From the NCBI RefSeq assembly GCF_034422975.1, contig NZ_CP139873.1, positions 619,810 to 643,809 on the forward strand: a stretch of DNA of 24,000 nt. The letters run 5' to 3'. How positions within the stretch are numbered: position 1 is the stretch's first letter; every line of letters begins with the position of its first letter. The notes beneath the pieces were generated by a model. That model was not told the DNA's origin. It saw only the letters and a program-made list of their open reading frames with translations, and did not search any database. The DNA is from Idiomarina sp. PL1-037 (GTDB taxonomy: Bacteria; Pseudomonadota; Gammaproteobacteria; Enterobacterales; Alteromonadaceae). Both the position numbers and the translations under genes were made by a program. Shown piece after piece: positions 1 through 24,000 of the stretch.

Positions 1-2861
1 ATGCGTTGACCGTCGTTGGTTATAACAAAATTCAAGGTATGCTGGTTGAGTATGATGAAAGCTCCATACAGGCCAAAGAGCAATTAGAGCTTTTAAAGCT
101 TGAAAAAGGAATTCGCGGCGTAAACGCACGAACCTACCAAGGCCCTGATGCACCTATCGAATTTTTAGTGCCAGGTGACGGCAGTGATTTTTCTGACGGC
201 GGCGATAACTGGTATCTGGAAACGGATGTTGGCGTCAACTTCGTTGAGGCCTGGGACATTACCACGGGTAGCGAGAGTGTTCTGGTGGGCGTGCTTGATG
301 CAGGATACTTCAGAAATCATGAAGAGTTAGCGAGTCGTTATGCGGCATCCTATACCAACGTTACGGCCAGTCATGGTACTGGGGTTGCAGCAACCATTTT
401 TGGGGAAAGTGATAACGATATTGGTGTGACGGGTATTAACCATAAGTCACGCGGTGTTTTGGCTTTAGCCGGTGTGAATGAGTATATCTCTACTGCAGAA
501 TACCAAAGTGGCAGCGATGATGTAAGAGTTCGTGTCGTGAATAACTCGTGGGGCCCTATGGGTAATGGCCCAAGCACTATTGAAAGTGGCATCATTTATT
601 CTCGACCGTTCAGAGAAATTGCTGAACAATATAGCGATATTTTGCACGTATGGGCATCGGGCAACAACGGTACCTATGCATCAACACAAAACGGTGCTCT
701 TCATTTGAATGATGAGGGCGCAGAGCAACGACTTGAAAACGTTATGGTGGTAGCTGCCTTTGGTATTGATGGTAACTTGCTGCCGTATAGTGACTTCGGT
801 AGTACTGTTGATATTGCAGCACCGAGTGAGTTTAAAGGCGCAAGCCTTGTTGCTAATGATGGTAGCTCGCAGTATTATTCGGGTAATGGTTCAGTTTACG
901 GTTACTGCTTTAGTGGAGGCTTTAATGGAACGAGCGCAGCTGCACCTGTCGTAACAGGGACTGCGTCACTTATTTTCTCTTTAAACCCAGCGCTTACTGC
1001 AAAGCAAGTTAAGCAGATTATGGTTGATAGTGCGACTGACTACGTGACTCATCGTCATATTGACTCAAGTAACTGTGCCTCAGCAAATGCGGAAACCGAA
1101 GCGCTTGAACGTCCAATTCCAATTGTGAATCCGAAAGCCGCACTGGAGTTAGCTCAGTCAATGATGAGTGCTGATATTGCATTAACGGCCTCGGTTGCTG
1201 ATCCGTTTAAAGCTGCAGCTAATGTTGAAGTAAACGTTATTGATGAGTCGTTAGAGTTTATTTCTGCTGACTGGGTACTGGAAGTGAAAAATGGCGAAGG
1301 TGAGTGGGTATCGTTGAGCTCAGGCAGTGCGACTGAACAGGCATTTACGACTGATATTTCTGATGCCGGTGAGTTTAGAATAACTGTTGATGCTCTGCTT
1401 GAAGACGCAGAGGGGGCTGAAGTCACTACATCTCAGTCCGATGTTTTTGTGGCTGCGCCAGTCGTCGTTAAAACGCGTGATACGATTAATCTAGAAAGTT
1501 TGCCAAGTGCCGCGATAACACTAGAGTCAAAAGCCTCGGGTGCAATCGAGGGAGAAGTATTAACCAGCGACAACGGGCAAACAACGCTCTATTTGAAACC
1601 AGATAGTTATAAGCTGTTTGCCGCTGTTGAAGGATATGCCGATGGCGTGGCATCGGTTGCTATTTCGCATGGAGCGGGACTGGATGTGTCATTGAATTTA
1701 ACACCGGATGAATTCGACGGAGTTGGTTCAATCGCGGGTATTGTAACGGATGCCAATGGTGAAGTGTTACCGAACGCCACGGTGCGAATTTCTGGTGGTG
1801 AACAAACCAACGGCTTCTTTGCGTCAGCGTCAACTGATCAAGATGGTTATTACGCGATTACCAATATCTCGAAACTAGACTCCTCAGGCGAGCCTATAAA
1901 GAGCTTCTTCATGGAATCTAGCGCCAATGGCTATATGCGAGCAGAGTTGTCAGAGGTCATTGTTCTAGCGGCTAAAGAGCGTACAGAGAACTTCACGTTG
2001 GAAGCGATTCCAGAGCCTGAGCCAGGCGATGTTTACTTTGGTGATGATGGTGAAACAGCCGATGCAGGTTGGTTGGCTAGTGGTCTATGGAACCGATATG
2101 ACTTTGGTAACAATGATCCGGTCAATACGCTTGTAGATTCAGGTTATGTAAGCTTAGCGCCAGATGAAGAAGGACCTCAGGCAGCTTTACCAGAAGTCTA
2201 CGGTGATTTTGCCTGGTGGTACGGAAGTGAAGCCACGGGAACCTTTATTGGTACACAACGTGAACCTGATCAGCCTTTGAGTGGAGGTCGTTCTGTTGAG
2301 CCAAACTCAGGTTCATTAACGTCGCCTGAGATTGATTTGACCAATGCGAACTCTCCTGTATTGAGCTTTGAAACATGGTGGGAAATTGAGTCGGTGAACC
2401 CGAATGAAAGCGGGTTTGACTTAATGGAAGTTATGTTGAGTACGGATGGTGGCCAGAGCTTTACGGTTGTGCGTAAGCTTAACCCCTACGTGGACCCAAA
2501 CGATGCAGAGCGTGAGCCTAAGCCTTTCTCTTCAGCTGGCTTTAACAGAAAACCAGTTTGGGTGAGTGAGCTAATGGACTTGTCCGAGTACGTTGGGCAG
2601 TCAATTGTCTTGCGCTTTAATTTCCGTACGAATGATACACTCTATAATGGTTTTCGTGGTTGGATCATTGATGACGTAATGGTTTATGAAGCTCAGGAAG
2701 AGCAGGATGGTGTCATTGGAACCAGCGGGGCTCTTAATAAGAGCAGCCTAATGCGTGGCGGTAAGAAGATTTCGCCTAAAGCAACTGAGTTCCATCGAAT
2801 TCACCGTTTACCAAAAGAGCAGCCTCAGGTTGAAGTGAAAGAGCGCAGTATCGAGCGCTGA
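1..2861 (+). CDS. Secreted subtilisin-like serine protease (peptidase S8), multidomain, 5'-partial
   Basis: The frame is open to the window edge, and the first residues show no signal peptide, so the true start lies upstream. Subtilase catalytic motifs occur in canonical order: VLDAGY (Asp), HGTGVAA (His), NNSWG (oxyanion Asn), GTSAAAPVVTG (Ser). Downstream are beta-sandwich-like segments (e.g. GIVTDANGEVLPNATVRISGG, carboxypeptidase-regulatory-like) and a C-terminal domain ending GWIIDDVMV. The stop is TGA at 2859-2861. Confidence 0.9.
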   Translation, partial: ALTVVGYNKIQGMLVEYDESSIQAKEQLELLKLEKGIRGVNARTYQGPDAPIEFLVPGDGSDFSDGGDNWYLETDVGVNFVEAWDITTGSESVLVGVLDAGYFRNHEELASRYAASYTNVTASHGTGVAATIFGESDNDIGVTGINHKSRGVLALAGVNEYISTAEYQSGSDDVRVRVVNNSWGPMGNGPSTIESGIIYSRPFREIAEQYSDILHVWASGNNGTYASTQNGALHLNDEGAEQRLENVMVVAAFGIDGNLLPYSDFGSTVDIAAPSEFKGASLVANDGSSQYYSGNGSVYGYCFSGGFNGTSAAAPVVTGTASLIFSLNPALTAKQVKQIMVDSATDYVTHRHIDSSNCASANAETEALERPIPIVNPKAALELAQSMMSADIALTASVADPFKAAANVEVNVIDESLEFISADWVLEVKNGEGEWVSLSSGSATEQAFTTDISDAGEFRITVDALLEDAEGAEVTTSQSDVFVAAPVVVKTRDTINLESLPSAAITLESKASGAIEGEVLTSDNGQTTLYLKPDSYKLFAAVEGYADGVASVAISHGAGLDVSLNLTPDEFDGVGSIAGIVTDANGEVLPNATVRISGGEQTNGFFASASTDQDGYYAITNISKLDSSGEPIKSFFMESSANGYMRAELSEVIVLAAKERTENFTLEAIPEPEPGDVYFGDDGETADAGWLASGLWNRYDFGNNDPVNTLVDSGYVSLAPDEEGPQAALPEVYGDFAWWYGSEATGTFIGTQREPDQPLSGGRSVEPNSGSLTSPEIDLTNANSPVLSFETWWEIESVNPNESGFDLMEVMLSTDGGQSFTVVRKLNPYVDPNDAEREPKPFSSAGFNRKPVWVSELMDLSEYVGQSIVLRFNFRTNDTLYNGFRGWIIDDVMVYEAQEEQDGVIGTSGALNKSSLMRGGKKISPKATEFHRIHRLPKEQPQVEVKERSIER

Positions 2862-2884
2862 TAAACTTGTAAGAGGTTAAGTCG

Positions 2885-2912
2885 AAAGCCGCTTCAGTTG
2901 AAGCGGCTTTTT
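2885..2912 (+). terminator. Rho-independent terminator of the protease gene
   Basis: Perfect 11-bp stem aaagccgcttc / gaagcggcttt with a 4-nt loop (agtt), running into a T tract, 24 nt after the stop codon. Confidence 0.85.
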
Positions 2913-3012
2913 ATTAACAGTTTCCACGTGGGATAAAGTTGAATACGATAAGGCCCACATGCCTATTTTTTGTCTGGTATTGCAAGGTTTCTCGTGTCAG
3001 GAGGTATAATTT

Positions 3013-3171
3013 ATGGCAAAAAACATTTTAAAGGCGAGCAAAACTCGTAAGGCTCGGTTCACGCCGAATATGAAAAACTTCGAGACAAGCCTAAGCTACG
3101 AAGGGTTGAAACTTAAAGAAGCGGATAGGTATCTGACTGTTGCTGAATTAAAGCAAAAGTATGCGAGATAA
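3013..3171 (+). CDS. Small Fic-inhibitory antitoxin-like protein (class I, VbhA/YhfG-like), 52 aa
   Basis: It is absent from the ORF track because it is under 60 aa. AGGAGG at 2999-3004 lies 8 nt before the ATG. The product is MAKNILKASKTRKARFTPNMKNFETSLSYEGLKLKEADRYLTVAELKQKYAR. It contains S-x-x-x-E-G (SLSYEG), the inhibitory-helix motif of Fic antitoxins. Its stop overlaps the ATG (3162) of the Fic remnant, a typical TA operon layout. Confidence 0.6.
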   Translation: MAKNILKASKTRKARFTPNMKNFETSLSYEGLKLKEADRYLTVAELKQKYAR

Positions 3172-3430
3172 GTACGGGGTAGCCAAGACAAAGATTGTTA
3201 CCCTAACTCAGGTGTTCTCAAGACACTTCTTGATATCCGAGAGCCAAGCGAGCTAGAAGAAGCTGAAGCCTCATTCAGTGTCGCTCGCGCCAAGGATTAT
3301 ATTGCGCTACATCTAACACTATCCGACTTCACGTTACCTCACCTTAAGCAGCTACATCATCACCTATTTCAAGACGTATACGAATGGGTGGGCGAATTGA
3401 GAGATGTTGATATTTCAAAAGGTACGACTG
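3162..3430 (+). pseudogene. Fic/DOC-family (filamentation induced by cAMP) toxin remnant, frameshifted and 3'-truncated
   Basis: ATG 3162 gives MRDKYGVAK. The Fic-like sequence then continues in the +1 frame: DKDCYPNSGVLKTLLDIREPSELEEAEASFSVARA...LPHLKQLHHHLFQDVYEWVGELRDVDISKG. This needs a frameshift near 3185-3196. Homology stops before the HxFx(D/E)GNGRxxR core motif, where IS256-derived DNA begins. Confidence 0.7.
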
Positions 3431-4313
3431 GACTTCCCAGCTTTCTATTCGAGACTGTAAAAGATTTTGTGTAAATGGCTGACTGCACTGTTAAATCCGA
3501 TCATGATATATGATCTCGAATTGCGCCATGGCCGGTTTCCAGTTGCGCATGGGCATCGTCCACTTTTTCGATGCCTGATGCAAGGCTAAGTACAATACCT
3601 TCATGATGGCCTCATCATTCGGGAACGACCGGCGAGTCTTGGTAATTTTACGCAATGACGCGTTCAGCGACTCGATGGCGTTAGTGGTGTAGATAGCCTT
3701 ACGTATCTCCGCCGGGTATTCGAAGAATACGCTTAAGCGTTCCCAGTTTGCCCGCCATGAGCGGCTTATGGTCGGATGCTCTTCACCCCATCTTTCAGCG
3801 AACTCTTCCAGCGCCTGCTCTGTTGCAGCGCCATAAATTAGCTTTAAGTCAGCTGCGATGATCTTGCGTTGCTTCCAGTTTACGTAACGCAGAGAGTGGC
3901 GAATTTGATGCACAATGCACAGCTGTACCTGAGTCTTCGGGTAAACCGCTTCAATGGCTTCGGGGAAACCCTTCAGGCCATCGCAACAGGCGATAAAGAT
4001 GTCATCGACGCCGCGATGTTTAAGCTCGTTCATCACAGATAACCAGAATTTAGCGCCTTCGGTTTGCGCCATCCACAGGCCAAGGAGCTCTTTTTCACCG
4101 TTGGTGCTACGAACGGCCTTCTTGGTTTTGCCGTTACGGGAATTGCCGCTGTTATTGCCAGCCGCATCATTTGGGGCGTAGCCTAAATGGGCTTGCATCT
4201 CGGCTTCTAAAGTGCGTTCAGCGACTTTCTTGGTAAGCTGCTTGAGCAGCCCAGCTTCACCTAAAATGTCTTCTGGCGAGTCACAGCCATCAAGCAGCTG
4301 ATCGATGAGTTTG
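3430..4313 (-). mobile_element. IS256-family insertion sequence remnant (one end retained, other end lost; boundaries approximate)
   Basis: It contains the decayed IS256-type transposase gene. The 3' flank (gagactgtaaaagattttgtgtaaa, about 3451-3475) resembles IS256-family terminal repeats and abuts the truncated fic gene. The 5' part of the transposase gene and the other inverted repeat are missing where the tandem-repeat array starts. Confidence 0.7.
3491..4312 (-). pseudogene. IS256-family transposase, N-terminally truncated with an internal ~130-aa deletion
   Basis: Typical IS256 transposase blocks are present: KLIDQLLDG...LKQLTKKVAERTLEAEMQAHLGY, NSRNGKTKK, KELLGLW...AKFWLSVMNELKHRGV, CIVHQIRHSLRY, IYTTNAIESLNASLRKITK and KKWTMPMRNW. 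The reading frame upstream of Met-4198 stays open and homologous to about 4312 but has no start codon. The sequence jumps from ...RSTNGE directly to KELLGLW (junction about 4092-4097), deleting the segment that carries the first DDE Asp. Confidence 0.8.
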
Positions 4314-4330
4314 TTTGATATTGGCCTTAT

Positions 4331-5325
4331 CTCCCACAGCTAGAGTGTGCTCTCACAAACTTGGGCTTTATTTTTTGTTAGCACTGCCTATTTTGCTCTC
4401 TATTCCTAGTCGGAGAGTAATATTCATGAAAAAGCGGCCCATGATTGGGCGCGTTAACAGGGTAAACCGGCCCTTCATTAGGAGAGAGCAACCGAAATCT
4501 GTCGTTATTTATCCGTTTTCCCAATGATGGGCCGTTATTCTGGCTATATTGATTGCAAGTAGCCCAATATTGGGAGCGTTAACAGGGTAAACCGGCCCTT
4601 CATTGGGAGAGAGCAATTGAAATCCGTCGTTATTTATCCGTTTTCCCGATGATGGGCCGTTATTCTGGCTATATTGATTGCAAGTAGCCCATCTGTGGGA
4701 GTAATTTACCTTTTCACTCCCACAGATGGGCCGCTTTATTCCACGGCTGGGTGTGCTCTCACAAATTTGGGCTTTATTTTATTGTTAGCAGTGCCTATTT
4801 TGCTCTCTATTCTTAGTCGGAGAGTAATATTCATGAAAAAGCGGCCCATGATTGGGCGCGTTAACAGGGTAAACCGGCCCTTCATTGGGAGAGAGCAACC
4901 GAAATCTGTCGTTATTTATCCGTTTTCCCAATGATGGGCCGTTATTCTGGCTATATTGATTGCAAGTAGCCCAATATTGGGAGTAATTTACCTTTTCACT
5001 CCCACAGATGGGCCGCTTTATTCCACGGCTGGGTGTGCTCTCACAAATTTGGGCTTTATTTTATTGTTAGCAGTGCCTATTTTGCTCTCTATTCTTAGTC
5101 GGAGAGTAATATTCATGAAAAAGCGGCCCATGATTGGGAGCGTTAACAGGGTAAACCGGCCCTTCATTGGGAGAGAGCAATTGAAATCCATCGTTATTTA
5201 TCCGTTTTCCCGATGATGGGCCGTTATTCTGGCTATATTGATTGCAAGTAGCCCAATATTGGGAGTAATTTACCTTTTCGCTCCCACAGATGGGCCGCTT
5301 TCTTCCACAGCTGGGGTGTGCTCTC
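4331..5325. repeat. Tandem array of a 282-bp unit: about 3 full copies, one 125-bp internally deleted copy and a partial terminal copy
   Basis: The CTCCCACAG unit starts at 4717, 4999 and 5281 are exactly 282 bp apart. Unit 1 (from 4331) lacks about 20 nt. The segment around 4528-4673 is a unit with an internal deletion between two ATTGGGAG motifs. Each unit carries about 5 copies of a palindromic CCCA-N4-TGGG motif. One unit has a perfect 15-bp hairpin (4687-4701 / 4717-4731). Confidence 0.95.
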
Positions 5326-5630
5326 TATGTAGCGTCAATAGCCTTGCCGTATTACTGGTACACCTAAAACTACTGAGCTGGTTTAAGCATTCACAAAAGG
5401 TTGAAGAAATCGGAACTCAGCTCTGCCGAAGAGTTATTTTCAACTTCATGATCTTAACTAAAAATTGCACCAAAAGTTGAGATAGTGACACAAAACCATA
5501 ACAATACAGCAATAGAGTGGTCATAGAAGATGTCATTATTTGATCACAATTTTGCAATTAAAAAATTATTAAATGTAATAATTTGCGTTTAATGTACGTT
5601 CCTGATTTTAATAAATTAAAGAAGGAACTT

Positions 5631-8072
5631 ATGACAAAAAATAACTTAACGATTGCTATCATGGCGGCAATGGGCCTGAGTGTCCCAGTTATGGCTTCTG
5701 CAGATGTGTTTATCTCAGAATTCATTGAAGGAAGCAGTAATAATAAAGCGATTGAGCTGTATAACAGTGGTGATACTGCAATTGACTTAAGCACATACAC
5801 ACTATCATTTTACTTCAACGGCAATACTGAATCCGGAAATGATATCAGCCTGTCCGATACCCTTGAACCACAAGCAACCTATGTTATTGCGAACAGCAAT
5901 GCAGTAAGTGCCATCACCGACAAAGGCCAGCTTTTAACTGGCGGGAGTTGGTACAATGGCGACGACGCTATTGTGTTAAGCCAAGAGGGCAACGTTGTTG
6001 ATAGTTTAGGGCAAATTGGCACCGATCCAGGTTCTTACTGGGAAAGCGACGGCGTGCGCACGCAAGATCGCACATTACGCCGTTTAAACAGCATCACGAG
6101 CGGTGACACGACAACGGATGATGCTTACGAGCCGCACACGCAATGGCAAAGTTTTGATAAAGACACCTTTGATGGCTTGGGTAGCCATTTAGATAGCAAT
6201 CCGGTTGAGCCTCCGCCAACATTAGCTATCGGTGAGTGTGGTGACAGCGCAACATTAATTTCTGCTGTGCAAGGCAACACCGACGAAAGCCCTTTGAAAG
6301 GTGAACAAGCGATTATCGAAGCTATCGTTACGGCAAGCTTCCAGGGCGATGAACAGTTAAGTGGATTTTTTGTACAACAGCCTGAAAGTCAGTACGACAA
6401 CGACCCGGCAACATCTGAGGGTGTTTTTGTATACCATAACGCTGATACGGTCAGTGTCGGCGACAAAGTACGTTTAGTTGCAGAAGTTGACGAGTATTAT
6501 GGCGCCACCCAACTGGCTACCGTTTCAGACTTTATTTTGTGTGATGAAGGCCTGTCGGTAACGCCAACAACGGTTGAACTCCCGGTTGAATCGCTGAATA
6601 ACTTAGAAGCCACCGAGGGCATGTTGGTTAGCTTACCGCAAGAGCTCACGGTGACGGAAAACTATGGTTTAGGTCGCTACGGCGAGTTTGTCGTCGCAAC
6701 AGGACGTCAATTTAATCCAACGCAAATTGCAGAGCCTGGTGAAGCGGCTCAGGCAGTGGCGGAAGCTAATCGCCTGTCACGTATATTGGTTGATGATGGC
6801 CGTACCGGTCAAAACCCAGAAATTGTCCCTTACCCTGCACCTGAGCTCAGTGCCATGAACAGCCTTCGCGTGGGTGATAGCGTAACGGGGATCACGGGGG
6901 TGATGACTTATGGTTTCTCAGCGTACCGGGTACATCCTACGGTTGCACCACAATTTATTGCCACTAATGCTCGTGATGAAGCGCCGGTCAAAGCAGAAGG
7001 TGCGACAGCGCGCGTCGCAAGCTTTAATGTTCTTAACTACTTTAATGGCGACGGCACTGGCGAAGGTTTCCCGACTGAACGTGGGGCAGACAGCTTAGTT
7101 GAGCTTGAGCGTCAACAGACGAAATTGGTTACTGCCTTAACGGAACTGGATGCTGACATCATCGGTTTAATCGAAATCGAGAACGATGGTTTTGGTGAGA
7201 ACAGCGCATTAGCAACCCTTACTAATGCGTTAAGTGATGCTTCGGGCAGCGAATGGCAATACGTCGACATGGGCGGAGACAACGTTGGCACAGACGCAAT
7301 CACGTCGGCCATTATTTATCGTACCGAGCAGTTCAGTGAAGTAGGCACACCGGCATACACAACCGCTGAACCTTTTGACTATGGTAACCGTGCTCCGGTA
7401 GCGCAAAGCTTTACCCACACCGAGAGTGACGAAGAATTCACATTTGTAGTGACACACCTTCGATCGAAAGGAAGTTGTGGTAGCGCCGAGGGCGATGACG
7501 TTGATAGCGGCGACGGCCAGGGTTGTTGGAATGCCACTCGAGTAACAGCAGCTAATGAGTTGCTGGCCTGGTTAGATGGCTATCCGACTGGTGTTGAAGA
7601 CAGTGATACTCTTATCTTGGGTGATATGAATGCCTACACCAAAGAAGATCCTATTGCTGTGTTCACTGATGCTGAGTACACCGATCTGAAAACCTCGATG
7701 ATGGGTGATGAGCACTACTCGTACATCTACCGTGGAGAATCTGGTAGCCTTGACCACGCCTTTGCCAGTGCGTCGTTGCAAGAAAAAGTTGCTGCTGTTG
7801 CAACTTGGGCAATCAATGCCGATGAACCTCCGGTGCTTGACTACAACCTCGAGTATCAATCAGAAACGCAACAGGCAAACTATTATGCGCCGGATGCCTA
7901 CCGCAGCTCCGATCACGATCCGGTCATCGTTGACCTGACATTCGAGGCGGAAGAGTCTGAAGGGCAACCAGAAGACGAGACACCAACAGTAGAAGAAGAC
8001 TCGTCGAGCAGTCACTTCAGTTGGTGGTTGTTGTTATTAGTACCGGCTCTGCGTTGGATGCGCCGCCGCTAA
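5631..8072 (+). CDS. Extracellular nuclease, ExeM/NucH/Xds type (lamin-tail domain + endonuclease/exonuclease/phosphatase domain) with C-terminal rhombosortase-type sorting tail
   Basis: I prefer ATG 5631, preceded by GAAGGA, over the TTG at 5583. It gives the signal peptide MTKNNLTIAIMAAMGLSVPVMASA|DV. The LTD signature is FISEFIEGSSNNKAIELYNSG. EEP motifs are RVASFNVLNYF, IGLIEIEND and SSDHDPVIVDL. The C-terminus is SSSSHFSWWLLLLVPALRWMRRR: a small-residue tract, a hydrophobic helix, then a basic tail. Confidence 0.85.
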   Translation: MTKNNLTIAIMAAMGLSVPVMASADVFISEFIEGSSNNKAIELYNSGDTAIDLSTYTLSFYFNGNTESGNDISLSDTLEPQATYVIANSNAVSAITDKGQLLTGGSWYNGDDAIVLSQEGNVVDSLGQIGTDPGSYWESDGVRTQDRTLRRLNSITSGDTTTDDAYEPHTQWQSFDKDTFDGLGSHLDSNPVEPPPTLAIGECGDSATLISAVQGNTDESPLKGEQAIIEAIVTASFQGDEQLSGFFVQQPESQYDNDPATSEGVFVYHNADTVSVGDKVRLVAEVDEYYGATQLATVSDFILCDEGLSVTPTTVELPVESLNNLEATEGMLVSLPQELTVTENYGLGRYGEFVVATGRQFNPTQIAEPGEAAQAVAEANRLSRILVDDGRTGQNPEIVPYPAPELSAMNSLRVGDSVTGITGVMTYGFSAYRVHPTVAPQFIATNARDEAPVKAEGATARVASFNVLNYFNGDGTGEGFPTERGADSLVELERQQTKLVTALTELDADIIGLIEIENDGFGENSALATLTNALSDASGSEWQYVDMGGDNVGTDAITSAIIYRTEQFSEVGTPAYTTAEPFDYGNRAPVAQSFTHTESDEEFTFVVTHLRSKGSCGSAEGDDVDSGDGQGCWNATRVTAANELLAWLDGYPTGVEDSDTLILGDMNAYTKEDPIAVFTDAEYTDLKTSMMGDEHYSYIYRGESGSLDHAFASASLQEKVAAVATWAINADEPPVLDYNLEYQSETQQANYYAPDAYRSSDHDPVIVDLTFEAEESEGQPEDETPTVEEDSSSSHFSWWLLLLVPALRWMRRR

Positions 8073-8094
8073 AACGATAACGTGTTAAGAAAAA

Positions 8095-8130
8095 GTCAGA
8101 GCGCTATAGGATGTGCTCTGGCTTTTTTTA
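8095..8130 (+). terminator. Rho-independent terminator of the nuclease gene
   Basis: The sequence gtcagagcgc-tataggat-gtgctctggc is followed by TTTTTTT, 23 nt after the stop. Confidence 0.75.
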
Positions 8131-8286
8131 TTTAATGCTGCCGAGAAAATCCCGTGATCAGATCTAAGCGATGCCGCGGGGTAGTTCACAAAGTTAAGAT
8201 GGGAGGAAGTACCATCTTTAGCATCGAACATATAAAAGATTTACGTGCGGCGTTGAAACGCTACTTAGCAAAACCCCGCGTAAACG

Positions 8287-8316
8287 CTCGCCCACTCGGG
8301 CGGGGAGCAGTCACCG
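8287..8316 (+). repeat. IS200/IS605-type end-like hairpin element, copy A
   Basis: Copy A reads CTCGCCCactcGGGCGGGGAGCAGTCACCG. It is 26/30 identical to the reverse complement of 8981-9010, and all four differences lie in the hairpin loop. Confidence 0.7.
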
Positions 8317-8354
8317 CCTTATGATAAGTTTCGATAAAATCTTTCAAAGTCCGA

Positions 8355-8948
8355 CTACTTAATAACTTGCTGCTTGCTAAGCTGCGAATATAAAAGTGCC
8401 AATGACACGCCGCTGAGTGCCCCGCCCAAATGGCCCATCACCGCCACCCGGTCAACACTACTGAAACTTACGATCGGCTCTCCGATAAATGCCTCGATCA
8501 TCACCTTGCCAATCACCAGCAAGAGTAGCGTCCAGCCAAAAGGTTTACGCTTTAAAATATCTAACGTCGAACCCCAGGCAAAAAAACCATACAACGCGCC
8601 CGAAAAGCCGCGGTTCTCGACTACCGTTATAGCGTAAAACGGCGGTTGCGCAAACCAATGTTCAAATAATACCGAACCCAACGCTGTCGCCGCTAGCATC
8701 AGCCAAACCGGTGGCGGACTTAAATGCTCATCAAACAATAACCACATCACCAATAGGCCCACCAAACTGGCCAAGTAATGACTCAGCTCAAAATGAACCC
8801 ACCCGGCTGTTATAGCATCCCACCACTGGCCGTTGTCCCTCTGATAAGCCAAAAACCGGAGTGTCTCGTCCGGCAGTAGCATCAATACACTCAATAAAAG
8901 GGCAATGGGAAATAGTGTTAAAGGACCTTGTTTTATCTTTTCTCTCAC
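8355..8948 (-). CDS. rrtA: Rhombosortase (rhomboid-family intramembrane serine protease)
   Basis: This is a 197-aa polytopic membrane protein. It has LAYQRDNGQWWDAITAGWVHFELSH (a rhombosortase-like N-terminal block), GFSGALYG (the GxSG catalytic Ser) and MGHLGGALSG (the catalytic His helix). It is adjacent and convergent to a protein carrying a matching sorting tail. The start is GTG at 8948 with no obvious SD. Confidence 0.75.
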   Translation of the reverse strand: MREKIKQGPLTLFPIALLLSVLMLLPDETLRFLAYQRDNGQWWDAITAGWVHFELSHYLASLVGLLVMWLLFDEHLSPPPVWLMLAATALGSVLFEHWFAQPPFYAITVVENRGFSGALYGFFAWGSTLDILKRKPFGWTLLLLVIGKVMIEAFIGEPIVSFSSVDRVAVMGHLGGALSGVSLALLYSQLSKQQVIK

Positions 8949-8974
8949 TTAATTTTAGGCACCCGACATTAATT

Positions 8975-9150
8975 AAACTTCGGTGACTGCTCCCCGCCCT
9001 GCCGGGCGAGGCCTCCAACTTCTTAGGCAGCAACCGGCGTGTGTCCGAATTTACGCAAGCCTCCATTGGCAGGAACCGACAGTCCTTCGGCTCTTAGTTT
9101 GATAATACCCTGCTGCCGAATATTGATCGCGGCGTTGATGTCGTGGTCAA
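8975..9150 (-). ncRNA. Putative omega-RNA (reRNA) scaffold of the TnpB element
   Basis: This is inferred from position only. In characterised TnpB systems the guide RNA scaffold overlaps the tnpB 3' end and the right-end hairpin. The guide would then read into the flank at 8950-8975, just upstream of rrtA. I did not model any structure or covariation. Confidence 0.3.
8981..9010 (-). repeat. IS200/IS605-type right-end hairpin, copy B (13 nt downstream of the tnpB stop)
   Basis: The minus strand reads CTCGCCCggcaGGGCGGGGAGCAGTCACCG, with a 7-bp stem including one G-U pair. It is the inverted partner of 8287-8316. Confidence 0.7.
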
Positions 9151-10204
9151 GCTCTGCTGTACAAGCCGGGCATGTCCACTTGCGCACCGACAACCGCAAA
9201 GAATCGGCCTTGTGGCCGCAGCATGAGCAGATCCTGGAGCTGGCAAACCATTGGTCGATCTTGACCAGATGTTTGCCATGCGCTTTAGCCTTGTACTCCG
9301 GCTTCTGAATCAGGCCGAACCAGCTTGCGTCAGCGATGTGCTTGGATAGCTTCCGGTTCTTCAGCAGGTTCTTCAGTTTCAATGTCTCGACCACCACCGC
9401 TTGGTTGTCGTCAATGAGTTGTCGGGACAGGTTGTGCTGGAAGTCAGTACGGTTATTCGCTAGGCGCTCATGCGCCTTAGCCAGTTTCAAGCGTGCTTTC
9501 GTACGACCTTTGCTGCCTTTCTGGCAACGGGATAAGACTTTCTGCTTGCGTCGTAAGTTAGACTGGGCGTGTTTCAGGAAACGGGGATTCGTCGTCTTGC
9601 TATCTTCGGAGTCGATAGCAAGATGGGTTAGCCCCATATTAATGCCCAGAACGGTATCAACGCTATGCAATGGGGCAGGTGTTTGCAAGCCGTCTTCGAC
9701 CAACAGCGAGGCGTAGTATTTCCCTGTTACCGTGCGCGATAGCGTTACGCTCTTGAGCTTTCCGCCCAATTCACGGTGAACTCGCGCCTTAATTGGTTTC
9801 ATCTTCGGCAATTTTTTCCAGTTTTCGCCAGCACTCACACTCATGCAGTGGTAGCTGGATTGTTTACCATGTTTGCGCTTAAACTTCGGATAACGAGCGG
9901 GAAGCTTCGGGTCAAAGAAGCTCTGGAAGGCTTTATCAAGGTTGATGCACGCTTGCTGGAGTGCAATCAAGTAAAAATTCTTTAGCCAATGGTACTTGCG
10001 GGATTTTTTCGCCACCGCCAACAGCGGCTTAAGGTCTTTTTTGGCCTTGAGCTTCAGGCCGTGGCGTTTGTACTGTGAGCTGATGATATGCAGCACCTTG
10101 TTATGCACGAACCGCATAGCACCGAACTGGCGGTTGAGAAACTCTGCCTGTTCAGGTGTCGGGTAGATGCGTACTTTTGTGACCGCTAACATTTCAGCGC
10201 TCAT
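9023..10204 (-). CDS. tnpB: IS200/IS605-family TnpB (OrfB) RNA-guided nuclease homologue with a RuvC-I Asp->Asn substitution
   Basis: The N-terminal block is VRIYPTPEQAEFLNRQFGAMRFVHNKVL. RuvC-II is AVVVETLKL. The zinc finger is CSCCGH...CPAC. RuvC-III is DHDINAAINI. RuvC-I reads LGINMGL instead of the near-universal GIDxG (AAT codon at 9638-9640). An alternative start is the Met at 10192. No Y1 tnpA gene is adjacent. Confidence 0.85.
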   Translation of the reverse strand: MSAEMLAVTKVRIYPTPEQAEFLNRQFGAMRFVHNKVLHIISSQYKRHGLKLKAKKDLKPLLAVAKKSRKYHWLKNFYLIALQQACINLDKAFQSFFDPKLPARYPKFKRKHGKQSSYHCMSVSAGENWKKLPKMKPIKARVHRELGGKLKSVTLSRTVTGKYYASLLVEDGLQTPAPLHSVDTVLGINMGLTHLAIDSEDSKTTNPRFLKHAQSNLRRKQKVLSRCQKGSKGRTKARLKLAKAHERLANNRTDFQHNLSRQLIDDNQAVVVETLKLKNLLKNRKLSKHIADASWFGLIQKPEYKAKAHGKHLVKIDQWFASSRICSCCGHKADSLRLSVRKWTCPACTAELDHDINAAINIRQQGIIKLRAEGLSVPANGGLRKFGHTPVAA

Positions 10205-10459
10205 TGAGATATTTCAATCATTATAAGCCAGTAAGATCACACTTCAAGTGAGCATCCATAATAAAGCGTTGCTGTCAGATCACCTCCGAAACCGCCACAG
10301 GCGGTAAATAATTCGATCAGCTATGCGGCGTTTGTAATTGTAATGACGCTGTCACTAATCTATTTCATATTTCGTTGACTTTCACCCGATTATTAGCTTT
10401 AAGGAGCAACCAGAATGGGCTGACGAAGCATTAACTGAGCATACCGAAAATGCAAAAGA

Positions 10460-10494
10460 GATCGGTGACAAATGAGAATTATTTGTCACCGATC
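10460..10494. repeat. Perfect 14-bp-arm palindrome (GATCGGTGACAAAT-gagaatt-ATTTGTCACCGATC)
   Basis: I read it directly from the sequence. It sits exactly at the truncation point of the IS3 transposase fragment. A related palindrome lies at 12146-12184. Confidence 0.85.
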
Positions 10495-10504
10495 TGTTAA
10501 ATTG

Positions 10505-10687
10505 GGTAAACTCACGCAGACCGCCTATATCGAACGGTTTAATCAGACGGCTCGGCATGAATGGCTGGATATGCATCTTTTTGACAGCATTGCTCATGCA
10601 CAATTATTAACCACCCAGTGGCTGGGGCAATACAATAGCGAGGCTTCGACTCGGCCATTGGCGGAAAACCGCCAGCACAGCTGCTAA
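10505..10687 (+). pseudogene. IS3-family transposase (OrfB) C-terminal fragment
   Basis: GKLTQTAYIERFNQTARHEWLDMHLFDSIAHAQLLTTQWLGQYNSE matches the conserved C-terminal ..NAYIERFN...EWL.....F.....A......W...YN.ERPH block of IS3 integrases. The whole catalytic core is absent and the tail is degenerate. Confidence 0.7.
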
Positions 10688-10767
10688 AGGCAGCTCAACC
10701 CTCTACTTATTGGGCAGGTTATAACTGGGGGATTAACAACCCACCATAGTATTTAAAGAGGAATAAT

Positions 10768-12126
10768 ATGAAAATTATTATAATGCTTTCTATGTTTTTT
10801 GTTGTTACGGGCAATACTTGGGCGTCATCTTATACAGATATGGTAGAAAGCAAAAGGTTTGAAAGAAACAAAAGTGTCGTTTTAGATACTTTTTCTGGAA
10901 TTACAATATATAAAAGGTATAAAGATTTTTATTACAACAATGGTTGGAATCACGCTTCTTATGACACGGCACAACATTATTGTGAAAGTTTAGATTCACA
11001 TGGCCACAGTGATTGGAGGCTGCCATCAATCGACGAAGCAAGATATTTATCTGATATCTTTGATTGGACAGCCAATTTGTGGATCCTTCCAGTGGACAAT
11101 AAGTTGAAAGCTTTTGATTATGAAGCAAGAACAACAGTAGGCGGGAGCGGATTTTATTTCACTTGTATTAGAGGGGGGAAATATGGGAGTTATGATGAAA
11201 TCAAAAACAAAATAAAAAAAACGCTGACATCAAAAGTCCAGAGTTTATCAAAAAAGCATCAAGCCGCGTTTAAAAATGCTAAGCGTAAAGATTCTATAGA
11301 ATCCTATAAGACGTTTTTGCTTGAATACGCTGATTCACCAATAGTTGGCGAGGCAAGAGAGCTTCTTTTGGAACTTGAATATGAAAAGGCAAAGGAGTCT
11401 AACTCAATAAATGGTTATTCACTTTTTATTAATAATTACCCAGGGTCTAAGCAATCACCAGACGCGATTAAGAAGATATATCAACTAACTCAAGATGAAA
11501 ACAACATCGCGGGTTACCAGTGGTTTTTAAAGACACACCCTGATGCTAAGCAATCGCGTGAGGCCTTACAGAACTTGCATAAACGTGCATTTGAGTTGGC
11601 GGATGATATAGGCACGATTGCTTCCTATAACGACTTTGTTATTGCTTACCCCTTTGCGGAGCAGGTAGAGCAAGCTAATAAAGAGGCTTATGCTTTAGAA
11701 GAGGATGAATATTCCAGCTTTTTCACCAGTGATGCTAAGCTTTCCAGAGCTTTATTAGTTCGCTCCAAACAAATAGAACGCAAGGCGCGTGACGGTAGCC
11801 GTGCGCAACGACCAGGTTATATGTTGGTGGTAAATCGCATGAATGAGCTATTGCAAGAACAGTTTCCTGCTGAAGAGGCGACCTTGCGTTATTTGGAATC
11901 GGAAGAATTTAAAAGTTTTTATCGCGACTTTAAACGAGCCTTAAATCGCATTGAACGAAAACTGGCCGATATTCGCTCTAACACTTCAAACCTCACCAGC
12001 CTAATAAATGAGCAAACCCGTTTAATGGATAATCATTTTGAAAAAGCCGTCGAATCGCGTGAAATGTCGGCAGAACTAACAAAGCAACATCGTTTTTGGG
12101 AACGTTATTTGGCCAAGAATGAATAA
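10768..12126 (+). CDS. Secreted hypothetical protein: N-terminal DUF1566 (Lcl C-terminal)-like domain + four TPR/BamD-like helical repeats + helical tail
   Basis: AGAGGA lies 7 nt before the ATG. The signal peptide is MKIIIMLSMFFVVTGNTWASS. HSDWRLPSIDEARYL resembles the DUF1566 core. There are four repeats of [SG]Y-xx-F-x-xx-[YH]P-x-[SA]-xQ (YKTFLLEYADSP, YSLFINNYPGSKQ, YQWFLKTHPDAKQ, YNDFVIAYPFAEQ). The gene is visibly more AT-rich than its neighbours. Confidence 0.7.
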   Translation: MKIIIMLSMFFVVTGNTWASSYTDMVESKRFERNKSVVLDTFSGITIYKRYKDFYYNNGWNHASYDTAQHYCESLDSHGHSDWRLPSIDEARYLSDIFDWTANLWILPVDNKLKAFDYEARTTVGGSGFYFTCIRGGKYGSYDEIKNKIKKTLTSKVQSLSKKHQAAFKNAKRKDSIESYKTFLLEYADSPIVGEARELLLELEYEKAKESNSINGYSLFINNYPGSKQSPDAIKKIYQLTQDENNIAGYQWFLKTHPDAKQSREALQNLHKRAFELADDIGTIASYNDFVIAYPFAEQVEQANKEAYALEEDEYSSFFTSDAKLSRALLVRSKQIERKARDGSRAQRPGYMLVVNRMNELLQEQFPAEEATLRYLESEEFKSFYRDFKRALNRIERKLADIRSNTSNLTSLINEQTRLMDNHFEKAVESREMSAELTKQHRFWERYLAKNE

Positions 12127-12145
12127 TTCGTCCACTCACATAAAA

Positions 12146-12184
12146 GGGGGCGGTGGCAAATAAGTCTCATTTGTCACTGCCCCC
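12146..12184. repeat. 16-bp-stem hairpin (GGGGGCGGTGGCAAAT-aagtctc-ATTTGTCACTGCCCCC), possible terminator/REP-like element
   Basis: It lies 20 nt after the stop of the 452-aa gene and has no U tract. The reverse complement of its core is 26/29 identical to the core of the 10460-10494 palindrome, including the loop. Confidence 0.7.
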
Positions 12185-12512
12185 CCCTTAAATTCCTCAA
12201 TTTAACGTCGCATAAACCACACAACCGGCCGTGATAATTGTCGCTCAGATGATTTTGGTGCCCCAAGGTCACGCGTTTCGGCTTAATCCGATCACCGATT
12301 TCGGTCTATCCGAACAATCCGTGGTAGGTCAGTTTTATTGACCGTTTTTGTCGGCGTTGTGACCTTTCCCCTGAACTAACACCATCTTATCGATGAAATT
12401 TCAGTTCGGAGCCACCAAATCACACAATTGAAAAACAATCTGCACATTATAACTTTCAATTGGACGGGCGTTTGCTTTCAAATGGACGCAGGTTTGGCGA
12501 AGGGGTCAGTAG

Positions 12513-12793
12513 ATGGCCGATAACTTATTCCCGCGAAATACAAAACAAAATCTAATCGAAGCCATTGACGATACGCCGGTCGTATTAATACATGGTTTGC
12601 GGCAATGCGGAAAAACAACCCTTGTTAAGTTTGTCGGTGAATTACTCGGCTATACCTACATTACCTTTGATGACGAAAACCAGTTGGCTGCAACAAAAGC
12701 CGACCCTGTGGTGGCGTTGTATTTTATGATGGCGACCAGGTACTACCTTTTGGTGAAAAACTCTATGCCGTTCCAATATCTCACCTGATGTAA
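12513..12793 (+). pseudogene. DUF4143/COG1373-type AAA ATPase remnant (internal deletion + frame change)
   Basis: The N-terminus, with Walker A (VVLIHGLRQCGKTTL), is followed after about 70 aa by the family's C-terminal end in another frame (VVFYDGDQVLPFGEKLYAVPISHLM*, stop 12791-12793). Roughly 300 aa of a normal ~400-aa protein is missing. Confidence 0.6.
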
Positions 12794-12941
12794 CCCTTCT
12801 AAGAATCAGGCTGGCCACCGTAATTGTCGCTCAATACATTACCAGAGTTGTAATAACTAAAATATACAATATAAAAGTTGTTTTTATTTTATGAAGCGTA
12901 TAAGTTGAATCTAGGAATAAAAACAATTTTTGGATTGTGTT

Positions 12942-13226
12942 ATGAAGACATTAAATGAAATGAGCGAACTATTAGCCAGAGAGCGTAAGAAAAGAAAGTT
13001 GTCACAAAAAGACATGCGCATGCTTATTGGGATGTCACAGCAACAGTATCAACGAGTGGAGTCTGGGCAGGATTTAAAAGTCTCAACGCTATTGCGCATT
13101 CTTGCTGGCTTAAATCTGGAACTGTCGGTTGTAGATCCCTCAGAGATTGATGGCAAAAGTACAACTTCAGCGAACTCAGAGACAGAGAGTATTTGGGCTA
13201 GCAGACACAAGCAACTTGAGGACTAG
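12942..13226 (+). CDS. hipB: XRE-family HTH antitoxin/regulator (HipB-like)
   Basis: I prefer ATG 12942 over the TTG at 12930. The HTH is LSQKDMRMLIGMSQQQYQRVESGQDLKVSTLLRILAGLNLEL. It lies 5 nt upstream of the HipA-N-domain gene. Confidence 0.8.
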   Translation: MKTLNEMSELLARERKKRKLSQKDMRMLIGMSQQQYQRVESGQDLKVSTLLRILAGLNLELSVVDPSEIDGKSTTSANSETESIWASRHKQLED

Positions 13227-13231
13227 GAAAG

Positions 13232-13513
13232 ATGAAGACGAAACGCTCAGAGCTCGTCGAAGGCCTCAGTCTCAGTATTGATAACCAGGAAATTGGTGTC
13301 ATATCTCATTATTCGGGCGGTAAGAACATTTTAGCCTTTTCGCCTAATTATGTGGCGTTGCCTGCAGAGAAACGCAACACATTTACGATGTCGCAATTGG
13401 TTAATGAACGGGCTCTTCGTAAACCACTTATCAGTTCGCAACGTTTACCGCCGGTATTATCCAATCTTCTACCCGAAGGGGGCATTAAGACACTGGATGG
13501 CACAAGCGCTTAA
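13232..13513 (+). CDS. HipA N-terminal subdomain protein (HipS-like), 93 aa, or the 5' half of a frameshifted hipA
   Basis: AGGAAAG precedes the ATG. The protein contains the HipA N-domain pattern ending LPPVLSNLLPEG. The frame changes at a G5 run (13478-13482), after which only 9 more codons are read before the stop. Confidence 0.6.
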   Translation: MKTKRSELVEGLSLSIDNQEIGVISHYSGGKNILAFSPNYVALPAEKRNTFTMSQLVNERALRKPLISSQRLPPVLSNLLPEGGIKTLDGTSA

Positions 13514-14495
13514 AGTCCATCAAGACAATGAGTTCCCTTTAATGGCGCACATGGGCCGGGGTTTGCCCGGAGGTCTTATTGCATCACCGATAGTTGCAGG
13601 TCAGCTACCAGTTTGGGCGCTTGATCATCGTGAACAGGTCGAAGCTATACAAATTGACGTCGCCACCCAACAAAACAAGTTTTCCCTTGCCGGCGTACAA
13701 ATGAAATTCTCTTCAGTTCGTCACAAAGACGGCAGATTTAATATCGGCACTGATGCCAATGATGACAGCTGGATCATTAAAACACCATCCACTGTGCATC
13801 AGTTTGTGCCTTTTAATGAGTTCTCCGCTATGCGTCTGGCGGAGGCTGTAGGCGTTGATATTCCAGAGATAAAATTGGTTAAATTATCTAAACTGGATAA
13901 TCTACCAAATATTCAATTGCCGAACGAAGAATACGCATACGCAATCAAGCGATTTGATAGAGACAATGGGAAACGAGTGCACACTGAAGATTTTGCTCAA
14001 ATATTCCAGGTATACTCTCATGAGAAATATGAAAAATACAACTATGAACAGATTGCGGATGCGCTCTACTCCTACAGCCACCAAGGCTTAAAAGACGTCC
14101 AGCAACTGGCTAGGCGTATACTTGTGAATATATTACTTGCCAACGGTGATGCACATCTTAAGAACTGGTCGGTGATATATTCCAACCCTCAACGGCCCAT
14201 GTTATCTCCCGCGTATGACATAGTTTCAACAATACCTTACGTCAAAGGCGTGAGTGAATTCGCGTTAAATATGGCCAAAAACAAAAATTGGTATGACGTG
14301 AGCATGGCATCGTTCGAAATTTGGTCTAATCGTGTTGGTTTTCCGTGGCAGGCTGTCAAAGTACACATAACGGATACATTAGATAAAGCTCGGTCTGTTT
14401 GGCCTAAATTATTAACCGAATTGCCGATGCATCGAGAGCACAAGCAAGTGCTAAGACATCATTGGTCGAAACTGCATGAAGATTTTAGGCTGTGA
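13497..14495 (+). CDS. HipA-family Ser/Thr kinase core (HipT-like), 332 aa from ATG 13497
   Basis: The Gly-rich loop is KFSLAGVQMKFS. The catalytic motif is NGDAHLKNWSV. SPAYDIVST is also present. The ORF-track N-terminal extension from 13350 is out-of-frame reading through the HipS-like gene. Homology to HipA (ALRHW..) resumes right at the G5 run. Confidence 0.7.
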   Translation: MAQALKVHQDNEFPLMAHMGRGLPGGLIASPIVAGQLPVWALDHREQVEAIQIDVATQQNKFSLAGVQMKFSSVRHKDGRFNIGTDANDDSWIIKTPSTVHQFVPFNEFSAMRLAEAVGVDIPEIKLVKLSKLDNLPNIQLPNEEYAYAIKRFDRDNGKRVHTEDFAQIFQVYSHEKYEKYNYEQIADALYSYSHQGLKDVQQLARRILVNILLANGDAHLKNWSVIYSNPQRPMLSPAYDIVSTIPYVKGVSEFALNMAKNKNWYDVSMASFEIWSNRVGFPWQAVKVHITDTLDKARSVWPKLLTELPMHREHKQVLRHHWSKLHEDFRL

Positions 14496-14540
14496 ATCGG
14501 CATTTCTCTTTCTTGCGTAGCTGGTTAGTTCACCTGGCGC

Positions 14541-15854
14541 CTAACGCAAAGTCAGCTCCAATGCGCGACCGCGCTCACGAATACGGTCTGTTATGATCCC
14601 GTACATATCGTCGGGTAGTGGCGTTCGAAAGCCACTTTCGACCACCTTGAATAGCTTGCCGATGAGCTGTTTTAGTTGTTTTTCCACCAGAGCCTTCGGT
14701 AAGCCTACGTTCACCCCAAGCTGCACGAAGTCGCTTTGGGTATAAAAACCAAACTGCTCGTAAGCGTCACTGAAATAGCCGTCGTCTCCCTCTTCTGTTG
14801 CGAGAACGCCAATCGACGTGAAACAGGCGTGATCAAACATGGGATAGGGCGCTAAACTCAGTACGTCATAGATAGGGGTTAACATATCCATTGTTGAATC
14901 TTTTCCAGAGGGCTTGCGCATTAAGGAAAAATTCTTCAAGTGTAAATCATTGTTCGCAACAAGGTATGAAAAAACGACGTGTAAAAATAGGTTGAGCGTC
15001 ACCGCTTTACTGTTTCCTGCGGCCTCGCTTAGTCTTTTTAAAACGGTTTCATAACTTAATGCGTCGCTGTCCTTATGTTTTGGGTGGACGTCACATAATG
15101 ACGCGCCGTCCTCGACAAAGTATCGCTCACTCTTGCTGAGAATATCGAAACGCTTCGTCACATAAGCCAACTCTCCGTCTTCAAAGGGGACAAGGCCACA
15201 TTCAGCGGTTTTGAGTCCAACCTTATTGGCTAGGCTCATAACGAAAAACTCATTCTCGGGGCAATGCGGTACACCTTCCGGTGCAGGCTTTACAATGTAT
15301 TGTCCGCCGCGAGTCGTTGGCACGAGTTGATTACCTTCCAACTTCATCATCAGTTTGCGCTGCACGCCCGATATGGAATGACCGTTTGCATGATCGACTG
15401 CATAGTCATTGAATGATCGTGACGTGCCAACAATGCTGACGCCTTTGTCTTTCAAAATACTGGGCTTAGGAATTGGTATTTGAACAGAGCGCTGGCCTGG
15501 TAAATCGTCAACCTCACCGGCGACCACAGAAATAGAGCCAATTAGCTCTTCGCCGTTGGCGCACAACAAACCAAACTCATCGCTTTTATCAAGTCGTGCT
15601 TTTTGTGCTTGGTGGGTTCTTAACCATCCCTCTGAGAGCAAATTAGTAAAGAAGGGCGGTAGAGCATCAAACCCATACTGGGTCTTTGTAAGCGGAAGAT
15701 GATGACCAATTGGTGAGCCGTTTTCTAGGTAGTCTGCTGCATACGCAAATGCATATGACTCACGAGCAGATAAGTCGTGCGAAGCACGATATTCGGTGAG
15801 TATGCCCGCCTTCACACCATTGACGAATACGGTTGCGATACGATTAACGTGCAT
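14541..15854 (-). CDS. hipA: HipA-family toxin kinase (full length, about 437 aa)
   Basis: The N-terminus is MHVNRIATVFVNGVKAGIL. LPPFFTNLLSEGWLR, SISGVQRKLMM (Gly-rich loop), ANNDLHLKNFSL (catalytic) and TPIYDVLS are present. I prefer ATG 15854 over the TTG at 15908. It overlaps the upstream gene's stop by 11 nt. Confidence 0.85.
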   Translation of the reverse strand: MHVNRIATVFVNGVKAGILTEYRASHDLSARESYAFAYAADYLENGSPIGHHLPLTKTQYGFDALPPFFTNLLSEGWLRTHQAQKARLDKSDEFGLLCANGEELIGSISVVAGEVDDLPGQRSVQIPIPKPSILKDKGVSIVGTSRSFNDYAVDHANGHSISGVQRKLMMKLEGNQLVPTTRGGQYIVKPAPEGVPHCPENEFFVMSLANKVGLKTAECGLVPFEDGELAYVTKRFDILSKSERYFVEDGASLCDVHPKHKDSDALSYETVLKRLSEAAGNSKAVTLNLFLHVVFSYLVANNDLHLKNFSLMRKPSGKDSTMDMLTPIYDVLSLAPYPMFDHACFTSIGVLATEEGDDGYFSDAYEQFGFYTQSDFVQLGVNVGLPKALVEKQLKQLIGKLFKVVESGFRTPLPDDMYGIITDRIRERGRALELTLR

Positions 15855-16161
15855 CGGTGCGGCCAACATACAGTGTATAGTTACCAAACACAGCGATAAT
15901 GGACTCAATCGTTGAGCACTTCGCTGAGGCTGGCGAAGTAAATGCAGCGTAGAGTGTTGTTTTGCTGATCATCGCTAGGTCGCAAAAAGTGTCGATGGTA
16001 ATATCGTTTTCTTTCACGTATTGAGTCACACGCTCCTTTAGCTCTGCGAGTGGAAAAAGCTCTTTTTCTTCAAGCTCTTTTGCTTCTAGTCGCTCGATTT
16101 CACGCAAAAGCGCATTAACTTGCTGCTTTAACTCTGTGATGTGACTTTTCATGTGCTTCAC
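15844..16161 (-). CDS. Putative antitoxin/regulator of the second HipA (N-terminal coiled coil + C-terminal HTH), 105 aa
   Basis: It is translationally coupled upstream of hipA. LKQQVNALLREIERLEAKELEEKE is heptad-like. FCDLAMISKTTLYAAF...TIESIIAVFG resembles an HTH. It is not a standard short XRE HipB. Confidence 0.6.
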   Translation of the reverse strand: MKHMKSHITELKQQVNALLREIERLEAKELEEKELFPLAELKERVTQYVKENDITIDTFCDLAMISKTTLYAAFTSPASAKCSTIESIIAVFGNYTLYVGRTDAR

Positions 16162-16501
16162 CAGTGATAGTTCTTTTTACTGAACTTTTTAATATCTGAA
16201 TGACAATTTGTTTAATTTAGCATACTTTTATAAAGTTAATCACGCTTTAATGAACTTTTGGTGGAAAATATCTCAATTAAGTTTTCTATAGTGAACTTAT
16301 TATTTTTTCTTCTTTTGCTATCACACTACCGTTTGACCTAAACTTGTGATCAAAATAAATAACAACTTCAAACCTTGGCGGATCAACTACAGTCTTTGGT
16401 CACCAGTGACTGAGATGGGGATGTGACTCTCCCAAATTCCGACAAGCTCAAATTTACATCCGGTGCCGCTAGGTGTTGTAATTTATTAATTTTTTAGTTT
16501 A

Positions 16502-16531
16502 CACTAGGTTAATATCTTTATTAACCTAGTG
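16502..16531. promoter_or_regulatory. Perfect 13-bp inverted repeat (CACTAGGTTAATA-tctt-TATTAACCTAGTG), probable AbiEi operator
   Basis: It ends 8 nt upstream of the abiEi ATG. AbiEi antitoxins are known to autoregulate through inverted repeats in their promoter. Confidence 0.55.
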
Positions 16532-16539
16532 ATTACCAT

Positions 16540-17103
16540 ATGGGCGCGCATGAGCTTAGATTAAAGTTACATGAACTGCAAAAGTATACACGCCATGCGC
16601 TTTTATCAATGGCGCAATTCAGTATGATCATGCCGGAATACTCGAGCAGTGCATTGAAAGTACGCCTGAATTACCTTGTTAAAAGAGGCGTACTTCAAAA
16701 AGTTTGCCGCGGAGTCTGGGCATTCCCTGAAAGTCATTATTACCAATCAACCAGCATTTTACATTTACCGTACTTAGTACGTCCGTCGAGTATTAACTAT
16801 CTGAGTTTAGAGTCGGTGCTTAGCAAGTACAGTGTCATTAGTCAGCAGATGTTTGACTATATTACTGTAATGACAACAGGCAGGAGTGGCATTTTCAAGA
16901 CGTCATTTGGAACTCTTGAGCTTACCCATACGAAGCGAGATCCTATGGCAATACTAACCGAAACACATCCACTTGGTGATTACCCATTGAGAGAAGCAAT
17001 GGTAAAACGGGCTTACTCGGACTTGAAAAACGTGGGACGTAATGTTGAATTGGTTGATTTAGAAGCGCTACACGAGGCTCTTAATGAGCAAAGCTCTCTT
17101 TAG
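16540..17103 (+). CDS. abiEi: AbiEi-family antitoxin (type IV TA / abortive infection), 187 aa
   Basis: The N-terminal winged-helix block is SALKVRLNYLVKRGVLQKVCRGVWAF. It sits immediately upstream of, and overlaps, a DUF1814 nucleotidyltransferase gene. Confidence 0.7.
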   Translation: MGAHELRLKLHELQKYTRHALLSMAQFSMIMPEYSSSALKVRLNYLVKRGVLQKVCRGVWAFPESHYYQSTSILHLPYLVRPSSINYLSLESVLSKYSVISQQMFDYITVMTTGRSGIFKTSFGTLELTHTKRDPMAILTETHPLGDYPLREAMVKRAYSDLKNVGRNVELVDLEALHEALNEQSSL

Positions 17104-18010
17104 GATGGCAAATATGAACATTAAAGCACTCGCACAGATGATCTGCGCTGATTCGACCGAATTAGCCGGTCTTCAAACAACAGTTGAAAAAGAACTTCTC
17201 CATTACGAAGTACTGGCATCAATGGCAAAATCCGGCTTTCTAAAGCAACTTATCTTTCAGGGCGGAACATGTTTGCGCATGATGTATGGATCCAACCGTT
17301 TATCTGAGGACTTAGACTTTGTTGGCGGAACGAACTTTGACTTTGAGCAGTTATCTCACCTTCGTGATTGCTTGAAGGATGATCTCTCTGGACGTCACAA
17401 CTTGAAAGTGAATGTCTCAGAGCCTAATTACGATAAATTGACCGACCAAAACAGGATCCGAGTAAGACGCTGGAAAATCTCTATCGAGACCGAGCCGGAG
17501 AAAAAAAGCCTGCCGTGGCAAAAAGTAAAATTAGAAGTAGCAACCGTCCCTGCTCATACGAAAATCCTGCGCCCTCTGGTAAAAACGTATCCGAGTGTGC
17601 CAGACGGTTACACCAGTATTTTCATTAACTGTGAATCACTCGAAGAAATTGCTGCAGATAAGTTCGTTGCGCTAGCATTGCGGCGCACGATAAAAGCCCG
17701 CGATGTTTGGGATATTGGATGGTTGAATCAGAGAAAAATAAAAGTCGATGCTGAGTTAGTGTGTAAAAAGTTCAAAGATTACCAGGAAACGGGCGGCTTC
17801 AAAGCACTTGCTGAACGATTAACCCAATTGCCCTCGTATATCGGAAGCGGTGACTTTGAGCGAGAAATGCGGCGCTTCTTACATTCATCAACGATTGAGG
17901 GTAGCATCGAGCAAGATGGTTTTATGGATTATCTTATCGATACAGTGGCTAGTGCAGGCCAGAAATTGTTAAACGAGCAACGTGACGGACCGGCTAAATT
18001 TAGCATGTAG
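17084..18010 (+). CDS. abiEii: AbiEii/AbiGii-family nucleotidyltransferase toxin (DUF1814)
   Basis: LIFQGGTCLRMMYGSNRLSEDLDFV is the hallmark GGTxL..R.S.DLDF nucleotidyltransferase motif of the family. ADKFVAL is also present. Alternative in-frame starts are at 17105 and 17114. Confidence 0.8.
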   Translation: MSKALFRMANMNIKALAQMICADSTELAGLQTTVEKELLHYEVLASMAKSGFLKQLIFQGGTCLRMMYGSNRLSEDLDFVGGTNFDFEQLSHLRDCLKDDLSGRHNLKVNVSEPNYDKLTDQNRIRVRRWKISIETEPEKKSLPWQKVKLEVATVPAHTKILRPLVKTYPSVPDGYTSIFINCESLEEIAADKFVALALRRTIKARDVWDIGWLNQRKIKVDAELVCKKFKDYQETGGFKALAERLTQLPSYIGSGDFEREMRRFLHSSTIEGSIEQDGFMDYLIDTVASAGQKLLNEQRDGPAKFSM

Positions 18011-18299
18011 GCATCTATTTAGCGATTTCACCGTAAACGTCCGCTCGGTTGGGGTAGTGAGGGGTCACAATAGACTATCGACTGGGCTGACGCAAAGCCG
18101 AGGTCTACGATAAGTTACCATAAAAGTAATAATTTGTAGACCTATGGGTAAGCGCAGGCTATTTGTATTCTAGGGTTAGAAACTGCTTGAGCTGGGCTTA
18201 GATTCATAGTCTGTCAAAAATTATTTTTGGTTGGATTTGTCTATTTTCTCTACCTCACCACAAAGAAATGTTGGTTATATTCTCTGACGGCAAGAGATT

Positions 18300-18590
18300 T
18301 CAACAAATACGGTTCGGCGGCCGTTGTTGAGTAGCGTGAAGGACTCGAAGCACGCGGACTGGCACCCTGATCACGTCACAGACTAAAACATAATTTTGAT
18401 GAGCAACCAGCTCGCGAGTATCTGCCACGCGCCCAAGACGTCCTAGATTAGGATGTTCGGCTAATTGCGATGCCTTTTCTGAAAGCAGCTCATCTAGAGC
18501 TAAGGTCGCTGTGGGATTATCGGCTTCTATGTAATCATAAATGTCTTCGCGGTCTTGTATCGCCTCTGGCGTCCAAAGCAGCTCCATCAT
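18300..18590 (-). CDS. parE: RelE/ParE-family toxin, 96 aa
   Basis: LLWTPEAIQDREDIYDYIEADNPTATLALDELLSEKASQLAEHPNLGR.GRV.DTRELV...YVLVC is the ParE-type pattern. An ATGA start/stop overlap couples it to the upstream antitoxin gene. Confidence 0.8.
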   Translation of the reverse strand: MMELLWTPEAIQDREDIYDYIEADNPTATLALDELLSEKASQLAEHPNLGRLGRVADTRELVAHQNYVLVCDVIRVPVRVLRVLHATQQRPPNRIC

Positions 18591-18874
18591 TCAGAGTTTT
18601 TGAGCCGACGCCGCGTTGAAGCCCGACGAGCCGCAAATTCAGCTTCTACCTCAGCGGCAGGCACCAACTTACCAGCATTGGCCGAAGTCAGGCCAATCTG
18701 CACTTGTCGTCGGAACCAATCATCATGCTCTGCAGTTTCTTCCTGATGCTGTACGAATTCGCGCATGAAGTCTCGAAGAAGCTGCGCCCCGCTGCGGTCG
18801 CGAGACTTGGCGGCTTGAGCAAACTGGCTCTTCAAAGTCTCATCGACCCGAAATGTAAAAGTTGCTTCATTCAT
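18587..18874 (-). CDS. Ribbon-helix-helix antitoxin (ParD/CopG-like), 95 aa
   Basis: The N-terminus TFTFRVDETLKSQFAQAAKSRDRSGAQLLRDFMREFV fits an RHH fold. It is translationally coupled to the ParE-like gene. The pair is visibly more GC-rich than its neighbours. Confidence 0.7.
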   Translation of the reverse strand: MNEATFTFRVDETLKSQFAQAAKSRDRSGAQLLRDFMREFVQHQEETAEHDDWFRRQVQIGLTSANAGKLVPAAEVEAEFAARRASTRRRLKNSE

Positions 18875-19086
18875 GGCTGCACCCTCATGTATTACAAAAT
18901 AAGTACAATGTAGGACTTTGGCTGTTTATTGTCTATTGCTCTATCTTCCAACCTCAGAATGCAAATAGCCAAAGAAAATTCAGAGGCTTATCAACTGCAA
19001 CTTCGTCGACTGGAAGAGTTATTGGCAAGCTGATTTATCGCTCTGGCGAAAAGTTTTGTCTGCCATCTCCCGAACACGTGTCACTC

Positions 19087-19686
19087 TCATATAGGCTGCG
19101 TATCGCCACTCACGTTCCGTTGATGCTCTATAATGGCGTCTATCATTGATACCGCGCCTTTACTTAAGACGTACTTTGTCGAACTCACCTGAAAGATAAA
19201 CCCACACCGTTTTAGCATGCTGATAACGTTAGACTTATCCTTGAACTTTAACGCTCGTAATACTTGTTGCAGCTCTTCGTCACTATCCAGCATATCAATG
19301 TCAGCTACCGTTAACCCCTGAGCCGGCTCGCCGAGCAAGTGGAGAGGCTGCCCACGTTGTGTTGCTATACGCGCAAACAATGTTAATACCGCCATAACTT
19401 TTAAGGCGGCCTCATTAAATTCATCGTCTTCTTCGTCTTTAATTTTTGATTTAATGTGGAAAAATTCACCTTCACCATCATGCGCGAGGACATATCCCAA
19501 CTGCCAATACAGCGCTTCATAGTGACTATGATTGGTGACCAACTCTTGATACATGGAAGATTCTTTAAAGTCGGCAACGGACTGCACGTATTCGTGTTTG
19601 TTAATGATCCCGCCTTCAGCAAACATTTGATAAATGGCGCGTGAAAGATTAGGTGATGTTTGTGAGAACGTATTATTGATTTCCAT
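19087..19686 (-). CDS. Component C of the SMC-like operon: 199-aa acidic protein, possible MukE/MksE/JetB-like (KITE) subunit
   Basis: I prefer ATG 19686, preceded by AGAGGG, over ATG 19776. It overlaps the stop of component B by 14 nt. Its size, central acidic patch (KDEEDDEFNE) and two-lobed helical pattern are compatible with MksE-like proteins. This is resemblance only; I found no diagnostic motif. Confidence 0.6.
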   Translation of the reverse strand: MEINNTFSQTSPNLSRAIYQMFAEGGIINKHEYVQSVADFKESSMYQELVTNHSHYEALYWQLGYVLAHDGEGEFFHIKSKIKDEEDDEFNEAALKVMAVLTLFARIATQRGQPLHLLGEPAQGLTVADIDMLDSDEELQQVLRALKFKDKSNVISMLKRCGFIFQVSSTKYVLSKGAVSMIDAIIEHQRNVSGDTQPI

Positions 19687-21112
19687 CAGAACCCTCTGAA
19701 TGTTGTCGGGTGGCGGTAATATGACGAACGCAGTAACCCATTTCAGTAACAACCCCGGTATCAGGATCTTCTTCACGGATCTGCTTGAATGCCGGTAGTG
19801 CTTTAATCGTATACTGTTTGGAGGTCACCAGTGTGCTGCTTATCTCCAGCAAATCAGGTACTTTGAATCCTTCAAACGTGTTTTTGAGCTGTTCATAAGC
19901 ATGCGCGATAAAATCAACATTCTCCGGCCATGAATGCGATGTGACCCAGCGATTCAGACGAATTGAGTGCCGGATGGCAACAGCGCTGTCTTTTTGAATA
20001 ACGTCCTCAAACACCAATTTATCGTCGATACTATGGGCGCTTTGTAGGGTCCGGCGTGCCAGCTCATCAAACACGTTACTTAAAAAGGCCGGTTTCTTAT
20101 CAATCTGTATAGGGGCAGGGCGTTTGATTTTGCCCAGTGTTCGCTCCGGCGCTAAATCCTGCAGATCCGACAACTTGATATTTTTGAGCCGGCGATCGGC
20201 ACTTAATGTCTTATTATAAGCTTGCTTGATGATGACATAAGCCGACTCAATGGCGTTGTGCTCTGCAATCGCCTCTTTGGTCTTTCTCAGATAAATACTG
20301 ATATTGTCGGCGACCGCTTTTATTGGCTCGAATAAATCCAGGTATTGCAGATAGTAGTTCGTCATAAGCGCCTGGTACTCCAGATCGCCATTGCGGACAA
20401 AGACATTTTTTAACGCATCAATGGTCAGCAAAATACCATCACCTTTCTCGTAGCGCGTGTCTTTATCCAAAAATGAACTGAGCGGCTGCACTTCGCGACG
20501 ATAGAGTTTCGAGGCGTGCTCGAATTTAAACTTCATAGCATCAGGTAGCTCGCGCTCAGCCTCCTCTGCGATATCCTCCTGGAATTGTTCGCCAATCTGC
20601 TCCAGCTTCGTAATGTTGGCTTTTATTCGCCCGAGTAACCCCGTGATGTGGGCATTCAATGTGTCGGTCCATTCGTCGTATTCTTCAGTTCCCGGGGTAA
20701 GTGAAAGCCGCTTCTCATTGATATCTGACAGTATGGACCATATTGGCGTCATGGCTGACAGTAGTGAGGTTTTGTTCAACGGGCGATATAGGCTGATTTT
20801 GCACAGGCGAAATAAATCAATGATAACCGAGTTAAACCATAACTTTGTCACGCCGTCGGTGGCGCGTCGATCATCAAGCACCTTGGCAGACAATAAATTT
20901 TTATGGTCAAAAACGATGGTTACCTCTTTTTTCTTCTCTGCTGACAAGCCTTTTTTATATTCAGCTACCAGATAAAAGAATTCCGCCTCAATCACGGCAT
21001 TGCCCTGACGCTTATCAGACGTTTCAATAGCACGAAACATAAGCTCACGATGATTGAGCATTTTCAATATGGTTTCGATTGTACTGAAGCGTTTTTGTAT
21101 TAAGTCCGCCAT
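19673..21112 (-). CDS. Component B of the SMC-like operon: 479-aa helical protein, possible kleisin-like/middle component
   Basis: ATG 21112 lies 4 nt after the stop of component A, with GAGGTG 10 nt upstream. I recognised no catalytic motif. Its size is comparable to MukF/MksF/JetA. Confidence 0.6.
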   Translation of the reverse strand: MADLIQKRFSTIETILKMLNHRELMFRAIETSDKRQGNAVIEAEFFYLVAEYKKGLSAEKKKEVTIVFDHKNLLSAKVLDDRRATDGVTKLWFNSVIIDLFRLCKISLYRPLNKTSLLSAMTPIWSILSDINEKRLSLTPGTEEYDEWTDTLNAHITGLLGRIKANITKLEQIGEQFQEDIAEEAERELPDAMKFKFEHASKLYRREVQPLSSFLDKDTRYEKGDGILLTIDALKNVFVRNGDLEYQALMTNYYLQYLDLFEPIKAVADNISIYLRKTKEAIAEHNAIESAYVIIKQAYNKTLSADRRLKNIKLSDLQDLAPERTLGKIKRPAPIQIDKKPAFLSNVFDELARRTLQSAHSIDDKLVFEDVIQKDSAVAIRHSIRLNRWVTSHSWPENVDFIAHAYEQLKNTFEGFKVPDLLEISSTLVTSKQYTIKALPAFKQIREEDPDTGVVTEMGYCVRHITATRQHSEGSDGNQ

Positions 21113-21116
21113 AACT

Positions 21117-23993
21117 TCACACCTCAAGCGATGATTGAGAAGGTGGTGTATCCGGATGCTCGACGTTCAAATATTCTCGAAACCTCGGAATAGCGGTATT
21201 ACGCCGCTCTTTGCTGTATGGGTGTGTGGTTAGATTGTCGCGGGTGAACACCTGATAGCTGCCAATGGCTTCGAATACGGCACCGCTTTTCCCATCCACG
21301 GTCACGCCGATAAGGTAATGGCCTTTGTTGTTCAATGTGGCGATGAGCTCAGGGATCTGCGTTGTATCAATACTGCCAATTTCATCCACGATCAGCGGGA
21401 AGGCAATATGCGCAGATTGACTGGCCAGCTTATCAAGGAAGATGTCGCAAAAGTGGGTATTAATGAGCATGTGAGTCGATGTTGATTGTTTTTTGCTATC
21501 CCACGAGGCGCCAGCTTTGCGCGTTTCATATCGGGTGCCTTGAATGAGGTGATTAAGCCGCAATTTGCCATCATCGTCACTGACGGCCTTACTATCAACG
21601 AATTTTTGGAGCATGTTATACCACTCAAACGGTAACGTATTTTCGGTATTGAGCGAGTCGAAATTACGCCAACTGTCAACCAGGCTATTAAAAAGGGGCT
21701 CTAATTCAACAACAAGCCGGGCCTCTTCAATGTCGTTCATTGAGGCGCCTTCAATATCCCGGTTTATCTGGGAAACGGTGGTTTCGATCTTGTCTTTGGT
21801 TTTACTGAGCCGTTCCAGGCGGTTTCTAATATGCTCATTATGACGACGAGTATCTTGTGCCAGTACATCGCTGTTGTGTGATAGCAGCTCAAACTTTTGG
21901 GCCAGCATATTGAATGTATTAACGACGGCATCATCGCCATTGTCACGCTCAAGCAGTTGGTAGTCGTCACTTATCAGGCCGTCTTTGATCAGCTCGATAA
22001 GTTTCTGCTTGATTTCGTATTTGGCCTTTTCAGCGTCTTGCAGTGCATTTAATGTTCGTTGAAAGCTCTCCCCATCACCGACTTCGTCGCCGGTGGGGGC
22101 TTCTTCTTCACCTGCTAACACCGCGTCAAGACGTGTTTGCGCTGCTGGAAAGCGACAAATCGCGTTATGATACTGAGATAGCATCATGCTCAACGTTTTG
22201 GCCTTATCTTGCGTTGTGGATAATTTACTGCGTGCCTGGGTCAATTCACTATTATCTCGCTCGTAAGCCGTCTCTAGTTCCTGGTGTAATTCAGCATACT
22301 CATCCCGGTCTTTGATCCCTTGTTCATAATCAGCGGTTGCTGAATTGATTCTCTGGCAAGTCGCTGTATAACCCTCGATTTTTTCAATATCAGATTCGGC
22401 GCTTTTGATTTCTCGGGTTAGCACTTCAACCTTGTGCGAGCTATTGACTGCGTTGGTGTTGAGCTCTTTTAATTCCTTGAGCTCCTCTTTTAAATCGAAC
22501 AGTTCACTTTCAATATTCGTGATATCTTTTTCTGTGATGGGCTGATAGGGCTCACTGAGCAGCGGAATTGATTCATCAAAAAAATCAAGTGATCCGCCGC
22601 GCTCTATTAAAAGCTCGCAAAATTGATTAATTCGCGACAATTCATCGGTGGTTAAATCGCGCCCAGGATTCGCTTTTGCAAGATTGCTATTGACTGAATA
22701 CAGCTTGTTGTAAAGCGGCTCCGGTAGCTGGGCATGCAGGCTTTTCGATTTGTCCCGGATTTTAGCCTCTACTTTTTTTAGTTCTTGCTCCTTGTCTTTA
22801 ATGAGCTGCTCAATCTCTGTAATGCGTCGCTCCCGGGTGTTTTGCTCTGTCCGGTTCTTGTAGTCGCTTTGTTTTTCCTGCAGGTAATCTTTGAGTGATT
22901 CCAGGACGAACGATATACCCTCATCGGGATACGATGCGATGATCTGATCGCATTGGTTTTTTATCACCGTTTTTTGTTCAATCTCTTTATTTAATCGACT
23001 GACTTGTTTCTGGCTAACCTGCATATCAGTTAAGGCATTTTGCTTCTGTTGGCTCAGCGTTTTGCATTTTTGACTCAAGGTTTCAACGCGACGACCAATG
23101 GCGTCAGCTTGTTCCTCAAGCGATTGACAATGTGCTTTCGTATTTTGGTACAGACTTATAAATTGTGAGGTTGCGGCGTTTTTTTGCTGAAGTCGCGAAA
23201 ACTGCTCCTGAAGCTCAGTGAATTGAGGCTCAAGTGCACGTAATTGTGCTAACTGATCTTTGCGCTGGGTCAGCTCATGCTTTTTGCCGATAATTTCGTT
23301 GATATCGATTTCCAGTGTTTCATCAAATGCGTCCTGTGCCTCAACAGCAGTGGCTGTCATTAGCCTAAGAGAGCCCGCATCTTGATTAAACAGCATTTTG
23401 ACCAGCGCCCTGACGGAGTCGACTGAATTCGCACGGATATTATTGAGTGGGAAGATAGCAAACGGTGTGCTTGCCGGGTCCATGGCATTGAATGTATAGA
23501 GCGCTTCTATCAGCTGGTCGCGCTGTGAATACTGCTTAGCATTTTTATTCACTTCACGCAGTCGAGGGACTAGGTCCGAGCCGACCGGACTCGTCGGTCG
23601 GGTACCGTTGCCGTCGTCTTTTTGCCAGAACAGATGCTCAATAGCTTCGTAAGGCTCCGGGATAAAGACACGCTGTATTTTGTAATCCCCGCCTCTGGAG
23701 ATGATTTGGCAGTGACTCTGCGTCCCACCACCAAGAAGTTGATGCTCCACCTCAAGAATGAGGCGCGAATGCACGGTCGGGAAGTAGTAATTATAGAGTT
23801 CGTCCTTGTCGTAGTAACTCTCTTTGTCGTCGCTGTCTGCACCAGAGCGAAAGGCAAACTTATCTTTTGCCTGGTTTACGTTGGTATCCGGTAACAAGAA
23901 AAAGCGTACCGCATTGACCAGACTTGATTTACCGACATTACCAAGCCCCATCAGCAAGATATTGTCATTTAATAACGCTTCAGCATACGCCAT
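21117..23993 (-). CDS. Component A: SMC/Rad50-like coiled-coil ABC ATPase, 958 aa
   Basis: Walker A is LMGLGNVGKSS (residues 14-24). A long E/K/Q/L-rich heptad region spans about residues 230-700, with a non-coiled break around 440-500. Walker B is FPLIVDE (D870/E871, nt 21381-21386), followed by the D-loop IGSID. A possible degenerate signature, KKQSTST, lies about 30 aa upstream of Walker B. The start is 7 nt from the window edge, so upstream operon members cannot be seen. Confidence 0.8.
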   Translation of the reverse strand: MAYAEALLNDNILLMGLGNVGKSSLVNAVRFFLLPDTNVNQAKDKFAFRSGADSDDKESYYDKDELYNYYFPTVHSRLILEVEHQLLGGGTQSHCQIISRGGDYKIQRVFIPEPYEAIEHLFWQKDDGNGTRPTSPVGSDLVPRLREVNKNAKQYSQRDQLIEALYTFNAMDPASTPFAIFPLNNIRANSVDSVRALVKMLFNQDAGSLRLMTATAVEAQDAFDETLEIDINEIIGKKHELTQRKDQLAQLRALEPQFTELQEQFSRLQQKNAATSQFISLYQNTKAHCQSLEEQADAIGRRVETLSQKCKTLSQQKQNALTDMQVSQKQVSRLNKEIEQKTVIKNQCDQIIASYPDEGISFVLESLKDYLQEKQSDYKNRTEQNTRERRITEIEQLIKDKEQELKKVEAKIRDKSKSLHAQLPEPLYNKLYSVNSNLAKANPGRDLTTDELSRINQFCELLIERGGSLDFFDESIPLLSEPYQPITEKDITNIESELFDLKEELKELKELNTNAVNSSHKVEVLTREIKSAESDIEKIEGYTATCQRINSATADYEQGIKDRDEYAELHQELETAYERDNSELTQARSKLSTTQDKAKTLSMMLSQYHNAICRFPAAQTRLDAVLAGEEEAPTGDEVGDGESFQRTLNALQDAEKAKYEIKQKLIELIKDGLISDDYQLLERDNGDDAVVNTFNMLAQKFELLSHNSDVLAQDTRRHNEHIRNRLERLSKTKDKIETTVSQINRDIEGASMNDIEEARLVVELEPLFNSLVDSWRNFDSLNTENTLPFEWYNMLQKFVDSKAVSDDDGKLRLNHLIQGTRYETRKAGASWDSKKQSTSTHMLINTHFCDIFLDKLASQSAHIAFPLIVDEIGSIDTTQIPELIATLNNKGHYLIGVTVDGKSGAVFEAIGSYQVFTRDNLTTHPYSKERRNTAIPRFREYLNVEHPDTPPSQSSLEV

Positions 23994-24000
23994 GGATGAT

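What the first reader, a model, noticed from the sequence alone, without database searches (positions are those of the whole stretch)
4315..5330. About 1-kb array of 282-bp tandem repeats packed with CCCA-N4-TGGG palindromes and a repeated RBS-preceded 33-codon micro-ORF
SEEN: the units repeat with an exact 282-bp period (CTCCCACAG at 4717, 4999, 5281). One 125-bp derivative was created by deletion between two ATTGGGAG motifs, and the first and last units are degenerate. Each unit holds about five copies, in both orientations, of a 12-14-bp motif: GGCCCATGATTGGG, GGCCCTTCATTGGG, CCCAATGATGGGCC, CCCAATATTGGG/CCCATCTGTGGG and CCCACAGATGGGCC. These can form a perfect 15-bp hairpin (4687-4731) and a longer-range stem (GGCCCATGATTGGG ... 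CCCAATGATGGGCC, about 80 nt apart). Each full unit also carries GGAGAG-N8-ATG opening a 33-aa ORF, MKKRPMIGRVNRVNRPFIGREQPKSVVIYPFSQ (4426-4527, 4833-4934, 5115-5216). The copies differ by 5 nonsynonymous changes against 1 synonymous, which argues against a conserved peptide. The array starts exactly where the IS256 transposase gene is truncated and ends in the promoter region of the nuclease gene. INFERENCE: such a density of one dyad motif looks more like a protein-binding array (iterons or a centromere-like site from a degraded plasmid/ICE, or a regulator sink) or a structured repeat RNA than like coding DNA. I cannot place it in any known repeat family.
Basis: partly seen in the sequence, partly recalled or inferred. 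Interest (0 to 1): 0.7.

Follow-up and report, generated by a model that had tools for sequence, protein, structure and literature searches.

The report
Orphan tandem array of palindromic units
A 1-kb stretch of non-coding DNA in a salt-lake Idiomarina strain consists of one 282-bp hairpin-rich segment copied about four times in a row; it looks like locally amplified repeat DNA in a decaying mobile-element region, and I found no sign that it is a gene, a known RNA or a proven protein-binding site.

Summary
The array is real. It spans 4330-5325 with period 282 bp (TRF score 1419, 95% match) and contains a nested 125-bp period. A polar 16-nt unit, GGCCCAT-NN-TTGGGAG, occurs 19 times at up to 3 mismatches (0.54 expected), all inside the array. 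Because the array is one segment amplified, only about six unit copies are independent. Each 282-bp unit is a 182-nt compound imperfect palindrome plus a 100-nt A+T-rich linker. On the left, the array abuts a dead IS256 copy at its mutated start codon. On the right, it ends 205 bp before the conserved nuclease module.

I found no relatives. Searches covered Rfam, plasmids, phages, 5.8 billion proteins (both open frames), and two-unit pattern scans of 185,579 species genomes, JGI metagenomes and IMG/VR. About 38 kb of flanking genome holds no further unit. The source is Idiomarina sp. PL1-037, an ONT-only assembly.

Best reading (about 0.5): a strain-specific, non-coding amplification of a REP/REPIN-cluster-like palindromic segment, with only passive hairpin effects. 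A protein-binding array or a plus-strand structured RNA is not excluded. The micro-ORF shows no sign of purifying selection, and the peptide reading is unlikely. Interest is low to moderate.

The parts
4330..5325 (.). Whole tandem array, 996 bp: 3 x 282 + 125 + a 25-bp stub
   Evidence: TRF; direct-repeat families D1-D4; unit alignment A1
4330..4561 (+). Unit 1a (A-type variant). It is cut short at its fourth palindromic unit by the 157-bp deletion.
   Evidence: differs from U2 at 1 of 132 core positions but at 7 of 99 linker positions
4562..4736 (+). Unit 1b (B-type variant), the 3' 175 bp of an original second unit. The junction is GTAGCCCAATATTGGGAG|CGTTAAC.
   Evidence: shares the B-type variants GGGAGCG, CAATTGAAATCC and CCCGATGA with U3
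4737..5018 (+). Unit 2 (A type), a full 282 bp: 100-nt A+T-rich linker (4737-4837) plus the 182-nt compound palindrome (4838-5019)
   Evidence: core folds at -76.8 kcal/mol (z -6.2) on the plus strand and -70.6 (z -5.1) on the minus strand; the linker shows no excess folding (z -1.0 / 0.05)
5019..5300 (+). Unit 3 (B type), a full 282 bp, with core 5120-5301
   Evidence: linker identical to U2 (0/100), core differs at 7/182; core folds at -83.2 (z -7.3) plus strand against -71.2 minus strand
5301..5325 (+). Terminal 25-bp stub, the start of a further unit. It is the right copy of the bounding direct repeat.
   Evidence: D4
4843..4858 (+). Palindromic unit M1, GGCCCATGATTGGGCG. It forms the outer stem with M5 (23-nt arms, 83-87% complementary). 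Equivalent copies lie at 4436 and 5125.
   Evidence: (I1-I4)
4876..4891 (+). Unit M2, GGCCCTTCATTGGGAG. Copies at 4469, 4594 and 5158.
   Evidence: pairs with M3 (16-nt arms, 94% complementary, 35 nt apart; I18)
4925..4940 (-). Unit M3, GGCCCATCATTGGGAA on the minus strand. Copies at 4518, 4643 and 5207. It carries the TGA stop of the micro-ORF.
4968..4983 (+). Unit M4, AGCCCAATATTGGGAG, preceded by GT. Copies at 4561 and 5250. At 4686 it reads AGCCCATCTGTGGGAG, an exact mirror of M5.
4999..5014 (-). Unit M5, GGCCCATCTGTGGGAG on the minus strand. Copies at 4717 and 5281.
5040..5055 (-). Degenerate unit M0, AGCCCAAATTTGTGAG on the minus strand. Copies at 4352 and 4758. A further degenerate unit, TCCACGGCTGGG, lies at 4740 and 5022.
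4687..4731 (+). Perfect 16-bp hairpin with a 13-nt loop, present only in unit 1b
   Evidence: (I4)
4833..4934 (+). 33-codon micro-ORF with GGAGAG-N8-ATG. Copies at 4426-4527 and 5115-5216. Probably not a conserved gene.
   Evidence: 5 nonsynonymous: 1 synonymous; no homologue
3450..4330 (-). Dead IS256-family copy that abuts the array. The right inverted repeat is at ~3450-3480. There is an internal ~370-bp deletion, the start codon is ATG->AGG (4325-4327), and the 5' UTR and left inverted repeat are lost.
   Evidence: the Logan contig ends at 3479
5326..5530 (.). Unique 205-bp right flank. It resembles neither the unit (z 0.5-0.7) nor the related nuclease locus.

Best explanation
This is a strain-specific, non-coding tandem amplification (a bacterial macrosatellite) of one 282-bp segment.

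Shown:
- The segment is a 182-nt compound imperfect palindrome plus a 100-nt A+T-rich linker.
- The palindrome is built from five copies of a polar ~16-24-nt unit, [A-rich]-GGCCCAT-NN-TTGGGAG, in + + - + - orientation.
- The linker carries one to two more decayed units.
- The array sits in a defence/toxin-antitoxin island full of mobile-element debris in Idiomarina sp. PL1-037.

Inferred history:
- Unequal recombination between 25-bp direct repeats amplified the segment to an A-B-A-B set of four.
- A 157-bp deletion between two ATTGGGAG units then produced the 125-bp period.
- Template switching made one imperfect hairpin perfect (4687-4731).
- A further deletion fused the array to the start codon of a decaying IS256 copy.

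In kind, it resembles the tandemly repeated REP/REPIN (BIME-like) clusters of other gammaproteobacteria: selfish or neutral hairpin DNA rather than a gene or a dedicated binding platform.

Its most likely effect is passive (inference). Any transcript crossing it folds into very stable hairpins that can pause or terminate transcription or block 3' exonucleases. This would insulate the nuclease gene, which keeps its own conserved ~95-bp upstream region, from read-through. The DNA itself is a hotspot for slippage and deletion.
For: Array and unit statistics.

Units:
- All unit copies share an A-rich 5' flank and the asymmetric GG...AG ends, so they are paralogous polar elements rather than a symmetric operator.
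- Inverted doublets form long stems: M2/M3 94% over 16 nt, M1/M5 83-87% over 23 nt, and M4/M5 up to 16/16.

Folding: the core folds far better than shuffles on both strands (z -5 to -7), as expected for a DNA-level palindrome. The linker does not.

Recombination history:
- A/B alternation supports the deletion history.
- Divergence is mosaic: U2 against U3 is 0/100 in the linker and 7/182 in the core; U1a against U2 is 7/99 and 1/132.

Against a coding role: the two nearly open frames have no homologues, and the micro-ORF shows 5:1 nonsynonymous:synonymous changes.

No catalogued match: no Rfam family at gathering score, and only chance miRNA-like hairpin hits at E>0.1. No sigma-70-like promoter inside the array. 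No plasmid or phage match.

Not a conserved regulator of the nuclease: in a TARA scaffold whose nuclease is 92% identical, DNA homology covers only 5531-8129, and a WYL gene sits upstream instead.

Context: dead IS256, fic fragment, TnpB, rve fragment, HipBA x2, AbiE, RelBE/ParE, Wadjet-like operon.

Precedent: ordered tandem repeats of near-identical REPINs, flanks included, of up to >700 bp are described in P. fluorescens SBW25 (PMC3116915).

Assembly: the source is an ONT-only Flye assembly at 61x with read N50 16.7 kb, so reads span the array (PMC11320950). An independent k-mer assembly of the same reads branches 30 nt before the last unit-specific base (contig starts at window 5250).
Against: - No unit copy was found outside the array. 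About 38 kb of the same chromosome holds none. The two-unit pattern found only chance hits in 185,579 species genomes, JGI metagenomes and IMG/VR. Dispersal, the hallmark of REP/REPIN families, is therefore not shown.
- No RAYT gene lies in reach.
- The plus strand folds 6-13 kcal/mol better than the minus strand in all three cores and has more G.U pairs (4-8 against 2-4).
- The two stem substitutions between the A and B types keep pairing only as G.U on the plus strand. Two more improve the outer stem in unit 3 (and my reading of the sequence). This hints at selection on a plus-strand RNA or ssDNA fold, though with only a handful of events.
- A strong Shine-Dalgarno sequence plus ATG is intact in all three copies.
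- The passive terminator/insulator effect is inference only.
Confidence: 0.5

Rival explanations
1. Protein-binding array: the 16-nt units are operators for a DNA-binding protein. The array would be the remains of a plasmid or ICE centromere, an iteron origin or a regulator sink, and amplification multiplied the sites.
For: - The stem half-sites GCCCA/TGGG are conserved while the central 4 nt vary (TGAT, TCAT, ATAT, TCTG, AATT), as expected for a spacer between half-sites.
- Six sites lie within about 230 bp, next to an A+T-rich stretch.
- The setting is a mobile-element island.
- F-plasmid sopC is a tandem array of units that each hold a small inverted repeat (my own knowledge).
Against: - The units are polar and in mixed orientation, with irregular 31-49-bp spacing.
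- No rep, par or partner regulator gene lies next to the array.
- The array holds no DnaA box, IHF consensus or GATC.
- No similarity to any of 72,556 plasmids.
- The high site count is a by-product of a recent duplication at 95-98% identity.
- The conserved stems are equally well explained by hairpin formation.
Confidence: 0.12
2. Structured RNA: each unit encodes a ~185-nt plus-strand RNA (4838-5019 and its copies). Its 5' and 3' ends pair in a GC-rich stem followed by UUUAUU. It would be a multicopy sRNA or cis-acting RNA element, possibly one that controls the micro-ORF.
For: - The plus strand is more stable than the minus strand in all three cores (-76.8/-70.6, -83.2/-71.2, -80.0/-67.2 kcal/mol) and has more G.U pairs.
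- A/B substitutions in stems keep or improve plus-strand pairing.
- Hairpin-plus-T-run sites are enriched: 6 found against 1.8 expected.
- A weak TAATAT box (4825-4830) would place a transcription start at the first base of the core (my reading).
Against: - No promoter-like site passes the scan inside the array.
- No Rfam family matches.
- No homologue exists anywhere, so there is no covariation test.
- The stems are made of paralogous repeat units, so pairing follows from their orientation alone.
- The minus strand also folds at z -5 to -6.
- The strand asymmetry rests on a few mismatches.
Confidence: 0.15
3. A genuinely mobile REPIN/MITE family: the 182-nt core, with 23-nt terminal inverted repeats, is a non-autonomous transposable element. 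It would be dispersed elsewhere in the PL1-037 chromosome and mobilised by a RAYT or another transposase. The array is then one of its clusters.
For: - Terminal inverted repeats AAAGCGGCCCATGATTGGGAGCG / CGCTCCCACAGATGGGCCGCTTT (I1).
- REPIN-like doublets.
- One unit starts with GTAG, the REP head motif (my own knowledge of Nunvar et al. 2010).
- Tandem REPIN clusters are known.
Against: - No copies in ~38 kb of flanking genome.
- No related doublet in any GTDB species representative, including other Idiomarina.
- No target-site duplication around the core.
- The adjacent IS256 has unrelated ends.
- No RAYT or TnpA gene is in reach. The only IS200/IS605-type gene is a lone TnpB whose flanks lack the unit.
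Confidence: 0.15
4. Small-protein gene array: the Shine-Dalgarno-preceded 33-codon ORF, or a longer 55-codon TTG-started form with a hydrophobic N-terminus, encodes a peptide. The peptide could be toxin-like, as in tandemly repeated type I toxin-antitoxin loci.
For: - GGAGAG-N8-ATG is intact in all three copies.
- The period of 282 = 94 codons keeps the frame, with only one stop per unit in that frame.
- Type I loci are often tandemly duplicated (my own knowledge).
Against: - 5 nonsynonymous against 1 synonymous changes.
- The peptide is basic and hydrophilic, not a membrane toxin.
- No homologue in 5.8 billion proteins.
- No promoter or antisense promoter is predicted.
- One nearly open frame out of six at 45% GC is not unusual.
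Confidence: 0.04
5. Assembly artefact of an ONT-only assembly, with a mis-expanded or mis-collapsed repeat.
For: The genome was assembled from Nanopore reads alone with Flye, with no short-read polishing.
Against: - Read N50 is 16.7 kb at 61x, so reads span a 1-kb array many times over.
- The units carry consistent A/B substitution haplotypes rather than homopolymer noise.
- An independent k-mer assembly of the reads branches exactly at the last unit-specific base.
Confidence: 0.03

Closest known systems
Tandemly repeated REPIN clusters / BIMEs (REP elements of Pseudomonas and enterobacteria; Bertels & Rainey 2011, PMC3116915)
   Same: - Short polar palindromic units in extragenic DNA.
- Units arranged as inverted doublets that form hairpins.
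- Doublets plus their flanks repeated head-to-tail as near-identical modules of a few hundred bp (up to >700 bp in SBW25).
- No coding capacity.
   Different: - No dispersed copies were found, and no RAYT gene is in reach.
- The self-complementary part of each unit is only 4 bp (CCCA/TGGG), so hairpins need two units.
- Five to seven units per module, rather than one doublet.
- The sequence family is unknown elsewhere.
MITEs with terminal inverted repeats (e.g. Correia/NEMIS, ERIC, RUP)
   Same: A 182-nt core bounded by 23-nt imperfect inverted repeats, strongly folding and non-coding.
   Different: - No target-site duplication and no second copy outside the array.
- No parent IS with matching ends.
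- Internal structure is made of repeated sub-units.
Plasmid centromere and iteron arrays (F sopC 12 x 43 bp, P1/R1 par sites, iteron origins)
   Same: Tandem units that each contain a small dyad, an A+T-rich neighbouring stretch, and a setting among mobile DNA.
   Different: - Period 282 bp with mixed-orientation sites at irregular spacing.
- No adjacent par or rep genes and no DnaA boxes.
- No plasmid homologue.
- The array is a recent duplication rather than a conserved design.
Tandemly duplicated type I toxin-antitoxin loci (ldr, ibs/sib, zor/orz)
   Same: Repeated units of a few hundred bp, each with a Shine-Dalgarno-preceded small ORF inside a highly structured region.
   Different: - The peptide is not hydrophobic.
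- No antisense RNA signals and no sign of purifying selection.
- No Rfam or protein match.

Membership tests
REP / REPIN (RAYT-mobilised) | Short (~20-60 nt) imperfect palindromic unit with a conserved core and polarity | tested here: inconclusive
   The polar unit [A-rich]-GGCCCAT-NN-TTGGGAG is conserved in 5-6 paralogous copies. Its own dyad is only 4 bp, and only M4 carries the GTAG head.
REP / REPIN (RAYT-mobilised) | Two units in inverted orientation forming a hairpin (a REPIN doublet) | tested here: met
   M2/M3 has 16-nt arms, 94% complementary, 35 nt apart. M4/M5 has 14-21-nt arms, 13-17 nt apart.
REP / REPIN (RAYT-mobilised) | Tens to hundreds of copies dispersed in extragenic space of the genome | tested here: inconclusive
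   No copies outside the array in ~38 kb of the same chromosome, where a typical REP density of 1 per 6-8 kb would give about 5. The doublet pattern is absent from 185,579 species genomes. Only ~1.4% of the 2.8-Mb genome could be read.
REP / REPIN (RAYT-mobilised) | Cognate RAYT (Y1 transposase) gene in the genome, often next to a cluster | not testable with these tools
   None in the window or flanks.
MITE | Terminal inverted repeats | tested here: met
   23-nt arms, 83-87% complementary, bounding the 182-nt core (I1-I4).
MITE | Target-site duplication and multiple dispersed insertions | tested here: not met
   The core's flanks (..TCATGAA | core | ATTCCAC..) share no direct repeat. No other copy was found.
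MITE | Ends matching an autonomous IS | tested here: not met
   The adjacent IS256 inverted repeat (GAGACTGTAAAAGATTTTGTGTAAATGG) and the reference left end are unrelated to the core ends.
Plasmid iterons / centromere (sopC- or parC-like) | Same-orientation, regularly spaced binding repeats | tested here: not met
   Orientation is - + + - + -, with start-to-start spacing of 33, 49, 43 and 31 bp.
Plasmid iterons / centromere (sopC- or parC-like) | Adjacent rep or par gene; DnaA boxes or IHF site for origins | tested here: not met
   No Rep, ParA or ParB domain in the window's ORFs. No DnaA box or IHF consensus in the array.
Integron attC / gene cassettes | R''(RYYYAAC) and R'(GTTRRRY) core sites bounding an imperfect palindrome; an integron integrase nearby | tested here: not met
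   No GTTRRRY or RYYYAAC on either strand of 4330-5325. No integrase among the window's ORFs.
Any Rfam RNA family | Covariance-model score at or above the gathering threshold | tested here: not met
   No hits at gathering score in the window. The best sub-threshold hit is an animal miRNA model at 23 bits against an 88-bit threshold.
Type I toxin-antitoxin | Small hydrophobic toxin ORF under purifying selection, with an overlapping antisense RNA | tested here: not met
   The peptide MKKRPMIGRVNRVNRPFIGREQPKSVVIYPFSQ is basic and hydrophilic. Changes run 5:1 nonsynonymous:synonymous. No promoter is predicted on either strand.

The most novel reading that the evidence does not exclude
The 182-nt compound palindrome is a previously undescribed functional element confined to this Idiomarina lineage. 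It could be a plus-strand structured RNA made from each unit, or a hairpin-forming ssDNA/dsDNA recognition module for an unknown protein. In that case the amplification matters for dosage, for example as a multicopy sRNA or decoy inside a defence island.
Probability: 0.12. Interest if true: 0.5.

Novelty: new member of a known kind. Interest (0 to 1): 0.25.

Why it matters
The value is mostly technical. It shows that a striking 'motif-dense' array reduces to one recently amplified 282-bp palindromic segment, so the apparent density is not evidence of a binding platform.

It also records a small natural history of repeat instability: amplification, a deletion between two 8-bp identical unit ends (ATTGGGAG), quasi-palindrome correction, and fusion to a dead IS.

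If the unit proved to be dispersed with a RAYT gene, it would add a REPIN family in Idiomarina. If it proved to be transcribed or bound by a protein, it would be a lineage-restricted regulatory element inside a defence island. Neither possibility is supported yet.

Tried and rejected
Searches that found nothing:
- Rfam at gathering and at E<=10: nothing but chance hairpin hits.
- blastn (word 11) of two units against 72,556 plasmids and 50,697 phages: no match. The right flank against plasmids: no match.
- Protein-space detour, to catch repeat copies that gene callers had translated: the plus-frame 86-aa ORF gave no hit in 5.8 billion proteins. The minus-frame 91 aa against 1.84 billion representatives gave one spurious low-complexity hit, P0121.
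- Two-unit pattern GGCCCNNNNTTGGGAG-N28-44-TCCCNNNNNTGGGCC, which matches the window 3 times. In GTDB genomes it hit one unrelated Actinomycetota site. In JGI metagenomes it hit one unrelated hairpin, L003. In IMG/VR it hit nothing.
- Two more patterns against IMG/VR: none, and one probably coincidental 36-bp duplication, L010.
- Literature search for the motif strings: nothing. The search did identify the source strain through the SRA run number.

Ideas tested and dropped:
- The unit derives from the IS256 end. Rejected: the ends are unrelated.
- The flanks are decayed units. Rejected: local alignment z is 0.5-0.7.
- The unit is copied from elsewhere in the window. Rejected: only 9-14-nt chance matches.
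- The array is a conserved regulator of the nuclease. Rejected: the related locus L004 lacks it.
- attC, dif-like, sigma-54 and DnaA/IHF readings. Rejected by pattern or by eye.
- A GGGAG microhomology at the IS junction. Dropped after base-by-base comparison showed at most about 3-4 ambiguous bases.

Failed look-ups: two encoding-contig look-ups failed because the gene starts differ.
Full report
**Observation**

Tandem Repeats Finder reports a 282-bp period over 4562-5325 (2.7 copies, 95% matches, no indels, score 1419). It also reports a 125-bp period over 4437-4691. Gap-free repeat finding gives start-to-start spacings of 125, 282 and 282, and a 25-nt direct repeat at 4330-4354 and 5301-5325 that marks the two ends. 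The array is therefore 4330-5325, or 996 bp = 3 x 282 + 125 + 25.

This covers CTCCCACAG at 4717, 4999 and 5281, the micro-ORFs at 4426-4527, 4833-4934 and 5115-5216, and GGAGAG-N8-ATG. The hairpin at 4687-4731 is a perfect 16-bp stem, not 15 bp.

The 16-nt pattern GGCCCATSWTTGGGAG has 19 hits at up to 3 mismatches against 0.54 expected, and every hit lies inside the array.

**Anatomy**

Aligning the units and all motif copies with their flanks shows the following.
- Each 282-bp unit holds five good copies of a polar element, [A-rich]-(G/A)GCCCA-NNNN-TGGGAG, in + + - + - orientation (M1-M5).
- Each unit also holds one to two decayed copies: M0 (CTCACAAATTTGGGCT) and TCCACGGCTGGG.
- The stems GCCCA/TGGG are conserved, the central four bases vary, and the GG...AG ends are asymmetric. 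The element is therefore not a true dyad.
- M1-M5 together form a 182-nt compound imperfect palindrome (for example 4838-5019). Its stems are an outer M1:M5 stem (23-nt arms, 83-87% complementary), an inner M2:M3 stem (16 nt, 94%) and an M4:M5 alternative.
- The core folds far better than dinucleotide shuffles on both strands (z -5.1 to -7.5). The 100-nt A+T-rich linker does not (z -1.0 and 0.05).
- The plus strand is 6-13 kcal/mol more stable in all three cores and has more G.U pairs (4-8 against 2-4).

**History written in the copies**

Variant positions alternate A (U1a), B (U1b), A (U2), B (U3). The junction GTAGCCCAATATTGGGAG|CGTTAAC is what a 157-bp deletion between the ATTGGGAG of one unit's M4 and the next unit's M1 would leave.

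Divergence is mosaic, which indicates recombination or conversion among units:

| Comparison | Linker differences | Core differences |
|---|---|---|
| U2 vs U3 | 0/100 | 7/182 |
| U1a vs U2 | 7/99 | 1/132 |

In U1b the M4 loop has become the exact mirror of M5, creating the perfect hairpin. This is the signature of quasi-palindrome template switching (inference).

**Flanks**

On the left is a dead IS256-family copy.
- Compared with a 403-aa reference transposase, it lacks residues ~82-176.
- Its start codon reads AGG.
- The ~70-bp 5' UTR and left inverted repeat are gone.
- DNA homology stops at 4328-4334, exactly at the array.
- The IS itself interrupts a fic-like gene.

On the right, 205 bp (5326-5530) resemble neither the unit, nor plasmids, nor the related nuclease locus.

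A TARA scaffold encodes a nuclease that is 92% identical. Its DNA aligns only to 5531-8129, and a WYL gene sits upstream there instead. The array is therefore not a conserved part of the nuclease's control region. The nuclease keeps about 95 bp of conserved upstream sequence.

**Source and reliability**

The SRA run that carries the identical nuclease contig belongs to Idiomarina sp. PL1-037 (CP139873). This is a Flye assembly of Nanopore reads only, at 61x with read N50 16.7 kb. The upstream protease is 100% identical to that strain's annotated protein.

Reads of that length span the array. A k-mer assembly of the same reads breaks 30 nt before the last unit-specific base (window 5250) and at the IS end (3479), as expected for true repeats.

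**Search for relatives**

I found none.
- Rfam gave nothing at gathering score, and only animal-miRNA-type hairpin noise at E>0.1.
- Plasmids and phages gave no blastn match.
- Translations of the two nearly open frames have no homologue in 5.8 billion or 1.84 billion proteins. The single hit is a low-complexity repeat protein.
- A two-unit pattern that matches the window three times found only unrelated sequences in 185,579 species genomes, JGI metagenomes and IMG/VR.
- About 38 kb of the same chromosome around the array holds no further unit.

**What it is not**

- The array has no attC core sites, DnaA boxes, IHF consensus or GATC.
- No rep, par or integrase gene lies in the window.
- No sigma-70-like promoter passes the scan inside the array.
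- No tRNA is present.
- The micro-ORF copies differ by 5 nonsynonymous codon changes against 1 synonymous, and the peptide is basic rather than membrane-like.
- One nearly open frame in six at 45% GC is not remarkable.

**Interpretation**

The most economical reading (about 0.5) is a strain-specific, non-coding amplification of a palindromic-unit cluster. The cluster lies in a defence/toxin-antitoxin island that is full of mobile-element debris: IS256 remnant, fic fragment, TnpB, rve fragment, two HipBA loci, AbiE, a RelBE/ParE-type pair, and a Wadjet-like operon with BrxR.

In organisation it is closest to the ordered tandem REPIN clusters of Pseudomonas fluorescens SBW25. There, near-identical REP doublets plus their flanks are repeated head to tail over up to >700 bp (PMC3116915).

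I do not file it as a REP/REPIN family member. Dispersal was not found in the DNA I could reach, and a RAYT gene could not be looked for.

Any function is most likely passive (inference). Hairpins would stall or end transcripts crossing from the fic/IS side towards the nuclease, and the DNA would be unstable.

Rivals, with my confidence in each:
- A plus-strand structured RNA (0.15). The strand asymmetry, and four stem substitutions that keep or improve plus-strand pairing, are hints. The counts are tiny and no promoter is predicted.
- A truly mobile REPIN/MITE family (0.15).
- A protein-binding array (0.12).
- A peptide gene (0.04).
- An assembly artefact (0.03).

**Verdict**

The motif-density argument for a binding array is weakened by the amplification, and the REP/REPIN-cluster comparison fits better. 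Interest is low to moderate (0.25).

Noticed in passing
window 3450-4330 (-): An IS256-family copy that is dead three times over: an internal ~370-bp deletion (reference residues ~82-176), start codon ATG->AGG, and loss of the 5' UTR and left inverted repeat. The right inverted repeat at ~3450-3480 is intact, and the IS is multicopy in the genome (the k-mer assembly breaks at 3479).
   Followed up: yes
window 3013-3450 (+): A 52-aa ORF (3013-3171) followed by the N-terminal part of a fic/doc-like gene (..LKQLHHHLFQDVYEWVGELRDVDISKG..), cut off by the IS256 insertion. It looks like a disrupted toxin-antitoxin pair. The fic assignment is from reading the translation only.
   Followed up: partly
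window 5531-8129 (+); L004 9895-12511: The ExeM/NucH nuclease gene, with its ~95-bp upstream region, forms a discrete 2.6-kb block. It is 88% identical in DNA to a TARA ocean scaffold where both flanks differ. The nearest named homologues are only 58% identical (Planctobacterium). The gene looks horizontally mobile, and in both genomes it sits near Wadjet/BrxR genes.
   Followed up: partly
window 8355-8948 (-) and the nuclease C-terminus (~8000-8072): A rhomboid-family (rhombosortase-like) gene lies next to the nuclease. The nuclease ends in a hydrophobic-plus-basic tail (..SHFSWWLLLLVPALRWMRRR), which suggests a GlyGly-CTERM/rhombosortase sorting pair. This rests on my own knowledge of the system.
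   Followed up: no
window 9023-10204 (-): A lone TnpB (IS605 OrfB / Cas12f-like TNB domains) without a TnpA gene. No HEARO/omega-RNA family reached the Rfam gathering score anywhere in the window. An rve_3 fragment lies at 10472-10687.
   Followed up: no
window 12513-18874: A dense run of toxin-antitoxin modules: HipB-like plus a split HipA (12930-14495, +), a second HipA with its partner (14541-16161, -), AbiEi/AbiEii (16540-18010) and a RelE/ParE-type pair (18300-18874, -).
   Followed up: partly
window 19087-24000 (-) and beyond (L011 2845-9504): A Wadjet-like operon: MksE-domain protein (199 aa), a 479-aa protein, a 978-aa SMC/JetC-like ATPase and a JetD_C protein, followed by a BrxR/WYL regulator. 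PADLOC scores are weak (E ~1e-4 to JetC/LmuB), so it may be a divergent variant.
   Followed up: partly
L010 1083-1134 (-), IMG/VR UViG_3300043179_000050: A GC-rich viral contig has two 36-bp tandem copies, each containing GGCCCACCATTGGGAG (the same 12 fixed bases as the unit). They lie just upstream of a DNA-methylase-like ORF. This is probably coincidence.
   Followed up: partly
L009 4344-8726 (window about -6400 to -2000): Upstream of the strain-specific S8 protease lies a dynamin-like GTPase / YjcZ / patatin gene cluster. The protease's next-best homologue is only 46% identical, so the variable island may extend further left.
   Followed up: no

Follow-up and report, generated by a model that had tools for sequence, protein, structure and literature searches.

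A stranded, probably nuclease-dead TnpB remnant of the IS200/IS605 family upstream of rrtA in Idiomarina sp. PL1-037

Results

A tnpB gene and a single transposon end lie upstream of rrtA

The window, by which we mean the whole 24-kb stretch of Idiomarina sp. PL1-037 DNA analysed here, contains an IS200/IS605-family remnant directly upstream of a rhombosortase gene (Table 1). An earlier sequence-only reading of this DNA had reported an uninterrupted tnpB open reading frame (ORF) at this place, and we found the same. The product matches three Pfam profiles, all above gathering cut-offs: HTH_OrfB_IS605 (E=9e-16), OrfB_IS605, which is the RuvC domain (4e-24), and the zinc ribbon Cas12f1-like_TNB (1e-20). 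ISDra2 TnpB of Deinococcus radiodurans (PDB 8bf8, 8h1j) aligns with it over nearly its full length (phmmer against 8bf8, E=4e-61), and the Pfam matches and this alignment agree on the three-domain layout of an IS200/IS605 TnpB. ISDra2 TnpB has the same architecture and, likewise, a CCCC-type zinc finger.

The GTG start of rrtA follows the tnpB stop by 74 nt on the same strand, which bears out the gene order given by the sequence-only reading. Its product matches Pfam Rhomboid (E=1e-11), in keeping with a rhombosortase, an intramembrane serine protease of the rhomboid fold found together with GlyGly-CTERM proteins; one RrtA homologue is named GlyGly-CTERM serine protease by its source, and peptidases upstream of rrtA in relatives end in GGGGGSSSSFGFLVGLLALPFAILRRR. 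A convergent nuclease in the window has a tail similar to the GGGGGSSSSFGFLVGLLALPFAILRRR ends of those peptidases. With a dN/dS of ~0.28 against a sister-lineage contig (L089), rrtA is under constraint.

Table 1. Features of the remnant and its surroundings, in window coordinates
Feature	Position	Strand	Remarks
46-nt miniature copy of the same element	8269-8314	+	start of left end fused to right end across the shared hairpin
rrtA (rhombosortase)	8355-8948	-	197 aa, intact; GTG start (GVG-type) at 8948, conserved in relatives
Guide-equivalent flank CGAAGTTTAATTAATGTCGG	8963-8982	-	directly 3' of right end; 15-34 nt upstream of rrtA GTG
IS200/IS605-family remnant	8983-10300	-	tnpB promoter region, tnpB, omega-RNA scaffold, right end; left end, TAM and tnpA missing
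Predicted omega-RNA scaffold	8983-9132	-	3' 150 nt, overlapping tnpB 3' end; consensus structure
Right-end terminal hairpin CCTCGCCC-GGCA-GGGCGGGG	8992-9011	-	then AGCAGTCAC (8991-8983), the cleavage end of the element
tnpB ORF	9023-10204	-	393 aa, no stop codon; gene callers start at Met5, giving 389 aa
H354-D355	9140-9145	-	RuvC-III Asp kept (ISDra2 D361), adjoining Arg changed to His (CGC>CAC); homologue alignment
E273, RuvC-II Glu (ISDra2 E278)	9386-9388	-	kept; ISDra2 and homologue alignments
N189, RuvC-I catalytic Asp position (ISDra2 D191)	9638-9640	-	codon AAT, motif LGINMGL; inferred ancestral codon GAT
Y78-L79	9968-9973	-	D78Y and S79L, both private, at invariant positions; L79 opposite ISDra2 K76
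Sigma-70-like tnpB promoter, TTGAAG-16-TATAAT	10220-10247	-	10/12 consensus matches; conserved in the family
Deletion junction, 6-bp microhomology CTGTGG	10295-10300	-	common to host (L089 ...TTACCGCCTGTGG/AGTG) and element interior (GACGCTGTGG/CGTTTTCGG); slashes mark the junctions
Host DNA lying 95 nt upstream of the insertion site in the sister lineage	10301-10357	-	L089 comparison

Homology between the remnant and ~12 family members begins at ...CTGTGGCG(G/T)TTTCGGAGG and stops exactly at ...GGGGAGCAGTCAC; this right-end boundary is common to ~67 copies. The normal layout of the family is left end, divergent tnpA, tnpB with its omega-RNA and right end, inserted 3' of TTAG, and ~50 left-end junctions of relatives read TTAG/CA..., with the slash at the junction. 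In the place where those relatives have the divergent tnpA (Y1_Tnp), upstream of tnpB, host DNA stands in the window, and the remnant has no Y1 (HUH) tnpA. Instead of two hairpin ends and a 5' TAM we found a right end only, ending at 8983. The left end of the remnant is absent from the window, where the sole left-end-like motif belongs to the 46-nt mini-element. The latter is inserted after TTAG (8265-8268), at a site that is empty in L089. It resembles PATE/MITE-like IS200/IS605 derivatives in that nothing but the terminal hairpin and the two cleavage ends is left of it, at TTAG, a likeness that concerns this 46-nt neighbour and not the tnpB remnant. As TnpA needs both element ends, the window copy would no longer be excised or copied. 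The sequence-only reading had called the TnpB otherwise intact; at the level of the element this fails, left end, TAM and tnpA all being missing.

The insertion site is empty in a sister lineage

L089 is 93% identical across rrtA and carries an empty site that consists of a terminator, TTAG and then CGAAGCTTAATTAATGTCGA. It also has the 58-nt left host segment that ends in CTGTGG, 95 nt upstream of the empty site. In more distant relatives the order is S8 peptidase, terminator, rrtA. Across the rrtA relatives, at 57-93% identity, TnpB does not lie upstream of rrtA, and no conserved association of the two genes was seen. Because the sister lineage has an empty site, the TnpB insertion is, on this comparison of sequences, lineage-specific. 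In the JGI metagenomes the junction of the right end with rrtA gave 0 matches. An S8 peptidase of the window (6-2861) was considered as the displaced ancestral neighbour of rrtA and rejected, since it is not orthologous. The same insertion sequence in relatives (L001-L029) has 80-91% nucleotide identity to the window tnpB.

The RuvC-I catalytic Asp is replaced by Asn in the window copy only

The catalytic triad of ISDra2 TnpB is D191, E278 and D361 (PMC10097598). The window TnpB reads N189-E273-D355 at these positions and thus lacks a complete D-E-D triad. We equate N189 with D191 because GINMG falls opposite GVDVG in the phmmer alignment to ISDra2 TnpB, and the Asn proposed from the letters alone is therefore confirmed. 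A survey of homologues found Asp in this column in 119/119 non-self sequences (75-90% identity), as well as in each related genomic locus in which the motif could be located, leaving Asn to the window alone. The Asn allele had 0 matches in the JGI metagenomes, and the closest metagenomic homologues of the window TnpB, P0002 and P0004, are from other samples. Two candidates that bear on this assignment were discarded. The Asp of AIDSED was rejected as an alternative catalytic residue: throughout the family the catalytic residue is the canonical GxDxG Asp, and in the ISDra2 alignment AIDSED falls against AIVTDG, which is not catalytic. A regex match to 'GINIG' in L059, which might have been a second Asp-to-Asn case, was traced to another frame or gene; tnpB of L059 has a frameshift, yet has kept its Asp.

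Among RuvC-fold enzymes, Asp-to-Asn changes are the classic cleavage-dead, binding-proficient mutants. By analogy with these enzymes and with ISDra2 TnpB, the window TnpB should not cut DNA; in TnpB, changing any one of the DED residues abolishes cleavage (Wiegand et al. preprint, bioRxiv 10.1101/2023.11.30.569447). The damage extends beyond this residue. RuvC-III reads DRD in 119/119 homologues versus DHD in the window (R354H), and this change and S79L are among 14 further private substitutions at near-invariant positions, so the protein, too, is not otherwise intact. Relative to ISDra2, the extra private substitutions include the positions equivalent to R360 and K76, and K76 of ISDra2 is a base-reading TAM contact (PMC10097598).

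Substitution load and selection on tnpB

The window TnpB deviates at 15 columns of at least 95% conservation, the highest load among 120 sequences (median 2). Private changes are biased from GC to AT (39 versus 20). Branch omega for the window copy is ~0.33-0.48 versus ~0.1-0.2 in sister copies; it is significantly below 1 (p=0.018), and its excess over the sister copies is marginal and not significant (Fisher p=0.09). Private residues show no enrichment in conserved columns when set against other homologues (p=0.49). Given these two comparisons we do not claim relaxed selection as proven, and protein decay beyond D189N is suggestive, not proven. The ORF has no stop and no indel despite ~42-68 private substitutions. 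In simulations the probability of no stop was ~0.3 for 26-35 random substitutions, so the intact ORF is also compatible with chance; the lack of indels would be a mild surprise under pure neutrality. Frameshifts are common among copies of the same family (L025, L046, L059, L064).

The omega-RNA is preserved and its guide is the insertion flank

A consensus omega-RNA built from 30 sequences has 33 pairs, and compensatory changes are seen at 15. The window copy keeps 32 of the 33, with one pair broken (A-G) and two G-U wobbles, and the predicted structure reaches from within the 3' end of tnpB to the right end. Rfam gave no match anywhere in the window and has no family that fits the scaffold. 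Since the promoter, ORF and scaffold are intact, a TnpB-RNA complex may still be produced. The sequence-only reading had placed a predicted guide against the 5' region of rrtA. The adjacency is real; an RNA-guided role at rrtA does not follow from it. L089 has an empty site and the distant rrtA relatives are without TnpB, which makes the guide next to rrtA a plain insertion flank: it is simply the DNA next to the right end, as with any IS200/IS605 insertion. Behind TTAG, the expected guide-target sequence is CGAAGTTTAATTAATG. The flank differs from the TTAG-flanked empty site of L089 by 2 mismatches. Its sole match in the window is the donor joint, in front of which stands TCAC, the terminus of the right end, rather than TTAG; with up to 3 mismatches allowed there is no second match in the 24 kb. 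As the matching TAM-bearing site is deleted, such a complex would have no target at the locus.

Transcription into rrtA

Nothing resembling a promoter or a terminator was seen between the stop codon of tnpB and the GTG of rrtA. Since the tnpB promoter is intact and no terminator separates the genes, read-through from the tnpB/omega-RNA unit into rrtA is plausible. The sequence-only reading had held that rrtA now lacks a promoter and Shine-Dalgarno sequence of its own. The first half stands, in that no promoter-like site was found; the implied loss is doubtful, because relatives without the insertion have ~37 nt between the terminator and the rrtA GTG and likewise show no obvious signals there. 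As these element-free relatives are also without a recognisable promoter, an unrecognised native promoter may survive in the 34 nt that the window retains.

Discussion

Together, these observations most probably describe a stranded, nuclease-dead IS200/IS605-family remnant, an ordinary decaying insertion sequence (IS) and not a working system or a TldR. We prefer decay to domestication as a regulator because the left end and the transposase are lost and the element is absent from the closest relative found. Of the two fates that the sequence-only reading had offered, an inactivating mutation in a decaying IS is the one favoured by the lost left end and tnpA, the lineage specificity and the top private-substitution load among the 120 sequences.

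We propose the following history. A full copy would have inserted after TTAG, behind the terminator upstream of rrtA, after the window lineage had diverged from the nearest relative sampled. By a deletion between the host CTGTGG and the identical hexamer just upstream of the tnpB promoter, 95 nt of host DNA would then have been lost, TAM and terminator among them, along with the left end and tnpA. Point mutations with the GC-to-AT bias presumably followed, among them GAT>AAT (D189N), R354H and D78Y/S79L in the TAM-reading helix. The likely side effect that would remain is tnpB/omega-RNA transcription running out of the right end into rrtA.

In ISDra2, as in the family of the window copy, the omega-RNA shares sequence with the 3' end of tnpB and runs to the right end, flanking DNA serves as the guide and a target motif lies 5' of the left end, although the TAM is TTGAT in ISDra2 and TTAG in this family. 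The window copy differs in having Asn for D191 and, without left end, TAM and tnpA, in being immobile. Spreading copies in Idiomarina aquatica, Nitrincola, Marinobacterium, Vreelandella and others (L001-L029) have the same right end, omega-RNA and promoter, but they keep Asp189, the left end, TTAG and usually tnpA, of which the window copy has none. Two of them (L001/L002) have an internal tnpA deletion with the left end kept, in two identical copies.

Rather unlikely, in our judgement, is that the remnant has been kept as a cis-regulatory element, its promoter and right-end-crossing transcription supplying rrtA mRNA now that the native upstream region is deleted. The tnpB ORF would then be held open since Rho-dependent polarity on rrtA would follow from a premature stop, and the protein itself would be dead and functionless. 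TnpB systems require transcripts that cross the right end into flanking DNA for omega-RNA biogenesis. That requirement is in line with such a supply, as are the intact TTGAAG-16-TATAAT, the absence of a promoter-like or terminator-like site before the rrtA GTG, the apparent removal by the deletion of the terminator that stands before rrtA in L089 and the distant relatives, the intactness and constraint of rrtA, and an ORF open without indels despite many missense changes at invariant sites. However, the ~37 nt before the GTG in element-free relatives show no recognisable promoter either, and chance could also have left the ORF open.

TldRs form clades with conserved inactivating changes, often at two or more DED residues and with C-terminal truncation, and they have a conserved new gene association, no transposon ends and guides matching TAM-flanked promoters (bioRxiv 10.1101/2023.11.30.569447). 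The window locus shares with them a TnpB derivative with a damaged RuvC site, the loss of the left end and tnpA and a same-strand non-transposon neighbour gene. The sequence-only reading had raised an RNA-guided binder acting on rrtA. We consider it very unlikely that TnpB(N189) with its omega-RNA is a nuclease-dead DNA binder regulating rrtA or a distant TTAG-flanked site. The RuvC-I Asp was lost while the ORF, zinc finger, scaffold (32/33 pairs) and promoter were preserved, and branch omega is below 1, both in favour of such a role. Yet the Asn occurs as a single copy in one genome, against Asp in 119/119 homologues; one of three DED residues is changed in a full-length protein with an intact C-terminus and right end, not two or more across a clade; adjacency to rrtA is lineage-specific, with an empty site in the sister lineage; the guide is the insertion flank, its TTAG is deleted and its one match in the window follows TCAC; and two private substitutions fall in the TAM-reading helix.

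That the Asn is not decisive, being an assembly or sequencing error or leaving TnpB(N189) active, is hardly credible: Asn can weakly ligate metal and a single G>A separates it from Asp, but a Logan assembly of SRR26974595, which may be the same isolate and is not necessarily independent, is 100% identical over 14.9 kb, the DED and RuvC-fold mutants mentioned above argue against residual cleavage, and even an active enzyme would have no TAM-flanked target left at the locus.

That the remnant is not inert we think unlikely. Read-through from the tnpB promoter/omega-RNA unit would then be the main source of rrtA transcription, with selection against polarity keeping the 1.2-kb ORF open as the protein decays, or, less likely, the locus would be an incipient single-lineage TldR with a TTAG-flanked target elsewhere in the genome.

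The locus calls for caution: an open TnpB ORF with one RuvC substitution beside a host gene resembles TldR-type domestication, and here the empty-site comparison, the missing left end and the absent conservation point to ordinary IS decay. As by-products, the analysis gives the TAM (TTAG), ends and omega-RNA structure of a TnpB family that is widespread in marine Gammaproteobacteria, and the history of the locus is rebuilt stepwise as a proposed insertion, microhomology deletion and point inactivation. Read-through into rrtA, if true, would add one more IS remnant that supplies a promoter to a host gene, which would be of modest interest.

The RuvC-I aspartate of the window TnpB is replaced by asparagine

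The tnpB ORF is uninterrupted, and its product carries HTH_OrfB_IS605, OrfB_IS605 and Cas12f1-like TNB zinc ribbon domains, all well above the Pfam cut-offs. A phmmer search against PDB sequences aligned residues 11–376 with the Deinococcus radiodurans reference protein, ISDra2 TnpB (8bf8/8h1j; E ~4e-61), setting G-I-N-M-G opposite G-V-D-V-G. We checked the register by counting ISDra2 Y52, S56, K76, F77, Q80, T123, N124 and D191 along the alignment; the residue types matched those given, with their roles, in the cryo-EM study (PMC10097598), which indicates that the register is right and that N189 (AAT, 9638–9640) corresponds to catalytic D191. The other triad members, E273 and D355, are equivalent to ISDra2 E278 and D361. 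The Asp of a nearby AIDSED motif, named in the sequence-only reading as a possible alternative catalytic residue, was ruled out: its counterpart in ISDra2 is the AIVTDG strand, which is non-catalytic. The N189 column is Asp in 119/119 non-identical homologues (75–90% identity) and at every related genomic locus with a readable motif. The sequence-only reading had placed Asn at the RuvC-I catalytic Asp, and both the ISDra2 alignment and the orthologue survey it had proposed bore this out.

The same reading had called the protein otherwise intact, which fails for both the protein and its element. RuvC-III is D-H-D, versus D-R-D in all 119 homologues. Altogether the window TnpB departs at 15 columns with ≥95% conservation (including Y34H, D78Y, S79L, I130K, D189N, G201D, L302P and R354H), the highest count of 120 sequences (median 2; next highest 12). 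S79L, adjoined by D78Y, affects the residue equivalent to ISDra2 K76, a base-specific TAM contact whose change to alanine abolishes cleavage (PMC10097598). The family layout is left end, tnpA (a divergent Y1 transposase), tnpB, right end. About 50 independent left-end junctions read TTAG/CAAAA..., which identifies TTAG as the TAM, and ~67 right ends terminate at ...GGGGAGCAGTCAC. The window right end is present, terminating at 8983. On the far side, homology to the family reaches no further than 96 nt upstream from the tnpB ATG, leaving the window copy with neither tnpA nor left end.

An empty site in a sister lineage records the insertion

Homologues of rrtA encode 197 aa with a conserved GTG start. 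In relatives at 62–77% identity, an S8 peptidase gene with a GlyGly-CTERM tail is followed by a terminator and then directly by rrtA, and none of them has TnpB upstream of rrtA. The sister-lineage contig L089 (Logan SRR29340318, another sample) shares 93% identity with the window over rrtA. Upstream of the gene it has, in order, ...TTACCGCCTGTGG, a 95-nt stretch closed by the terminator GGGGGGCTTCGATCCACTTTTTTAG, and CGAAGCTTAATTAATGTCGAGTG.... The last segment equals the window right-end flank at 8982–8963 (CGAAGTTTAATTAATGTCGG) with 2 mismatches and has the TAM, TTAG, in front of it; L089 here shows the target site of the insertion in its empty state. The first segment is host DNA at window 10301–10357, which there passes directly into element-internal sequence at a common CTGTGG (element GACGCTGTGG/CGTTTTCGGAGG versus window CCGCCTGTGG/CGGTTTCGGAGG). 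In the simplest history, a full copy would have landed at TTAG after divergence from the L089 lineage (rrtA dS only 0.11), a microhomology-mediated deletion would have taken the 95 nt of host DNA (terminator and TAM), the left end and tnpA, and point substitutions would have come afterwards.

Substitution patterns would fit relaxation after stranding

Pairwise dN/dS was 0.09–0.19 for the window tnpB copy versus 0.05–0.16 among other copies. Private changes on the window branch numbered 32 synonymous and 36 non-synonymous (omega ~0.33, versus 0.11–0.18 for sister copies). When polarised by outgroup they numbered 16 and 26 (omega ~0.48), versus 18 and 12 when the sister copies were pooled (Fisher p = 0.09); against neutrality, the window branch gave p = 0.018. 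Private changes were skewed GC-to-AT (39 versus 20), the GC content of the copy has shifted toward the host's, and private residues favoured conserved columns no more strongly than those of other homologues do (p = 0.49). These patterns fit a branch under constraint during the active life of the element and under relaxed selection once it was stranded, although the tests by themselves fall short of proof for relaxation. The simulated probability of acquiring no stop was ~0.27–0.36 after 26–35 random substitutions, and frameshifts are frequent among the copies of this family; given the absence of indels, there may be some reason why the frame has been held open.

Guide, omega-RNA and the fate of the remnant

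The guide of an IS200/IS605 element is, by construction, the DNA beside its right end. That it abuts the 5' region of rrtA, as pointed out in the earlier reading, is therefore a trivial result of the landing place and no sign of targeting. The empty site, with TAM and flank together, is what this guide would naturally target, and the window locus has lost it by deletion. At up to 3 mismatches, we found no guide match in the 24-kb window besides the donor joint, which is preceded by TCAC, not TTAG. The tnpB promoter (TTGAAG-16-TATAAT, 10247–10220) is conserved in the family and is the best promoter-like site of the region; the tnpB–rrtA interval, from stop codon to GTG, contains no promoter-like or terminator-like site. 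The omega-RNA scaffold consensus (30 sequences) has 33 pairs, 15 with compensatory changes, and the window copy keeps 32; the pair that is broken is an A-G mismatch, and two of those kept are G-U wobbles. The intact promoter and scaffold suggest that a TnpB–RNA complex could still form, and the promoter and terminator scan makes transcription out of the right end toward rrtA plausible.

In architecture, omega-RNA and right end the element belongs to the IS200/IS605 TnpB family but, unlike active or mobile members, it has no complete triad, left end with TAM, or tnpA. We conclude that it is very probably a stranded, nuclease-dead IS200/IS605 remnant, the 'decaying IS' of the earlier reading: a lineage-specific truncated copy whose Asn occurs in one genome. 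A cis-regulatory role, in which the remnant would drive rrtA, is a reasonable secondary hypothesis, if an unlikely one. By the definition in the Wiegand et al. preprint, TldRs form clades in which RuvC decay is conserved; they have gained stable associations with new genes, lack transposon ends and carry guides that match promoters flanked by a TAM. The window TnpB is altered at only one of three DED residues, and a metagenomic search for the right end–rrtA junction and the Asn allele returned no matches. With neither a conserved substitution nor a conserved tnpB–rrtA association, and no TAM-flanked target within the 24-kb window, the earlier alternative of a TldR-like RNA-guided binder is unsupported and highly improbable.

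The rrtA neighbourhood and the IS family

Features of the window
Feature	Position	Strand	Remarks
tnpB	9023–10204	−	393 aa
Mini-element	8265–8314 incl. TTAG	+	46 nt (CAAAACCCCGCGTAAACGCTCGCCCACTCGGGCGGGGAGCAGTCAC); start of left end joined to right end across common hairpin
2OG-Fe(II) oxygenase gene remnant	~8150–8347	−	gene after rrtA in relatives
Secreted nuclease-like protein	5583–8072	+	829 aa; lamin-tail domain and endonuclease/exonuclease/phosphatase fold; convergent with rrtA
Truncated IS256-family (Transposase_mut) ORF	3491–4198	−	profile positions 191–377 only; another IS remnant
IS3-family integrase fragment (rve_3)	10472–10687	+	beside 15-bp-stem hairpin 10459–10495
Two HipA-like kinases	13350–14495, 14541–15908	+, −	defence island
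AbiEi/AbiEii	16540–18010	+	defence island
ParE and MksE-containing cluster	within 13350–23993		gene calls on locus L080
Two large ORFs without Pfam match	19673–21127, 21117–23993	both −	

The rrtA neighbourhood has been hit repeatedly by this IS family. The mini-element is a miniature copy of the same IS, after TTAG and 40 nt past the rrtA stop codon. The right ends of this mini-element and of the tnpB remnant point at each other across rrtA, and in L089 the mini-element site is empty. The mini-element splits the first 11 codons of the oxygenase remnant (LKDFIETYHKA), which can still be recognised; beyond them the frame degenerates and stops. L089 has the oxygenase remnant in the same decayed form but uninterrupted. 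The TARA contig L081, which carries the closest rrtA relative beyond the L089 lineage (77% identity), has the left end of a related element at ~6035–6099, ~1.5 kb downstream of rrtA. The C-terminus of the nuclease-like protein (SSSSHFSWWLLLLVPALRWMRRR) resembles a GlyGly-CTERM sorting signal without the Gly-Gly, and the protein is probably a rhombosortase substrate. Homology between the window and L089 breaks at ~10357/10358, indicating a further rearrangement breakpoint, and 13350–23993 is a toxin–antitoxin and defence island.

The closest relative (90% aa identity) is present twice in Idiomarina aquatica SN-14, both copies with the same internal tnpA deletion and with left end, TTAG and Asp189 kept; their flanks differ, and they represent a non-autonomous derivative, evidently mobilised in trans. 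The family (~50 left-end junctions among L001–L088) is distributed across Idiomarina, Nitrincola, Marinobacterium, Vreelandella/Halomonas, Endozoicomonas and Serratia. It inserts 3' of TTAG, with one exception among the junctions listed (TCAG, at locus L030), and ends in GCAGTCAC. This TTAG TAM could serve if TnpBs of the family were tried as editors.

What the first reader, a model, noticed from the sequence alone, without database searches (positions are those of the whole stretch)
19087..24000. Translationally coupled SMC/Rad50-like ATPase plus two partner proteins: candidate condensin-like (Mks/Wadjet-like) or ABC-three-component defence module with non-canonical gene order
SEEN: three minus-strand genes are tightly coupled. 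There is a 4-nt gap between A and B, and a 14-nt overlap between B and C, each with an SD inside the preceding gene. A (958 aa) has an N-terminal Walker A (GLGNVGKS), about 470 aa of coiled coil with a central break, and a C-terminal Walker B (LIVDE). This is the SMC/Rad50/MukB head-coil-head layout, but with no CxxC zinc hook and only a degenerate signature motif. B (479 aa) and C (199 aa, acidic) have sizes typical of kleisin (MukF/MksF/JetA) and KITE (MukE/MksE/JetB) subunits. KNOWN: mukFEB, mksFEB and jetABCD place the kleisin and KITE genes before the ATPase, and Wadjet adds a Toprim nuclease (JetD/MksG). Lamassu pairs a shorter SMC-like LmuB with an effector. INFERENCE: here the order is ATPase, then B, then C. 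No nuclease or effector domain is recognisable in B or C, and the operon sits at the end of a TA/abortive-infection island. It could be a permuted or divergent Mks/Wadjet relative, an ABC-three-component system, or an undescribed SMC-based anti-plasmid/anti-phage system. The operon may extend upstream beyond nt 24000.
Basis: partly seen in the sequence, partly recalled or inferred. Interest (0 to 1): 0.85.

Follow-up and report, generated by a model that had tools for sequence, protein, structure and literature searches.

The report
Permuted, divergent Wadjet-like SMC–nuclease operon
The three coupled genes are the SMC motor, kleisin and KITE subunits of a rare, unannotated relative of the Wadjet/MukBEF family, and its missing DNA-cutting (Toprim) subunit and a BrxR regulator lie just beyond the window end, in a gene order not described for Wadjet.

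Summary
The three minus-strand genes are real, translationally coupled and under purifying selection. One correction: gene A runs off the window and is 978 aa, not 958.

- **C** passes Pfam's MksE (KITE) threshold.
- **B** has no sequence family. Its predicted fold best matches MukF and JetA kleisins.
- **A** has no sequence family beyond a P-loop. Its fold best matches MukB, then JetC, then Smc5/6.

The same contig, 100% identical to the window, continues upstream. There it encodes a 261-aa JetD_C-type Toprim protein with intact E and DxD residues, preceded by a BrxR/WYL regulator. All five genes overlap or abut.

The order short Toprim, SMC, kleisin, KITE holds in every relative examined, down to 22% SMC identity. 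It is the reverse of jetABCD/mksFEBG. PADLOC's JetA and JetB models and HMM searches of PDB sequences all miss the proteins. RefSeq calls the relatives seen "hypothetical".

Best reading: a fourth, compact Wadjet-like plasmid-restriction system. A divergent sister branch sits in core-chromosome contexts, next to sbcDC or recBCD in one related clade. No function was tested.

Verdict: new variant of a known kind, of moderate to high interest.

The parts
21117..24000 (-). SMC-family ATPase (JetC/MukB-like). It is truncated by the window: the full gene is 978 aa and its first 20 codons lie beyond nt 24000.
   Evidence: ORF and sequence. AF2 model of the 95%-identical P0017 has pLDDT 76.9 with a head-coil-hinge-coil-head layout. 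Foldseek against PDB gives MukB 2e-15, JetC type II 1e-12, Smc5/6 3.5e-11 and JetC type I 1e-10. No sequence-level family: Pfam finds only a sub-threshold P-loop hit, and PADLOC JetC/LmuB hits lie only in the coil.
23922..23948 (-). Walker A / P-loop GLGNVGKSS (full-length residues 36-44)
   Evidence: G38, N39, G41, K42 and S44 are invariant in 20 homologues and kept in the distant branches.
22533..22754 (-). Small central hinge-like domain between the two coiled-coil arms (residues 434-507), with conserved ANPGR and FFDE motifs and no CxxC
   Evidence: Secondary structure of the AF2 model: four short helices and three short strands. Conservation of N462, P463, R465, F491, F492 and D493. No CxxC.
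21459..21491 (-). Signature-like motif KQSTSTHMLIN (residues 855-865)
   Evidence: K854, Q856, S857, S859, T860, L863, I864 and N865 are invariant in 20 homologues. K-x-Q-S-x-x-T-x-x-L-I is kept in the distant branches.
21381..21398 (-). Walker B PLIVDE (residues 886-891)
   Evidence: P886, D890 and E891 are invariant.
21294..21296 (-). H-loop position (residue 920), which is Asp here instead of the His found in the other 17 homologues aligned
   Evidence: Alignment column: VTVDGKS in the window protein, P0017 and P0018, against TTHGKS or TVHGKS in 16 others and GTHSSG in P0042, all with His at this position. The gene is still under purifying selection (dN/dS 0.11).
19673..21112 (-). Kleisin subunit (MukF/JetA-like), 479 aa
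   Evidence: No Pfam, NCBIfam or PADLOC family, and none for distant members. AF2 model has pLDDT 73.8: N-terminal winged-helix region, long helical bundle, low-confidence linker (304-373) and C-terminal winged helix. The seven best Foldseek PDB hits are all kleisins, six MukF chains and the N. vireti Wadjet-II JetA, with probabilities 0.75-1.0 and E 1.8e-3 to 0.14.
19087..19686 (-). KITE subunit (MksE-like), 199 aa, acidic (pI 5.1)
   Evidence: Pfam PF21980 MksE, E = 3e-14, 54.1 bits against a cut-off of 27. The same family hits the last gene of every related cassette.

Best explanation
The window holds the last three genes of a five-gene operon: brxR, short Toprim nuclease, SMC ATPase, kleisin, KITE. 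Together these encode a compact, sequence-divergent relative of the Wadjet (JetABCD/MksBEFG) plasmid-restriction complex.

**Proposed mechanism**
1. The BrxR/WYL repressor keeps the operon low until a stress or ssDNA signal arrives.
2. Two SMC chains dimerise through the small central domain.
3. The MukF-like kleisin bridges their ATPase heads through its N- and C-terminal winged helices, and carries a dimer of the MksE-like KITE.
4. The kleisin's N-terminal region probably joins two such motors, as in MukBEF and JetABC.
5. The holocomplex loads on DNA and extrudes loops using ATP.
6. On a small circular molecule extrusion runs to completion or stalls. The 261-aa Toprim dimer is then licensed to cut the trapped DNA.

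**What is shown**
- The subunit identities, by profile or by fold.
- The conserved catalytic residues.
- The conserved gene order and translational coupling.
- The defence-island and BrxR context.

**What is inferred by analogy with type I/II Wadjet**
- Complex formation, loop extrusion and circular-DNA specificity.
- How a Toprim protein lacking the DUF3322/aCAP-arm region docks on the complex.
For: **Subunit identities**
- C is MksE above Pfam's cut-off.
- B's seven best PDB fold matches are MukF or JetA kleisins.
- A's best matches are MukB and JetC.

**Upstream genes**
- The upstream 261-aa protein is JetD_C above Pfam's cut-off (32.5 bits against 22), with weak PADLOC JetD1/2/3 hits.
- Its I-E-N, D-x-D and E-Q-E residues are invariant in 14 relatives.
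- The first gene is a BrxR/WYL protein with an RWHCR motif. BrxR/CapW regulators are documented upstream of defence systems, Wadjet included (PMC9122601, PMC11662680).

**Operon and context**
- All junctions overlap by 4-14 nt or are 4 nt apart.
- The five-gene order is kept in Idiomarina-like, Pseudoalteromonas and Colwellia loci at 36-48% identity.
- The four-gene core is kept in much more distant loci.
- Purifying selection acts on all four core genes.
- The flanks carry HipA-type kinases, AbiEi/AbiEii, ParE and IS elements.
Against: - No function was tested, and no multimer model could be run.
- None of the four family profiles finds any solved Wadjet or MukBEF chain by sequence.
- PADLOC JetA and JetB models give nothing.
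- The kleisin fold matches have modest E-values (best 1.8e-3), from a model with pTM 0.40.
- The Toprim protein has no DUF3322 match and is 84-169 residues shorter than the PADLOC JetD profiles, so the known JetD-JetB docking mode may not apply.
- The window's own SMC has Asp in place of the H-loop His, which could weaken ATP hydrolysis.
- A sister branch of the family sits in core-chromosome contexts next to sbcDC or recBCD, without BrxR. Defence is therefore not the only possible role for the family.
Confidence: 0.7

Rival explanations
1. It is a chromosome-organising or DNA-repair-linked condensin (MksBEF/MukBEF-like) rather than an immune system. The Toprim protein would act as a topoisomerase-like or break-making partner on the host chromosome.
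For: - A's and B's best fold matches are MukB and MukF, the housekeeping complex.
- The distant branch of the family lies among housekeeping genes (suf, MFS and similar).
- There it sits directly upstream of sbcD-sbcC in three loci whose SMCs are 79-82% identical, and divergent from recCBD in a fourth, with no BrxR.
Against: - The window's branch is embedded in a toxin-antitoxin/Abi/IS island and is headed by a BrxR defence-type regulator.
- The family is very rare and patchy: 16-36 clusters per subunit in 5.8 billion proteins, 66 kleisin representatives in 1.84 billion, and 7 loci in 185,579 species genomes from a scan using two close-branch peptide patterns.
- A remote copy sits on a Photobacterium megaplasmid.
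- A constitutively active Toprim nuclease on the chromosome would be costly.
Confidence: 0.15
2. It is an anti-phage rather than anti-plasmid SMC-like system, working like Lamassu or an ABC-three-component/abortive-infection module. The ATPase would sense phage DNA ends or replication intermediates and release a toxic nuclease.
For: - Weak PADLOC LmuB hits (E about 1e-4) to A.
- The neighbours are abortive-infection-type modules: AbiE and HipA.
- BrxR-type regulators mostly accompany anti-phage systems (PMC9122601).
Against: - The LmuB and Rad50 hits fall only in coiled-coil segments.
- A kleisin and a KITE subunit are present. These are parts of Muk/Mks/Wadjet-type rings, not of Lamassu, whose partners are LmuA and LmuC (PMC10586767).
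- The effector is JetD_C-type Toprim.
- There is no zinc hook.
Confidence: 0.1
3. It is a decaying or inactive remnant. The H-loop His-to-Asp change has disabled the motor, and the cassette is no longer functional in this genome.
For: The H-loop His is present in 17 of 20 homologues but is Asp in the window protein and its two closest clusters.
Against: - All five ORFs are intact and coupled.
- The Asp variant is shared by clusters 89-95% identical.
- dN/dS against a 96%-identical relative is 0.11 for the SMC, 0.09 for the kleisin and 0 for the KITE.
Confidence: 0.05

Closest known systems
Wadjet / JetABCD (= MksBEFG, EptABCD), types I-III
   Same: - The same four subunit kinds: MukB-like SMC, MukF-like kleisin, KITE, and a Toprim nuclease of the JetD_C (DUF2220) family with E and DxD residues.
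- Encoded as one operon.
- Found with BrxR/CapW-type regulators and in defence islands (PMC10586767, PMC9122601).
   Different: - Gene order is Toprim-SMC-kleisin-KITE instead of kleisin-KITE-SMC-Toprim (PMC10123090 and bioRxiv 10.1101/2025.03.10.642339 for the canonical order).
- The Toprim protein is 261 aa with no DUF3322 hit, against 345-430-position PADLOC JetD profiles.
- The SMC is 978 aa, against 1111 aa for C. glutamicum MksB (PMC10123090) and about 1370 modelled residues for N. vireti JetC. Its central domain is only about 75 aa.
- PADLOC JetA and JetB models and HMM searches of solved Jet chains do not detect it.
MukBEF (E. coli-type condensin)
   Same: Best structural matches for both the SMC (MukB, E = 2e-15) and the kleisin (MukF, probability 1.0). 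The three-subunit SMC-kleisin-KITE core is shared.
   Different: - MukBEF has no nuclease subunit, and its genes run mukF-mukE-mukB (own knowledge).
- The longest solved MukB chain matched is 1467 residues, about 500 more than A.
- No sequence-level similarity is detectable.
- This cassette is rare, patchy and island-borne.
MksBEF (Pseudomonas-type, no MksG)
   Same: The KITE subunit matches Pfam's MksE family (PF21980) above threshold. A shorter SMC than MukB is also shared.
   Different: - A Toprim gene is always present and comes first in the operon.
- NCBIfam's MksE equivalog model is far below its cut-off (13 bits against 400).
Lamassu (LmuABC) and Rad50/SbcC-type SMC-like ATPases
   Same: Coiled-coil ABC ATPase with split head. 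Weak coil-level profile hits.
   Different: - No zinc hook.
- The partners are a kleisin and a KITE, not LmuA/LmuC or Mre11/SbcD.
- Fold matches to Rad50 rank below MukB, JetC and Smc5/6.

Membership tests
Wadjet (JetABCD/MksBEFG) | SMC-family ATPase of the MukB/JetC type | tested here: met
   Met by fold only. Foldseek gives MukB 2e-15, JetC-II 1e-12 and JetC-I 1e-10. Walker A, signature-like and Walker B motifs are conserved. The sequence models (PADLOC JetC, Pfam, PDB HMM search) give only coiled-coil-level or no hits.
Wadjet (JetABCD/MksBEFG) | MukF/JetA-type kleisin with N- and C-terminal winged helices | tested here: met
   Met by fold with moderate support. The seven best PDB matches are MukF or JetA (probability 0.75-1.0, E 1.8e-3 to 0.14). 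The model has N-WHD, bundle, disordered linker and C-WHD. No PADLOC JetA, Pfam or NCBIfam hit.
Wadjet (JetABCD/MksBEFG) | KITE subunit (JetB/MksE) | tested here: met
   Pfam MksE PF21980, 54.1 bits against a cut-off of 27. PADLOC JetB models give no hit at E <= 1.
Wadjet (JetABCD/MksBEFG) | JetD/MksG nuclease: C-terminal Toprim (DUF2220/JetD_C) with catalytic acidic residues | tested here: met
   L001 6278-7063 hits JetD_C at 32.5 bits against a cut-off of 22. E127, D181 and D183 are invariant in 14 relatives.
Wadjet (JetABCD/MksBEFG) | JetD/MksG N-terminal DUF3322 (aCAP with arm) domain | tested here: not met
   No DUF3322 hit at E <= 0.1. The protein is 261 aa, with about 110 residues before the Toprim domain. 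MksG is defined as DUF3322 + DUF2220 in PMC10123090.
Wadjet (JetABCD/MksBEFG) | Operon order kleisin-KITE-SMC-nuclease (jetABCD / mksFEBG) | tested here: not met
   The order is nuclease-SMC-kleisin-KITE in all 16 loci that cover the whole cassette, drawn from 9 distinct lineages.
Wadjet (JetABCD/MksBEFG) | ATP-dependent restriction and cleavage of circular plasmid DNA | not testable with these tools
   Needs transformation assays and in vitro cleavage.
MukBEF | Nuclease-free mukFEB operon serving as the host's main condensin | tested here: not met
   A Toprim gene is coupled to the SMC gene. The setting is a TA/Abi/IS island. No sequence match to MukB, MukF or MukE chains in PDB.
Lamassu | LmuB SMC-like ATPase with an LmuA effector (and LmuC), without kleisin or KITE | tested here: not met
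   LmuB hits lie only in coiled-coil stretches. The partners are a kleisin and a KITE.
Rad50/SbcC | CxxC zinc hook at the coiled-coil apex, and an Mre11/SbcD partner | tested here: not met
   No CxxC anywhere in A. No metallophosphatase gene in the window operon.
BrxR/CapW regulator family (first gene of the operon, outside the window) | wHTH-WYL-WCX architecture with an RWHxR motif, upstream of a defence system | tested here: met
   Precomputed Pfam hits to WHD_BrxR, WYL and BrxR_CTD. WYL at 38.1 bits against a cut-off of 21.8. PADLOC WYL at 4e-17. RWHCR at residue 182.

The most novel reading that the evidence does not exclude
The cassette (short DUF7281/JetD_C Toprim, roughly 960-980-aa SMC, kleisin, MksE) is a separate, so far unclassified lineage of Muk/Mks/Wadjet-type SMC complexes, not a shuffled type I-III Wadjet. 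It has its own way of coupling a minimal Toprim nuclease to the motor.

Its BrxR-headed branch would be an immune system. Its sister branch, fixed next to sbcDC or recBCD in the core chromosome, would be a host DNA-maintenance machine. That would offer a natural pair for asking how an SMC-nuclease complex switches between immunity and housekeeping.
Probability: 0.25. Interest if true: 0.8.

Novelty: new variant of a known kind. Interest (0 to 1): 0.62.

Why it matters
- **Detection gap.** Wadjet is the model for how a loop-extruding SMC motor recognises and destroys foreign circular DNA. Only types I-III, all jetABCD-ordered, have been described in the papers found here. This cassette is missed by the PADLOC JetA and JetB models, gets only coiled-coil-level JetC hits and weak JetD hits, and its relatives are annotated "hypothetical". 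Current defence-system censuses therefore likely miss it.
- **A minimal version of the machine.** It has a shorter SMC with a tiny hinge-like domain. Its Toprim subunit lacks the DUF3322 region, the aCAP part through which type I JetD is reported to contact JetB's IFDR motif (PMC10586767). It could show which parts of the Wadjet design are essential and how else a nuclease can be licensed by an SMC ring.
- **Immunity versus housekeeping.** The chromosomal sister branch beside sbcDC and recBCD bears on the open question of whether chromosome-organising Muk/Mks complexes and immune Wadjet complexes interconvert.

Tried and rejected
**Searches that found nothing**
- Megablast of the region against E. 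coli genomes and PLSDB plasmids: no match.
- tblastn of B against phages: no match.
- Single-sequence and family-profile HMM searches of all four subunits against PDB sequences: only coiled-coil noise or nothing.
- NCBIfam: only coil-level Rad50/SMC hits, far below cut-offs.
- Inverted repeats upstream of brxR, as a possible operator: none found.
- Promoter and terminator scan across the operon: promoter-like sites below and terminator-like sites only about 2 SD above the shuffled expectation, and no plus-strand terminator downstream of C.

**Tools or papers not available**
It was rerun with the 95%-identical P0017 as first row.
- Krishnan et al. 2020 (ABC ATPase classification) and Petrushenko et al. 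2011 (Mks family) are not held. I could not check whether either mentions this arrangement.

**Literature on novelty**
- Searches for a type IV, permuted or "JetD-like" Wadjet and for DUF7281 found nothing relevant.

**Readings considered and rejected**
- Rad50/SbcC: no zinc hook and no Mre11 partner.
- Lamassu and ABC-3C: the partners are a kleisin and a KITE.
- Pseudogenised remnant: dN/dS is far below 1.
Full report
**Observation**

- A's TGA (21119-21117) is followed by four bases and then B's ATG at 21112.
- B's TAA (19675-19673) overlaps C's ATG at 19686 by 14 nt.
- Purine-rich Shine-Dalgarno-like runs (GAGGTG, AGAGGG) precede both starts.

The starts giving 479 aa for B and 199 aa for C agree with independent gene calls and with homologue lengths.

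One correction is needed. No in-frame stop lies between A's ATG at 23993 and the window end. Looking up B's exact sequence returned one 58-kb contig (L001, Logan SRR26974595). It is 100% identical to the window over all 14,328 shared bases. On it, A starts 60 nt further upstream and is 978 aa long. The extra N-terminal strand, KIIIKRIVAVD, is typical of an ABC/SMC head.

**What lies just beyond the window**

On L001 two more genes precede A on the same strand, and each overlaps the next by 4 nt.
- **A 304-aa BrxR-type regulator.** It has precomputed hits to WHD_BrxR, WYL and BrxR_CTD, a Pfam WYL hit at 38 bits, and a PADLOC WYL hit at 4e-17. It carries an RWHCR motif like the RWHVR motif of CapW/BrxR repressors (PMC11662680).
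- **A 261-aa Toprim protein.** It passes Pfam's threshold for JetD_C, the Toprim domain of the Wadjet nuclease (32.5 bits against 22). It also gives weak hits to PADLOC JetD1, JetD2 and JetD3 models.

**Identity of the three window proteins**

- **C** matches Pfam MksE (PF21980) at E = 3e-14 and 54 bits against a cut-off of 27. That makes it a KITE subunit.
- **B** matches no Pfam, NCBIfam or PADLOC family.
  - Ten of its more distant relatives were scanned and none matched either.
  - An AF2 model built on 16 homologues has pLDDT 73.8 and pTM 0.40. It shows an N-terminal winged-helix region, long helices, a low-confidence linker (residues 304-373) and a C-terminal winged helix.
  - Its seven best Foldseek matches in the PDB are all kleisins. 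Six are MukF chains and one is the JetA of the Neobacillus vireti type II Wadjet.
  - Probabilities are 0.75-1.0 but E-values are modest, 1.8e-3 to 0.14.
- **A** gives only a sub-threshold P-loop hit in Pfam, and coiled-coil-level hits to JetC, LmuB, Rad50 and SMC models.
  - An AF2 model of the 95%-identical P0017 has pLDDT 76.9.
  - It shows head (1-240), coil (251-433), a small central domain (434-507), coil (508-768) and head (777-936).
  - Foldseek ranks MukB first (2e-15), then type II JetC (1e-12), Smc5/6 (3.5e-11) and type I JetC (1e-10). Condensin and Rad50 follow.
  - Walker A, a signature-like K-x-Q-S-x-S-T-x-x-L-I-N motif and Walker B are invariant in 20 homologues, and recognisable at 22-24% identity.
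  - There is no CxxC.

**The Toprim subunit**

An alignment of 14 relatives down to about 20% identity keeps these residues invariant:
- I126-E127-N128, the Toprim glutamate;
- D181-x-D183;
- G158;
- E252-Q253-E254;
- R69, A72 and H80 in the short N-terminal part.

All 36 clusters found are 215-288 aa, and all but one 260-288 aa. The short form is thus a constant of the family, not a truncation. It gave no DUF3322 hit, whereas MksG is defined as DUF3322 + DUF2220 (PMC10123090).

**Conservation and distribution**

The five-gene order is kept in six complete loci at 36-48% identity. These comprise L001, a near-identical MAG, three Pseudoalteromonas luteoviolacea strains and a Colwellia MAG.

The four-gene core has the same order in much more distant loci, with SMC identity of 20-25%. 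The core is a short Toprim of about 260-290 aa, an SMC of about 960-980 aa, a kleisin of about 460-505 aa, and an MksE of about 180-217 aa.

A remote copy lies on a 599-kb Photobacterium damselae plasmid. Two extra small genes sit between its SMC and kleisin genes, and every gene but one inserted DUF5406 gene is annotated "hypothetical protein".

The family is rare:

| Search | Result |
|---|---|
| Kleisin against 5.8 billion proteins | 16 clusters |
| SMC against 5.8 billion proteins | 26 clusters |
| Toprim against 5.8 billion proteins | 36 clusters |
| Kleisin profile against 1.84 billion representatives | 66 hits |
| Scan of 185,579 species genomes (limited to close-branch patterns) | 7 loci |

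Named hosts are marine Gammaproteobacteria: Idiomarina, Shewanella, Vibrio, Pseudoalteromonas, Colwellia and Photobacterium. No source attaches a functional name to any A or B homologue.

Against the 96%-identical relative, dN/dS is 0.28 for the Toprim gene, 0.11 for the SMC, 0.09 for the kleisin and 0 for the KITE.

**Context**

The operon is flanked on both sides by mobile and toxin-antitoxin genes:
- four HipA-type kinase genes with HTH partners;
- AbiEi/AbiEii;
- a ParE toxin with a small upstream partner;
- an Xre/MbcA-ParS-type antitoxin;
- an IS605-type TnpB, an rve fragment and a truncated Mutator-family transposase.

BrxR/CapW regulators are documented upstream of many defence systems, Wadjet among them (PMC9122601, PMC11662680).

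**Mechanism proposed**

By analogy with type I and type II Wadjet (PMC10586767; bioRxiv 10.1101/2025.03.10.642339):
1. SMC dimers closed by the kleisin and carrying KITE dimers load on DNA and extrude loops using ATP.
2. On small circular DNA the motors reach a terminal state.
3. That state licenses the Toprim dimer to cut.
4. BrxR limits expression.

What is shown here: the subunit kinds, the catalytic residues, the gene coupling, the conserved order, purifying selection and the context. What is inferred: assembly, loop extrusion, target specificity and nuclease licensing.

Because no DUF3322 region was detected, the reported contacts between type I JetD and JetB's IFDR motif may not apply (PMC10586767). 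No IFDR was seen when reading C's N-terminal residues. The nuclease-motor interface is probably different.

**Comparison with known systems**

It works like, and is built like, Wadjet, but it fails three membership features.
- **Operon order.** D-C-A-B here, against A-B-C-D.
- **Nuclease N-terminal domain.** No DUF3322 domain was detected in it.
- **Recognition by existing models.** PADLOC JetA and JetB give nothing and JetC gives coil-level hits only. HMM searches of solved Jet and Muk chains find nothing.

It is also more compact. The SMC is 978 aa, against 1111 aa for C. glutamicum MksB (PMC10123090) and far longer MukB and type II JetC chains.

It is not MukBEF or nuclease-free MksBEF, because a Toprim subunit is always present. 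It is not Lamassu or ABC-3C, because the partners are a kleisin and a KITE. It is not Rad50/SbcC, because there is no zinc hook.

I found no paper describing a fourth or permuted Wadjet type, nor DUF7281. Two key comparative papers could not be read, so prior mention elsewhere cannot be excluded.

**Caveats and open points**

1. The kleisin assignment rests on a moderate-confidence model and modest E-values, although the specificity of the top hits and the gene's position support it.
2. The window's SMC and its two nearest clusters carry Asp at the H-loop position, where the other 17 homologues have His. The genes are nevertheless under purifying selection.
3. A sister branch lacks BrxR and sits among housekeeping genes.
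   - It lies directly upstream of sbcD-sbcC in three loci whose SMCs are 79-82% identical.
   - It lies divergent from recCBD in a fourth locus.
   - This may be inherited synteny within one clade, or a functional link to DNA-end processing. It keeps a non-immune role open for part of the family.

**Verdict**

I rate it a new variant of a known kind, interest 0.62.

Noticed in passing
window 21294-21296 (codon for residue 920 of the SMC): The H-loop histidine, conserved in 17 of 20 homologues (TTHGKS, TVHGKS or GTHSSG), is Asp (VTVDGKS) in the window protein and its two nearest clusters (89-95% identical). The gene is still under purifying selection (dN/dS 0.11).
   Followed up: partly
L012-L014 8001-16822; L015 8001-16810; L018 9001-18867; L019; L016/L017 1-14872: A distant branch of the same four-gene cassette (SMC 22-25% identical to the window's) has no BrxR and lies among housekeeping genes. 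It sits directly upstream of sbcD-sbcC in three lineages whose SMCs are 79-82% identical, and divergently next to recC-recB-recD in another. This could be inherited synteny or a functional link to DNA-end processing.
   Followed up: partly
L020 (Photobacterium damselae plasmid NZ_CP090497.1, 208874-215474): A remote copy of the cassette lies on a 599-kb plasmid. Two extra small genes (a DUF5406 protein and a 147-aa protein) are inserted between the SMC and kleisin genes. RefSeq calls every gene but the DUF5406 one 'hypothetical protein'.
   Followed up: partly
window 13350-16161, plus L001 1-3943 (beyond the window end): HipA-type kinase genes are unusually dense. Four HipA_C-containing genes, two with Couple_hipA domains and adjacent HTH genes, lie within about 21 kb and flank the SMC operon on both sides.
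   Followed up: no
window 16540-18010 and 18300-18874: An AbiEi-like/AbiEii pair (187 and 308 aa, overlapping) and a ParE-toxin gene with a 95-aa upstream partner lie directly downstream of the operon. The partner has no Pfam hit.
   Followed up: no
window 9023-10204 (-), 3491-4198 (-), 12513-12788 (+): Mobile-element debris: an IS605-type TnpB (OrfB_IS605 + Cas12f1-like TNB), a Mutator-family transposase covering only the C-terminal half of the profile (truncated), and a 91-aa AAA_14 fragment.
   Followed up: no
window 5583-8072 (+) and 6-2861 (+): Two large genes unrelated to the finding. One is an 829-aa protein with a lamin-tail domain plus an endonuclease/exonuclease/phosphatase domain. 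The other is a 951-aa subtilase with CarboxypepD_reg and MAM-like domains.
   Followed up: no
L001 6278-7063 (equivalent to window coordinates 24050-24835, outside the window): The short Toprim protein's N-terminal ~110 residues carry invariant R69, A72 and H80 (S-R...A...S-H motif) in all 14 relatives aligned. Some family members hit Pfam DUF7281 rather than, or as well as, JetD_C. The role of this N-terminal part is unknown.
   Followed up: partly
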